Shown here: positions 1 through 64,000 of the stretch, one piece after another
How positions within the stretch are numbered: the stretch's first letter is position 1
Layout of the letters: each line of letters begins with the position of its first letter
Origin: Octopus bimaculoides
Lineage: Eukaryota
Assembly: GCF_001194135.2 (NCBI RefSeq)
Contig: NC_068995.1
Span: forward strand, 55,117,601 to 55,181,600
Length of the DNA stretch: 64,000 nt
Reading direction: 5' to 3'
Position numbers and translations under genes: made by a program
Notes under the pieces: generated by a model
The model's database searches: none
What the model was told of the DNA's origin: nothing
The model's input: only the letters and a program-made list of their open reading frames with translations

Positions 1-30
1 ATATATATATATATATATATACATACATAG

Positions 31-180
31 TGGAAATAGCAGTCGATACAAATAAGATACTATTGTAAAGCTTTACTGCGTATATACTCGCAAAGACGTG
101 TGAGTGCAACAAACATGAAAAATATATACACGCAGTGAAGCTCTACAATAGCGTCGTATGTGTATCGGTTGCTATTTCCC
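31..180. repeat. Imperfect inverted repeat (MITE-like hairpin), arms about 55 bp
   Basis: ggaaatagcagtcgatacaaataagatactattgtaaagctttactgcgt pairs with acgcagtgaagctctacaatagcgtcgtatgtgtatcggttgctatttcc. Confidence 0.75.
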
Positions 181-496
181 GTAAATATTGATGCCTTGTA
201 CAACTAATCTGTATCTATATTTATACTTCTACCCTTATGGGGTTTATTTTACTAGAAAGTAATACATTTGTATTGCCTATATTTTGTCATTGAAATATAT
301 ATATATATGCATGTATATGTGTGTGTGTAGTGAGAGGATAAGGGGCGAATAGTTGGGCAAGTTTTTCATGTAATAACAGTAAGACTATTTGATAAATGTA
401 ACCGCATGCGACACAAACAAATAATTAAATAACAGGAAAAGCTGTGCCCAATGAATTGTAAGCCGAATACAAGAAGAAGAAATATAACAGACTTAC

Positions 497-536
497 GTTT
501 CAAGGGAAAGTTTTACCAGTGCAATGTGGAAAAAAA
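497..536 (-). CDS. Stop-containing exon, 40 nt, FFPHCTGKTFP*, homologous to 23311-23347 and 24593-24629
   Basis: tttcttacttcag|T TTT TTT CCA CAT TGC ACT GGT AAA ACT TTC CCT TGA AAC|GTAAGT. The flanking intron is also similar to the 23.2-23.4 kb region. Confidence 0.5.
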
Positions 537-996
537 CTGAAGTAAGAAACAGAATCCCGGAAGGATATCATACTTACTCAAAGTGCTTCTTTGAAATGTA
601 AAATCAGTAAACAGTTTAGATCACGCGTGATGTATAACCATACGTGAAGTTAGAGCGAGAAGTATAAAGTGAAAGAAAGATTTCAATGGAAAAGATGTCA
701 AAGTGCAAGTGAAGCATTTGAATAATGAAAGTGTACATGTTTAAGAAAGACATATATGTGTATATTTGTGATATATGGAGTAGGGGGAAATAAATATTCG
801 TACATGTCAAAATTCTTTATTTATTTAATTTCTAATGAACATAAATGGGATATACCAATACTACATTTGCATACACATACATGAACATGAGCATTTCTTG
901 ATTTGTTATATATATATATATATATNNNNNNNNNNNNNNNNNNNNNNNNNNNNNNNNNNNNNNNNNNNNNNNNNNNNNNNNNNNNTATATATATAG

Positions 997-1029
<33 letters not shown>

Positions 1030-1384
1030 TAGAAAGACAGACAGACACTCAGACAGACACACAGACACACAGACACACAAACACACAGATAGATAGATAG
1101 TACAAGTATTATGATCTTTTCTTTTAGTGGCTAACCCATTTGTATATTTAGGAATGCTCGGTGTATGATTGTGCAATTGTTTGAGTTGTATTGAATATCA
1201 TACGTTGGTATATCTTTTCATGCGGATATTATTTCTGGGTATGTATATAATTAGTCTTTGCAAATACTTATATAAAGCTTCCCAATGTGTTAGCCTTATT
1301 TATATTTCGATTAGTCCTCCTTCTACAAATTTGTCGTGAATTTTCTAAATAAGTGTAATGGTTACCCCACTATCACGTTAATTA

Positions 1385-1491
1385 TCCAATATAAGCTCGG
1401 GCCGACCAAAACCTCATGAGTGCATTTCGTAGACTGAAACTGAGAAAGCCGTCGTAAATATATTTGTGTGGGTGTGTGTGTGTGTGTGTGT

Positions 1492-1554
<63 letters not shown>

Positions 1555-1625
1555 CATTTGTGTACCAGTGTTTGTCCCCACCCCATCGCTTGACAAATGG
1601 TATTGGTGTGTCTACGTCCCCTAAC
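1385..1625 (+). mobile_element. SINE family 2, 5'-truncated, with internal microsatellite
   Basis: gggccgaccaaaacctcatgagtg...gtttgtccccaccccatcgcttgacaa...tacgtccc. Confidence 0.7.
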
Positions 1626-1699
1626 CTAGACCTTTTTTAAAACTGTGACAGAGAAAAGAAATGAAAGGACGTCACAATTTTAGGATTTACTAGATTATC

Positions 1700-1975
1700 C
1701 GGGACCCGTTGGGTCACCTGGAAAGTCTGAGTTTCCCAACTGGTACATATTTTAACGACCCTGAAAGGATGAAAAAAAAGGGAGCTATCGAGCGAAATCT
1801 TAAAATGCTGCAAAGTTGTTGTCCGCAATGCTAACGCATTTAAGACGGTGAGTTTGCAGAAACATTAGCAGACATTCAGTAGTCAAATTCCCCCCGAGGC
1901 CGACTTTGAATTCCATCCCCTTTCGAGGTCAATAAAGTAAACACAATTTGATTACTGGGATCGACGTAATCTAGT
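1700..1975. mobile_element. Two degenerate SINE family 1 fragments in opposite orientations
   Basis: gaaaggatgaaa on minus at about 1765, and ccgaggccgactttg...tttcgaggtcaataaa on plus at about 1895-1940. Confidence 0.55.
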
Positions 1976-2806
1976 TATACATTCCTCGAAGTTGCTTCCT
2001 AATGAAAGAATCTTGGAACCAATATTAATATGAAATATAAAAGATTTTCAGCGCTTTAACTTGCTATACCCATTACTAGCAATCTTGTGCTAGCACAGTT
2101 TCGCTGTAGTGTAACAGTGTTTCCATTCGTCATACATATTTCAGAGAAACGCGATAAACAATTTTCTAAATGAACTGGGATTGTTCATTGTAAATCCATA
2201 TCTAAATCACTTTATTTGAAAATATCTATATGATAGAAGATAAATTCACACATTGAAGACTACGGAATAATTTTAAGATTTTCTGCGATGTTTTCCGTTA
2301 GTATATATTGTGAAATGAAGTCTTCATGTCAGTTCATATACCTCCTGCATACGATATAAACAGGAATACATATATGCACCAAAGCATTATATGAGATATT
2401 CCCTCATGGTTAACCACCACAGTTTTTCTGTATTCCAACACAGTATCCAGTTGTAGCTGGTTATAAATATTACCATTTTCGTATTAATATTGCTTCTGGC
2501 ACTATTAATCTTCAGATAGATAGATATATGCACATATTTCTACATCTATCTATATCTATATCTATCAAACTCTCTTTATATATGATGAGTATACCTACAT
2601 GAATATAGAAATAGAGGTCATGTGTATTTGCTGTTTGATCATCGGTAGGATCAAAAGTCAAAGTACTCCTAACAGTGACGTATATATTTCATTTACGACA
2701 TACAGGGTTTAAAACTAACCTAGTGTAATTTTTATACCCAGGTAATACTACTGTCAAGCAAATATAGCACGCAATTATTGCTCGTCTCCGTTGTTGATTT
2801 GCTCAC

Positions 2807-2851
2807 TCGTATGTATAATATGTTGAAAAATGACATAGAAGTACTAACAAA
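2807..2851 (-). CDS. Possible gene A penultimate exon, 45 nt, phase 2-2, LLVLLCHFSTYYTY(D)
   Basis: gttcttcacttcttcag|TTTG...TACGA|GTGAGC. Length is 3n and the phase-2 frame is open. Confidence 0.45.
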
Positions 2852-3034
2852 CTGAAGAAGTGAAGAACACACACGTAGGAAATCGGTAAATCCCCATGAG
2901 TCACCGTCCAAAGGATCTTAACACTTTCACGGTCCTTTATATTGTGCATGTGTATGTGTGTGTGTGTGTGTGTGTGCGTGTGTGTGTGTAGCGCAACAAT
3001 AAGTACTAAGTTAAGTGAGTGAAACAAGTAAAAG

Positions 3035-3078
<44 letters not shown>

Positions 3079-3338
3079 GCTATGTCAGGTTTTTTTGCAC
3101 ACCACGTGCTGAGTTCAAATAACCCCTAGTTAACCAAAATCCCGTCAATTTATGTAAATAAAATAAGTACCACTTACTTGATGGGGTCGATTTGAACGAC
3201 TGAAATACTCCTGAATATGAGTATAAATGTTGTACCCGTTTCCAAGGCATGTCACGCGAGTGTGGCGGAATAGTGATACAACTGCTGGCATAACACAGCG
3301 GTGCTGAATGCTTTGTTTTATTAATATTTCCGTATTGA

Positions 3339-3549
3339 AAAGGCGGCGAGCTAGACGCAAACTTAGCACCCGGGCGAAACGCTTAGTGGTATTCCGTCTG
3401 CCTTTACGTTTTGATTTCTAATTCCCTCGACTTTGCCTTTCATCCTTTCGGATTCGATAAATTAAGTACCAGTTGCGTACTGAGGTCGATCTAATCGACT
3501 GGCCCTCTTCCCCCAAAATTCCGGCCTAGTGCCTAGGGTAGAAAAGAAT
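3339..3549 (+). mobile_element. SINE family 1, near full length
   Basis: aaggcggcgagct...ttagcac...gcctttcatcctttcgg..tcgataaattaagtaccagttgcgtactg...gtagaaaagaat. Recurs many times in the window. Confidence 0.85.
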
Positions 3550-4784
3550 ATCTCCGTATTGAAACATTATACTTTTGCAGCTACGATATACACTATCTAC
3601 ATGATTCCAGTCTGGGAACATTTCATATTATGGAATGTAGGGATATGTGAAGTGAGATGCTTGAATCTTTAGATCGTCAAATTAATGCCGTGCGATATTT
3701 GTTCCAGCGGCTCTTTACATTCTGATTTCAAGTTCCACCGATTTCGTCTTTACTTTTCATCTTTTCGAGGTCGTTAAAATGAATATCAGTGAAATTCTGT
3801 GTTTTATGGTATAGACTAAACACATCCCATTGATAATGCTGGTGTTCAACCTAAATCCGAAGTTTTTATTGTAGATATATAACCATTAAAGTTTTCATCT
3901 CTGAGGGTAACATAATTCGGAGGTGTTATTTTCCTATTCTAAATAATCTAATTCTTAAAGGAAAATGTTCAACAACGATTCTGCCACATCGATCAGGATT
4001 TTTGCAAACGCTTATCCCTTTCACAAACTTTAACACGATTTGCATTTTACCTGCATCTCAATGATATTAATTTTTTCATTATTAGGTGGTGAGTGGAGAG
4101 CTCTTCGAATTCAATACAAGAATTTCTAGAACGCTTTCGTTTTCAGTTTTCGTCCCATATTTCCTTATGATGAGAGCTTAGAATTATTTACCAAGTGTAT
4201 ACTATATTCCTTTTCACTCTTTTTTCTTTCAGTTTGCCAACTACTATTGCGTACATTCCCCCCCCCCCAAAAAAAAAAGCGATCTTCTATCTACAGGACA
4301 TCCTATCTGGAGTATTATCGTTTTCGTCGACTTTTTGTTACGTTAGAGAGGTTGATTTAATATTTAAAATCTTAGTTTTTATATATTCATTTTTAAATTA
4401 GTAATATTACATATTAGAATAGTTCTTTCTTATTGTAAATCTTTTGACAAAATATTATGAATATCCTGACTTCAAATGTTTTTTTGCTATTCTCGTATCT
4501 TTCAGTGAAGACACATTTGGCTCTTAAATTTAAAGCAGTTTACAAAACATGATGTCACAGGATTGACGCTGACATAATTGCATACGCTGTCGTAAATATA
4601 GTAACAAATGACACAATTTGAAAACCTGTAAGTATACTTTCAGTTGGAAAGTTCTTTTATTGCTTGATGTGATAACAAAAATGACGGAAGCAACATGTAA
4701 AAATTATACTTTAATGAAGCGTAAGAATTAAAACTTATGTTTAAATTATGTACATAATTTACATTATTTACATTATTTAACTTT

Positions 4785-4910
4785 CCTGTGTAGATGTAGA
4801 GACTCACACCTGATGAAGGCTGGAGGGTATATCAGCTGAAATGGTGTGTTAACAACAAACAAGATGAGGACAAGTATCCGTCAAATGTAAATAATGTAAA
4901 TAATGTAAGG
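4785..4910 (+). mobile_element. Penelope-like terminal fragment with hammerhead-ribozyme-like core
   Basis: CTGATGA at 4810-4816, GCTG/CAGC stem, GAAA at 4838-4841, GTC at 4880-4882. The tail is shared with 25447-25512. Confidence 0.55.
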
Positions 4911-6133
4911 GTGATGTTAGCTTAAAATTACCTAATTTATATATGAAATCAAAGGTTTATATTTAATTTGATATATAGAGATTTCAGATATAGAGAAAAG
5001 AGAAATTTTATTTCAAAAATTACATAAATCAAATTCGGATTAGAATTTCGTAATTTCATTATTTTAGTAAAATGTACATACAAGAAAGAAAGTGTAACTA
5101 ACAACTACTGTAAATGAGAACGTGGGGGATATTTTCACTATCGCACCTGAAAAATACAGCGGAAGAGTAAAATTGAATGTAAACAATTATAGAAATGCGT
5201 ATTTCAAAATAAAATTGAGCATCGCTTACTCATTTATCACATAATAATTCATGCAAAATTGTTGAAGGGAAAGTAACTGAAACTGAAATTATCTTTACTG
5301 ACATAATAATATTTATACAATTAAATGACAACTCCCGAGTTTAATGGTGTGACCAAATACACAGGTTGGATTTGTGTCCATATCCTGAGTAATACATGTA
5401 GTAACGAGATATTTAACAATGTGTACTTCAATTTGTTGTACGTATATTATGAGGAAAGATTTCATTTCTTAACTCTCTTGGAAGCGAATATTGGACAACA
5501 TAATGTAAACACATTATAACATAATTCATTTAAATAAATTTTTGATTTTTACATTTATCATTGCTTGAATAGGATGAGAAATTTGCTGAACATATTTGTA
5601 TTTAACGTGTTAGCAAAATGTGGAGAGGCATTTTATGAAAGTTTCAGCAAAAATTTAAAATCGACAATATCTTACACTTTTGGAATATGACATAGAGATA
5701 GATGACAGAATGGAGAAGTAAATAAGAATAAAAAACGCCAGTCCTGACGAAATTTAAAAGATTTTATCAAAAATATCTGTTGTTGTCTTCTGTAAGTTTG
5801 ATATCTCAGGATTTTAATTTTGGAATCAGAAAACATACTTTCGTGGTGTTTGCAGTCAAATAAAGTATGATTTGTTTTAGCGATAACATGATTCTACTGG
5901 TGTACTAAATAACAATTAAATGTGCATTTATGAAATAAAATTGAACAATATGTTATAGTTCGCTTCCATTTTGTGAGTTAGATGATTTTGTCTGCTTGTG
6001 TATAAAATGCAATAATGAAAATGTAATCAAAACTGCTATGCCTCACAAATATATATTTTTTTACGACATTTTCTATAAAAACATCAACCGATTGATGCAC
6101 GTAAAGGAATGGTTTCAAACAAATGCAACTAAC

Positions 6134-6192
6134 CAGTTTTTCCAGAGTCAAGATTTTGTTCGTTTAAGCTCTGGGATTTGATGTTACAGAAC
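6134..6192 (-). CDS. Possible gene A downstream exon, 59 nt, phase 2-1, (K)FCNIKSQSLNEQNLDSGKT
   Basis: Strong acceptor cattttcctatttcag|G and donor G|GTTAGT. Only the phase-2 start frame is open, but the exon is asymmetric. Confidence 0.35.
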
Positions 6193-6257
6193 CTGAAATA
6201 GGAAAATGATGAATATATGTATATCAATATATATGCGTGTGAGTTTGTGTGTGTGAG

Positions 6258-6309
<52 letters not shown>

Positions 6310-6923
6310 CCATCGAAATAAGAAAGCAACGAGAAATTTTAACACGTCTTTTTTGATTGGTTACAATTGTTTCTGTACCAACTCTGCTTTCAACGCAAAT
6401 TTCCGCAAAAGGTCTACGTAAGAATGTAGGTAATATATGCTGTTTTAAACATTACAGTGGCACTTCTTCAGACGTGCATCAGACTTGCACTCTTATAATG
6501 TGCGCCTGTTACATTTTGTATTTTGCTCCATATGCAGTTTTATGTATTATTTATTCAACATTGCATACGTTTTATTTGCTAATAGGAATTACTAAACAAT
6601 TTCTCGGATAAACGTGTGAGAAATTTCTTCTCAGAAATTTTTCAGACGAAGAGTCACGTAAAACAAAATTTACTGTTGGATAAAGCGTATGTTTATAGAT
6701 AATTTGCAAACAGGAACTGTATAGTTAGTGGGTAGAGCGAATAGGGAGAAACCTTGTTGCAATGAAAGGAAAGAGAGGGTGCGATTTCGGAAATAGAGTC
6801 CTTAATATACATTTACGCACATGTATAAATGTAGATACAAACACATCCTCATACATATGCACATATGCACAGATATGGACACACTGTCACACCATCACAC
6901 ATATCATATATATATATATATAC

Positions 6924-7019
<96 letters not shown>

Positions 7020-8121
7020 ATAGAAAGAGAGAGACGAAAATATTTATTTTGGCAAATTAAATTTAAATGATGAATTGATTCTAACTGCTTTTGTGTGTCT
7101 TTAAATGGCTTATAAACACCTTCCACGCTGCAATTGTTTTTCTTTCGACACACGATCTCAGATCAGGTCACTTGCTATGCAGGTACATCTCCGTATTATA
7201 TATATATATTATTTTACGTATATAATTATGTCAAATACCTACATGTCAAACACATACAAACACACATATATTCTTGACGCTGTGTCTTAACTTTCTGAGT
7301 GCCTTTCATCATCTCGGAGTCGAAAAAAGGAGATGTTATCAACTTATCCCTTTCCAGACGTTACAACCAATAGCTCAAAGTACATGTAAACTTCTGAATT
7401 TTCATGAGAGTGAATGGCAAAGAAGAAATAATAATTCATTTTGTATAAGATGACCGGTTCTCATATCTTACTTTTGCAGTATTAATGGGTTGTCAAAAGG
7501 ATTTTAAATTTCATTGATATTGCAAAACACATTTCTTTATATTTAGAGTAGTTATTCTCATTATTATTTGGAATCTTAGTCTATATTATTAGTAACGAAA
7601 CGAAAATGTTAGACTTGTTTAATATATAGCTTGCTTCCGATATTGGTGCTTGGTAAAAGGTTTCTTTCAGTGAAATCCAGCATCGTATAATGCTTTATTA
7701 GTGGGATAATTATGTACTTATGCAAACTATATGTCGTAATTTGCGTGTATTTTAAATATATGATACCAGCATTCAAAAGTTGCCGAAAACCAAAATATGG
7801 CTAATAACTATAAGAAATTGGACGTGTACGTTGGTATCCAAGTACAGGAAAGAAAATGTAGACAAAGGATAGAGTACGTACACTATTATATAATCCGCTC
7901 AAATTGCGCTTTTATATAAATGTATTCACTAAAAATAGGCCCACGTACGACTATACGTATATGTATGTGCGCGTGTGCGTACATACATTAGTTCCTCCAC
8001 AGAATTTGATGAACATGAAAAGTATCGAAATCCATCTATATATCTGTGTATTTATGTTACACTTATATGGAACTATTATTTATCATTATGATTAAAATGT
8101 GAAATAAATAGTTAAACTCAC

Positions 8122-8214
8122 TTGTGCTCGTCAGCGGTCATTTTCTTATTGTTGGCCAAACATTTCAGCTTATATTGCTGGAAGTCTTCAATCACAAACT
8201 TGAAAGATCTCAAA
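8122..8214 (-). CDS. Gene A exon 7, 93 nt, phase 2-2, LRSFKFVIEDFQQYKLKCLANNKKMTADEH(K/N)
   Basis: ttccttcgtttcttgtttcaag|TTTGAG...GAGCACAA|GTGAGT. Only the phase-2 frame is open. Confidence 0.75.
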
Positions 8215-9457
8215 CTTGAAACAAGAAACGAAGGAAATGTAATATTTTAGCTAATCACGGGAGAAAAAGATGTCTGGATTTATGTTTGAAAACTTTGGAT
8301 AAACAACATTTTATAAGCACCAAAATAAAGCATAAGATGTGGCAACATTTATTGAAATGTAACATTTAAAAAATATTTTCTGCGGTTTCATTCTTTTCCA
8401 TATGTTCTATGTTTTATTTATTTTTTCGAACGAGTACAGGTCTTAAAGTATAGTTTCTGTATCTATTGAATACAATATAACATTATTTATAGCTTATAAT
8501 TTTTTCATCATTCTATTCTCTTTCTCATCTTAACTTTCACTTCTACTCTCCCTATTTCAAATAAGCTTGGAAGTTTCTGCAGTGTCAATCAACGTAATAT
8601 ATTTTTCAGGATAATGAATCACACCACATATATCTGGCTCAAAAACACATGTATAGGTTGTATGGCGTGCTTCCAAATTTTCTAAAGCATAAGAAAAAAT
8701 GTGCAGATGGAATATTGAGGTTTGAGATGATTTTAGAAGATATACAAAAAATTCGAAATGAAATGTTTCAAGAAATGGCCGTAAAACTTTCTCTTCATAT
8801 TCTCCGCTTTCTAAATCATTTATGCAAGCACGTGATAATTCACATGGTGTGAATTTGGAGAGCAATCTGTTCCTTGATTTTCATGCTCAGTTTATGGATT
8901 TGATTAATTCGTTGAAACATTTGCATCAGTAGAATTCATTAGATGTAATATTTATAGACATATGGTTTCCTAGTAAATTTGATTATCAAAAGACAAGACA
9001 AATTTGAACGTGTTTTGTTCTTTTTCTCTATATAGGAAGAAGAGGAAATGCGGAACACTTTAAAGTATAAAATATTCATACAAGTTCCAAATGTTGAATT
9101 ATCATTATTTTTATTAACTTCTTTAGTACCGTTAAACTGTAATAGATACTATGGGATGTGACTGATATCTATTCGTTACATTAAGATATAGATGTATACT
9201 TACAAACGCCGGTCTCCTAGGAGAACAACAGTGATCTTATCCTTTGTGACCTTCATACTAAAATGGAAAGTTTGGAAATAATACTGCTATTCATTTTTAT
9301 TGGTACAAAATACAATTACCATCGAAGTCTAGTTTTTGATTAGTGCGCGACATAAGACAGTGTATACATAATCTCATATTCGAATTAAAATTATGAAAAT
9401 AGAATTAAATGAAAATGTCTGTACATGTTTGCATGTGTGAGTGAATATGTATGACAA

Positions 9458-9508
<51 letters not shown>

Positions 9509-9694
9509 AGGAGAGAGAAATACAGAGGTACACACAGAGGCATTTCTGCTGGTTCGCATGATATTCTTATGGAATAGAAAATGTGTAGCAAAGAAATTTT
9601 CCCTAATATCAGTTTGCCTGAATCAAATAAGACTTTTTCTCTTTTACTTTTTACTGCATTCAAATATAAACTAATAGGGGAAAAGACATACGTA

Positions 9695-9795
9695 TATATA
9701 TGTATGTATCTATGTATGATATATATGTTTATATGATATATATATATATATCATATAAACATATATATCATACATAGATACATACATATATATAT
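9695..9795. repeat. AT-rich palindrome
   Basis: atatgtatgtatctatgtatgatatatatgtttatatga(TA)n tcatataaacatatatatcatacatagatacatacatat. Confidence 0.85.
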
Positions 9796-9829
9796 ATGCA
9801 TGTCATTTCCCCTATTATGTATATATATA

Positions 9830-10241
9830 ATCATAAATATACAGGGATTAGCATTGAGTTGCTTCTCCAACATACTGAAAATTTAGAAATAGCAGTCAAA
9901 GAACTACTGCTTCTAAACTACAAATTTTTCTCTAAACGGATGGCGATATTTATGGCACACATAGAACAAAAAACCGGAGGGAAAAGCATAAACAAAACAA
10001 GTCTTTAGTTAATTGGATACAAATCGTTTCATGGTTAAGCGAAAAGCTTCGTATCCAATTAACTAAAGACTTGTTTTGTTTATGCTTTTCCCTCCGGTTT
10101 TTTGTTCTATGTGTGCCATAAATATCGCCATCCGTTTAGAGAAAAATTTGTAGTTTAGAATCAGTAGTTCTTTGACTGCTATTTCTAAATTTTCAGTATG
10201 TTGGAGAAGCAACTCAATGCTAATCCCTGTATATTTATGAT
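9830..10241. repeat. Near-perfect palindrome, 191-bp arms and a 30-bp loop
   Basis: 9830-10020 is the reverse complement of 10051-10241. I saw one mismatch. Confidence 0.9.
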
Positions 10242-10715
10242 GATAAATGGTTTTACCGATAAAGGTTTTTTCATACTGAACTACTTGGCAAAATTGCTAA
10301 TTATTAATTGACGATTCCCTGCCCTTATTCTTGGATATTATGTATATATACATGCATACATATATGTATATATATATATATATATATATACATGTACACA
10401 CAAACATACGCACTCACACTAATACACACACACGCGCATATATATTTAATCTCGATTTATACATGTAGATCCGTGCCCAGTAAACAGAAACGTTCAGGAA
10501 ACGGGCAGCTCGTTGTTACAATATTTGCTTGTATTAACACTTACAGAAGCACACTTACATAATGCCACACATACGCGTGTGTACATGTGTGTTGTAACAA
10601 GGATAAATACATGCGTATATGTACTAATAATTATAAACTACAAGCCACAAGATAACAGAAGATGAATATTGAAGTTAACAAATGAATTAATAAGGGATAT
10701 CAAAAAAGAACTTAC

Positions 10716-10742
10716 TCCTCCCAATCATTGACATTTGGTAAT
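10716..10742 (-). CDS. Gene A exon 6, 27 nt, phase 2-2, LPNVNDWE(D)
   Basis: tttcctttgattttcag|A TTA CCA AAT GTC AAT GAT TGG GAG GA|GTAAGT. Confidence 0.75.
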
Positions 10743-10815
10743 CTGAAAATCAAAGGAAATACATTTGTTACTTGCAAATGTTGTAAAATTTTATAACTTT
10801 TGGATGGGGCAAAAA

Positions 10816-10939
10816 AAAAGTGTTTGAATTTTGTAGAATATAAATAGCTACAAATTAAAAAGTGTTTGAATTTTGTAGAATATAAATAGCTACAAATTAA
10901 AAAGTGTTTGAATTTTGTAGAATATAAATAGCTACAAAT
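10816..10939. repeat. 42-bp tandem repeat, 3 copies
   Basis: Unit aaaaagtgtttgaattttgtagaatataaatagctacaaatt. Confidence 0.9.
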
Positions 10940-11465
10940 AGAATCACACAAGACATACATAAAAATGACCATACGTGACATAATTATGAAGAACAGTAAA
11001 GTTATTTGTCGAGTATTCAAACATTGTTCATGATGCAAGGAAAAGCAATGTAAAAGTCGAGCTCAGAATACTGAGGGTATTTAACCTAAAATATATTGCA
11101 GTACCAAACATATAGATATAGCATATTGATGAAAACAAATAAAAGAAACTCAAAATGTTAAGGAAGTGTGATTTCGTGTCTCGTGGCTGGCCGCCTACAC
11201 TTTTTTCTGCAAAATAGGGGTAGTTTATCCTTTTCGGGCTATATTATTAGCATTATCCTGCGTTTGAGAATTTAAAAATCACTTCTTTAACTACATAATT
11301 TAGTCTTATTTTAAAATAAGCTAATATGATAACCATTTCAAATTAATAATATTTTATGACGTATATTTTTCGTATGAGAAACAATTTGTATCAATAAAAA
11401 TTAAATGTTACTGGAAATATCAATATCCACCCGGCTAGCCTGAGTATTAAACGTCCGTATTAAAC

Positions 11466-11552
11466 GTAGGACACACAAATAGAGCAATAGTAGGACACAC
11501 ACATAGAGCGGGAGTAGGACACACACATAGTGCAGGAGTAGGACACACACAC
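11466..11552. repeat. 24-bp minisatellite, about 3.6 copies
   Basis: gtaggacacacac/aatag... starting at 11466, 11490, 11514 and 11538. Confidence 0.9.
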
Positions 11553-11580
11553 TTAACAGCAATTGATATTATATACTTAC

Positions 11581-11613
11581 TCAGTTGTGCTGCTGCCGCC
11601 ATCTTTATTACTG
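11581..11613 (-). CDS. Gene A exon 5, 33 nt (30 nt with the second CAG acceptor), phase 2-2, SNKDGGSSTT(E)
   Basis: gttttcctttacattcag|CAG|T AAT AAA GAT GGC GGC AGC AGC ACA ACT GA|GTAAGT. Confidence 0.75.
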
Positions 11614-12262
11614 CTGAATGTAAAGGAAAACGTAACAGTTAAATTTATTAACATAATTAATTAAATTTAAATATAACCAATTAGGAATATATTAACCCCA
11701 TTTATATCAATTTTAAGATTTACTTAACAGAATTTATATATATAGAGGCATGTTTGTATATGAACTTGAAGCTTGTACATTGTTATGATATCCAATGTGG
11801 TGTTGTGCTGAGTTGGATATCATTATCATATCAAGGGTGGTTCTAAGACAATGAAACACATGTCTATAATTATGGAAATGACAGGTGTTTCATTCTTAAT
11901 CCGTAAACTATATTTAAATTTAATTATACTGTAAGATCAGATTTTTTTCCGTTGCGATATCATGTTACTGATTGGTGTATATTTGATATTTGTCATTGGG
12001 TAAGCAATAGACACATCAGTTGATTGCGGATTATAATATTACAGTAACTATTGTATACGAATATACATATTTATATGTATGCATATATAACCGCATCTTA
12101 ATGGGAGATGTAGATATCAATCACTTGTCGCACACTGCCTATGAACATAGAATTCGCTAAGTTTCTATCACGCTGGAACATAAGTCTTGATCAGGTGTTT
12201 GCACAACGGAGAAAATATCACAGTCATCGATTATTTCGGATAATTCAGGTTTCAATACTTAC

Positions 12263-12298
12263 TCTCCTACACCTAGGAATCCTGTCAGGCCGTCGGAT
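12263..12298 (-). CDS. Gene A exon 4, 36 nt, phase 2-2, SDGLTGFLGVG(D)
   Basis: gttaatatttttcag|A TCC GAC GGC CTG ACA GGA TTC CTA GGT GTA GGA GA|GTAAGT. Shares GFLG with exon 3. Confidence 0.78.
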
Positions 12299-12949
12299 CT
12301 GAAAAATATTAACGTATAAACAATTATTTCATTCTGAAAAATAAATATTATATATATATATATATATATATGAGTCTGCTGAGATAATTGGAATACACAA
12401 CACCTAATAACCTGACGGTATAACTTTTCTACCCCGCTGATGAGATTTTTGCCTAATACAATCATTTAATTACTGTAATTTAATATTTAGTCTAAATTGC
12501 AACAGCTGTAAGAGAACATGTTGGATTTTTGCAGTTATTAAATTATACTAATGCTACATTTCCATTTTTGAAATTTTCTTTATATGTATATANNNNNNNN
12601 NNNNNNNNNNNNNNNNNNNNNNNNNNNNNNNNNNNNNNNNNNNNNNNNNNNNNNNNNNNNNNNNNNNNNNNNNNNNNNNNNNNNNNNNNNNNNNNNNNNN
12701 NNNNNNNNNNNNNNNNNNNNNNNNNNNNNNNNNNNNNNNNNNNNNNNNNNNNNNNNNNNNNNNNNNNNNATATATAAGAACACATTAAATCCTTCAATTT
12801 CACTTTAACATTTAAATTTAATTTGTATCAAAATATTTTCGACGCATTGAAACCGCGGCCTATTCACTGATAAAACTTCGTGCTGCATGAATTTGTGTCA
12901 ATGAACAGGTCGCTGTGAAACTATATGAAAGTGTTTTCAAAATACTTAC

Positions 12950-12988
12950 GCAATATTTCCTAAGAAACCTGCAAATACTTCTCGTAAA
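12950..12988 (-). CDS. Gene A exon 3, 39 nt, phase 2-2, LREVFAGFLGNI(A)
   Basis: ttattatttcatttcag|T TTA CGA GAA GTA TTT GCA GGT TTC TTA GGA AAT ATT GC|GTAAGT. Confidence 0.78.
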
Positions 12989-14097
12989 CTGAAATGAAAT
13001 AATAAATTTAGTACATCAGTTATATGATATAAATGAACATAAGTGAATGACATTTTAGGGTATAATAGCTATTCCATTTAATTACTCACGATTAACATTC
13101 AATGTCATTTTAAGTAATAGTTGATTATATATCTTTAAAAGGTTGCGAAGTTTCTCCAATTAGATAGTCACGAAATAGTGACCAAATAATTCTGCTTATG
13201 TATTTAGATTGAATGGACCACGAATGTACGTACGTGCCTGCATGTGTGTGCGAGTGTGTGTTTGTGTGTGTACGTGTATGCGTGTGTGAGAGAGAGAGTT
13301 TGTGTGTTTGTGTCTGTGTGTTTATGTGGTTGTGTTTGTGTATTAGTATGTGTCTGTAAGTTTTAAACTATTTTCGGTATCGAGACAACCTTTTCGGGAA
13401 GTTCCATAGATTTGAGGAGTATAAATACCTTTTCAACACAATTTCACTCAGGTCTTTATAGCTTTCTATTGTTAATTAGAATATTAAGGATTGTTTAACT
13501 ATGCATTTGATACCTGGATCAGTGAACACTGGACGCCATCTGCAGCAACACATTTTGATATGCAGGGAGCAACTGAAGCAAGTAAGACACCCTCGTAAAC
13601 CACTGGATTGGTAATAGTTATGGACAAGTGATTGAAGTCGACTGTTTGTAAGACAGTAGGAATCTTTAAGAATGACAGGATGTTTCTTGATTAAATGTAA
13701 ACTTAATTCATCTATACGTTAAAGTAAATTATGTTAACAGTTACTCAAATTCATTCCCACTACTTTGTGCGAAAGTACATTTATATGCGTGCAGGCATCT
13801 CGAGAGTCTTTCAGAAATTCTATTAATGATCTTTTCATTGGTCCACATTATAGCCAGGGATTCCTTGGATTCCTAAGAGTCGGCATCTCTTGTAAATGAT
13901 ATTGTATATATTTTTTTTTTGGGGGGGGGCGTGTCTTACTATAGAGCAGGTTATGTTATACTGAATTTTATCTTACTTCAGTCGGCTCACATAATCGGCC
14001 AAACATGTTGAATGTCTCTAATTGATTCTCTTGAAGCTGGCGACATGGTTGCATAACGTTTCTTAAATATATATATAGCCTATATACATATAAGTAA

Positions 14098-14143
<46 letters not shown>

Positions 14144-14366
14144 AAAGAAAGAAAGGATAAAGAGAACAATGGCACAGTTAGAATTATATTTTATGTATAA
14201 AGTCTTACAGCTGTTTCAGGGAAAATCCAATATATCCCTTCATCGGAGACGGTAATAGTGGAAGAATGGATTATTACATCTATAAGAGATTTGTAGTAAG
14301 AAGTGAGAGGGTTTGGTTGACTCCAATACACTTCATAACCTTTATGTGTATATATATATATATATG

Positions 14367-14413
<47 letters not shown>

Positions 14414-14814
14414 ATACATATATATGTGTGTGTGCGTGTGTATATATACATATATACATGTATATATTATGTATATGTATGTATATATGTGTGGATGTTT
14501 AGAAAATGTAATTCTTTATAGTTTTATCTACTTCCAGTCCCAACGTTTAAAGAATGCCTATTTTGTGTATACACCTGTAAATGATATTGTTATAGGAACA
14601 ACTTCTATATTAATATAAGCTAAAATTTAATAACTCACCCCTTCAATGCCACTTTTCCAAGAGCAGGTCTGTAAGGGAAAAAAAATAAAATCTTTCATAA
14701 ATTAAATATCGAGGAATTCATGTATAGGCACACACACCCCCACACACACACACACGCGCGCGGTCAAGGAATAGGGGCGATCCAATCCCGGCTAGAACAT
14801 TACTCAAATGAACT

Positions 14815-14876
<62 letters not shown>

Positions 14877-15040
14877 GTGTAGGTAACAATTAGAGGAGTT
14901 TAAATCCTCTAAGGGTTAATTATATAAAACGGTCGATTGATATATTGATATTTTATATTAGATTGATAATATGGAATGTATAATATGAAGGTATACAGAA
15001 CACATATTAAAATAATATTACATAAGAAAGTATAACTTAC

Positions 15041-15073
15041 ATGTTGCGTTTGCTCCTGTTACCTTTGTTTGTC
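15041..15073 (-). CDS. Gene A exon 2, 33 nt, phase 2-2, TNKGNRSKRN(I), containing an RxKR furin-type site
   Basis: gatgtttctttcattacag|G ACA AAC AAA GGT AAC AGG AGC AAA CGC AAC AT|GTAAGT. Confidence 0.75.
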
Positions 15074-15307
15074 CTGTAATGAAAGAAACATCAATAAAGT
15101 CAGAAATGAGATGGTTCGTAATTTGTTGAAGACACATGAGTAAAAATTACGTAATATGTTTTCTGTTTTAATATATAATTCGTAGTTTGATACTTACAAA
15201 ACTATGCAGACAACTCAACTGGACAAATATGTGGCAATGTAAATACTGTAAACTTCAGGTAGATTTATAATTCTAATTTGAGCCTGAAAGTTACATCTAA
15301 TGATAAA

Positions 15308-15497
15308 CGAGGGGGCTGCTGAAAAGTTCCTGGCTTTAGGAGTATCGCGAAATGTGCGGCTGGACGTCCAATCTTCCGTACTTAGAAAAACTGAAGGACC
15401 GCTGCAATAAGTGTGTGAATCTGAGAGGGAAATATGTTAACTAAAATCATAATTAACTGATTCTTATTCCCAAAGCCATGGACTTTTCAGCACACTC
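15308..15497 (+). mobile_element. Mariner-derived MITE / internally deleted element
   Basis: Imperfect terminal inverted repeats (gagggggctgctgaaaagttcctggcttt ... aaagccatggacttttcagcacactc). The interior encodes LEKLKDRCNKCVNLRGKYVN*, resembling the mariner transposase C-terminus. Confidence 0.8.
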
Positions 15498-15765
15498 ACA
15501 TATCATAAACTCAACAAATAGAGAAGGGAATTCCGTAGGTTGTGGAATTATACACCACTAAATGCTGTTTGATTGTCGTCTGATTTGTAGAAATAAATTT
15601 TATCCCAATATTATCTATGTGATGAATACCATATGCTACATATATAATAATTAATATGAATTAATATTTCCAAATTAATATAATCATATTGCAATTCAAA
15701 AGAGATTTAAAGATGTTACACAGGCATAATCAGATTATTTCATAAATTAAATATTAATGACTTAC

Positions 15766-15863
15766 CGATTAGATTTTTTCTCCTCCAGAATGTCCTCCGG
15801 AAAGGCAAATGGATCATCAAAAGTCACCAGAAAGCAAGCGATGGCATTTCTAAATGTTTTCAT
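15766..15863 (-). CDS. Gene A exon 1 from the ATG at 15863, MKTFRNAIACFLVTFDDPFAFPEDILEEKKSN(R). Alternatively a 150-nt internal exon, 15915-15766.
   Basis: Donor CG|GTAAGT at 15765, phase 2. The frame is open from an in-frame acceptor (tcatattcacag|A at 15915), and TATATAAAA lies 43 nt upstream of the ATG, so both readings are possible. Confidence 0.65.
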
Positions 15864-15905
15864 TTCATATTGTTTGAAGTGGTAAATCGGAAACAGTAGT
15901 AGGCG

Positions 15906-15914
15906 TTTTATATA
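15906..15914 (-). promoter_or_regulatory. Possible TATA box (TATATAAAA) for gene A
   Basis: Lies 43 nt upstream of the ATG at 15863. It overlaps the alternative internal-exon reading. Confidence 0.35.
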
Positions 15915-16145
15915 TCTGTGAATATGACATGGACTTTTAATTAGAAGAATAATATGAACAATACATAAATACATATTGATATATGCACTCATTAACTACC
16001 ATATATATATTGGTGGAATTCAGCTTGCAGCAAGAACAGAGCCAACTATTGTTTCTATTACATCGACATATTTGGAAATATAGAAAATGTCCTTATTGAT
16101 ATCTCCGTAGATATTTAATCTCTTCTTTTCATTCTTATACACATA

Positions 16146-16239
<94 letters not shown>

Positions 16240-16241
<2 letters not shown>

Positions 16242-16560
16242 CGTAGGAGTGGCTGTGTGTAAGTAGCTTGCTTAACAACCACATGGTTCCGGGTTCATTG
16301 ACGGAGACCCTTGGCATTATGTTGTGCTTGAGAAGAAGACCCATCAAGCCAAGTAAATTGGCAGTCGTGCCAGTCGCATGTAAAAGCACCCATTATACTC
16401 TCGGAGTGGTTGGCATTCGGAAGGGCATCTAGCTGTGGAAACTATGCAAAATCAGATTGGAGTCCGGTGCAGCCTTCCGGCTTCCCAGCCCTGGTCAAAC
16501 CACCCAACACATGTCACCATGGACAACGGACATTAAATGATCATGATGATGATGATGAGG
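16240..16560 (+). mobile_element. SINE with family 2 head and (GAT)n tail
   Basis: gcgtaggagtggctgtgtgtaagtagcttgctt...aaaagcacccattatactctcggagtggttggc...ggacattaaatgatcatgatgatgat. Confidence 0.8.
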
Positions 16561-17439
16561 AGGAGGAGGTGGAGATTGTGGAGGAGAATATCCTTTTTGT
16601 ATATATTCATTTTTGTTTTAATTGAATTTCAGCATCAATTTTCTATATTTTTATTATTGTTTCATAGCAAATAATATTACGATACTGTTTGATAGTCAAA
16701 AATATTTCCTGCCATCTGGTTAATTTTCAATAACGTTTTGGTGTATTTCTCAAATTTCTGTATGGTAACTTGAAGATTTTCTTAACGTAGGCTTTCGTAT
16801 TACAATTTTCTCGAGTAAATATATCCATTTTATTCCTTCAATTAAAACATGAAATCAATGGGATTCTTAGGTGTTTATGTACTTATTGTCAAAAACGTAA
16901 ACGCGACCATTTTGATGCTTACATGCGAATACACAATAGAAATTAAATCTGCTTACGGTCCATCCCAAACCTTTTCCATAGCGTCCAAAATTATCGTATG
17001 AGAATAGGCCAGTCGTTGCTCGAATTCTTCAATGTCCGAGCACGTTTCCCAGCTAAAATGTATGAATGATATAAGGAAATATTTAGTGAGAGGCTTAATA
17101 ATTTATTATAAGTTAAAATCATAAGTATATGTATAAAGGAGAGAAAATGGTGAGGAACTGCTAGGTTTCGCTTCTTCAAAATTTATGAGGTACAAAAAGA
17201 ACATGCTATAATTGTGTTCAGAGTTACACTGATTCATCTTTAGAAAATGTCGTTTAATTTATACAACAGGAGCAACTAATCTTTAACAGTTGCACTAAAA
17301 TGTCTCGTCTGTTGCTAACCGAGCTTTGGGAGTTTTTCTCATTGCCGATGTACACTTAGAATTAATCAAATAATTGTCAAATATTTTCTCTCTCATAATA
17401 ATGATTTCAAATTTTTGCAACAAGGGCAGCTCGAGGAAG

Positions 17440-17613
17440 GGGATTGAGTTGATTATATCGACCCCAGTGCGTAACCGGTATATATCTTATCCACCCCGAA
17501 GGAGTGAAAGGCAAAGTAGATCTCTCCGGGTTTTTAACTCAGAAAGTAGCGGCAGACAAAATACCGCTAAGCATTTCGCCCGTCGTGCTTGCGATTCTGC
17601 CAGCTCGCCGCCT
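17440..17613 (-). mobile_element. SINE family 1
   Basis: Reverse complement of the 3339 element, ending ctgccagctcgccgccttt. Confidence 0.85.
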
Positions 17614-17616
17614 TTT

Positions 17617-17662
<46 letters not shown>

Positions 17663-18046
17663 GTCAAGTCATTCTGCACTTTTCACTTTCTGATGTGTTG
17701 TCTTTTCTGTATTTGATGTAATTCGTTCTTAGTGCTTGTTCATGGGCAGAACAGATTAGAACCAACGTTTCCGTTTTGATATTAATTTTAGTTATCCATA
17801 GCCATCTTTTTTCTCTGTCTGTCTTATATTTAGCATCTCAATGAAACTGTCCATGTACTCTTTTCTTTATCCAGCTATTTTGAGTTTCATTCATACTCAA
17901 GTGCTTTAATGATTTAATGTTCGTTATCTTTCCAATCTTCCATCTTACACAAGCCTAACCTTCAGATTCCAATAATAGCGGTTATCATCATCATCATCAC
18001 AATCTAAACCCTATATCTTCAGGAGTAGTTACCTCAATCCTTTCTA

Positions 18047-18108
<62 letters not shown>

Positions 18109-18384
18109 TTTTAAAAAAGGATTGACGTAACACTTCACGAAGGTAAATAGTCAAGACTTTCAATACAGTAACCATAAGAGCATCACAGCAAACCACAGGA
18201 CATACNNNNNNNNNNACAGAGCTGCGCTCGGTAGTGAAGTGAAAGCACGTTATAAAGATAACACTACTGAACAATAATAATAATAATAATAATAATAGCA
18301 TTCCATCTATTTACGAAGAAGTGTTCAGAACAATTTGAAAGAATTATTATACATTTCCTATATAATTAATCATTAATAATTCTT

Positions 18385-18522
18385 GGTAAGTAGCTTGCTT
18401 ACCAACCACATGGATCTGGGTTCAGTCCCACTGCGTGGCACCTCGGGCATCTTCTACTATAGACTCAGGCCGACTAAAGCCTTGTGAGTGGGTTTGGTAG
18501 ACGGAAACTGAAAGAAATCCGT
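18385..18522 (+). mobile_element. SINE family 2, 5' part
   Basis: ggtaagtagcttgcttaccaaccacatgg...ggccgactaaagccttgtgagtgggtttggtagacggaaactg. Confidence 0.8.
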
Positions 18523-18607
18523 CATTTATATCGAACAACGTTATCACTAAAAAGATCTCTCTGAAAATTATAATTCAGTTTTAAACATCGCATGCAGTAT
18601 GATCCCA

Positions 18608-18695
18608 AAATCTAGAATTCCATGCTGGTGGGCAAAATCTTGAATTCCATGCAGGTGAGGCAAAATCTAGATTTCCATGCAGGTGGGACAAAACT
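18608..18695. repeat. About 28-bp minisatellite, 3 copies
   Basis: Variants of caaaatctagaattccatgcaggtggg. Confidence 0.85.
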
Positions 18696-18949
18696 AATAT
18701 ACTGAAAACAAAAATAATACTATTATTTTCAAACATTTTATTTCTAAATTAGTTCAGAGTTGCAGGGGAAGCATCAGTATAATGTCAGTCCGTACTCAGC
18801 GTAAACGATAACTGTAGAAACATAAATCAAGTCATCATAAGACAATCGTAGTAATCTAATATACAAGTGTCTATTATGCTAAGATCGTTAAAAAAAAGTT
18901 TTTTCTACTATAACACTACATTAGATTTTTCAATATTTTTTAACCCTAA

Positions 18950-19163
18950 AGGGCCGGTGAGCTGGCAGAAGCGTTAGCACGCTGGGTGAACTGCTAAGTG
19001 ATATTTCGTCTGTTTTTACGTTCTGAGTTCAAATTCCAACGAAGTCGACTTTACCTTTCATACTTTCGGGGTCGATAAATCAAGTACCAAATGCGTACTG
19101 GGGTCGCTCTAATCGACTGACCCCCTCCTCAGAAATTGCGGGCCTTGTGCCTAGAATAGAAAA
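18950..19163 (+). mobile_element. SINE family 1
   Basis: gagctggcagaagcgttagcacg...gtcgactttacctttcatactttcggggtcgataaat...gccttgtgcctag. Confidence 0.85.
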
Positions 19164-19829
19164 TAATATGTATTAACCGTCCAATAATAAGATTGTCAAA
19201 TTCCATTGCACAGACAACCAATGAATGATTCATTTCTGAATATATTAGGTGTGTTTCCAAATATGATAAAACTTATCAAGACGGGTTTCATATACACATG
19301 TATGTGTAAGTGTGATTGTTTGAAGGTGATATTTTTCTACTACTTAAGTAAACATAAGCATACCTCATAAAGAAGTTTTCCCACGCATGCGCTCTTGTCT
19401 TGTATTTCATGAGACGTAATTCATTATCCTTTTCCTTAGCAGAAGACCTAGAAAGAAAATAGTGAGAATAGAAATTCATAATTTCAGTGTCCAAAGGTTA
19501 CTTTAAGTTTAGATGAAATAAAGTACTAAGGATTGAAAAGTTTTCCTAATATTCATAATGTTTTCTCTTGATTTTGTGACATTAAATTTTCCTGTGATTC
19601 GTTGGTGTCATTTCGTACCATACTCTAATATTTACTGACCTAGCTATAATTCTCCAAATTGCATCGGAGTTCTTCACTCTTCTCTCTCTTTAAGGGTCCA
19701 AAAGAAAAAAAAGGAACAGGGAAAAAAAACTAAAGAAGGAAAAGAATAACCAAGACCATGTGTATGATTACTTTGTTGATATATTCGTATTTATATGAAA
19801 CTATATCTCAGGAAACTTAGATACGTTTC

Positions 19830-20175
19830 TACCAAAGATTGATTCAGGCCATGTCTAACTTATTAGCACTACCTGATAGCATTAGCTAAATCCTTTTTAA
19901 GTCAAGTTTGTGGTATCATGGTCCATTCGAGTAAGGAGTTCTTGTTGAGGGAGTTGTATCGAGGTATATTTGAATTCTCTGGTATCCCTTGAAGCAAATT
20001 GTCCAGATTCTGTTTAAAGGTGATGGGATCCTTTTCCGCGTTGATCTGTTTCAGGAGAATTTTATATAGTTGAGTAAAAGAAATTGTGTTCCTGTGTATT
20101 TATGTGTTGTGAATTAGGTGTAGGACTATAGATGAATATTCTAACTTTGGATGAATTTTGAATCTAATGTTGAGG
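19830..20175 (-). mobile_element. CR1/L2-like LINE 3' end
   Basis: Minus strand reads KQINAEKDPITFKQNLDNLLQGIPENSNIPRYNSLNKNSLLEW, resembling the CR1-type ORF2 C-terminus (FKxxLDxxLxxIP...NSLLxW). Confidence 0.7.
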
Positions 20176-20189
20176 TCGTTTGGTCAAAG

Positions 20190-20960
20190 CTGGCGGTATA
20201 TTCTCCACATTGTGCAAATAATGTATCGCTTATGGCGGTGCAGGTTAGAAGAGTTTAAATGCTGGTGTAATGCAAGGAGATACCCTCTTTCCAAACCTCT
20301 TTATGCCATGTCTTGAAATGATCATGAAGAGCATCGACTGGCCGGGTGGCGTGATCATCAACGGTGAACAAGAAACGCATTTCCGAATTGCAGCTGTTAT
20401 GGTACACATCATTGAAACCGTAGACCAGGTGCAGATACTGCGAACAGAGTTGAACTCCCAGAAATTATAAGAATGTCTTACAATGAACTGCATAAAAACA
20501 AAATATTCTCAGCCGGAAGTCATAGCATAGGAAGTCATTGGATGCAAAGAATTCAAGGCGTTAAAAGTATAATTCTATAGTGAATAATGCAAGATATAGA
20601 CGCTGAAATCACAAGCAGGATAAGGGCAGAATTCAAGGCATTTAACAGAGCTGGACAGATACATATGAGCCAAACACTTGAATAGCATCCTCCTACCATC
20701 ACACTAATATGCAACTGGGACGAATTTCACTACGAAGAAGATAGAAAATCGAATAACTACGACACAATGGGGCTACTACCATTAAGGGAGTATATTGGAA
20801 ACGAGATAATTCGAGAACGGAATGGAGAGATCGTTGTGATTGCAGAGTTCCTAAAGCACAAGGTTCGTTGAGCTAGACATGGTGCACAGGTAGATCCTTG
20901 CATTTGCCGATTGTTATCCAAAAGGATATTTTCAAGGCCTCCATAACAATGAGTAGCACT
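20190..20960 (+). mobile_element. Degraded RTE-clade LINE reverse transcriptase fragment
   Basis: Translates to GVMQGDTLFPNLFMPCLEMIMKSIDWPGGVIINGEQETHFRIA (RT QGD motif through to the degenerate FADD region), then DIDAEITSRIR and HKVR*ARH, with stops and frameshifts. Confidence 0.85.
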
Positions 20961-21689
20961 TTGATCATGCAATATGCAACATACAATATATATATATATA
21001 TANNNNNNNNNNNNNNNNNNNNNNNNNNNNNNNNNNNNNNNNNNNNNNNNNNNNNNNNNNNNNNNNNNNNNNNNNNNNNNNNNNNNNNNNNNNNNNNNNN
21101 NNNNNNNNNNNNNNNNNNNNNNNNNNNNNNNNNNNNNNNNNNNNNNNNNNNNNNNNNNNNNNNNNNNNNNNNNNNNNNNNNNNNNNNNNNNNNNNNNNNN
21201 NNNNNNNNNNNNNNNNNNNNNNNNNNNNNNNNNNNNNNNNNNNNNNNNNNNNNNNNNNNNNNNNNNNNNNNNNNNNNNNNNNNNNNNNNNNNNNNNNNNN
21301 NNNNNNNNNNNNNNNNNNNNNNNNNNNNNNNNNNNNNNNNNNNNNNNNNNNNNNNNNNNNNNNNNNNNNNNNNNNNNNNNNNNNNNNNNNNNNNNNNNNN
21401 NNNNNNNNNNNNNNNNNNNNNNNNNNNNNNNNNNNNNNNNNNNNNNNNNNNNNNNNNNNNNNNNNNNNNNNNNNNNNNNNNNNNNNNNNNNNNNNNNNNN
21501 NNNNNNNNNNNNNNNNNNNNNNNNNNNNNNNNNNNNNNNNNNNNNNNNNNNNNNNNNNNNNNNNNNNNNNNNNNNNNNNNNNNNNNNNNNNNNNNNNNNN
21601 TATATATATATATATATATATGTATATATAGATTTTAGCATGAGTAGCTTTTGTTAAAAATAATCTTTACAAATCGTTTAAACGTGGCT

Positions 21690-21880
21690 TTGTGGTAAGA
21701 AATAGCTTCCCAACCAAATTGTTCCGGATTCAGTCCTACTGCGTAGCATCCTGCTCAAGTGTTTTATTCTACTGCAGCTCTACCCACCCAACCCACCAAA
21801 TTCTTGTGAGTGGATTTGGTAGAGAGAGAAACAGAAAAAATGACCGCCGTATGTATGTATATGTGTCTGTGTGTGTTTGT
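21690..21880 (+). mobile_element. SINE family 2 fragment
   Basis: tgtggtaagaaatagcttcccaacca...ttgtgagtggatttggtaga. Confidence 0.65.
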
Positions 21881-22629
21881 GTTTGTATTTTTCGAAAAAA
21901 CATTTTCTCTATTATAAATTATTTATTGTAAATAATAAATTTAAGTATACACCCAGAATAATGCCTAATAGCAGTTTTCTGTGAATCGATTTTGATAAAA
22001 ACAATATTCCAAGGTGATTTGCACACTACGGCAACACAATTGTTGTTTTCATTATTCCGTGTAACGTCCTTTCGTTTTTATTTCAGATTCTTCAGTTTTT
22101 GCGTGAACTACGTTGATAGTTTTGAATAAAAATAGCTCATCTAATATGTTTCTTCAGAACATTAAGGGGAATGATATACATTTAGCATACATTGAATATA
22201 TATTGAACATAACACCATGATAAAATTATAACATTTATTGACATAATGAAATATTTAGCCACATGAGCACCATTTCGTCAGATAACTTCAAAAACCCTGG
22301 ACAAGTTGTCATATAGATAGTAAGACATACACAGTTTCTACTTGTGAAAGGATTTGAATTTGATATTGAAAATTTACATAAAAACTCAATTTAATACATC
22401 CACACGTACACATACACGTTTTTGCGTTTATATACGCACACGTATATGCACATAATATACCCGCCATCATACAGGTGCGCTTGCATCATCCCCGGTGTGT
22501 ACACATCTAAATTTATGTGGTCATTTTACCTCGTTAGTTATTCATGCAGTAACATTTTGTTAATAATTTTCTAGTGACAACCGCTTATTCAAATGTGTAT
22601 ATTTCAAACTAATTGTATATATATATATC

Positions 22630-22661
<32 letters not shown>

Positions 22662-22806
22662 CATAAATGCATATAAAGATAGATATCGAAAAGAGATTGT
22701 AACTCTCTGTGACTGTATGTGCAATATTGTCTTCCTCTTTTAAAACATATATCTACATGCATATGTGTGTATGTGTGCATGTGTGTATATATACATATGT
22801 GTGTAT

Positions 22807-22879
<73 letters not shown>

Positions 22880-23067
22880 CATGTATGTGTGTGCATGTGT
22901 GTGGGCATATCTGTGTGTGTGGTTGCGTGAGCATCTGTCTGTCTTTGTGTGTGTATTGTAATCAATAATAATCAAGATTAACACATTAATCATTAATTCA
23001 GGATTACATCATACAAAGGCCGACACAACCCGTCGCAAACAATTGTTTACGAGATGTGTCTCTCTCT

Positions 23068-23105
<38 letters not shown>

Positions 23106-23310
23106 GCTAGTATACATAGGTAAAACAACATAAATATCAAGAGAGGATAATCGGCAAACAGCTGGACAAGCTGTGATGTAATAGCAGAACGATAAGAGCA
23201 GTGGATAAACGTAATGGCATGCGACAAAAACAAATAATAATTAACGTAAAAAGCAGTGCACAGGTAACTGTCCACCGACTAAAAGAACAAGAAATGTAAA
23301 ATAGACTTAC

Positions 23311-23347
23311 GTTTCAGTGGAAACTCTTAGCAATGTAACGAGTAAAA
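23311..23347 (-). CDS. Chain B stop exon, copy 2, 37 nt, FTRYIAKSFH*
   Basis: Same as 24593-24629 except ACT (Thr) in place of GCT (Ala). Both splice sites are intact. Confidence 0.5.
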
Positions 23348-24264
23348 CTGAAGCTAGAAACAAACACGCAAAGGAAACGAACTGAAGGCAATAAACGGAG
23401 TAGTTAGAGGGAGGCGTATAAGCCTGTGAAGTATTAAGAGTAATGTATATGATACATCAAAAATTTTTGTTAAAGATAATTGTAAACAGTGACGAAAATC
23501 ACAAAGATCAACGCAAATTCACAAAAATATTCTGAAAATATCAAAAAATAATAAAAGTAATGACTAATTAAATGGAGGTCTCCATCAAAACTCCGCCAAA
23601 TGTTGAAGTATGTTCCGGGACGGAATATCTGTCCCACCCTTCTTTTTTTTTATTGTATCCCACATTCTGAAGCACATTCAATTCGCATTAAGAAAAATCT
23701 CTCCATCTTACCCTTATATCGTACTTCTCACATAATTTTGTTCTTTTGATTTATATTCCTTTATGTGAAATTAAAATAAAATTCAAGATATTTGGCTGTT
23801 AATTCNNNNNNNNNNNNNNNNNNNNNNNNNNNNNNNNNNNNNNNNNNNNNNNNNNNNNNNNNNNNNNNNNNNNNNNNNNNNNNNNNNNNNNNNNNNNNNN
23901 NNNNNNNNNNNNNNNNNNNNNNNNNNNNNNNNNNNNNNNNNNNNNNNNNNNNNNNNNNNNNNNATATATAAATATATACAGAGAGAGAGAGAGAGAAAGT
24001 GAGAGAGTGAGAGAGAGAGAGAAAGTGAGAGAGTGAGAGAGAGAGAGAATGTGAGAGAGTGAGAGAGAGAGACACACACACACATATGCATATTTGTGTT
24101 TGTGTGTATGTGTGTGCCTGTCTGTGTCTGTGTGTGTTCTTTGTGTGTCTATGTGTATGTGTGGTTTAATCAATAATAACAATCAAGAATTAACACATTA
24201 ATCATTAATTTAGGATTACATCATACAAAGGCCGACACTACCCGTGGCAAACAATTGTTTACGA

Positions 24265-24313
<49 letters not shown>

Positions 24314-24330
24314 NNNNNNNNNNCTCTCTA

Positions 24331-24362
<32 letters not shown>

Positions 24363-24592
24363 TCTCTATCTATCTATTTCTGTATCAGTGGGTATATATA
24401 GGTAAAACAACATAAATATCAAGAGAGGATAATTGGCAAACAGCTGGACAAGTTGTGATGTAATAACAGAACGATAAGAGCAATGGATAAACGTAATGGC
24501 ATGCGACAAAAACAAATAATAATTAACGTAAAAAGCAGTGCACAGGTAACTGTACGCCGACTAAAAGAACAAGAAATGTAAAATAGACTTAC

Positions 24593-24629
24593 GTTTCAGT
24601 GGAAACTCTTAGCAATGTAACGAGCAAAA
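24593..24629 (-). CDS. Chain B stop exon, copy 1, 37 nt, FARYIAKSFH*
   Basis: tttctagcttcag|T TTT GCT CGT TAC ATT GCT AAG AGT TTC CAC TGA AAC|GTAAGT. Confidence 0.55.
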
Positions 24630-25446
24630 CTGAAGCTAGAAACAAACACGCAAAGGAAACGAACTTTACGTCTTTAAGTGAAGGCAATAAACGGAGTAGT
24701 TAGAGGGAGGCGTATAAGCTTATGAAGTATTAAGAGTAAATGAAGTTGTTTGTAACAGTATGTTTAAAACTTAGATTTATGGGATAGGACTTCCATAATG
24801 ACTCAGTTTAAACTTTAAAATCTAAATATCGGTGCTTAGTCCTAATTTTTTAAAAAGTCTAAAGAAATGTTTCCTATGCATTTCTAATATGATATCATTT
24901 CTAACACTCGTAATAATACATCGGGATTTATAAATAAAAGTAGAAAATATCGCAAATCAGCTAGAACATCGAAATTAACATTAAAATTAGAAAGAGAATG
25001 AAAGTAAAATATGTATGAATATTGCTGTACGCTCTTACCATAATTTTAAATTCAACAAAAACAACCTATTTTAATTAATTAAACCAATAAGTATTTATCG
25101 TTTAATCACTCTGCAAAAAAAGCATTGATAAATACAATTTTGACAAATATTTCATTAATTTGTGGTTGAGAGTCAAATGTCTAAGATACTTCTCGCATTG
25201 TGTGTTTGAATTCAAAATTATGAAACTGTTATAACTAATATAAATTATCGAAATGAGAATAACTCTGCTGAAACCAAAACTAGAAGAAATTAAAGAAAAT
25301 ATACAAGTTAAGCACATATTCTATGATATATATATATATATCGAAATACGCTTATGCAACTGATTGAAATTTGAGATAATTTTCTATCCCTCTTATAGCG
25401 ATTACAAAAAAAAAAAAAAAAAAAAAAAAACTGTGAAATTTCATAA

Positions 25447-25512
25447 ATCCGTCGAATGTAAATAATATAAATAATGTACATAATTCCTCATCTCTTAAAT
25501 ATAGAACTGTAT
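25447..25512 (+). mobile_element. 3' tail of the same repeat family as 4785-4910
   Basis: atccgtcgaatgtaaataatataaataatgta is nearly identical to 4876-4907. Confidence 0.5.
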
Positions 25513-26285
25513 ATCGGGGCATTCATTTTCTATTAAATTTCCTCGTGTTCCAAATGTAAAACGATTATATCTCAGTTATATCTTCCATATATAAACATAG
25601 AATTCTTTCCGTACTTACAAGTTAGCATGGCCGATATTTGTTGTATACGTATAAGACAAATTGGTCGTTCTTGTATTTTCAAGCAGCTTTGTCGGTTAAA
25701 ACTGTATGACGAAGATTACACTAGAATTACACTAGAAATGCGAGCTTGGTTATTTATTTACCTCTGTACCGAGGGCAGGATGCATATTCTCGAACACAGA
25801 GCATATCTAGATATTACAACTTATAATAATTGAAAATGAGTTTATTTCTCTGCTCGGTAGTTGTTTCTTTAATCTATTTTTTTAAATTTAGCTATTCTTT
25901 ATTTGAATTATAAGTTTCCTTTTACATTGTAGATTAATCAGAAATGGTTCTATTAAGCAATCCAATTAGTCTTAATTGAATGTTTAGTTGTTTTTTTTTT
26001 CTTTGATTAGACAATCAATATGTAAATTGCAGTTTTGCTATGGCTGCATGCAATAATCGATTGATACATTTCTGTGCTCTCAACGTGGCCCCTTTGTATC
26101 TGCTTATCTTCTATTTCTCTCTCAGTGACAGTCTCTTTATCTTTCTTTATCGATTATATTCTCACAGGCGTTAACAATATATGCCTGTAGCAGTACGCAC
26201 ACACGCACACACACACACACCCATACACACACGCACACACACGCACACGCATGCATACACACATACGCAGACAAACACACACACG

Positions 26286-26367
<82 letters not shown>

Positions 26368-28210
26368 CAGCGTATTTAAACTTTTGAATTTTATTTTAAA
26401 AAGTTACTATAATATATTTAATTGAATACATATTAATCTATTACTTGAATTTTCTATATACTACCATTGTAATATGGAATTCTTAGAACCTTATAATATT
26501 TCCTTATGAACAGCATATATTTAATTTTATGATCTACGCAGTAACAATATATTTGCAAGCAGACATTGGAATTAGTAAAATATTATTTAGTAATAACATT
26601 GGCAAAGTTCTTAAATAAGTAACTAGGTAACAAAATATTATACACAATTGATAGCGATCAAAAATAAAAATAAAAACACAACAGTGCGCCTGTAAAACGA
26701 TAAATCATTTGCATATGCTTCCGGTGGATAGGGTGAAATTTATGACATGCAAATATTTCCTAAACAGAATAGTTTCCACGATATAAATATAGTGGTTTCC
26801 GACGTTAATGGAAGCTTTGCTATTTACGAAACAGTTGTGTACTTCAAACGAACTGAGTGATCAGAAATATAAATTGCATTTCTGTAATTACCAGGCATTG
26901 AAATCGTTCACAAACTAATATGTCAGATGGTTTCCCCCTTAGCTAGTTCTCTGTAATCAACTCCAAAGGGATCACAGTTAATAAATATGCTATGCCATCG
27001 CCTTATTATGGAATTTAGGTATTTAATAAAGTAAAAAGTAAAATCCCGCTAACGAAACGCATGTACATATATACATATATATATATATAAGAGTAGAAAA
27101 CCTTAAGATTCGAAACTGGTGCCCGTCCATAGACGTAATAGACATGTTTACTATTTGGTCCATTTTTGTATTATTCCTAAATGCCAGTGAATAAAATGGA
27201 ATTGTAATCGGAATTGAGTAGATATCTGAGATGGAATTTTCACTCAACTACCTTCGAGTTATGGCACTGAGTTTATGTAAACAGACTGATGACCTTGTTT
27301 CGATAAAATAATTCGCCGTAACACAGAATATATGAACTATGATGGCAAATGCAAATTTCACTGCACATCAGAGAAACGAAATGGGCAGACAGATGTCTAA
27401 CCATAATCGATTCCAAAACAAAAAAATTAAGATAACATTTTGACGAGAGTAAATAATTTTAATCTGTTGACTTCTTTGTTTTGATTCCATTTCATTTACG
27501 ACTATTTGAATTATAAATAGCATTCGGATATTCAAAGCATCTTTTGTGATATTCGTATCAAAGTGTAATAAACATTAATTCATTCATGCAATAGCATTTT
27601 AATTTTTTCCATTTTTTTTTGTTGATTCATTCCATTTCAGCCGTCACTGGTGCTTTTAATATCTAACGAAACACAACGCAATCGTTAAATTATAGCTAGA
27701 CAATTTTCCCGTATTGTGATTATACGGGCAATTTATCGAAATTAATCAGTCTAGTGGAATTGTTAGGAGATTGATCACTAACACACAACAAACATGCAAG
27801 ATTCATTTTAAAAGCTAGAAAGTGTTATGGGGGTTCAGTTTACACAATAAATACACCAATTAACAAACAAGATAACGAAAAAAGCCAATGGACAACTGAT
27901 TGCAGAAAGAATTTTATAAAAATGAAAATTACACAAACAGAATAAATCAATTCATCATTTGAAAAATATTAGCCGTTAATAATGATGGCTTATGTCCCCA
28001 AATTAGTCACGTCCATAATAGTTTGTATTTTAGTTTCTTGGAATAAAAATCGAATTAAAATAGCCTGCATAATGGTACACAACCCTATTAAAACATGGAC
28101 GATTACTGACAAGAAAAATTACCGCAAATGAAAGCCGTCAAAACCTTTGGTACAACATCTGAATTATAATCACGGTTTCTTGAAAAAATACTATCATATA
28201 TTACTGTTAG

Positions 28211-28359
28211 GAGCTGGGAGACAGTGATGGACAACAGTTTGCATTCTATCATTCAATGCATTATGCTAAGCATTATTTCAACAATTACTGGCTTCCTGGC
28301 TTGGGTGAGAAGTTTTATTTTCGTCTTCGGAAATTCATATACTATTCCATACAGCAAAG
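28211..28359 (+). CDS. Candidate plus-strand exon, ELGDSDGQQFAFYHSMHYAKHYFNNYWLPGLGEKFYFRLRKFIYYSIQQ(R)
   Basis: ttactgttag|GAG...CAAAG|GTATGT. Open for 49 codons. Family not recognised. Confidence 0.3.
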
Positions 28360-28749
28360 GTATGTGCTTTATAATTAGATTTCGTAAGTTGAACAAAATA
28401 AGTATGTGGAAACTGATAAGATACTATTCGTTGAGAAATTCATCTAATCACACACGCGCGCGCTGAGAGATAGATATAGATATATAGACAGATACATACA
28501 TACTTCAAGAACCACACACAAATCAGGATTAAACAAATGAAAAAGAAATTGTAGAAAGAAAAGACAATATTTATTAAATTTACTGCTCAAAAATACCTTC
28601 GAAGTATTAGTTGGGGTAATGAAATATCAATGGAAAGTGAAGTGGGTACAAACTCTAGAAAATGGAAGAATAGAGACTGAAGTCGTTTGCCAGTAACGCT
28701 GGATCCTAATTCTCGTAAAGAAAATGGTTTTGATTTATACAGAACACAG

Positions 28750-28950
28750 GCAGTGAACCGGCAAAACCGGTCAGCATTGTAAGCGAAATACTTAGCGGTA
28801 TTCTAACCGTCTCATGCTTTGAGTTCAAATTTCGATGAGGTCGACTTTCATCCTTTCGGGCTCGATAAAGTAAGTAACAATTAAGCAATGGAGTTGATGT
28901 AATCCGCACACCCCGTTCTCCAAATTGTCTGCCTTGAGCCAAAATGTGAA
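28750..28950 (+). mobile_element. SINE family 1, degenerate
   Basis: acttagcggtatt...tgagttcaaatt...gtcgactttcatcctttcggg.tcgataaa. Confidence 0.75.
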
Positions 28951-29467
28951 AACAATATGTTCAAAATAAAACTGATACGGCATATAACGTTTCTTTCTTT
29001 ATCTCAGTTTTCAAAATACATGTTACTGGTAACTCGGTGATAGTTCTATAAAAAAATATTTTGTGATGCAAATTAACAAACTCCATAAATGTTGTCTATG
29101 CCTTTTCTGTTTAGATAAAGGGCAAAGTTCACCTCAGCGGGAATTAAACTCGGAGCATTACATTAAAGTGTAAGAATGAATGTCACAAAGTAATTTTTCC
29201 GACGATCTGATAATTCTGCCATTTCAATACACTTAATGGTTTCTTATGCAAATACAAAGCCAACAATTTTGTGGTAAGAGATTTAGTCTACTCCATTACT
29301 TCGAAGACTTTATTATAGTTTTTTTTACTGTCCTGGAGGGATTTAACCCTCGGCATACTGGAACTCACAACAGAACAACCATTTTCCTAATCCACAAGTA
29401 TGATGATGATGGTGATGATTCGACGATAATGCTGATTTGATGATGCTAACAATAGCAGCAACGATGA

Positions 29468-29495
29468 TAGTAGTAGTAGTAGTAGTAGTAGTAGC

Positions 29496-29529
<34 letters not shown>
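29468..29529. repeat. (TAG)n microsatellite
   Basis: Direct reading. Confidence 0.95.
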
Positions 29530-29582
29530 ATAGAGGTGGTGAGTGCCAGCATAAAAACTACACTAAATGTCCGTATGTTCAG

Positions 29583-29663
29583 ATATCACTGTAAACTGGA
29601 GAGGCAAGAGGTCAGCTATCTTTATCAAAATTCTGAAGATATGGTCACCCGCTTCAGGGTTTG
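29583..29663 (+). CDS. Candidate plus-strand exon, YHCKLERQEVSYLYQNSEDMVTRFRV(W)
   Basis: tatgttcag|ATAT...GTTTG|GTAAAT. 81 nt, phase-compatible with 28211-28359. Confidence 0.25.
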
Positions 29664-29854
29664 GTAAATAAGATTAATAAATATTCCGAAGAAAAATCAA
29701 TAAATGTTGCCATGTACTTTCGATAAACGGATTCGCTTCTAATAGTAATTGTATAACATAAAGTGTGAGTCCCAGGTTTAACTGCAAAACTATAAATATG
29801 AAATATCTGATAAAATGTATTGAAGGCAGATGTAGGAACCCCATAATATCTTAC

Positions 29855-29890
29855 ATATGGTAAACCGCACGCAGCCAAGCTGCGGAGGCC
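29855..29890 (-). CDS. Chain B exon, 36 nt, phase 2-2, ASAAWLRAVYH(I)
   Basis: ctctgtattcttttcag|G GCC TCC GCA GCT TGG CTG CGT GCG GTT TAC CAT AT|GTAAGA. Confidence 0.6.
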
Positions 29891-30309
29891 CTGAAAAGAA
29901 TACAGAGATGGAATACCTACATTCGTACTCTGTTGGCCTGCTAGTAACAAACATGAGGCCATACTGTATAACATAGAAATACAATTGTATCGAACACCCA
30001 CATAACGCAACATTCATAGAGAGACAGGATTCCATACATATAAATCAACCAAGATTTTACAGAAAAAATACGTAAATATGGCACCACCACAGTGGAGTGT
30101 AAGGATGTATATGCATGCAGAAGAACTGTACACATGCAAGAGTAAATAAAGAAATTTATAAAATTCTTCAGATATAAAGGAGACGAATGAGAATAGTGAT
30201 GAAAAGACTGACTGAATGACTGATCTAAACTTTGACTAGTCAACTAGTATATAGGAACTACTTAACTAACAGTAAAAAGAAATGAAGACCTCTATGTATA
30301 TTTCTTTAT

Positions 30310-30512
30310 TGCCCACCGGGGGATAAACACAGAGGGGACAAACAAAGGGATTAAGTCGATTACATTGACCCCAGTGCATGACTGGTACTTATTTAATCGA
30401 CCGCGAAAGGATGAAAGACAAAGTCAACCTCGGTGGAATTTGAATTCAAAACGTAACGGCAGACGAAATACCGCTGCGCATTTCGCCCGGTGTGCTAACG
30501 ATTCAGCCAGCT
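30310..30512 (-). mobile_element. SINE family 1
   Basis: gaaaggatgaaagacaaagtcaacctcgg...gcatttcgcccgg on plus is the reverse complement of the family consensus. Confidence 0.8.
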
Positions 30513-30874
30513 TGTCGACTGTATGTGCTTTTCCACACTCCCAAGTTACAACAACGTGTCTGTGTGTGTGTGAGTGATTTTGTGTGTGTGTTTGTCAGTG
30601 TGTAAGTGTGCCTGTGTGTGCATGTCTGTGTACTTCGCTTCAAGAAGGTAAATAATGTGAGACATGCATCAGAGAGTGGACCCGACCTCTTACGACCATA
30701 GGAGACTTAAATATTAAACGATCTTTTGGAATAAACCTGATCAATACAAAACTAAATAGCACCAGAGAAAGGAGTAACTGTTGGGTGTTGACTTCACCAA
30801 AGATACAATTTGCATGATAGATAAATTGATAAGTGTACTTTAACATACTTAAAGAAGAAAGAAAGCTAAGATAA

Positions 30875-30919
30875 ATACATACATACACACATACATACAT
30901 ACATACATACATACATACA

Positions 30920-30948
<29 letters not shown>
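30875..30948. repeat. (CATA)n microsatellite
   Basis: Direct reading. A (GATA)n tract also lies at 34946-35003, with dozens of (TA)n, (CA)n and (GA)n tracts across the window, many abutting N gaps. Confidence 0.95.
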
Positions 30949-30950
<2 letters not shown>

Positions 30951-32900
30951 GTGCGTATGAGCGTGTGTTGCAATTAATTAAAATTTTACTTTTTTCTTCA
31001 CCTTATGCACTCCTGTCGTAAAATAGAAAATATACATTGGATAATGTAAACCGAGTTACACTTTATTAAAAAAGGTGGAATTTATTTGATCTTTGTTCCT
31101 TGTGATCAGGGTTGACCTGCAGCTAACCAATATCAAAATATCAATACACATGAGGTGCTTAACATTGATATTATCCATATATGCTGTTTATTATGTATAT
31201 GTATGCGTGTTTGGAAGCATTTTGCAAACTACATTTTTATAATATCTTTAGGGAATTTCGAATAATTATATTCAGTTAATTATATTATAATGCTTGCTAC
31301 TATTTATTCTATATTAAATATTGTTATCGTTACTGCGTTTATAGCTAAATTTTCGCTTTGATTAATTATTGTTCGTTGAAACAGAGTAGGATATAATATG
31401 AAAAAAAATACATGTAAAACATTAATAATATAAATTTAATTAGAAACACCAACTTAATGGTCATTACACTCCAGGAACAAAGACAATTTCTATCTGTTAT
31501 TACAATGCAATTATTCTGAATTTTCATTTTACTTCGGAATGTATCGTTTATGGTCGTTAAATTCCACTTAAAAGTTCCTGCTTTCCGATAATTGCCCGTA
31601 AGGATTTGTTTAATGAGTTATTTCAGCAATATATTCTTTGCAAAAATATTTTCTTTACTGTCGTCATCCATCATTTATTGTCAAAGCAAAATAATTTATT
31701 GAACACTCCGCAATCATATATTACTATTCCCTTCTTGCTTTTAATCGATTAACAAGGACAAATTCCTGAAGAATATTTAACCATCAACCACTCCAGTTCA
31801 GCATCGTTTTAACTTTATGAGACTCGATTATATTTATATATTACAGGACCCTTACTTAAAATATTAATATGTATGTAGCAATCTGCAAAGATAATACTTT
31901 GTAAAGATTTATTTCCTATTTAAGGATTTTGTAAACGCATCATTATTTTACAAATACAGCTCAGAGCATGACTTCTAAATGCTTTTTAAATAATCTTCAA
32001 AATATTGTATATGTTGTTTTAAATACAACATTCACTTCAATTATACTATTAACCGAATCCCCACTATGTTCAGTTAAGCTTGTAGAGAATATCAAGCGTT
32101 TAAAACAGAATTAAATGCGGTGACAGATTTCTGTTACTGAGGCTATATATTTCAATTGTATCGTTTCATTTGTCATTGAAATATGACTAAAATGCTGCCT
32201 ACAAGATGTCCTCACTGCCGTCGATATATTCATATTTATATCCATAACATTTTACATGCTTCAAAGCACCATTAAACTGTCTACCATAACTGCGATTATA
32301 ATTTAGGTCAAACTGCCGACAGTGGTGCTTGAGTTATATATTGCATCATTATCCCTATAATGTGAAACTAAAAACCGAGTACTACTGTGCATATGCTTGA
32401 CGGTATGCATTGTGTGTGAAAGTACTTTCGATTTAGTAAAAGTATACGTAACAAATGATTTGTAGTTTTCATAGGTGAGTGCGAAATACATGCGTTCAAG
32501 AAGTAGAAATGCATTATTAACCATCAGAACGAGAACTCTCCAAACATGTTGTGACATTTTGTAAAAGGAACGCAGAACTGACAGTTCCAATCCAGATAAC
32601 ACGTAACGATATACATCACTGGGAATATTATGAGTGTGTACATGTGTGTATATGTGCGCGAGTGCATGCGTGTGTGCGTGTTTGCGTGTGCGCCCATGTG
32701 TGCATATAGTTATATCTATCAATTATGATAGACGCTCCTGTCGTTTACAGCAAACGAAAATTCTCTCCCTATTGCGATAGGATATTTGAGCCACACATAT
32801 AAAATGATGCCACATAAATACACTTGAGTACGTTTGGGATTATGTGTGAATGTGTATATGAAAGGATTAAAATTTGTCGTAACCAAATATATATATATAT

Positions 32901-32937
<37 letters not shown>

Positions 32938-33238
32938 CAGAGATACAGAGAGTGAGACAGAGAGACAGAGAGAGAGAGAGAGAGAGAAAGAGAGAATTAT
33001 AAGTGAGGGATTATCAAGCTGAGAAAAATGCTTGATAAGCTTTCTGATAGTATATCAGGCTAACAATATTGTTTACAATAGAACAGAATTCCACGTGTTC
33101 TTGTGACAGTGTCAGAGGTTCACCAACAGTGTATATTTTAAAATCATGGTTGTCTTCCAGTTATACTGGAGTTATAGAGGACAAGGCATAAATAATAGTC
33201 ATTACATATTTTTCGTTATTGTAGTAAATTTGACTTAC

Positions 33239-33322
33239 AGCTGTTTAAAGTTGTCATTATAAGGCTGGTATTGATAGGTTAACTCAATTGGCCCATTGAT
33301 CGGTTGAGACAAATTGAACGAC
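33239..33322 (-). CDS. Chain B exon, 84 nt, phase 2-2, SFNLSQPINGPIELTYQYQPYNDNFKQ(L)
   Basis: cattaattttccag|GTCG...AAACAGCT|GTAAGT. Only the phase-2 frame is open. Contains an NLS N-glycosylation sequon. Confidence 0.65.
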
Positions 33323-33394
33323 CTGGAAAATTAATGATACTTTCGTCAGAGATTACCCGTAACCCGTTAGGTCATCAATAATTCAAGGTACCCG

Positions 33395-33815
33395 ACAAAC
33401 CACGTATCTCGGGAACCCATGGTCCGATTTACGCGAAACACGTCGTATTGTGTTTGCAACCCTATTTTAGGGGTACTTTACTTTCAGAGTATTTCCCATT
33501 ATGCACTGGTTTGACTGCATTAATTTACAGACAAGCTTGCAAGCAAGGAAGAACGCCAAGAAAATTATCCAGATGTTCACGGTGAAGAGAAATAAATCCA
33601 GGTTTCACTGCTTATATTTATGGAAAGAACCCCACCCACCCCCAAAAAACGCGTATCTCGGGAATATGCGATCCTATTTACGCGAAACTTGTTTTATTCA
33701 GTCTGTATTCATATTTCAGGGGTTCTTAAATTCAGAGTATTTTCCCATTATGCACCGGTTTGGTTGTATTAAATTACAGACAAGCACGCAAGCAACAAAG
33801 CACGCAATCAAGTAA
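33395..33815. repeat. Diverged direct repeat, unit about 245 bp
   Basis: cgtatctcgggaa...atttacgcgaaac...cagagtatt(t)cccattatgcac.ggttt...ttacagacaagc occurs twice. Confidence 0.75.
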
Positions 33816-33940
33816 TCACAGTCTTTTAATATTATATAGATGAACTATTTGCATGTTAAATATATGAAATAATCGACATAACTACGGATGCATAAAGGCA
33901 TCTGTGCATATATCTGTTTGGTTATTCCCATGTGTGTGAA

Positions 33941-33976
<36 letters not shown>

Positions 33977-34944
33977 NNNNNNNNNNNNNNNNNNNNNNNN
34001 NNNNNNNNNNNNNNNNNNNNNNNNNNNNNNNNNNNNNNNNNNNNNNNNNNNNNNNNNNNNNNNNNNNNNNNNNNNNNNNNNNNNNNNNNNNNNNNNNNNN
34101 NNNNNNNNNNNNNNNNNNNNNNNNNNNNNNNNNNNNNNNNNNNNNNNNNNNNNNNNNNNNNNNNNNNNNNNNNNNNNNNNNNNNNNNNNNNNNNNNNNNN
34201 NNNNNNNNNNNNNNNNNNNNNNNNNNNNNNNNNNNNNNNNNNNNNNNNNNNNNNNNNNNNNNNNNAGAAAGGAAGAAGGTCAGTCAAGCAGAATCAAAAT
34301 TATATATATGTGTGTGTGTGTGTTTATAAATTATAATTAATGTCAAGTGTAACATGAAGAGAACATGTTGAAATGCCATCAAAAATGATTTATGACTACG
34401 AGATCTTCAGAAAAATAATGGATCTTACAAAAAACTGTTTGTTCGATGCAAAGTAGTTAATTGTGGGACCCACAGTATATTCTTCTACAAAGATTCCTAT
34501 AAATTCTTACCTTTCCTGGCAGGCCATATCATCAATTGATCAATAAAACACAACCCAAAACATAGAACCAAATTTTACTAAAGCAAGTTATACATAGGTA
34601 GCATAGAAAGTTATGTTCGATTTAAATAAATTTGCTTATCATTGCGGAGATTTATTTACAATATAAGGCAATGATTATCAGTAATATCAGAATACAACAG
34701 AAACAAATCAACAATTTCACTAATAGATCTGAAAACCTCCACGAAGGATAATCACTCTCTATGCATGTAAATTGTAAGTAGTTAAAATTTAAAAATCAAA
34801 ATTATATATTTCCATCGGTTAGTATACCGTATTAATTTGGTGAGAAATTTTGAGGCATCATGTCTATTTTGTAAATTATCTTCGAAAACATGTAATTCAG
34901 ACATCCCCTATACCAACAGATTAATAATGAAAAAGTGTATTAGT

Positions 34945-34994
<50 letters not shown>

Positions 34995-35400
34995 TAGATA
35001 TAGATATTAAATATATAGTGAGAGAGGGTACTGACTAGCAGTGCTTTNNNNNNNNNNNNNNNNNNNNNNNNNNNNNNNNNNNNNNNNNNNNNNNNNNNNN
35101 NNNNNNNNNNNNNNNNNNNNNNNNNNNNNNNNNNNNNNNATATATATATATATACCATATATATCAGGTGGTGCTATTAAGTTAGACATATATTTGCGTA
35201 TACGCATACACACATACACACATAGACAAACAGACATACACACAATCAGACAGACCGGTAGGTTGAGAGATATATCCCCATATACACATATATGTATCTA
35301 AGTGTGTGTGTGCGTGTGTGTGTGTGTGTGTATGTGCCTGTGTATGTATGTGCCTGTGTATGTGAATGTAAATATGTGTTGTGTGTATTTGTGTTTGTGC

Positions 35401-35481
<81 letters not shown>

Positions 35482-36494
35482 CGTACGTGTGTGCATATGA
35501 GTGCATATGTGTGTGTCTATTTCTGAAAGTATATGTATGTGCACTATGTGTGTGAACTAAACATTTATGTTTGTGACCGCATCGGTAAGTAGACTTGTTG
35601 GCAGCTACTTTTGTGATTAACCAATTAATTCTAAAAACGCCTTTCTTTATTTCTGATCTACTTAATTCTCCTTCCCCACCACACCATTTACGTACGTATA
35701 TATTCATTTATGTGTTTCAGTCATTTCACTGCGAAAGATTTAGTGGAATGGATTGTAACTATATTAATAAACAAACGTATATCATTTTGCTACAATATCT
35801 ACTGACAATGATGCTGTTGCATTTATATTGCATAAATCTTTCAGTATACGGACGGAAATTGCAGGGGGTATTATATTGAAATAAACTACTAATCTTTTTT
35901 TCAAAATCTTATAGCCATTTTTGTACAAATTACTTTTGCCTCTGTTTACACATATTTAGCTAATCATGACAGTTGTTGAAATGCACCATATTATTCATAC
36001 CATAGCAACTCGAAAGTGTATGCAATTTTTGAAATTTGCAAACATCTGTACTGCAAAAATATTGAACTCTCTTATTAAAGGCAGAATCACTATATTTATA
36101 GTGTATTTTAGTACACTCTACTGTTAATTTATAGTTTTCTAAATATATCTTAACTTATATTCTAATTGACTGGACTGAGTTATCTCAATGAATTACCAAT
36201 ATTTCAAATTATATTGCCATGTTTATATTTTCCTAATTTAAACGTGAAGATGTCTGTGATTTATCTGCACTTTATAATATGAACGTTTAAAAATATATTA
36301 ATAAACAGAGTTATATAATTGAGCATAAGGTTCGACAGCAGAGATTAGAGATCTTGTAATGCCACAAACATAACAGTCAGTGATAGTTGGAAATATCATT
36401 ATTTACATTCAAGTGGTCTGAAAGTATGAATTATAACGGCAACAATATTACTAAATATATTATTCAATCACTTCTGATAATAAAGATTACTAGG

Positions 36495-37160
36495 GGTGGG
36501 GGTGGCACTCTGGCGCTTACGACGTCGAGGGTTCCAGTTGATCCGATCAACGGAACAGCCTGCTCGTGAAATTAACGTGCAAGTGGCTGAGCACTCCACA
36601 GACACGTGTACCCTTAACGTAGTTCTCGGGGATATTCAGCATGACTCAGTGTGACAAGGCTGCCCCTTTGAAGAAACAGGAAGTAAGAGAAAGTTGTGGT
36701 GAAAGAGTACAGCAGGATTCGCCACCATCCCCTGCCGGAGCCTCGTGGAGCTTTAGGTGTTTTCACTCAATAAACACTCACAACGCCTGGTCTGGGAATA
36801 TATATATTGCGCCTTTAGTCGAGCAAATCAACCCCAGGTCTTGTTCTCTGGAAGCCTAGTACTTATTCTATCGGTCTCTTATGCCGAACCGCTAAGTTAT
36901 GAGTAAGTAAACACACCAGCATCGGTTGTCAACCGATGGTGGGGGGACAGAAACAGGCACACAAGCATGTACACACACATACATATATATACATATATAC
37001 GACGCGCTTCTTTCAGTTTCTGTCTACCAAATCCATTCACAAGTCTTTGGTCGGCCTGAGGCTATAGTAGATGACACTTGCCCAGGGTGCCACGTAGTGG
37101 GACTGATCCCGGAACCAATGTGGTTCGTCAGCAATGTACTTGCCTCACAGCCACTCCTAC
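36495..37160. mobile_element. Cluster of three SINEs: plus 36495-36680, minus 36680-36800, family 2 on minus 36820-37160
   Basis: The higher-GC block contains gagggttccagttgatccgatcaacggaacagcc. The next block is shared with 48790-48850. The last is the reverse complement of the family 2 copies at 16240 and 18385. Confidence 0.75.
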
Positions 37161-38735
37161 GCTTGTATATGTACATACCTAAATCTATACGTGTTTATAT
37201 AAGCATACGTGGGCACAGAATGTCATGAAACGTGTACAACAAAAAATACGAAGCAGGAGTACATGGAACATGAACAATTCTTTCGAACAACGAAAGACAC
37301 AAATGGGGGGGGGGAAACAACATAAAGGACAACCCTTCATCAGTTTTGTTGTTAAATGCTCGAAATACGAGACTAGAAAAAACAGCCACCGACTGATGGC
37401 AGGTCGTCCTTTGTGTTGTTTCTTTTGTTTTCCATTTGTGTCTTGCGTTGTTTGAAATAATAGTTCAATAGTCCATGTTCTATAAAGATCGTAAATTCAA
37501 CGCTGGTTCGTTTTGATCATAGTTCTGCTTCATGTGGTCAATACCGTGCATAACCCAGCGGAAAATGGAATTATTTGTTGTATAACGTACATTGCCTGAC
37601 ATTTAAAATCAAGTTAGATTATATAGGATAACACAAGTAGTGGAATTAATTATGCCTCGTCAACAAACGCGTCAGTGTCACCTAATGTCACCTCATCTTG
37701 AATACGAAATCTGATATTGATTGTATCGATGACGAGGTCCCTTTACTTCTGAGAACTACTTCATAGACTTCGACTATTGTCTCAAATACCAAGTGGGCAT
37801 TGACATGATAGGGAAGGGCATTTAAATTCCTTTTTCCACGAAATATATACGTGTGTGTGGTGGAGGGTGGATGGTTAATGTTACTGGAAAATTTATTAAT
37901 TGTTATAGGCTTTACGAATTTAAATCAATGTCTCATCAAATTGTCGGCAAATCGTTTTAGAGCGGACAGTGCACCACAGAGAAACTGTTTAGAACAATAA
38001 CTTTGACATTATTAAATTGAAAGCCTTATATTACTAAATTGAAAGCTGTACTTATTTAGGAACAAAAAATATAATGGGAATGTTCCAATAACAGGAACTT
38101 TGCAAATGTTTGTTGCTAATTATCGAAAACAAAAAATTAAAAAATAAATAGGTTTTCGACGTCTATAAATATAGTAGATAAAATCGATCTTCAGCCAACA
38201 AAAATGTGCGTATAGTAGCGACAACACACGCCTCAAAACCCACTTAAAATAATTCAATTAATATTGTATACCTTGTAGATCGATTATATGTAAACATTAT
38301 GACATATATTGCTGATTTTACTCACATTGGGTACATTTTCGAAAATAAGAGACAATAAAATAAACAGCTCTATACTACATAAAAAATAAGAACATCGTTT
38401 CATAGACATATAAAGCAATAATTCTTCCCAGGGGTACTTAAATATCCTACTAAACATCAATTTTTATTTCTAAAGTCCTTTCTCTAAGTGTCCTCGTTTC
38501 GTAAGAGTAAGTGTCACTGTGTGTTTTCCGTCCACCCATTGATGCTATGAAGCCAAATAAAATTTTAACAATTGAATTATGGAGTGATATAACCGAATCA
38601 GCAAGAAATTTATATAAGGAACATGAACTGGCGTCAGACACACTGGCTCGAGTTAAATGTTACATTTAGAAAAATAGTATGAACGGCTTTTGAATTTGAC
38701 ATATATCCTTATCAAGTAGATATTGTCTATGAATA

Positions 38736-38775
<40 letters not shown>

Positions 38776-39499
38776 NNNNNNNNNNNNNNNNNNNNNNNNN
38801 NNNNNNNNNNNNNNNNNNNNNNNNNNNNNNNNNNNNNNNNNNNNNNNNNNNNNNNNNNNNNNNNNNNNNNNNNNNNNNNNNNNNNNNNNNNNNNNNNNNN
38901 NNNNNNNNNNNNNNNNNNNNNNNNNNNNNNNNNNNNNNNNNNNNNNNNNNNNNNNNNNNNNNNNNNNNNNNNNNNNNNNNNNNNNNNNNNNNNNNNNNNN
39001 NNNNNNNNNNNNNNNNNNNNNNNNNNNNNNNNNNNNNNNNNNNNNNNNNNNNNNNTATATATATATATATATATGCATATATAAATACATAAACACACAC
39101 ATATATATACATACATATGCGAGTATTTTTGTGTATGCGTGTCCAGGGAGCAGAGAAGGGGAGACCGACATATAGAGTGGGAAAACTTAAGCATATAAAC
39201 ATATGTTCGTTTATTTGGCAGTATAATTATAAAGTAAATGTATACATAAATACGTACAACTACAGTGTATCTGCTACTGAATTTGAAATTGAAATTTTGT
39301 TTGTTTTTATTTCCAGCATTCATTGACAAAGGTTTCAGCATTAAAGTTAGAATTTATCTATTCATATTACTAGTATTAACCATATATTTTTTTAGCTTTC
39401 ATTAAAATAAAGGAAAATGGGTATGAAAAGGGCTGGTTGAACTAGCAGTGCATACTTGCAGATTGCTATGTTTAACGATGTTATTCTCAGAAATTTGAG

Positions 39500-39640
39500 G
39501 AAGGCGCATGACTCAGTGTTTAGAGCGCTGAGCTCACAATCATGAGACACTGATTTCGTTTTCCGTATCAGGTTGCGTGTTATGTTCATTCAGCTGTTGA
39601 AATGAGTTGCAAAGTCATTGGTGTCAAATACACGTTAGTC
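39500..39640 (+). mobile_element. tRNA-derived SINE head, degenerate
   Basis: ggcgcatgactcagtgtttagagcgctgagctcacaatcatgag resembles an A-box/tRNA-like 5' end. Confidence 0.45.
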
Positions 39641-40377
39641 TATCCTCTTCAATATCATCATTCCCATGATCATTTATTTACTCATTTCCCTTAACAGTTA
39701 CTCGGACTACAATCTCGTTTTTTAAGTTTTTAATTTCTTATTTTTATGTTTTTTTTTTCTTTAATATCATTTTATTTTTACCCTTTTACTCATAATTACA
39801 TTTCTTACAAGGTATCTAATATTTATAATTTTATGAATTTGCATTGCATTTAAAACTTTTTAAAAATATTTTTCGACATTTTTCAGTAATTTTTTCAATA
39901 GTTCTCTTTGAATTTTTTTTTTCAGCTTTCTTTCTTCTAGATTTTTTTTTTATGTTTCACTCAAAATATTTTATATTCTTCTCAATTCTCTAATTTGTGA
40001 TTCCTCGATTTACTTTTAATTTTGTGTGATTTTGTCAGTCACTATAACTACAATTGCCTGACATTTCTCAGTTACTTTTGAATTATTTACTATTCCCATT
40101 CCTCTAGATCAGCAGAAGGACTGCTAAGATTTCTCTTTCTATTTACTTTACTTGTCATGTCATAATCTTTATATTCATTTATCTATTTCTACTTTTAAAT
40201 GCAACCCTTACAACTTTAGTCCTTTCTCCACTCGTCTAAGTTCATTCATTTGCGTACTTGCCATTTTTTCCATTAATTTTCTCATTGAAGTTTTTTACCA
40301 TTCTAACAACAGCCAAGTCTACCTCATTGGACACTATCAAAACACATCATTCCATTATTTCTGTTGCTGTTGCTGTC

Positions 40378-40450
40378 CTCCTTCTTCTTCTTCTTCTTCT
40401 TCTTCTTCTTCTTCTTCTTCTTCTTCTTCTTCTTCTTCTTCTTCTTCCTT
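40378..40450. repeat. (CTT)n microsatellite
   Basis: Direct reading. Source of the poly-S/L/F ORFs. Confidence 0.95.
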
Positions 40451-41127
40451 CTCTTCCTCCCTCTTTCTTCTCCTCTTGCTTCCCTTTTCTATTTTTTCAT
40501 TTGTCCTTTTCTTTTCTCTCTTGCCGTATCTTCTTTTACTTTCGTTTCTTTTTCCCTTTACTCATCACTCTTTTGCCATCGTGCATCACCCTTGCGCCAT
40601 CGTGTAGGTATACTACACAGATGTGCCAAATGTATCATGTTTTCAGTCAAAACTTACCTGGAGACATTGTGTACCCACAGATGACACTTTGAGTTGCAAA
40701 GCATTAACTCAACCAAAATGCAAAAATGTATATAACAATAACAAATTACGTAAATTCAGTACAATAGCTGTTTGTGTGAATATGTCTGCATAAATGTGCG
40801 TGTGAATGTGTGTATAACTGTGTATGAGTGGGTAAGTGTGTGGGTATGTGTGTGTATAAACATGTATGTATAAAACATATTTGAAACAGATCTGTTGAAC
40901 ACTAAACTGTCATTACATATTTTTTCACATTAACTATATTTCACAATACTTCAGTATTCGTATAACAATTTCAAATTCTTCCTTTACTTCCTCTCTTCTT
41001 TGCAATCATTGTATGGGAAATAACCTATCACAACTTCCCACATCATTTAGAGATCCATCTTGCTGATTCAGAATCAATTTCTTTTTTTCTCATGAATTGA
41101 ATGGCTGGAATATTTGCAGCATCTTAC

Positions 41128-41163
41128 ATGTTATATAACTGCGTGACAAGAAACGTGATATCA
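41128..41163 (-). CDS. Candidate 36-nt phase 2-2 exon, DITFLVTQLYN(I/M)
   Basis: gcgatattcag|TGAT...TATAACAT|GTAAGA. Same length and a similar ending to the 29855 exon. The acceptor is only moderate. Confidence 0.3.
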
Positions 41164-41265
41164 CTGAATATCGCATGAATTGTATAAACAGTAAACATAA
41201 CAGTGCCAGACATTTTGAATAGTACTCCATACGTAGTAAATATTCGCCTAATTAAATATACATAC

Positions 41266-41304
<39 letters not shown>

Positions 41305-42530
41305 NNNNNNNNNNNNNNNNNNNNNNNNNNNNNNNNNNNNNNNNNNNNNNNNNNNNNNNNNNNNNNNNNNNNNNNNNNNNNNNNNNNNNNNNNNNNNNNN
41401 NNNNNNNNNNNNNNNNNNNNNNNNNNNNNNNNNNNNNNNNNNNNNNNNNNNNNNNNNNNNNNNNNNNNNNNNNNNNNNNNNNNNNNNNNNNNNNNNNNNN
41501 NNNNNNNNNNNNNNNNNNNNNNNNNNNNNNNNNNNNNNNNNNNNNNNNNNNNNNNNNNNNNNNNNNNNNNNNNNNNNNNNNNNNNNNNNNNNNNNNNNNN
41601 NNNNNNNNNNNNNNNNNNNNNNNNNNNNNNNNNNNNNNNNNNNNNNNNNNNNNNNNNNNNNNNNNNNNNNNNNNNNNNNNNNNNNNNNNNNNNNNNNNNN
41701 NNNNNNNNNNNNNNNNNNNNNNNNNNNNNNNNNNNNNNNNNNNNNNNNNNNNNNNNNNNNNNNNNNNNNNNNNNNNNNNNNNNNNNNNNNNNNNNNNNNN
41801 NNNNNNNNNNNNNNNNNNNNNNNNNNNNNNNNNNNNNNNNNNNNNNNNNNNNNNNNNNNNNNNNNNNNNNNNNNNNNNNNNNNNNNNNNNNNNNNTATAC
41901 TATATATATATATATATATATATACATATATATATCCGTTTATACACGTAATTACACATCTCTGAATATGTGTGTGTGTGTGTGTGTGTGTGCATGCGTG
42001 CGTGGTTGTGTGTGTCTGCGTCAGTGTACGTCTATGTATGTGTGAGTTCAATTGTGCATGTTAATGTATGTGTATATAAATTGATAAATATTCATACAAG
42101 TGTAAATATACGAATTCGGAATGGAATTATACTTATTCATGAACTAATAATCACACAGACGTTTCACAAGAGAAAGCATTCGTTACAATACTCCTGCAAG
42201 GATTTAAACAACTATATATAAGCCGTTAAATACATTGTCAAATTATAATAATTTAGCACATTTGCTTATATTTTAGACACTCTATCGTATATATTAATTT
42301 TTGTATTTGGTAAAACATTTTTTCACATTAGAATATTGAATATTCGAATAAATTTAGTGTAGACAAAATGATACATAAAGTTTATAACTTTTATCAAAGC
42401 TGACTGGTACAAGCTGGTTGACAAACGAAAGTAGAATTTATAATACCTGTGTATATTCGTATGTGTGCATCGTATGTATGTTTATGGGCAATCGAGTGCA
42501 CACAGACTCACACACACACATATATATATG

Positions 42531-42564
<34 letters not shown>

Positions 42565-42705
42565 ATGTTTCAACGTAAACCACAAGTCTTATGATATATA
42601 AACATCCAAGGCTTCCTGGTCGAAAATTAATATATTTCGCCTTTTTTTTTCAAACTGAGAACAAGACCATTTGCTTGTCGCTTCTTAAGAGACATNNNNN
42701 NNNNN

Positions 42706-42739
<34 letters not shown>

Positions 42740-43358
42740 AGTATATATAATGTTTCAACGTAAACCACAAGTCTTATGATATATAAACATCCAAGGCTTC
42801 CTGGTCGAAAATTAATATATTTCGCCTTTTTTTTTCAAACTGAGAACAAGACCATTTGCTTGTCGCTTCTTAAGAGACATCATTTTCCGTTTGTTGAGTG
42901 TCTTCATTGCTCACGTTCAACAGTGGCTACTGCGGGTGAGTCATTTACTATGCAAAAGTTTATCCTTTTATCGTAGGTTTTGTTTGTGTATTTGCCGTAT
43001 TGATAATAAAATTTATTGTGAAAGACAGATGTATTACAGTTTTCATGAATCTATACAATTGCGTGGTCAGGTTGTGTATGAACAGTTTAACAATTGCACA
43101 GCGTAAACTCATGTTCCGGAACTTTTCTACCTAAAGGAGCCCTGGTGTTGTTACTGTAAGTAAATTAATTAGTTAAATACTTTTTCTTTATAAAGGTTGG
43201 TTGCAGCTATATATTCTCTAATTGCGTATCATCCACAGAATATACAGTGTTTGTTTTTGATTTCCTCTATGTTGTCCCAAATAGTGATCATTAAACAATG
43301 TAAAGAACAGTAGTAAAATTTGAATAAGCACGGAGACTGTTAATGGATGCAATATCAA

Positions 43359-43504
<146 letters not shown>

Positions 43505-44301
43505 TATTGTAATTTGGCCTGTGTACTTTAATTAGTCGATAAAATCACCCATAAATGTTTAGTAAAGTGTGCGGCCACATTTTTAATTATTTCTTTGATG
43601 CTGTATTATACGACACATGACCATCGTCGAAAGATAATAGTTTTAGACGCAGTGAAGCAATTAATGCAGGGGAGAGAGTTATATTAAATTTCTAAACCTA
43701 AAGATGAAGCTATAGAGAGGAAATTCATTATGACCTTACATTGGTAGTGATGATGGTTTGGAAAGAAGAAAAAAAATTGTAATAGTGGAAAACATTGGTC
43801 GGTAAGGTCGTGCTTCTTAACGGTTTGTCTTGGCCTTAATGTCAGAAAATAGTGTGATGGAGAACCTAAATGCGTGGGAAAGGCCAGAAAACCTTGGTGG
43901 TACAGACACTATTCACTGATTTGCAGGAATCATACAACCATTCTACACGTCTGTTCAGTTCCAAGGTTTTTACTTGTGACGCTATTGCTTTACACACCAA
44001 GGTATATGTCATCTTTACTATAGACTACCTTTTGACTTCATCATTTACTCATTTCGAACACTTCCTGATGTCCTGCTATACATGTTTTGCGTGAATTGGC
44101 ATTTCTCTTTTATATGTTATATTCGTATATAAATTTAACGAATAAATGTGATAAAAGATGACTACACGTTTATCTTTTTAATTCCGGCACAAATATAGAA
44201 AGACATATAGATTCATAAATTGCTAACAAGAACTACTGAGAGATTCCCAAGGTCGAGTACACAGAGGTATATGCGCAAATGTATAAGCAGGGAAACAAAG
44301 A

Positions 44302-44349
<48 letters not shown>

Positions 44350-44630
44350 CGTGTGTTTGCCGCGGACGCGTAAACTGAGAGGAGAGGGAGAAAGGAGAGA
44401 GAGAGAAAAGAAATTGAATGGAGATGTGATTGAGCTTCCTTGCGGCTACGTAGGTGGAAGAAAGAGAATAAAAGGATAGCGTAGGCTAACAATACATATA
44501 TCCGTACGAGCGGCAACGGATTAATTTATCTCCCCTTCTTACTCATGTATCTATCTATTTATATCTCATTAATCTCATTATATATGGGTGTATGTATATA
44601 TATATATATATATATACAGAGAGAGAGCGG

Positions 44631-44664
<34 letters not shown>

Positions 44665-45382
44665 TAGAGAGAGAGAACGAGATAAGATGAAAAACACAGA
44701 TGCTTTTTCATCTTACCTCTTTTTCATTTTGTCTCTTTCTCATATATATACTGTTATGTCTGGGGAGAGTCATTCTCTTTTAGTGCCTTATAATTTTGAC
44801 ATGAGCCAAATAAGTACTCCAGGTAGAGTGAAAAAATCTTTTTTTAACAAAAGCATATATTATATACCCGACTATTACATTCATGCGATGAACACAAGGC
44901 AGGCAGTATTTCTTAACACGTCTAGTTTCAAACCACGACCATCAGGCGCTACGCATGTGGAATAGCAAGCTATAAATTGGACGAAAGTATGAGAGTAAAA
45001 CCGAGAGAAGGCGAGAATGATTTATATAAAAAGTGTGAATGGTTAGGTTTTTCAACCTCCCACCTTTTATATCTACTACGTTTTCGCCTTCTCTAGCTTG
45101 TTCTCTCATCGTATCGTCCGATTTTGCCATGTCATAGGATTTGGGTAGTTCCTGAAGATTTTGTTAAGACACCAGGCGCGTTACAAAAAAAAAAAGAAAC
45201 TGTCAGGCATGCTTTCATCGCCTGAACTAAGAATGGCACATAAAAACATATATATGTGCTTATTAGATAATATATAAGTGCGTGTGAGTGTGCGCGTTGT
45301 GTGCGGTGTGTGTGTGTACAGGCATAGAAATGCATTTTCATATATACACATATGTAAAACACTGGAAATGTGAAAAACCTTG

Positions 45383-45418
<36 letters not shown>

Positions 45419-45644
45419 NNNNNNNNNNNNNNNNNNNNNNNNNNNNNNNNNNNNNNNNNNNNNNNNNNNNNNNNNNNNNNNNNNNNNNNNNNNNNNNNNN
45501 NNNNNNNNNNNNNNNNNNNNNNNNNNNNNNNNNNNNNNNNNNNNNNNNNNNNNNNNNNNNNNNNNNNNNNNNNNNNNNNNNNNNNNNNNNNNNNNNNNNN
45601 NNNNNNNNNNNNNNNNNNNNNNNNNNNNNNNNNNNNNNNNNNNN

Positions 45645-45690
<46 letters not shown>

Positions 45691-46454
45691 TGTTCGCGTC
45701 CGTGGAGAGATAGGTAAGTAAACATTTTAATCGTATGCAGAATCATTTGAGAGATGCCTACAGCTTCAGGCATGTATACTCGCACACACACGCACATACA
45801 GATATACAAACATTCACAGATGCACATACGTACACACAGGCACACTCACACGCAAACACACACACACCCGACTGCACATACATCTGTGTCTGTGTGTAAG
45901 TACTTGTATATAAATCTATATGCTTTAATGTTACACATGCATGCAGCCATACACATACACACACATCCATATAAACACACACTCAGCCACATTCACACAG
46001 AATCAGAAAATACGCTCAAAACACATACTTGCACTCATATATAATCATATACACAATAACAAAGCCCAGGAAACAAGAAAGGAATTGATAATATCAAATT
46101 TGAAGGACAATTATATATTTATATTAAGAAAGCGAGAGAAGCTTCTCAAATGTTCCCGAAGGATCGCCAGCAGATATTCTTAATTCCTGAAAAGATTATA
46201 GAAATCACTGCAAATGTCGTGTCAAATTTTCGAATGGTTTGAAATACATTTTCTACCTACGGCATGAATGATATTTAAAACACGCTAAATACAAATCTTA
46301 TTTTAAATATCCTTCGGTTACCGAACGCAACTATTGTCAAAAGCATATTATTTCTAGAAGAACAGAAGCAACAAACTTACGAATAATTTTCTTTTAATAC
46401 TTAACCAGTTTATACGGTACTTTCATAATATTGCTGGGACTTCAAATTCATTGG

Positions 46455-46600
46455 ACAAGGGAATGATTGCAGGTCACCAGTGTCGGACCTGCAGTGTTGC
46501 CTTCCGCGCACGATTCGGACTGGTCGATCATAGCCGGACACACCGTGTCCCGTCTTCTTCTCTGCTGTGATATTCTTGGTCATCGTTACCACAACATATG
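46455..46600 (+). mobile_element. RTE-type LINE 3' end with C-terminal C2H2-like finger
   Basis: GHQCRTCSVAFRARFGLVDHSRTH matches the CxxCxxxFRARIGLxSHxRTH ending of RTE-like ORF2. Confidence 0.7.
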
Positions 46601-48789
46601 AATTGGTTATTGGAAATCAATTTTAAAAATAACAACAGGACAATAGTATGTCTGCTTGATAGGACATGAAGTATAGCCGTATATAAAACAGAAACTATTG
46701 GAATGTTCTTAGCCATGCCAAATTCTAATAATAATAATAATAGTCATGCCAAACTCTATCATATCGTATAACAGGAAACGTATTAAAAATTTACTTGAAA
46801 GAGTTTTAAGTGCTACTATAGTATCCTAAAATTCGTATAAAATATTGATATTAAATCCGTACAATACTATTAATTATACTGTGTTTTTGCATATTCAAAC
46901 TGTTACTTTTCTATTGCCGAAACAATAACCAATAGCAAAGGATCTATAGTTAATATATCAACTTTAACCAACAGGCTGTAAGATATTGTAAAACGATACC
47001 CTTCTGAATTCTTCTGGAATTTTGAACCGCAGAACTAATACGACATGCCATGGAAATATAAGACCATTTCCTGCTTTTCAAATTGCTAAATTCATCGTTA
47101 ATGCATTCAAGAGAATCTAAAGCTTCTTATTTCCTTTATGGTCTTACAGAGCAACGCATGATATTTACGTGTTCATGTAAACAGGGTTAGCAAAGGTTTT
47201 TGACGTATCTCCAGTCCAGCTGTAAAAGAATAAATGGCATTCACAATATGTGCATGTTAGTAAACATAATTGCGATCTAAATTCTTTACAACAACATTTC
47301 CATTTGGAGATTTAATTCATCTTTATCAGTGACCCATTGCTCAGTCGCTGAGTGTTAAGAAACTATAGTTATATATATTTCCTAATATCTTCTATTGAGG
47401 ATATTCCTTAATTCTTCCTTTCTGAGAGGGCATAGTCGACTTATATGAAAATGTTTGGTCTATCACCTACGTACCATGTGCAAAGTTATTTGAGAATCTT
47501 TATGCAATATTTCTTAATTCCTTCTGTAGTCTAACAACTTTGCAATTGTTTGACTTGTAAATTGCATGCTCTAAAGTGATACCACATTTTTTGCCTGTTC
47601 AGTATATATATATATATATATATATATGCACTTATGATTGCGTACTCGTGTGTACTTCGAGTATTTATACTGAAAATTATTTTACGCGTATATTACATTC
47701 TAACATCGTAATAAATCATGTGCTAGGTGCATAATAGCACATTTTACAAAAGTACCTTAAATAAATTACGCATTTGTATTTTTTTTCATCTCATCTTTAA
47801 TTATTGATAATCAAATAACTTTTTGTTTTATGAATTATTATTAATTTCCCTGTTTTAATTGTTGATGTAATATATAAATACAATTATAATTGAGTCTGGC
47901 TAAAGAAGCCTTTATGAGATGAAATGCAATTGTTTAAAGTATGATATAACAAATCAAGAAAAATTAATGTGTACCCTTTGTTCATGTCGTTCGACTAACA
48001 TTATTCCTGTTGAACGAAAATAAATATAGATGGTTTCATGATTAAAACAGTACCAATGTTATTGATTAGTAATATTTACCAGAGTTCTTCACGTTAACAA
48101 GTATACAATTACTTAATTAAGTATCCCATAAGCCACATATATGCATCAACGCCTAATTGAAAACAACAATGCCATTTACTCGGTCTTAAAATTGCGCATT
48201 CTACAATTCTGAACATCAAGATGCGGTACTAATTAAAATTAGATTAGTCAATTATCAGAAATATGAAACCTTCGCACACAAAGTGAATTACGTATGAAGC
48301 ATTCTCTGTCAGACAGAAAAATTAAACATTATGTCGAGAACAGTTAAGAATTAACGAGAGAAACACATTTAAACGAAAGATCAGAATGGACATATGTTCT
48401 ATGATAGCAGCACACGACCTCCCTCACCGCAGACGCCATAAGAAAGAGAGCCGTCTTCCACCTTTCGTTCACCGAAGGTTATCCTTCCAGGAAAGTAATT
48501 TAATATTACTAACCCTTTCACTCCAGCGGTATCATTCTTTGTGTGTTTCTTGTTCCACACCTATTTGTACTGATTGCCTTTCATATTCTATTTTTCACTT
48601 ACCTGTCATGCCAGTTCAAATTGAAATTCAGGAAGTAATAAAGCATGACGAATTATAGTAGGGTGGAGTGTTATTAAATATGTACCTGCTAATACGAGAC
48701 TCTATAAATATTTTAAACATAGAAAATATTTATGAGTGTATTAAAGCTTTTGTCTCCGATTACACACGCACACACACATATAATATACA

Positions 48790-48917
48790 AGAGGCTCGTG
48801 GAGCTTTAAGTCTTTTCAGTCAATAAACACTCACAACGCCCAGTCTGGGAAACCAGCAAAGCGCGATACTACGAACGCAAGACCGCTGTCCTAACCACTA
48901 GGTCATCGCGCCTCCAC

Positions 48918-48918
<1 letters not shown>
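48790..48918 (-). mobile_element. SINE, same family as 36680-36800
   Basis: ctcgtggagcttta...caataaacactcacaacgcc..gtctggga is shared with 36741-36797. Confidence 0.7.
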
Positions 48919-48948
<30 letters not shown>

Positions 48949-49317
48949 TTGCATGTATATGTATATATATNNNNNNNNNNNNNNNNNNNNNNNNNNNNNN
49001 NNNNNNNNNNNNNNNNNNNNNNNNNNNNNNNNNNNNNNNNNNNNNNNNNNNNNNNNNNNNNNNNNNNNNNNNNNNNNNNNNNNNNNNNNNNNNNNNNNNN
49101 NNNNNNNNNNNNNNNNNNNNNNNNNNNNNNNNNNNNNNNNNNNNNNNNNNNNNNNNNNNNNNNNNNNNNNNNNNNNNNNNNNNNNNNNNNNNNNNNNNNN
49201 NNNNNNNNNNNNNNNNNNNNNNNNNNNNNNNNNNNNNNNNNNNNNNNNNNNNNNNNNNNNNNNNNNNNNNNNNNNNNNNNNNNNNNNNNNNNNNNNNNNN
49301 NNNNNNNNNNNNNNNNN

Positions 49318-49373
<56 letters not shown>

Positions 49374-49374
49374 A

Positions 49375-49530
49375 ATTTTTGTGTCTGCTTTCATCCCCCC
49401 ACGACCGCTTCTGAACTGGTGTTGGTGTGTTTACGTCTCCCTTACATAGAGCTTCAGCTTTAAGATGCTGATGGAATAAAGACCAGGTTTCAAAAGAAAA
49501 TGAATCCTGGAGTCGATTCATTCAAATAAA
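49375..49530 (+). mobile_element. SINE family 2, 3' part
   Basis: ccccccacgaccgctt...ggtgttggtgtgtttacgtc...gaataaagaccagg...ctggagtcgattcattc. Confidence 0.6.
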
Positions 49531-49559
49531 AAGTGTGTATGCGTTTATGTTAGTAGATC

Positions 49560-49880
49560 GATATGCATAGACGAAGTGACATATACAATAAGTAAATAAA
49601 TCTCAGCAAAACTTGAAACTCAGAGTCGTAGTTAAGTGAATTTATTGCAGCACATTATTGCATAGGTGCACATGACAATTGTATATATGCATGTGTTTGC
49701 GTCTGTCTGTTCGTACGCGTATGTTAGTATGTGTGCGCGCGTATGTATGTGTATGCATTTATGATAGTAGATAGATATGCACTGGTGAAGTGGCATATAT
49801 AAGTAAATAAATTTCAGTAAAACTTGAAACGCATGGTGTTAGAGAATTGAATCTATGCAGCACGTTATTGCATAGTTCTG
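49560..49880. repeat. Diverged direct repeat
   Basis: aagtaaataaat.tcag.aaaacttgaaac...tgcagcac.ttattgcatag at about 49590 and 49800. Confidence 0.7.
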
Positions 49881-50994
49881 TATGTTGGAAGTAGTCACGA
49901 ACATCAAGTTATATTCTTTCTCCATGGTTTATTGTAGTATTGTTTTTTTATTTTAAATTTCAATTTTTAGGTTTTCGAATATTGCACCAATTATAAACAA
50001 CAGAAAATTTGCTGTTATTAATTTGTTTTCGAACTGGATATCTGACGTGAGAGCTGCTTATAAAATTCCAATCATTGTCATTATTGATTCTCTTGATCTT
50101 ACATCTTTTACGGGTGTATCTAAGAATTTTCACTTTCAGGCAAATGAATTTGTTAAAAAAAAAATAACGAATGATAAAATACTTTATTACATAGGATATC
50201 TCGTTCTTAAATTTACATCGATTAAAATTTTAAGAAAAAAATGGCATTTAATTGACTTTAAGTGAAGTGAAATTGATTTTATACATAAATGAAACAAAAT
50301 TAAATATCAAAGAGAAAAACAGATAACAAACATCTTTGCGGTGAATCATTTCGATTGTTATCTGACATTAATTTTATCAGTTTGAAGTGTTTAAAAGAAC
50401 GGAAAAAAGCCAAACGCATTAGCATCATATGATGAGAAATACAAACCAAAATAAAAATACATGGACACATGGGAATACATAAAAGTCGAAAAAAATTAGG
50501 TTTCAACATAATGTTCTCATTAAAACAACATAGAATAATGAAAAAACATGAAGTGGCACTAAATGAAGTGAGTGCTTCGCTTCACTTACACACTTATAAG
50601 AGTGAGCAAGCAGTTCAATATAAACAGCATTATGCAGTTTCATATAGTGGTATATACACATGTTCACTTTAAAGTTATATACGTATATGTGTGTGTGTGC
50701 GTATTTGTATATATGTGAATACGTGTATACACACACACATATATATATGTATATACATATATACCTGCATGCATATATATATATATATATATATACAGAG
50801 ACATGCAGGTAAAGAAAATGACAAGAAGGGGGCAAAAAATGAAGACCTATAAATGAATATACATGAGTTTACGAAATTTATTTGAACACTTTAAGTAGTA
50901 ACCATATTAACAGCTTCTATATATATAAGCGAAATTGCTTTAATGCATGTTGTAGTTGTTATTATCATTATCATTGATATTCTTATTATTATTG

Positions 50995-51175
50995 CTAAGT
51001 TGGGTGATCTGGCAGAAGAGTTAGCACGCTGGGAAAAATGCTTATTGGCATTTCGGCCGTCCACACGTTCTGAGTTCCATTCCCGGCGAGGCAGACTTTG
51101 CTTTTCATCCTTTCGGAGTCGATAGAATTAGTACCAGTCAAATACGGGGGTCAATTTAATCGACTGTTCACTTTC
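50995..51175 (+). mobile_element. SINE family 1
   Basis: ctggcagaagagttagcacgctggg...cagactttgcttttcatcctttcggagtcgata. Confidence 0.8.
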
Positions 51176-51954
51176 CACTAAATTTAAGACCAAATCGCAG
51201 CTTCTCTTGTGTTTAAATGTAGACTACTTTATACATCCACATATATAGATGTAAATATATATACATATATATACATTAAGGCAATGACTTAAAACGTTTG
51301 CCTTGCCTTAATGTTTGACGTCCTGTTTAACAATTATATATATGCTGCATCGGAAATCTGCAATGTCTCCATAACTACCGTATTGGCTATAACCTTGGAG
51401 CCCCAGTAATCACTTACAGCATTTACCTAGCGTAGCTAATCGTTTAAATCACCTGTGAACTAAACCCCCATAGTTTGTATGAGGGTTTATATATATTCAT
51501 ACACAGACACAGATGCACACATACACATATATAGTAGAATGTATACAAGGAAGAAAAATGCATAACATATTTCTTTTATGAGATAAAATACAGATTCAAA
51601 CGTAATAAACTATAAGGAAGTAAATAATGAAATTATTACTTTCAGTTAATACTTTCAATATCTTCTTAGTCATGATTAGCAAAAGTGACACCGGTTGACT
51701 ATGTAAATGTTTGTTGTCATAAAACATACATTCATTCCGTGCATTAACTTTTTCTCCTATATTTTTCATCGCATCGCACCACATATGAGAAAAGTCTGGC
51801 CAACGAAGCATTTTCACATATATACATGTATATATATGTATGCATATATGTATATATATATATATATATATACATAAGTATATGTATATACATACACACA
51901 CATCCATTCATATATATACATATATATATATATATATGTATGTATTTTTTTGCC

Positions 51955-52150
51955 TTCCCCCCACCGCTTCGCTTGGTAACCTATGTTGGTATGTTGACGT
52001 CCCCGCAACTTAGCAGTTCGGCAAAAGAGACCGATAGAATAAGTACGAGGCTTACAAAGAATAAGTCCTGGGGTCGATTCGTTCGACAAAAGGTTCTGCT
52101 CCAGCATGGCCGCAGTCAAATGACTGAAACGAGTAACAGAATAAAAGAAT
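51955..52150 (+). mobile_element. SINE family 2, 3' part
   Basis: gtccccgcaacttagcagttcggcaaaagagaccgatagaataagtac...ccagcatggccgcagtcaaatgactgaaac. Confidence 0.8.
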
Positions 52151-52881
52151 ATATATATATACAACGCTATTGCTCTAGAGAAATACACTGCTGATTAATA
52201 ACATTCTTGTATCAAATAAGAAGAAATAATACTAAATAATAAATGTTTTTGCTTCATTCATTTCAGGACGAGGTAATACATCAATATTATATCCTTAATA
52301 AAAGCATGAAGAGATAGCAGCTTGTTTTATAAAAGTTAGATGAGCACACATCATTACAATAGAAACGACCAAACAAAAACGCATGATAACTAAATCAGAT
52401 AAATCTCTTTTGTGGGAATATTTCCTTCATAAATGAGCCCATATTGGTGTAGTACAAAACGAACACGAAAATAAATACATAAAAGAAGCTTTCATTTCCT
52501 TGTACAAGCAGCTCGCGGCAATATTCATATTACCTATAAGAGTTACTATCAAATACTAGTCTTTAGACGCGTATACTTTTTCTTTTGAGTATTTTCTTTT
52601 GAAAATATGTAGGATTAAGAATAGATCAGTAGAAAAAATAAAAACATTTTGATCGGAAATGTTTTCTAGATCCTGCTTCGAAATTAAACCTTGAGCGAAA
52701 TGTTAGCTTTAAAGATATGTGTGTATGGGTGTGTATGAGTGTGTGTGTGTATGTGTGCGTGTGTGTTTGTGTGTCTTTATGTGTATAAACATATATGTAT
52801 ACACACATACATATATATTCATACGTGTATATATATAGACACACTTTCATATATACATATATATATATTTATGTATACATA

Positions 52882-52922
<41 letters not shown>

Positions 52923-53062
52923 TTATGAGCGAAAGTGGTGTCAATTAGACCCATAGGTTTCAGGTAATGCTGAGTAAGTGCTGTGGATAGACCATAGTTA
53001 AACTCCAGGTTCGGTAATTATGCGAATAAGGCGTCCAACATAGGTCATATATCAACGTGTGA

Positions 53063-53180
53063 ATATAAGGATTTCGTAATGAGATAAAAAACGAAGGATG
53101 TGTATAATATAGACCATTTATAAATGTTCTATATTATACACAGCCTTCGTTTTTTTTATCTCATTACGAAAACCTTATAT
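53063..53180. repeat. Imperfect palindrome, arms about 55 bp
   Basis: ataaggatttcgtaatgagataaaaaacgaagg...ccttcgttttttttatctcattacgaaaaccttat. Confidence 0.85.
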
Positions 53181-53504
53181 ATATATATATAACTATATAT
53201 ATGCATACATACGGTCTATATATATACGGTGCATATATATATATAGACTTTGTTATGTATTTTACACCACTTATTAAAATAAACAGTGCTACTCAAGAAA
53301 GTCTGATTGATCTCAGTGAATAATCTCATCTTTGAAATAAATATTTATATTTTGCTTGATGCATTTTTGTTTATGTTGATAGATAGACACATTGAGAGAT
53401 ATAATATGATATATATCACGAACTTTTCGATTGTTATTACACATTATTATCATGCACCATGTGTAAGCAGATTGAAATGTTACAGTAACAAAAATAATGC
53501 TAAC

Positions 53505-53565
53505 CTGCGAATATATCAACTCTTTAGCGGCTTCATTTGGTTTTATGTTATTGCTCAATTTATCA
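53505..53565 (-). CDS. Candidate exon, 61 nt, phase 2-0, DKLSNNIKPNEAAKELIYSQ
   Basis: tcaatatttcag|TGAT...TCGCAG|GTTAGC. A single frame is open. Confidence 0.3.
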
Positions 53566-54449
53566 CTGAAATATTGATACAAGCAAGAATAAAAAGAACA
53601 CCTGCAAAATATATTTGTTTTTCTTCCTTTTTTTCGGGGAAATAAAACCCATTGCTTCGAAATAAACATTTCTGCTTATAATTTAATTGTTCTGCTCATG
53701 TGAAAATCCGTTTTGAAATTCAAAAAGTATCATTTTATTTCTATATTTCCATTTTATTTTTCAGATCAAAATTGTCCTTCACTTGAATATTTCCCGTTAT
53801 TTTTGTGCAAACATATTGCCTATCATGTTATTGTACTATCATGTTGTTTAGTTGCTGATGGAATGGATGAGGCGGGCAGAGGATCTGTGATCTAAGGTGT
53901 TCCTTGCACGTCTACAGCATGGAAGTTGTTCTTGTGATTTTTAGTAATTCTACTATAAAAAAAAGAGTGATTTTTTTCGCACAAACATGATTTTCATTAA
54001 AAGGCAACATAATAATATTTAAGTGCAAGATAATGTTTATCATTTCTTAGAATATTTTAGCGACGTGAGAGGAGTCAATTTTTGTTTCAGTTTGCAAACT
54101 GCCACATCCTGATAATTTCCATATTCAGTGTTGGGTGAAAACGGAGCTGATGCAAGATGGACAGGGTTCGGACCCTCCCCCTCTTTACATTGACCCCCAA
54201 TATCGTGGTGTTTGTCAGCTCCTGTGGGCTCTACAGTCACCGCCAATAGAGACTGTGGAGCTGTTGGGGTTATTTACTCCCCATGGAAAAGCTTTTGGAG
54301 GCACTGTTTTATCACCCGAATGACGAACTTTTCTGGACGTTCACTGAATATAGTAATGACAGTTTTAGATTGAAAAATAGGAGTGGAAACGGCGTTCAGA
54401 GCGTAGCTGTACGTCGAATAGAGGAAAACTTTTGAGAAATACATACAAA

Positions 54450-54574
54450 GGCGAGTGCAATATTTTAATGCAGGGTGTGTTATACTACGTCTTCCAAATA
54501 TTTATAGACAGATTTTTAACTTACGAAGAAAAGGCGGTAAGAGCACATAGTCCGGAGAAAAGCACAAACAGCTA

Positions 54575-54656
<82 letters not shown>

Positions 54657-55175
54657 CGTGTGTGTGTGTACGTAAGAAGGGTTTGCTCAGAGAGTAGATT
54701 TGTTTGCTTTGTTGAAGAAATTGTTGATGTCTATTTGGGAGTGAATAAGACTAATCTCTTAAATATTATTCTACTTTTTTTTTATAAATATATTGCGAAC
54801 CACCCACGCGCGCGCACACGCACATATGCATACAGTTTCAGATATGTATATGTTTGCGTGTCAATATGAAGGGGAGATATAGAGAGTGTGAGCGTTTCAT
54901 ATGACATGTAGCATAACAGTGTCGAGGATCAAAATACAGGAAGTAACTAACAGATAAAGTGCACAGAAATTTCTTAGTGTTTAATGGGTGTGTATGTGTG
55001 AGTGTGTTATATACACATGAGAATGCTTGTGGATATTTTTAGGAAGGTGGGTTTGGATTAAGCTGAGCTTCAGGTTTTCTCTTCTCTGGTTAAAATACGT
55101 AGAAAGGAGACTGCAATATTTTAATGCAGGGTGTGTTATAGTACGTCTTCCAAATATTAATAGACAGCTTTTAAG
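54450..55175. repeat. About 60-bp direct repeat pair flanking a (TG)n tract
   Basis: tgcaatattttaatgcagggtgtgttata.tacgtcttccaaatatt.atagacag at about 54455 and 55112. Confidence 0.8.
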
Positions 55176-56330
55176 CTTATTATGTGACAAATATAAACTA
55201 TTCTGTTAAACGTGTGTACATATGTGTTTATATGAGTGTGCGTATATGTATTTAGACTCATACTACAAAATTATCAGATCCTATAGGATTATGACTAATG
55301 TATTGACAATGGTTTATTGGCGAAGCTTCAGTCTTTGGATTCGTGTCTGAAAGGATAATGACAATGAATTGTTTTACTTTCTTTGGGTTGGTGTATGGCA
55401 TCGAATAAAAAAAATATGCGAAAACGAAACTATCAGAGGCTTCAGGTAGTTTAATCTACTGAGGTTTGCACTGTGCTATATGAATAGATTCGAAGCAATT
55501 TCCACTCCATATACTTAAAGTAAAGCAACAAATTAAATAATTAATGTTAGATATTGCTCTGCAACGGAGAGCCAATCATGTAATTACAGACTTGGAATAA
55601 ATTATAAAAAAATAAATAAAAAAACTTAAAGAAACCGTTTAACTATTCAACGAAAATGCCATTGATTATTAACTCTTCATTTGCTAAATTAGTTAATAGT
55701 GGGCGAATAAAATAAAATAATATCTAATACAAAACGTGATTTCAAGTAATTTTGCCATTAAATTTTACGGCTCTGAACTTAATTTCCAACGCTTACTCGT
55801 TTCAATAAATAAAAAGCAAATAACGACAAAATTAAGTAAGTCATTTAAAGGAACACAACGGTAAATACAAATAATTCCTTTCAATTAAATTAGTGCATTT
55901 CATCAGTGATTAATCTATAAATGTCCATTGTAGAATTTTGAGAAACATTTATCACAATATGGTGCTTATCTAATTAAAATTAACACATTATGTTCCTACC
56001 AACAGCAATGTTAACAAGGGCAACATCAGAAAACATTGCGAACATAAAATCATTAAAAAAATTAGCTGCAGGATCACCTGACACAATATAATGTTTTCTT
56101 CTTTCCTTCTCTCTTTCCTTCTTTCTTTCTTTCTTTCATTTTTATTTTTTTATGACAATACATTTATATCCATTTGGAAATATCACTAAGAGAGAAATAC
56201 CTGATATAAAAAATAAATATGAGGAACATTATTTATATAAAATGTCATTACTGTCATTCTAGAAATACAGAGGAATGAGCGATAGAATACAGAATACTTC
56301 ATACGTACATTTTAAGAGTATGTATTTGTA

Positions 56331-56378
<48 letters not shown>

Positions 56379-59300
56379 NNNNNNNNNNNNNNNNNNNNNN
56401 NNNNNNNNNNNNNNNNNNNNNNNNNNNNNNNNNNNNNNNNNNNNNNNNNNNNNNNNNNNNNNNNNNNNNNNNNNNNNNNNNNNNNNNNNNNNNNNNNNNN
56501 NNNNNNNNNNNNNNNNNNNNNNNNNNNNNNNNNNNNNNNNNNNNNNNNNNNNNNNNNNNNNNNNNNNNNNNNNNNNNNNNNNNNNNNNNNNNNNNNNNNN
56601 NNNNNNNNNNNNNNNNNNNNNNNNNNNNNNNNNNNNNNNNNNNNNNNNNNNNNNNNNNNNNNNNNNNNNNNNNNNNNNNNNNNNNNNNNNNNNNNNNNNN
56701 NNNNNNNNNNNNNNNNNNNNNNNNNNNNNNNNNNNNNNNNNNNNNNNNNNNNNNNNNNNNNNNNNNNNNNNNNNNNNNNNNNNNNNNNNNNNNNNNNNNN
56801 NNNNNNNNNNNNNNNNNNNNNNNNNNNNNNNNNNNNNNNNNNNAAATTTAAATAGTACTGGTTTCGATTCTTTCGAACACAAATTTTCCAACGTCGTGCA
56901 TTGGATGCCTGCAGTCTAAAGAGTGAAGTAAGTAAAAGCTAAAAGATAAAACATACGTACGTTTCCGCCCACGCCCCATACACAAACTAACACTTACATA
57001 CACACTCACACACACACACACACACACAAAAACATACACATATATTTTTATTCATTACATATACTAACGTACTAAACATAAGTATCATAAAGAACATTCT
57101 CGTCCCTTGTCAAACGTTGACATTAAATCTTGTAGAAGGAATTTACAACTAAAAACCAACAACTTTCTTCGATGCTAATCTTTTCTATGCATTCAAAGCT
57201 TCAACATTGTATGTATTATTATTATTATTGTTGTTCTTTTCTTAAACGTGTAGTCATCATTCGATCAATGGTATTTTCCATAAATTATAAAATTTAAAAC
57301 ATTCCTCAGAAATAACTGCATTTAAAACAAATGATGATTGATTAAATACATAAAGAAGAAATATTCTCTCACATATTTGTAGCTCTTTTGAAATTAAAGT
57401 TCCGTAATCTTGTAAAAGAAATGGTGTACCAAATATTTCCGAAACAATAAATTGCGTATAAACAAGCTGTCACTGTGCGTATTTCAATACATGCCAATAT
57501 GCTTTTATTCAATTTCGTAAGCTTGATTAGGTGTGAGATGGGAAAGAAAGAGCGAGATATTGAGGAGAGTCAGTGAGAGAAATAGAGAGATGCATATTGT
57601 AAATATGAATGATTTATGAGTATATCCTTTTAATGTTTGATGAAATAATGGTGTATTAAAATTAGATTCCACTAGCCGGCACATCATCTAAATCCAGTCA
57701 GGAAAATGTCGACAGCATAATGGCTTAGGTGTCAAATGTCATTTATTGCAGCTAACTAAGATGGAAGTAAATCGCGGCAATTCTCTCTAGTGTCCATTGG
57801 AAGCCGCTATACGTCACAGGTTCAAAAGACAGCTTACTTTGTTCAAGTAAAAATACAAAATAAAATTAGACTGTGTGCATTAAGGATTTGTAGTTCTGCA
57901 ATTCACTTTATACATCAGGATCTTAGACTAGCGTAAAGTTTACTAGTTTGCTTTTACTAATGTATTTACAAAGAAAACTTCTTAAGATTTAATTCTTAGT
58001 TATATAAATTATTACCACAGGTATTTAAACAAAATCAGCTTTGTTCCTTCATGCGTGCGTGCCTTCATTTTCGACAGTCAACGTTTAACTTCTGTTAAAC
58101 ATTGAGCGTTGTATTTGACAAGAAGGTGACATTTCACCCCAAAATCAGTGAATTATTATACACCCACTAAGATTGTTATTGTTTATATTATTAATACTAA
58201 CGTTCTGATGCGTTTTATATTCTAATTGATTCTTGGTAGAAGTGCGACATGGTGACAACGAGTGCAGTAGGTTTTATTCTGATAAAATGTAAATTGAATA
58301 CAGAGATATTTTGAGGAAAGGAATAATGGAATATAAGAATGCATATGGACGTGACAACCTAACACATGCTTTGTCATAATACCCACCCACCCCAATACAA
58401 ATGCCATTATTTTAAAACTTTGATGCAACTTAAATACATAACATATTTATCCCTCCTATAAGTACAAAATTGGCTTTGTATCCAGTGATTAATAACATTA
58501 ACTCTTAATCCAGAAAAAAAAAGTTTGATAACAACTATGAGCCTTGCCATCCCTGCAGCATTCATTTAAACAGAACATTTTAATTCATTAAGAAACCTAT
58601 TATTCTTACGTTCCAGTTGCCCATAATTGGCACGTACCTCACTACGTTATAGATATCTTCTTTGAAATTCTGGAGTCAATTATACTCGGAAGAAAGTATG
58701 AATATATTTTCAAATCTCTTTTATCAATTAAGACGAATCACTGAAAATGCTTCAATCTGGGTTGATGATATGTGATGTCAATTACGCCATGAGGTATGTA
58801 AAGACAATAACGATGATCGCAATAATGCGAATTACAAGCTGCTACGGAAAACTCTGAATATCTAGCAATGTTAAGATGTAATAGTCTATCTTCTCTCTTA
58901 AGTACCCATGTTATTTCATTTTATCTATAGAAAACTAATTTTCTTCAAATATTCATAAGTTCCACTGAACAAAATGTGAACTGATACTTTATTTCTAAAA
59001 TGTAACCAGCTTTATGTACTGAAACAAAAAACCCGAACGATTTTTTAAAGTTTGATTGGGGTGATAAATTTTGGGTGCCGAACTGTTAGTTTCATGCAAT
59101 CGAATGCCCGATATTTTAAGATATATTTATCAACTAACATTGCTCATACTTCAATAATACAGGGTTGGATTTTCTAATAAATGTCCTTCTTTCGCACTCG
59201 TTACTGTCTTTAATCATTTTGTGTCTCTTAAGTTTTGAGTGTTTAGTTCACACCGATATATTTTCCCACTTCTTCTAACACGCAGGATTACTAAGAATGC

Positions 59301-61539
59301 AAATATTTATTCCGACATCAAATACGTAATTTCAAAATCAAAATGCATATAATTTACTTTCCTGTTTTACTGTATTATCCTACGTTAATTCTATAATATG
59401 TTACAATTTACCGCGTGCAACTTGGAATTAATTTTAATTTTAGAAATAAAAAAAAAACAATTACATAGTACAGATGAGTGACACACAATCATAACTTAAA
59501 ACCAGGAAACTGGTAAAAAAAAATCTAGTTTATTAATAGCATTACGATACTTCTTTCAGAACTTCAATTCTGCTTTCAGTATTAATTATTATTTTTGTAT
59601 GACATATTAAGGTACAAAGGAACAACACAAATGACAACTGGGTATACACAGCAATTCACACAGTACAGCCCTATAGCTGCATTATAACTTACTAATACTG
59701 TCTTCGTTCTTCATATTTTATTGCTTTCTTATCAGTTCTACCTTTTGCTCAACTTTTATCTCACATATTGTTTTCCAATCGTCATTCGGCTTTTCCCGAC
59801 TTAACAACTACTCATTACCAACTGTATTCATGTAATATAAAATTGATTATGATAGGTGTTTAACCATTATATGAGTCCGAGTTTTCGAGACGTTTATGAG
59901 ATTTGAATATAATGGCGTATGTATTGTAAGAATGATCTGATGTCACTCAGACGGGTTGCCTATATTTTATGAAGAAAAACGTAAACACCAGCATATCTTC
60001 TTGAAAGCAATTCAATATTAAGTGTCAAACATGTTCCTTTTAGATAGAGTTTCGTATAAATGACACACATACGTTATCTTTCCAGAAGGGAATATGTTCT
60101 TTCGGTCTTATCTTTACGAAAAGAATATTGCTTCCATCGCAGCTAAATATTCCATTCGCTTTCAAAGAAATTCCCATATCTTATGTTCTACTTGTCAACA
60201 TTAAATTAGCGCTCCGTATTAAATGCTTCTTTAAAGAACACATTAAGTGTGTTATGTTCATATGCTCATGCATGCTTGTGTGTGTAGGCTTGTAGTACAA
60301 TATTTAAATTAGTATGTAACTTCTTGTTTGAAAGAGCATATCATTATTTCATAGTTGAAAACTTTTACTTTGCTTACTTCTGTGACAATATACCATTGAT
60401 CTTCAAATTTCTATTTTATGCTGCGCTGTACATCCGCCTTTTGGTGGTTTCTAGTGGCAGACATCTCTTAGTATATGAAGTGATTGACACATTCTCGTTC
60501 AACGCTTCTCCCGAGTGTTGTATTAGGACGTTTCCCACAGTTCTAGTAACTGATTTAGTGGAGGAGAGAACAGGAAACTAGATGTAGTGAGAAGAACAAG
60601 ACGTAGTGAGAAACAGAGTGCTTGGCAGACACATCAAGAAGAAACTACCCAAAATTTGACTGTTACTTTACAAACCAGCGTAAATGAAGTTAAATTTGAG
60701 CTCCCTGTATTTTGAATTCAGAACGCAGAGTCAAAGGAAATATATATTAAAAAACATTATATACGACGCTCCAAAGCTCAGGGCATTCGTGCCTAGAACA
60801 TTGATACGAGAAAATATCTTAAGATTTATGTTAAGGGCTGGTGAGATGCTTTCGGCTCTATATATATACGAAGCTGTAAAATATACATTCTCTGATATCA
60901 GTCAAATATATTTTGTAATGGAACGCAACTGGCATTTGTCTCGCTATGAAAGATGTTCGCTATTCGATGTTCACTATTGTGTTTAATTCCTGTACATTTT
61001 ATGTACATATTTCGCACGAGATCGTTGCATTTTTGGTACTCGTGAAAATAATGGCTAAACATTCTCATCCGTTTAACACCAGAGGTAAACAATAAAATAA
61101 TTTGAATCGTTCGAAACGGTAATCTCTGAAATACCGAATTCATATCAGTACAACTTTTCTTTTCATTTTATTGGTCATCCTCGTATCACTAAGCAATATC
61201 GAGCCCTTTTCAAACGTCATAAAAAGGCAATGCATATATCTTTTCCAATAAGTATTTTTTGTGCGGATAAACATAGTGGATATTCTACGAGACATTTCTA
61301 AATTAAAATCGATGGTCAGCTGGAGATATTGCAATTGAGTAAATCAATTGTTGAGTCGAAATTTTACTTACTTCAAAAGTTTATAAAATAAAGCATCCGT
61401 ATTATTCTTTTTGCTAGATTATCATCCAGATTCTATTTTTGGTTTTTTACTTCTTTTAGTCAATGTAATGCAGCTACACTGGATGGAGTTCCTCCTTGAA
61501 GGAATTGAGTCCAGTATCTAGTTTTTAAAAGTTTGGTAT

Positions 61540-61810
61540 TTATTCTATCTGTATTTTGCCGAACTGCTATACGTATTATAGGGAGTTAACAGACCAACAC
61601 TGCTGGCCAGGGAGTGGTGGTAGACAAACACTAAGATATACACACATAGGTATACACAGACACGCAAACACACACACACACACATATACAAAGACACACA
61701 TATAAGGAGATTTCAGTTTCCGACTACCAAATATATTCGTAAGTACGTGGTTGGCCCAGAACCATAGCAGGAGCCATTTAACCAAACTACAAGTGCACTA
61801 ACTCAGAACC
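61540..61810 (-). mobile_element. SINE family 2, degenerate
   Basis: tattctatctgtattttgccgaactgcta...ttcagtttccgactaccaaat is the reverse complement of the family consensus. Confidence 0.65.
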
Positions 61811-62816
61811 ACTTCGACAAACTACTACAAATGTTTCATCGATAACGCATGTACGTTATTGCTGCACATTCTAGGCCGGCCAATTATCCCGGTATCTCAG
61901 TATGTTAATAGCCCTTACCCCAGATGTTAACTACTGGTGCACATTGATTGCGAAACATTTGTGTTCGATTACCTATCTGTTTCGAAACGTTTTCTAATAT
62001 ACCTGAGATATACAATTGTTGCATCGGAATAAAACCGGCATGGTAGCACCATTATTTTAGTGGCGAAATTATAGATCAGATGTACAAAATATGTCTCTAT
62101 TTGGCGACAAAATTCGCTTGCGTAAAATATGTCAGGAATGTCAAAAATTATCAGGAAACTTTCTTAAAATATATTTTATGGAATATCCACTTTCCAATCA
62201 TGTCAGAGGCCATTATTCACTTTCAGATTACTGTTATTTCCAAATGAAGCTCTATGTGAAGTCTCTGTTTCTCTTCACTACTACTATTGCTGCTTCCACT
62301 TAATATTTTAGTCATCTGGCATTACTCTAATTTTCAATGAGTGATGTTTCCAAATGGTTGTATTTTATGTTATGGGTTTTTGGATGCCTGTTTTTGCTAA
62401 ATGAAGACTTATGGCATGCAGAAGGTTGATAACATTGCTATTTTCTAGTAGTGCCATTACGACACAATTTAATTTGTGATGAGTAAGGAAGCCATGTTAT
62501 ACTAAATCTTTTTCTAAAAGTCATAAAAATGCGGTGACGCATTTTCTTGCCAAACTATTTTATGTATATACGTCATATTAGACACAATACTAAACATTTC
62601 CTAATAGCATTTGACTGTGTACGGTTGATGAAAATGCAATATAAATTCATAGACACACATGCATTTACATTTATGTAATATACGTGTTTGTATACGTGTG
62701 TGTGTGTATGTGTGTGAGTGTGTATGTAGATGTATACATATACACAGACTGTTAAACGTACGAGCAGCATACATTAAGATTTCTCTATGTCTAGAAAGAA
62801 ATTCTTGCTAACTCAC

Positions 62817-62828
62817 CAGTTCTTGCAT
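62817..62828 (-). CDS. Candidate 12-nt microexon ATGCAAGAACTG
   Basis: catatttaattttag|ATGCAAGAACTG|GTGAGT. Both splice sites are strong, length is 3n and all frames are open. Confidence 0.3.
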
Positions 62829-63127
62829 CTAAAATTAAATATGTTGCTAATGTACTTATTTTTATGACCACTCTTAGTAAAGGCTCACAATATGAAACAA
62901 TGAAAATATAGTTTCGCTGAAGTAGAGACTGTCAAATTTCCACTCTCGAAATCAATGATCTATTATCGTGGTAAATTGTCAAATAAAAGACGGGTGAATA
63001 ACTGAAATAGAAAACTATCTAAAGAAGTTGCTTGCCGTGTATATTTATATGGCATTACTTCGTAATTTCAAATTTTACCATCTCGATGAACAGTTTTCTA
63101 TAACACACACACACACACGCACACACA

Positions 63128-63202
<75 letters not shown>

Positions 63203-64000
63203 CGGTCAAACTGGGGACTAGATATGTATGTTTTCCCCACTTTTCTCAAGCATGAAGCAATGTCGAAATTAAATTTTTGCATGAAAATTCTAGTTGGAAG
63301 ATTTTTGTTTTGTTGTTTTTGCAGTGACGAAAAAAATTGATTTCCTTTTGTACGGTAACAGATACAAGGAAGGCCATAAATCACTGTAGTTTGGGCTAAA
63401 AAAAAGAAGCCTGTTGTGTATGTGCGTGTGTTTTCTTGCGACAGAATGAAGGACAGTTCTGAGAGATCGAGATTTATTTGAACTGAAAACAAGAAAGGAC
63501 TTAATTAAATATCTTAAGAAATGTTCATTCTGTTCCCCTACAAATTTGTATTATTGGTGCTACATGCTTGGATATTGCAGTCTTTTATTTCAAATTGAAC
63601 CGTGAAGAACTATTGTCGGCGTTAATTCAGTTCATTTTAAACTCATACGCATGCTCCTTTCCAAATATTTTCCTCCCTCAGTAAACAGTATAGTCAAGAT
63701 TCATGTGGCTAGCATAGCCGTGATTTTAAGAGAATTATTTAGTTTTCCAGGATTTCTGGTTGCAAGGGAATTGTGTGTTCATGACAGAGAACTAAATCAA
63801 TTTTTGTGTTCTGAAGAACTATTCTGTCTTGTTGTAATCTAAATATTAATAATGTGTTCAATATATTCCGTTGAAAAGCCGGAAGATACAGAGTATCTGC
63901 AAATGGTGGATTTAACAGACACTGGTTTAAAAATAAGTGGGTGTTCTACTAGAGACAATTCTATTATTCTCCAGGATCGTGCACGTCAATAAGCTATTTG

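What the first reader, a model, noticed from the sequence alone, without database searches (positions are those of the whole stretch)
8122..15915. Hidden micro-exon gene: seven symmetric phase-2 exons forming one ORF
Seen: exons at 15863/15915-15766, 15073-15041, 12988-12950, 12298-12263, 11613-11581, 10742-10716 and 8214-8122 each have a GTAAGT or GTGAGT donor. The six downstream exons have pyrimidine-rich AG acceptors and 3n lengths. Phase 2 is the only frame open across all of them, giving a 119-aa stop-free peptide. Five consecutive exons are only 27-39 nt. Established: symmetric exons can be skipped without frameshift, and this architecture defines the secreted micro-exon gene (MEG) proteins of Schistosoma. 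Inference: a possibly lineage-specific cephalopod gene that can produce up to 2^5 isoforms from the five micro-exons, and that ORF-based annotation would miss.
Basis: partly seen in the sequence, partly recalled or inferred. Interest (0 to 1): 0.85.

Follow-up and report, generated by a model that had tools for sequence, protein, structure and literature searches.

The report
Octopus micro-exon gene, already annotated
The seven tiny exons are real and belong to an already annotated but uncharacterised Octopus bimaculoides gene (LOC106881475). It has 13 visible coding exons and belongs to an octopus-only family of probably secreted proteins whose gene layout resembles the micro-exon genes of blood flukes.

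Summary
All seven exons sit at the stated coordinates with the stated splice sites, lengths and single open frame.

The chain is incomplete. Two more in-frame exons lie between them: 14668-14639 (30 nt) and 9257-9204 (54 nt). The 9-exon peptide matches RefSeq XP_052829322.1 (LOC106881475 isoform X3, Octopus bimaculoides) at 100% identity. The 7-exon peptide matched nothing.

The whole CDS maps to the minus strand at 19447-5064 in 13 exons. Eleven consecutive exons are symmetric phase-2 (84, 96, 150, 33, 30, 39, 36, 33, 27, 54, 93 nt). A 14th exon, encoding the signal peptide, falls by synteny in the assembly gap at 21003-21600. The flagged gap at 12593-12769 is intronic and harmless.

So the gene is not hidden. 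RefSeq lists five isoforms, and none skips a 27-39-nt exon. A tandem paralog skips its 30-nt exon, and a NAGNAG acceptor adds or removes one Ser. The 2^5-isoform idea is unsupported.

Homologs were found only in Octopus species, and nothing matched in Pfam or the PDB. Family features are a signal peptide, four conserved Cys, a conserved RxKR site just before the micro-exon region, and a hydrophobic C-terminus. dN/dS is about 0.9 in the micro-exons against about 0.3 in the flanking domains.

This is a convergent, MEG-like architecture, not a MEG homolog.

The parts
21003..21600 (.). Assembly gap that most likely hides coding exon 0, the signal peptide (about 50 nt, ending in phase 2).
   Evidence: Synteny with O. 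sinensis. L002 2914 aligns to window 21610 and L002 3600 to window 20991, and the O. sinensis signal-peptide exon lies between them at L002 3001-3053. No signal-peptide-like exon was found in the assembled sequence upstream. This placement is inferred, not seen.
19364..19447 (-). Exon E1, 84 nt, phase 2-2. RefSeq X1-X3 start at ATG 19410. It encodes (T)SSAKEKDNELRLMKYKTRAHAWENFFM.
   Evidence: Exact spliced mapping of P0001. The acceptor ttctag and the in-frame upstream codons match the orthologs' 84-nt exon.
16957..17052 (-). Exon E2, 96 nt, phase 2-2. A cassette exon, present in isoforms X1 and X2 and skipped in X3. It carries conserved Cys 1.
   Evidence: Sequence. The residues SWETCSDIEEFEQRLAYSHTIILDAMEKVWDGP are present in P0015 and P0014 and absent from P0001.
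15766..15915 (-). Exon E3, 150 nt, phase 2-2. It contains ATG 15863, the start of isoform X5, and conserved Cys 2.
15041..15073 (-). Micro-exon E4, 33 nt. It encodes TNKGNRSKRN, including the conserved RxKR site.
   Evidence: The RxKR conservation is shown in the alignment and the sequences.
14639..14668 (-). Micro-exon E5, 30 nt (PALGKVALK). Its counterpart in the tandem paralog is skipped in that gene's isoforms X3 and X4.
12950..12988 (-). Micro-exon E6, 39 nt (LREVFAGFLGNI).
12593..12769 (.). Assembly gap inside intron 6. It has no effect on the reading frame.
   Evidence: The O. sinensis ortholog's corresponding intron has no N and no annotated exon, and the paralog's corresponding intron is likewise gap-free with no exon.
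12263..12298 (-). Micro-exon E7, 36 nt (SDGLTGFLGVG).
11581..11613 (-). Micro-exon E8, 33 nt, or 30 nt from the tandem cag|cag (NAGNAG) acceptor at 11610. The two forms differ by one Ser (X1 versus X2).
   Evidence: The same NAGNAG acceptor is used in the paralog.
10716..10742 (-). Micro-exon E9, 27 nt (LPNVNDWE).
9204..9257 (-). Exon E10, 54 nt (MKVTKDKITVVLLGDRR). It begins the conserved C-terminal domain.
8122..8214 (-). Exon E11, 93 nt. It is the last of the eleven symmetric phase-2 exons and carries conserved Cys 3.
6134..6192 (-). Exon E12, 59 nt, with a GTTAGT donor (phase 2 in, phase 1 out). It carries conserved Cys 4.
5064..5146 (-). Terminal coding exon E13, 83 nt including the stop TAA at 5066-5064. 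It encodes the hydrophobic C-terminus ISPTFSFTVVVSYTFFLVCTFY.
   Evidence: The best Kyte-Doolittle 19-residue window in X1 scores 1.65 and starts at residue 238.
5007..5012 (-). AATAAA, a candidate polyadenylation signal 52 nt after the stop codon.
   Evidence: Read directly from the sequence. Its use is an inference and was not tested.

Best explanation
The region is the body of Octopus bimaculoides gene LOC106881475. The window corresponds to CM046615.1:55117601-55181600, and the gene is on the minus strand.

Shown:
- There are 13 coding exons at 19447-5064, and eleven consecutive exons are symmetric phase-2.
- The same architecture is conserved exon for exon in three other genes: the tandem paralog LOC106881480 (starting 7.6 kb beyond the window's left edge), a third O. 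bimaculoides paralog on another chromosome, and the O. sinensis ortholog.
- RefSeq isoforms differ by a 96-nt cassette exon, a NAGNAG acceptor and alternative 5' ends.

Inferred, as the most likely mechanism:
- The full product starts with a signal peptide encoded by an exon lost in the assembly gap at 21003-21600.
- It enters the secretory pathway and folds into an N-terminal helical domain and a small C-terminal domain, each with two conserved cysteines.
- A furin-type proprotein convertase cuts it at the conserved RxKR (RSKR in exon E4).
- It is held at the cell surface by its C-terminal hydrophobic tail, either as a GPI-attachment signal or as a membrane span.
- The six micro-exons encode the stretch just after the cleavage site: an amphipathic, Gly/Leu-rich helix (IPALGKVALKGLREVFAGFLGNIASDGLTGFLGVG) followed by a Ser/Asp-rich linker.
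- Every exon from E1 to E11 is 3n and in the same phase, so this stretch can gain, lose or skip modules without a frameshift. It evolves close to neutrally while splice sites and flanking intron are kept.
- The micro-exon block therefore acts as a rapidly evolving variable cassette between two constrained domains. Modest alternative splicing is documented. Mass combinatorial splicing is not.
For: Gene identity and structure:
- The 9-exon peptide is 100% identical over 100% of its length to XP_052829322.1 (E = 1.7e-92).
- An exact GT-AG spliced mapping of the 227-aa protein onto the window gives 12 exons. The 96-nt exon is present in X1 and X2.
- The same exon lengths and phases occur in L001, L002 and L003.
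- Position on the chromosome comes from the 100% overlap of the window with L001.

Secretion:
- Signal peptides are present in P0023 (MPIIYIIFGLIIHCVPYTSS|AKE), P0022, P0024, P0025, P0019 and P0021.
- Synteny places that exon in the gap.
- Four Cys are conserved across most full-length members in the alignment.

Convertase site: RSKR, RRKR, RSKR, RRKRR and RTKR occur at the same alignment position in diverged members.

C-terminal anchor: a hydrophobic tail lies at the extreme C-terminus in most members, and one member has a true stop-transfer end (YHYRRK).

Amphipathic helix: the hydrophobic moment is 0.38-0.55 over 18 residues in four members.

Rate pattern against O. sinensis: dN/dS is 0.36 for the N-terminal domain, 0.92 for micro-exons E4-E9 and 0.29 for the C-terminal domain. 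The 50-nt intron flanks of E4 and E6-E9 are about as conserved as, or more conserved than, the exons in most comparisons, most clearly against the tandem paralog.

Alternative splicing: see the isoform alignments.
Against: - No signal peptide is visible in the window or in any O. bimaculoides model of this gene or its tandem paralog. The closest O. vulgaris model (P0012) lacks one too.
- The duplicated block shared with the paralog ends about 80 nt upstream of E1, so each copy having its own signal exon is unproven.
- Cleavage, GPI or membrane anchoring and disulfides are inferred from motifs only. No predictor or experiment was available.
- AlphaFold models are of low confidence (mean pLDDT 34 and 43), so the domain picture rests on conservation.
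- The dN/dS values for single regions rest on 42-109 codons each.
- RefSeq isoforms are computational models, and I could not inspect the RNA-seq support behind them.
- Skipping E2 (isoform X3) removes one of the four cysteines, which fits awkwardly with a disulfide-dependent fold.
Confidence: 0.6

Rival explanations
1. MEG-style combinatorial diversification. The five or six micro-exons are independently skippable cassettes, and the gene produces dozens of protein variants from one locus.
For: - All eleven exons E1-E11 are 3n and phase 2-2, so any subset could be skipped in frame.
- The paralog's 30-nt exon is skipped in two RefSeq isoforms, and a NAGNAG acceptor is used in both genes.
- Conserved intron flanks around the micro-exons are typical of regulated exons.
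Against: - None of the five current or four earlier RefSeq isoforms of LOC106881475 skips E4-E9.
- Across both tandem genes only one micro-exon skip is modelled.
- Every micro-exon has a perfect GTRAGT donor and a strong polypyrimidine-CAG acceptor. That fits constitutive recognition of very short exons at least as well.
Confidence: 0.12
2. A tail-anchored cytosolic protein. The O. bimaculoides tandem pair has lost the signal peptide. The product starts at MKYKTRAHAW..., stays in the cytosol, and is inserted into membranes post-translationally by its C-terminal hydrophobic segment.
For: - All RefSeq models of LOC106881475 and LOC106881480 and the closest O. vulgaris model lack a signal peptide.
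- No such exon was found in the assembled upstream sequence.
- Homology with the paralog stops just upstream of E1.
- The hydrophobic stretch lies at the very C-terminus.
Against: - E1 has an acceptor at 19447 and stays open in frame upstream of ATG 19410. That upstream stretch encodes SSAKEKDNELRL, which is homologous to the post-signal-peptide residues of the orthologs (SSAKETDKELML).
- Synteny places the orthologous signal exon exactly inside a 598-N gap.
- The conserved RxKR site and the four conserved Cys make sense only in the secretory pathway.
Confidence: 0.12
3. A precursor of a released bioactive peptide, either antimicrobial-like or a neuropeptide. After the RxKR cut, the amphipathic Gly/Leu-rich peptide encoded by the micro-exons is the functional product, and the rest of the protein is a carrier.
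For: - RxKR lies directly before an amphipathic helix with hydrophobic moment of about 0.5.
- The divergent member P0021 has several basic clusters (RLRR...RRTKR) encoded by 15-nt exons, as in multi-peptide precursors.
- Fast evolution of this segment is common in host-defence peptides.
Against: - The window gene has no second dibasic site C-terminal of the helix to release it. It would stay attached to the conserved C-terminal domain and anchor.
- There is no Gly-Lys-Arg amidation signal.
- No similarity was found to any known peptide family.
Confidence: 0.12
4. A chance constellation of splice-like motifs in AT-rich, repeat-rich DNA, or a dead pseudogene.
For: - The window is about 30% GC with many GTAAGT-like strings (40 GTRAGT on the minus strand).
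- No expression data could be inspected.
Against: - The joint chance of six 3n lengths and one shared open frame is about 1e-5. For all eleven symmetric exons it is below 1e-10.
- The exact exon structure is conserved in four genes of two species with intact frames.
- dN/dS is about 0.3 in the two flanking domains.
- RefSeq models were built independently for it.
Confidence: 0.02

Closest known systems
Schistosoma micro-exon genes (MEGs)
   Same: - A run of very short symmetric (3n) exons separated by long introns and bracketed by longer 5' and 3' exons.
- A secreted, lineage-restricted product with no detectable domains, arranged in tandem gene copies.
- Fast evolution of the micro-exon-encoded residues.
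- Some exon skipping.
- A divergent family member in O. sinensis even has six 15-nt exons. This is the modal MEG exon size according to bioRxiv 10.1101/2023.06.21.545858.
   Different: - There is no sequence homology, and the family is in a mollusc rather than in Schistosomatidae.
- In the window gene, micro-exons of 39 nt or less make up only about 24% of the CDS, and two constrained domains flank them.
- All junctions are phase 2.
- The proteins carry a conserved RxKR site and a C-terminal hydrophobic anchor.
- Extensive combinatorial splicing is not documented.
RefSeq LOC106881475 / LOC106881480 / LOC106876345 (O. bimaculoides) and LOC115220626 and relatives (O. sinensis), all 'uncharacterized protein'
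   Same: The window encodes LOC106881475 itself, at 100% identity. The other genes share its exon-by-exon architecture at 55-76% protein identity.
   Different: - The O. bimaculoides tandem pair is modelled without the signal peptide, probably because of assembly gaps.
- No function, name or publication was found.
Vertebrate fast skeletal troponin T (TNNT3) N-terminal mini-exons (comparison from my own knowledge, not tested here)
   Same: A block of about five consecutive very short exons that can be combined without a frameshift to vary one segment of an otherwise constant protein.
   Different: Troponin T is intracellular, Glu-rich and ancient, with well-documented combinatorial splicing. 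Here the product is probably secreted and octopus-specific, with little documented skipping.
Furin-activated, membrane-anchored proteins that expose a Gly-rich hydrophobic N-terminus, such as class I viral fusion subunits (analogy from my own knowledge only)
   Same: The order signal peptide, N-terminal subunit, RxKR, Gly/Leu/Phe-rich amphipathic segment (…GFLG…GFLG…), C-terminal membrane anchor.
   Different: The protein is tiny (about 280 aa), with no heptad-repeat core and no homology or structural match. This is a lead for experiments, not a classification.

Membership tests
Schistosoma MEG superfamily | Internal exons are very short and are multiples of 3 (symmetric), interspersed with long introns. 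| tested here: met
   E4-E9 are 33, 30, 39, 36, 33 and 27 nt. E1-E11 are all 3n and phase 2-2. The introns between coding exons are 0.37-3.4 kb.
Schistosoma MEG superfamily | Most of the coding sequence is built from 10-20 very short exons of 6-81 bp, most often 15 bp (definition taken). | tested here: not met
   Only 6 exons are 39 nt or shorter, and they make up about 24% of the CDS (198 nt). Five exons are 83-150 nt long. A divergent relative (P0021) has ten exons of 15-39 nt but is still only about 25% micro-exon.
Schistosoma MEG superfamily | An N-terminal signal peptide, meaning a secreted product. | tested here: inconclusive
   No signal peptide is present in the assembled window or in the RefSeq models of this gene. 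It is present in the ortholog and in other paralogs, and its exon maps by synteny into the gap at 21003-21600.
Schistosoma MEG superfamily | Sequence relatedness to MEG proteins, and restriction to Schistosomatidae. | tested here: not met
   Profile searches of 1.84 and 5.8 billion proteins returned only Octopus proteins. There was no Pfam hit.
Schistosoma MEG superfamily | Protein variation generated by skipping micro-exons. | tested here: inconclusive
   The RefSeq isoforms show a 96-nt cassette and a NAGNAG acceptor in this gene, and a 30-nt exon skip only in the tandem paralog. Transcript reads could not be examined.
Octopus LOC106881475 family (unnamed) | Identity to the RefSeq protein, and the shared 13- or 14-exon architecture. 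| tested here: met
   Identity is 100% over 100% of the query. The spliced mapping is exact. The same exon lengths and phases are seen in L001, L002 and L003.
Proprotein-convertase (furin-type) substrates | An R-x-K/R-R motif in a lumenal or extracellular protein that is cleaved in vivo. | tested here: inconclusive
   The motif RSKR is present, and it is positionally conserved across diverged members. Cleavage and lumenal location cannot be tested with these tools.
GPI-anchored or C-terminally anchored surface proteins | An N-terminal signal peptide plus a C-terminal hydrophobic segment preceded by small residues (the omega site) with no cytosolic tail. | not testable with these tools
   The C-terminal 19-residue Kyte-Doolittle mean is 1.65. 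SGA, TGA or DGA lies 7-10 residues upstream of the tail in the close relatives. No GPI predictor or assay was available.

The most novel reading that the evidence does not exclude
Octopuses have independently evolved a micro-exon gene family analogous to schistosome MEGs. The genes encode secreted or surface proteins and have 11-15 consecutive phase-2 symmetric exons, some as short as 15 nt. In this reading, micro-exons multiply by tandem duplication and their coding sequence diverges faster than the flanking intron. The result would be a rapidly evolving, modular peptide segment placed just downstream of a convertase site. That would make 'micro-exon genes' a recurrent solution rather than a parasite-specific oddity.
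Probability: 0.45. Interest if true: 0.65.

Novelty: new variant of a known kind. Interest (0 to 1): 0.5.

Why it matters
- Micro-exon genes have been treated as a peculiarity of blood flukes. A non-homologous family with the same logic in a free-living cephalopod would argue that long strings of symmetric micro-exons are a general route to fast-evolving secreted proteins. Here the evidence is the conserved architecture, conserved flanks and fast-diverging exon sequence. The octopus family would also offer a second system for studying how 15-39-nt exons are recognised.
- Practically, the case shows how assembly gaps truncate gene models. The signal-peptide exon is probably lost in the gap at 21003-21600.
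- It also shows that leaving out two 30- and 54-nt exons was enough for a 5.8-billion-protein search to return nothing.
- For the gene itself, function is unknown, so the value lies in the testable hypothesis rather than in a demonstrated function.

Tried and rejected
- The 7-exon 119-aa peptide gave no hit against 5.8 billion proteins. The reason was the two missing exons, not a missing gene.
- Pfam gave nothing above noise for the 148-aa peptide or for four family members (Syntaxin_2 at E = 0.19, SFV1_VP5 at E = 0.026, both far below their cut-offs).
- PDB sequence searches with the peptide and with the family profile gave only chance-level hits.
- AlphaFold2 with 2- and 9-sequence alignments gave mean pLDDT 34 and 43. 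Foldseek against the PDB had no match at E of 0.001 or below. No structural inference was drawn.
- I read the TATATAAAA at about 15913-15905 as a possible promoter. I rejected this because it lies inside coding exon E3.
- I considered BTB/T1, MATH, small-GTPase and BH3 resemblances for ...KITVVLLGDRRFLRSFKFVIEDF... and ...GFLGVGD... from memory. No tool supported any of them, so I dropped them.
- A 33-nt candidate exon at 3210-3178 was rejected. It lies downstream of the stop codon in a repeat-like stretch.
- The search for a signal-peptide exon in the assembled upstream sequence found nothing. The old RefSeq N-terminal extension MLFMIISRHGIK (20334-20297, weak GTTTGG donor) looks spurious.
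- No paralogous copy of the gene lies elsewhere in the window.
- Spliced mapping of P0019 on L005 failed with my simple GT-AG mapper. tblastn recovers most of its longer exons.
- Literature searches for the LOC and UniProt identifiers and for octopus micro-exon genes found nothing relevant.

Full report
**1. The observation**

- Each has a polypyrimidine tract, a CAG or AAG acceptor, and a perfect GTAAGT or GTGAGT donor.
- The lengths are 33, 39, 36, 33, 27 and 93 nt for the six internal segments. The first is 98 nt from ATG 15863, or 150 nt from the acceptor at 15915.
- Only one frame is open through the chain, and it gives the 119-aa peptide.

I then scanned using splice signals only: at least 13 of 18 pyrimidines before AG, a GTRAGT donor, and an open frame.
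- This finds 25 candidates on the whole minus strand and 7 on the plus strand.
- Every exon the scan recovers in 8122-15073 is 3n and open in the same frame. The alternative sites it also finds there are mostly not 3n.
Both are 3n and open in the same frame.

The pattern is far beyond chance.
- All six being 3n adds a factor of 0.0014.
- For all eleven symmetric exons, the product of the per-exon probabilities is below 1e-10.

**2. The assembly gap**

The gap at 12593-12769 lies inside the intron between 12988-12950 and 12298-12263. Each exon is defined by its own splice sites. In the O. sinensis ortholog, whose locus has no N at all, the corresponding intron holds no annotated exon. The tandem paralog's corresponding intron is also free of N and holds no exon in its models. 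The proteins are colinear across this junction in the four genes mapped. The gap therefore does not affect the frame.

**3. What the gene is**

The 7-exon peptide found nothing among 5.8 billion proteins. The 9-exon peptide (148 aa) matched XP_052829322.1 at 100% identity and 100% coverage, with E = 1.7e-92. That entry is 'uncharacterized protein LOC106881475 isoform X3 [Octopus bimaculoides]'. A 56%-identical paralog, LOC106881480, lies on the same 58-Mb chromosome.

An exact GT-AG spliced mapping places the 227-aa protein on 12 exons. Isoforms X1 and X2 add a 96-nt exon. The coding exons, all on the minus strand, are:

| Exon | Coordinates | Length (nt) | Note |
|---|---|---|---|
| E1 | 19447-19364 | 84 | RefSeq ATG at 19410 |
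| E2 | 17052-16957 | 96 | cassette exon |
| E3 | 15915-15766 | 150 | |
| E4 | 15073-15041 | 33 | |
| E5 | 14668-14639 | 30 | |
| E6 | 12988-12950 | 39 | |
| E7 | 12298-12263 | 36 | |
| E8 | 11613-11581 | 33 | alternative acceptor at 11610 gives 30 nt |
| E9 | 10742-10716 | 27 | |
| E10 | 9257-9204 | 54 | |
| E11 | 8214-8122 | 93 | |
| E12 | 6192-6134 | 59 | |
| E13 | 5146-5064 | 83 | stop TAA |

E1 to E11 are eleven consecutive symmetric phase-2 exons. The window overlaps locus L001 at 100% identity. This places the window at CM046615.1:55117601-55181600 in assembly GCA_001194135.2.

**4. Isoforms**

Current RefSeq lists five isoforms.
- X1 (259 aa) contains all 13 exons.
- X2 (258 aa) uses the downstream CAG of the cag|cag acceptor at E8 and lacks one Ser.
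- X3 (227 aa) skips E2.
- X4 (219 aa) starts inside E2.

None skips any of E4-E9. The tandem paralog has the same 13-exon layout. Its isoforms X3 and X4 skip its 30-nt exon, the counterpart of E5, and it uses the same NAGNAG acceptor. In-frame skipping of a micro-exon therefore occurs in the family, at least in the gene models. The 2^5 scheme has no support.

**5. The family**

A HMMER profile search of 1.84 billion representative proteins and a profile search of 5.8 billion proteins returned only Octopus proteins.
- O. bimaculoides: LOC106881475, LOC106881480 and LOC106876345.
- O. sinensis: LOC115220626 (76% identical, the ortholog), LOC115220522, LOC115220523, LOC115222984, LOC115223027 and others.
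- O. vulgaris: several hypothetical proteins.

There were no significant Pfam or PDB sequence matches and no usable structure prediction. I found no paper naming these genes or describing octopus micro-exon genes.

The architecture is conserved.

| Gene | Coding exon lengths (nt) |
|---|---|
| O. sinensis ortholog (L002) | 53, 84, 96, 150, 33, 30, 39, 36, 30, 27, 54, 93, 47, 83 |
| LOC106876345 (L003) | 50, 84, 96, 138, 33, 30, 39, 36, 24, 27, 54, 93, 68, 83 |

The divergent O. sinensis member LOC115223027 has 18 coding exons, 15 of them consecutive phase-2 symmetric exons, including six of exactly 15 nt. The first four 15-nt exons have nearly identical flanking intron sequence but very different exon sequence. 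That points to tandem duplication of micro-exons followed by fast divergence of the coding part.

**6. The missing signal peptide**

Full-length relatives begin with a clear signal peptide encoded by a separate exon of about 50 nt, lying 2.0-2.3 kb upstream of the 84-nt exon. An example is MPIIYIIFGLIIHCVPYTSS|AKETD....

In the window, E1 has an acceptor at 19447. It remains in frame upstream of the RefSeq ATG and encodes SSAKEKDNELRL, which is homologous to the orthologs' first mature residues.

Synteny shows where the exon should be. L002 2914 aligns to window 21610 and L002 3600 to window 20991, and the O. sinensis signal exon (L002 3001-3053) lies between them. In the window, that interval is the 598-N gap at 21003-21600. 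I found no such exon in the assembled upstream sequence.

The O. bimaculoides models are therefore probably truncated at the N-terminus. This is an inference. The alternative is that the tandem pair lost the signal peptide and makes tail-anchored proteins. I keep that as a rival.

**7. How it most likely works**

Shown:
- Two conserved blocks flank the micro-exon region: YK[ST]RxHAWENFF...AMxKxWD...LLxFPIYxFK...CF..VF.DPFA.P on the N-terminal side, and W..+I...D...VL..D.RFL+.F....F..Y..KCLD...+MT..E++FC on the C-terminal side.
- Four cysteines are conserved across most full-length members.
- An R-x-K/R-R motif sits at the same position in diverged members, directly before the micro-exon-encoded segment.
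- The extreme C-terminus is hydrophobic (Kyte-Doolittle mean 1.65 over 19 residues).
- The segment after RxKR contains an amphipathic helix with hydrophobic moment 0.38-0.55.
- Against O. sinensis, dN/dS is 0.36 in the N-terminal domain, 0.92 in E4-E9, 0.29 in the C-terminal domain and 0.50 overall.
- The 50-nt intron flanks of E4 and E6-E9 are about as conserved as, or more conserved than, the exons in most comparisons, most clearly against the tandem paralog.

Inferred: the protein is a secreted precursor that a convertase cuts at RSKR. It is held at the surface by a GPI anchor or a C-terminal membrane span. The micro-exon block encodes a rapidly evolving, modular segment at the new N-terminus. 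Uniform phase 2 lets modules be added, lost or skipped without a frameshift. I put about 0.6 on this overall picture and more than 0.95 on the gene model itself.

**8. Comparison with known systems**

The architecture works like a schistosome MEG. It has symmetric micro-exons between longer end exons, a secreted lineage-specific product, tandem copies and fast evolution. It is not a member of that family, for three reasons (one search gives the MEG definition).
- There is no homology.
- It is in a different phylum.
- Only about a quarter of the CDS is micro-exonic.

It is best described as a convergent variant of a known kind.

**9. Verdict**

The gene is real, octopus-restricted, probably secreted and MEG-like in layout. 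It is already annotated, the exon chain given was incomplete, and combinatorial splicing is unsupported.

I score interest as moderate. The gene is not new to databases. However, neither the family-wide micro-exon architecture nor the gap-hidden signal exon turned up in the literature searched.

Noticed in passing
window 21003-21600: By synteny with O. sinensis, this 598-N assembly gap coincides with the position of the signal-peptide exon of LOC106881475. That would explain why all RefSeq models of the gene lack a signal peptide.
   Followed up: partly
L001 10001-32285 (starts about 7.6 kb beyond window position 1, same strand): The tandem paralog LOC106881480 has an identical 13-exon layout. 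The duplicated block runs from window 19527 to 5040, and its introns are still 70-90% alignable. The first-exon region is 92% identical.
   Followed up: yes
L004 16964-32438 (O. sinensis LOC115223027): There are six consecutive 15-nt phase-2 exons. The first four have nearly identical flanking intron sequence but divergent exon sequence, which suggests micro-exon tandem duplication followed by fast coding divergence.
   Followed up: partly
window 9823-10248: A large inverted repeat lies in the intron between E9 and E10. Its arms are 208 nt, 97% complementary and separated by 10 nt. It looks like a foldback or MITE-like element. A perfect 51-nt palindromic TA-rich repeat lies next to it at 9693-9794.
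   Followed up: no
window 10815-10939 and 11466-11551: Minisatellites sit right beside micro-exons. A perfect 42-nt x3 repeat ends 73 nt upstream of E9, and a 24-nt x3.6 repeat starts 30 nt downstream of E8.
   Followed up: no
window 23311-23423 and 24593-24671: A local duplication about 1.28 kb apart carries identical splice-like pseudo-exons (peptide ...FVSFACLFLASVLLVTLLRVSTE followed by GTAAGT). A related copy lies near window 330-550. The lengths are not 3n, and it is probably a repeat element.
   Followed up: no
window 3340-3550, 17447-17612, 18948-19174, 30354-30512, 51003-51185: Several copies, 74-82% identical, of an interspersed repeat of about 200 nt. It is also present in the paralog and ortholog loci and is SINE-like. 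One copy contains a spurious 33-nt 'exon' at 3210-3178.
   Followed up: no
window 20297-20334: The N-terminal extension in the older RefSeq models (MLFMIISRHGIK) comes from a short ORF with a weak GTTTGG donor. It is not homologous to the orthologs' signal peptide and is probably an annotation artefact.
   Followed up: partly
window 19500-64000, both strands: Outside LOC106881475, I saw no other cluster of strong splice-bounded open segments and no long ORF free of microsatellite or N. About two thirds of the window looks like gene-poor, microsatellite-rich sequence with 14 assembly gaps.
   Followed up: partly

Follow-up and report, generated by a model that had tools for sequence, protein, structure and literature searches.

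The stretch flagged in an earlier note (window positions 15863 to 12263) is genuine coding sequence from the middle of a gene, i.e., exons 4-8 of Octopus bimaculoides LOC106881475, and no small toxin-like precursor begins there. The gene itself is already in RefSeq (as an "uncharacterized protein"), and the toxin or antimicrobial peptide (AMP) precursor proposed in the note does not exist in that form. On balance, we favour a reading in which LOC106881475 encodes a secretory, membrane-anchored protein that would be cut by a proprotein convertase, its C-terminal fragment then opening with a neutral, amphipathic, Gly-rich helix.

In this reading, the ~284-aa product would enter the ER via an N-terminal signal peptide (encoded by an exon in the assembly gap at 21003-21600) and would fold into two parts, the N-terminal one helical and ~110 aa long, the C-terminal one ~150 aa long, with one invariant Cys pair each. 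Membrane attachment would be through the hydrophobic tail at its extreme C-terminus, for which a GPI anchor would most likely be substituted, the predicted GPI signal consisting of S/D-G-A, a short spacer and 18 hydrophobic residues at the protein end. A furin-type proprotein convertase would cut after an invariant R-x-K-R, leaving a membrane-anchored fragment with the new N-terminus IPALGK.ALK....F.GFLGNIASDGL.GFLGIG, predicted to form an amphipathic and then a Gly-rich hydrophobic helix. This exposed N-terminal helix would be the part most likely to touch a membrane or a partner protein; adhesion, signalling and membrane activity are candidate roles.

Gene structure

The window (64,000 nt in total) was 100 % identical to locus L003 (GCA_001194135.2, CM046615.1). 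A phmmer search with the exon peptide yielded a 100 % match to residues 91-123 of a 283-aa protein; the LOC106881475 cluster comprises XP_014787355/56, XP_052829319/21/23/24 and UniProt A0A0L8FT47, the RefSeq isoforms being 194-284 aa long. The coding sequence is spread over 14 exons on the minus strand (window ~21600-5064), and the RefSeq models of the gene use exactly the same exons as were read from the window:

21003..21600, minus strand: assembly gap, candidate site of coding exon 1 (start codon and signal peptide), by synteny
19364..19447, minus strand: coding exon 2, 84 nt, SSAKEKDNELRLMKYKTRAHAWENFFM, by spliced mapping of the RefSeq protein
16957..17052, minus strand: coding exon 3, 96 nt, SWETCSDIEEFEQRLAYSHTIILDAMEKVWDGP, by RefSeq mapping and family alignment
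15766..15915, minus strand: coding exon 4, 150 nt, YIKRLLLFPIYHFKQYE-MKTFRNAIACFLVTFDDPFAFPEDILEEKKSNR, by RefSeq mapping
15863-15766, minus strand: MKTFRNAIACFLVTFDDPFAFPEDILEEKKSNR, part of exon 4
15863-15861, minus strand: ATG taken as the start in the earlier note, within exon 4
15041..15073, minus strand: micro-exon 5, 33 nt, TNKGNRSKRN, by splice sites and RefSeq mapping
15057-15046, minus strand: RSKR codons, within micro-exon 5
14639..14668, minus strand: micro-exon 6, 30 nt, (I)PALGKVALK, in all RefSeq isoforms
12950..12988, minus strand: micro-exon 7, 39 nt, (G)LREVFAGFLGNI, with F149, F152 and L153 invariant
12969-12958, minus strand: first GFLG, in micro-exon 7
12593..12769, no strand: assembly gap in a (TA)n tract of intron 7, which separates the 39-nt and 36-nt exons
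12263..12298, minus strand: micro-exon 8, 36 nt, (A)SDGLTGFLGVG, with L161, L165, G166 and G168 invariant
12282-12271, minus strand: second GFLG, in micro-exon 8
11581..11613, minus strand: micro-exon 9, 33 or 30 nt, (D)SNKDGGSSTT, with a tandem NAGNAG acceptor at 11613/11610
10716..10742, minus strand: micro-exon 10, 27 nt, (E)LPNVNDWE, by splice sites and RefSeq mapping
9204..9257, minus strand: micro-exon 11, 54 nt, (D)MKVTKDKITVVLLGDRR, by splice sites and RefSeq mapping
8122..8214, minus strand: coding exon 12, 93 nt, (F)LRSFKFVIEDFQQYKLKCLANNKKMTADEHK, by RefSeq mapping
6134..6192, minus strand: coding exon 13, 59 nt, FCNIKSQSLNEQNLDSGKT, by RefSeq mapping
5064..5146, minus strand: last coding exon 14, 83 nt including the TAA stop, GAIVKISPTFSFTVVVSYTFFLVCTFY*, hydrophobic C-terminus

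All the peptides quoted in the earlier note were found on the minus strand where it had placed them, with canonical splice sites. The exons that it had chained together are real, but the 30-nt exon at 14668-14639 (PALGKVALK) had been overlooked, and the ORF continues past 12263 through six further coding exons to the stop codon at 5066-5064. Each exon is preceded by a pyrimidine tract with an AG acceptor and followed by a GT[AG]AGT donor, and the reading frame is kept at all junctions, the introns being of phase 2.

What is most unusual about the gene is its run of symmetric micro-exons. Eleven consecutive exons are symmetric in phase 2, seven of them micro-exons (27-54 nt), which make up 7/14 coding exons and ~29 % of the CDS. 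Against these seven consecutive symmetric same-phase micro-exons on the minus strand, 300 Markov shuffles gave a maximum of three, so that the observed chain far exceeds chance; the longest chain on the plus strand was one. The same 14-exon structure, in both sizes and phases, was found in the O. sinensis orthologue (L001) and in the paralogue LOC106876345 (L002), micro-exon 6 included. Annotated splice variation is confined to the NAGNAG site of micro-exon 9, at which RefSeq isoform pairs differ solely by one Ser, and to the skipping of one 96-nt exon (exon 3, in RefSeq isoform X3). The exons that flank the gap at 12593-12769 join in phase whatever its length, and since neither the O. sinensis orthologue nor the O. 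bimaculoides paralogue has extra residues or an extra exon at this junction, the gap, judged by the homologues, conceals no coding sequence.

The N-terminus and the signal-peptide exon

The MKTFRN segment, which the earlier note had taken for the N-terminus, sits ~90 residues into the protein: exon 4 extends upstream to 15915, and at least two conserved coding exons lie further upstream. Because its Met is replaced by Lys or Asn in every homologue (alignment A1) and conservation across the family is strong over the ~75 residues before it, MKTFRN is neither start codon nor signal peptide. Within this upstream part, the exon 2 motif MKY.R.HAWENFFM is invariant across the family and the upstream half of exon 4 is near-invariant in the family alignment. 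The supposed signal peptide is thus internal, and its hydrophobic stretch becomes FKNAMGCFQKIFED in the paralogues. Nor does the acidic propeptide hold up, with EDILEE reading KDTSED in the orthologue and being deleted in the paralogues. We consequently find it hardly credible that a small precursor starts at MKTFRN and passes through an acidic propiece and RSKR to a released membrane-active peptide of ~26-36 aa: RefSeq isoform X5 (194 aa) does begin at the MKTFRN Met, but this Met, the hydrophobic core and the acidic spacer are all unconserved, while conserved coding sequence makes up the exons upstream.

The more general proposal of a secretory-pathway protein is supported at the sequence level by four homologues that open with a putative classical hydrophobic signal peptide, encoded by a separate exon of 50-53 nt and with a core of 10 residues (mean Kyte-Doolittle 2.95-3.5). 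The exon 1 of the orthologue (L001 5001-5053, MPIIYIIFGLIIHCVPYT) is flanked by blocks whose counterparts in the window are at 22579-21610 and 20991-20888. The gap at 21003-21600, which is also present in the chromosome-level assembly, most likely hides exon 1 of LOC106881475, and the predicted signal peptide would most likely be located there, on its own exon ~5 kb upstream of the flagged stretch.

All current RefSeq isoforms of LOC106881475 start downstream of this position, and none has a signal peptide. With exon 1 most likely in the gap, every one of them would for that reason be N-terminally wrong, and the start of isoform X5 at the MKTFRN Met is best read as a fallback of the annotation. 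The errors would take the form of truncated models or, in older models, of a start from a transposon-derived exon, and could get the protein misclassified as non-secreted. We count this probable annotation error among the points of interest.

Alternatively, the window copy could have lost the signal-peptide exon. It would then be a cytosolic tail-anchored protein, translated from an internal Met and inserted after translation through its extreme C-terminal hydrophobic helix, as SNAREs are via theirs. The absence of a signal peptide from the current isoforms would agree with this, as would the hydrophobic stretch that terminates the protein and the weak Syntaxin_2 hits in two paralogues. However, four family members have kept the signal-peptide exon, whose expected position in the window falls in an assembly gap; the paired invariant Cys and the invariant RxKR are what one would look for in a lumenal or extracellular protein; and the Syntaxin_2 Pfam hits (E 0.007-0.075; 13-17 bits vs. 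a cut-off of 26.5) are far under threshold. We regard a cytosolic protein as quite improbable.

The R-x-K-R site

RSKR indeed has a micro-exon to itself, within the 33-nt exon at 15073-15041. R-x-K-R (RSKR or RRKR; R129, K131 and R132) was invariant in 7/7 sequences, with flanks that vary, and no part of the gene evolves faster than the remainder of this micro-exon (dN ~0.54-0.59). Lack of conservation in orthologues had been named beforehand as grounds for giving up the site; its presence in all homologues, amid fast-evolving flanks, points to a functional one. LOC106876345 and LOC115220522 even carry a second RxKR in tandem (RPKR/RRKR-SV-RSKR). R-x-K-R is the four-residue consensus of furin, and the small P1' (A/N) and aliphatic P2' (I/L) residues fit convertase cleavage. 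A proprotein convertase thus probably cuts the predicted site in the LOC106881475 protein.

Conservation of R-x-K-R is by itself no proof of cleavage, and it is conceivable, if rather unlikely, that the protein is secretory and anchored but uncleaved, with the basic cluster binding glycosaminoglycans or lipids or serving structurally, and the GFLG segment forming a buried helix. The two tandem-site members carry an extended basic patch (KR.KRSVRSKR), and the invariant hydrophobic positions 137-153 are on one helical face, as packing would need. Nevertheless, it is the exact furin consensus that is invariant in this fast-evolving stretch, rather than general basic character, and the P1' and P2' residues suit a convertase.

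The segment after R-x-K-R

The junction had been read as RSKR-NILREVF, and is in fact RSKR-N-IPALGKVALK-G-LREVF; with the 30-nt exon included, the sequence reads RSKR-NIPALGKVALKGLREVFAGFLG. A hydrophobic Gly-rich segment does follow RSKR directly, with L137, G138, F149, F152, L153, L161, L165, G166 and G168 invariant. Its GFLG repeat is likewise present, although in two copies only.

Across six family members, the net charge of the 36-residue segment after the site was -1 to +1, and the mean hydrophobic moment of its first 18 residues was 0.26-0.51. For the window copy the latter amounted to ~0.49-0.50, equal to the values of magainin and melittin computed in the same way. This magainin-like amphipathicity would favour a released membrane-active peptide, whereas the near-zero charge argues against it, as does the lack of any conserved downstream processing site (dibasic sites included) in the family alignment that could release the segment. 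Instead, ~115 more residues follow, with two invariant Cys and the putative C-terminal hydrophobic anchor. The layout of an antimicrobial or cytolytic precursor therefore does not apply, the segment being neutral and not excised C-terminally from an ORF that continues; a cationic AMP precursor was rejected on the same charge, on the internal position of its "signal" and on the unconserved acidic stretch.

The C-terminal part and membrane attachment

The protein extends ~150 residues beyond R-x-K-R to a hydrophobic C-terminus. In 5/6 family proteins this end is an 18-residue hydrophobic stretch without a charged tail, preceded by an invariant G-A..K (G257, A258 and K261 in A2 numbering). A GPI signal calls for small residues at omega and omega+2, a short polar spacer and a hydrophobic end of 15-20 residues that lacks a charged tail. 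The partly invariant C-terminal pattern comprises S/D/T-G-A, 7-8 further residues and a hydrophobic run of 18 up to the chain end, and the end encoded by exon 14 resembles a GPI signal or a tail anchor. The annotated models of two family proteins (P0012 and P0013) lack part or all of this tail. The four lumenal Cys are invariant and are arranged in two pairs. The AlphaFold model (mean pLDDT 34) is too poor to be of use, even for judging how exposed the RxKR loop is, and shows low-confidence helices at 138-164 and 204-225.

The conserved order of RxKR, Gly-rich FLG..FLG segment, predicted helices and putative C-terminal membrane anchor is also what a fusogen-like protein might have, in which the cleaved, C-terminally anchored fragment would insert a fusion-peptide-like N-terminus into an opposing membrane. 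The second half of the post-site segment (H 0.54, moment 0.28) falls between the fusion peptides of influenza HA2 and HIV gp41, whose values were computed in the same way. However, the ~110-residue ectodomain leaves too little room for classical heptad-repeat hairpins, the tail is GPI-signal-like rather than a transmembrane helix, and this multi-intron cellular gene has no similarity to viral proteins or Pfam families. We deem a fusogen-like role improbable.

Family and selection

The family comprises six genes, three in O. bimaculoides and three in O. sinensis, and the databases searched gave members from Octopus only. No Pfam family scored above its cut-off, and no match was obtained among PDB sequences, no relative among viral contigs (IMG/VR), and no match in the literature. 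With a dN/dS of 0.48-0.54 overall, and of 0.29-0.33 in the N-terminal and DMKVT..EHK regions, the coding sequence is under moderate purifying selection. Micro-exon 11 lies within the most constrained region (dN/dS 0.29). The constraint is modest only, given the overall dN/dS of ~0.5 and an exon identity close to intron identity.

Comparison with known systems

Several membrane- or GPI-anchored proteins are substrates of furin or other proprotein convertases, e.g., glypicans and repulsive guidance molecules. The Octopus family would resemble these in its signal peptide, conserved internal R-x-K/R-R and GPI-type tail, and in that the predicted fragments each hold a Cys pair. Unlike them, it is confined to Octopus in the databases searched and shares no sequence or domain similarity.

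In class I viral fusion glycoproteins such as HIV-1 gp160 (REKR|AVGIGALFLGFLGAAG), a convertase site directly precedes a Gly-rich hydrophobic FLG segment, as it does, at the sequence level only, in the Octopus protein, which likewise has predicted downstream helices and a putatively membrane-attached C-terminus. The earlier note had itself drawn the parallel with class I fusion peptides, and the resemblance is a formal one. In the viral proteins, two heptad-repeat regions form a trimeric hairpin, with a transmembrane anchor. In contrast, the Octopus protein is far smaller, has no recognisable long heptad repeats, ends in a GPI-like tail, and is encoded by a 14-exon cellular gene without an IMG/VR or Pfam relative.

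AMP precursors of amphibians and invertebrates consist of a signal, an acidic propiece, KR and a cationic amphipathic peptide. Here too, a basic site precedes an amphipathic helix-forming stretch (in the window copy, with an 18-residue moment of ~0.5), but the predicted signal peptide lies ~110 residues off, the short acidic spacer is replaced by a conserved Cys-containing domain, and the peptide is neutral and not released C-terminally from a protein predicted to be membrane-anchored.

This Octopus orphan family would have a conserved order (signal peptide, helical domain, invariant RxKR, neutral amphipathic Gly-rich helix, second domain, GPI-like tail), and this layout is directly testable for convertase processing and membrane activity.

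To our knowledge, a symmetric micro-exon architecture of this kind has been little described outside schistosomes. Schistosome micro-exon genes (MEGs) have 10-20 symmetric exons of 6-81 bp that make up most of the CDS, long introns and a signal peptide, and have been described as specific to Schistosomatidae (bioRxiv 10.1101/2023.06.21.545858). The Octopus gene is alike in its run of very short symmetric same-phase exons (24-54 nt, each a multiple of 3) with long introns, and in a product that is predicted to be secreted, is lineage-restricted, has no known domain and is hard to annotate. It differs in coming from a mollusc, in having no sequence similarity to MEGs, in the lower share of micro-exons (half of the coding exons and under a third of the CDS) and in its limited annotated splice variation. 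The micro-exon arrangement is conserved between paralogues and is of interest as an exon structure. A bolder proposal, to which we assign little likelihood, is that this Octopus-restricted, convertase-activated, anchored and micro-exon-built family supplies endogenous effectors that fuse or perturb membranes via the exposed fusion-peptide-like N-terminus. If so, the active segment would be a symmetric micro-exon cassette, in principle variable by exon skipping as in schistosome MEGs.

Identity and exon structure of the flagged region

When the 33-aa contiguous exon peptide was subjected to an exhaustive phmmer search, a 100% match was obtained with residues 91–123 of a 283-aa protein, which a cluster look-up assigned to the O. 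bimaculoides "uncharacterized protein" LOC106881475 (UniProt A0A0L8FT47; RefSeq XP_014787355/56 of 284 and 283 aa, and XP_052829319/21/23/24 of 259, 258, 219, and 194 aa). Neither this 33-aa peptide nor a 119-aa ORF of the window gave a match in exact-ORF look-ups. The region flagged in the earlier note almost certainly belongs to this gene, of which it comprises exons 4–8 out of 14. The window matches the corresponding locus in GCA_001194135.2 (CM046615.1) at 100% identity, which puts it at ~55,117,601–55,181,600 on this chromosome. It is AT-rich (~31% GC), microsatellite-rich, and interrupted by many assembly gaps. LOC106881475 was already in the annotation, as uncharacterised. No relatives of its family are described, and the cassette of symmetric micro-exons stands out as unusual.

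Coding exons of LOC106881475 placed by spliced mapping (window positions)
19447–19364, minus strand: exon 2, 84 nt
17052–16957, minus strand: exon 3, 96 nt
15915–15766, minus strand: exon 4, 150 nt
15073–15041, minus strand: exon 5, 33 nt, TNKGNRSKRN
14668–14639, minus strand: exon 6, 30 nt, PALGKVALK, overlooked in the earlier note
12988–12950, minus strand: exon 7, 39 nt, LREVFAGFLGNI
12298–12263, minus strand: exon 8, 36 nt, SDGLTGFLGVG
11613 or 11610–11581, minus strand: exon 9, 33 or 30 nt
10742–10716, minus strand: exon 10, 27 nt
9257–9204, minus strand: exon 11, 54 nt
8214–8122, minus strand: exon 12, 93 nt
6192–6134, minus strand: exon 13, 59 nt
5146–5064, minus strand: exon 14, 83 nt including the stop

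All peptides previously read from this region were recovered on the minus strand (i.e., MKTFRNAIACFLVTFDDPFAFPEDILEEKKSNR at 15863–15766, TNKGNRSKRN, LREVFAGFLGNI, and SDGLTGFLGVG), and each block lay between an AG acceptor with a pyrimidine tract and a GT[AG]AGT donor, with all junctions in phase 2. Exon 6, between exons 5 and 7, had been skipped in that reading, so that the observation is real yet incomplete. Since exon 6 is present in all isoforms, the sequence after the basic site becomes RSKR-NIPALGKVALKGLREVFAGFLGNIASDGLTGFLGVGD. A splice-site scan revealed this exon together with the downstream exons at 11613–11581, 10742–10716, and 9257–9204.

Seven consecutive same-frame symmetric micro-exons were observed, while none of 300 first-order Markov shuffles of the strand produced more than three and the longest chain on the plus strand was a single micro-exon; the chain is not a product of chance. 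Each of exons 2–12 (19447–8122, minus strand) has a length divisible by three and lies in phase 2 (seven of them measuring 27–54 nt), and any one of them could therefore be skipped without a frameshift. Moreover, the acceptor of exon 9 is a tandem NAGNAG (cag/cag) at 11613/11610 on the minus strand, and the one Ser it contributes is the sole difference within the RefSeq pairs of 284/283 aa and 259/258 aa.

Exon 11 was ruled out as terminal exon by the three further exons in the RefSeq and orthologue structure, which likewise dismissed a 2-codon exon near 10637. The stretch TATATAAAA, located ~50 nt upstream of the ATG, was rejected as a TATA box, being coding sequence (YIKR...).

An assembly gap at 12593–12769 lies in a (TA)n tract of the intron that separates exon 7 (39 nt) from exon 8 (36 nt). 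These exons join in phase for any length of the gap, no extra exon or residue was found at their junction in either orthologue or paralogue, and the reading is unaffected. Both exons (12950–12988 and 12263–12298) encode GFLG and share the core ..CAGG(T/A)TTC(T/C)TAGG.. in the same phase, which would be compatible with an old exon duplication, at lengths (39 and 36 nt) too short for a significance test. Intron 10 carries a 208-nt inverted repeat (9823–10030 and 10041–10248, 97% complementary, with a 10-nt loop) that looks like a MITE-type hairpin element.

A first coding exon probably hidden in an assembly gap

The earlier note had placed the N-terminus and signal peptide at MKTFRN. In the family alignment (A1, seven protein sequences), however, the ~75 residues upstream of it are among the best conserved of the protein (i.e., MKY.R.HAWENFFM, AYSH, and YI.R.LLFPI.HFK). 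Since its Met is replaced by Lys or Asn in every homologue, and its "hydrophobic core" reads FKNAMGCFQKIFED in the paralogues, MKTFRN is not the start of the protein and not a signal peptide, and the flagged "signal" is internal to the gene model.

In the full-length homologues, a classical signal peptide (MPIIYIIFGLIIHCVPYT, MRGYIICFLIILYLSYT, or MIRLILGLIILCVPYP, with 10-residue hydrophobic cores of Kyte-Doolittle means 2.95–3.5) is encoded by a separate first exon of 50–53 nt. The DNA flanking this exon aligns to 22579–21610 and 20991–20888 in the window, so that exon 1 falls in the assembly gap at 21003–21600. This gap, still present in the chromosome-level assembly, is the most probable place of the first coding exon of LOC106881475 with its signal peptide. 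Because exon 1 is hidden there, the older RefSeq models start at a 13-codon exon (20334–20296, minus strand) antisense to a LINE reverse-transcriptase remnant, and the newer ones at internal Met codons (isoform X5 at MKTFRN itself); all current RefSeq isoforms are therefore N-terminally wrong, with a truncated or transposon-derived start. The older first coding exon (MLFMIISRHGIKR) is probably an annotation artefact; the LINE remnant is degenerate and situated at 20249–20467 on the plus strand.

Judged from these homologue signal peptides, the family is quite likely secretory. A cytosolic, tail-anchored protein would share the hydrophobic C-terminal end described below and is, next to the signal-peptide exon of the homologues, a highly unlikely reading.

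Further upstream, a ~350-bp segment occurs in two copies of ~93% identity (23110–23443 and 24392–24739), each with a 37–43-nt ORF (…LLVTLLRVSTE) that, on the minus strand, is bounded by a strong acceptor and by GTAAGT as donor. One possibility is an exon-like element in duplicate, perhaps a 5′-UTR exon or a piece of a repeat.

An Octopus-restricted family under moderate constraint

Searching with the full-length protein returned Octopus proteins only.

Family members and their identity to LOC106881475
O. sinensis LOC115220626: 76%, syntenic orthologue
O. bimaculoides LOC106876345: 69%
O. bimaculoides LOC106881480: 58%
O. sinensis LOC115220522: 59%
O. sinensis LOC115220523: 55%

The orthologous O. 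sinensis locus (L001) is colinear with window positions 23166–1257, and the 14-exon structure, including the size of each micro-exon, is the same there and in the paralogous LOC106876345 locus. LOC115220522 lies tail-to-tail with the orthologue LOC115220626 at a distance of ~19 kb (L001, L004; CM016874.1, 20.08–20.17 Mb), and this convergent pair makes the family a local cluster. The LOC numbering of LOC106881480 suggests that it lies just beyond the window start in the same arrangement; no second family member was found within the 64-kb window.

Nei-Gojobori dN/dS amounted to 0.48 against the orthologue (dS 0.26) and 0.54 against the paralogue, indicating that LOC106881475 is coding and moderately constrained, with the lowest values in the N-terminal region (0.33) and the DMKVT..EHK region (0.29). 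The family is thus conserved and, within the databases searched, restricted to Octopus.

No match was found in Pfam or PDB for the stitched 69- and 79-aa peptides, and scanning viral contigs with the family alignment revealed no relative. A PDB sequence profile search gave a single match (E = 1.4), and the best Pfam scores on the family (Syntaxin_2, MbeD_MobD, pAdhesive_17, and Pox_polyA_pol_N; 12–17 bits vs. cut-offs of 21–27) ruled these out as identities. Literature searches returned no paper naming the LOC or UniProt identifiers and none relevant on cephalopod microexons. AlphaFold2 on the seven-sequence alignment reached a mean pLDDT of 34 and a pTM of 0.25; at this pLDDT the model suggests an all-helical protein (helices 138–164, 204–225, and 264–282) and is unusable for fold comparison, as matches would mean nothing.

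The basic site, the segment behind it, and the C-terminus

The basic site is R-x-K-R (RSKR or RRKR) in all seven sequences, and two paralogues carry a second one (RPKR/RRKR-SV-RSKR), while the remaining residues of its micro-exon are the fastest-evolving of the gene (dN ~0.54–0.59). Given this invariance, actual cleavage at the site appears reasonably probable; a single chain that keeps the same motif uncut is the less likely course, though one of some weight. The acidic propeptide proposed in front of the site did not hold up, as EDILEE reads KDTSED in the orthologue and falls within a 4-residue deletion in the paralogues.

The hydrophobic GFLG segment after the site is conserved as well (invariant L137, G138, F149, F152, L153, L161, L165, G166, and G168). 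It is followed by an acidic Ser-rich linker, a well-conserved region of ~55 residues with two invariant Cys (KCL and KFC), a polar spacer, an invariant G-A..K, and an 18-residue hydrophobic end without a charged tail. The site, the hydrophobic helix, and this C-terminal tail are all conserved.

Counted with exon 6, the 18 residues that directly follow RSKR in the window copy reach a hydrophobic moment of ~0.49–0.50, comparable with magainin 2 and melittin in the same computation. The net charge of the 36-mer directly after RSKR nevertheless stays between –1 and +1 across the family. It is not a peptide of the cationic antimicrobial type, and the family has no conserved site at which its C-terminal end would be released. 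A precursor of a small peptide, as first proposed, is on these grounds hardly tenable.

The second half of the segment (AGFLGNIASDGLTGFLGV) combines hydrophobicity with a low moment, between the values of the influenza HA2 and HIV gp41 fusion peptides. Class I viral fusion proteins are an analogue in layout only, in which a cleavage site precedes a Gly-rich hydrophobic peptide and an anchor at the C-terminus; a fusogen-like device is an unlikely reading.

Proposed product

What stands of the initial interpretation is a secretory product in which a convertase-type site and the hydrophobic GFLG segment after it are both conserved; its signal peptide, propeptide, and small-peptide precursor do not stand. 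We propose that the product would enter the secretory pathway through the signal peptide encoded in the gap, would probably be cut after RxKR by a furin-type convertase, and would probably stay attached to the membrane through a GPI anchor or its tail helix. The anchored C-terminal fragment of ~150 residues would then present a neutral amphipathic, Gly-rich helix as its new N-terminus. For this package as a whole we lean slightly towards acceptance, and any specific membrane activity of the putative fragment is doubtful.

Since no Pfam, PDB, or viral relative was found, the closest analogues are so in layout only. This applies to convertase-processed, GPI- or membrane-anchored secretory proteins and, for exon architecture, to the schistosome micro-exon genes (MEGs; defined in bioRxiv 10.1101/2023.06.21.545858). 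LOC106881475 itself does not qualify as an antimicrobial-peptide precursor, and by homology or taxonomic origin it falls outside the viral fusion proteins and the MEGs. A schistosome source of the window, suggested by the MEG-like exons, was rejected, since the DNA is that of O. bimaculoides.

Repeats elsewhere in the window

Rfam gave no match in the window. Short interspersed repeats of ~170 bp occur at 3340–3500, 18955–19126, 28783–28904, and 51003–51165, and also at 36810–37162 and 51969–52161, and further copies lie within introns at both the O. sinensis and the paralogous loci; these repeats may correspond to the abundant octopus SINE, which they appear to resemble.
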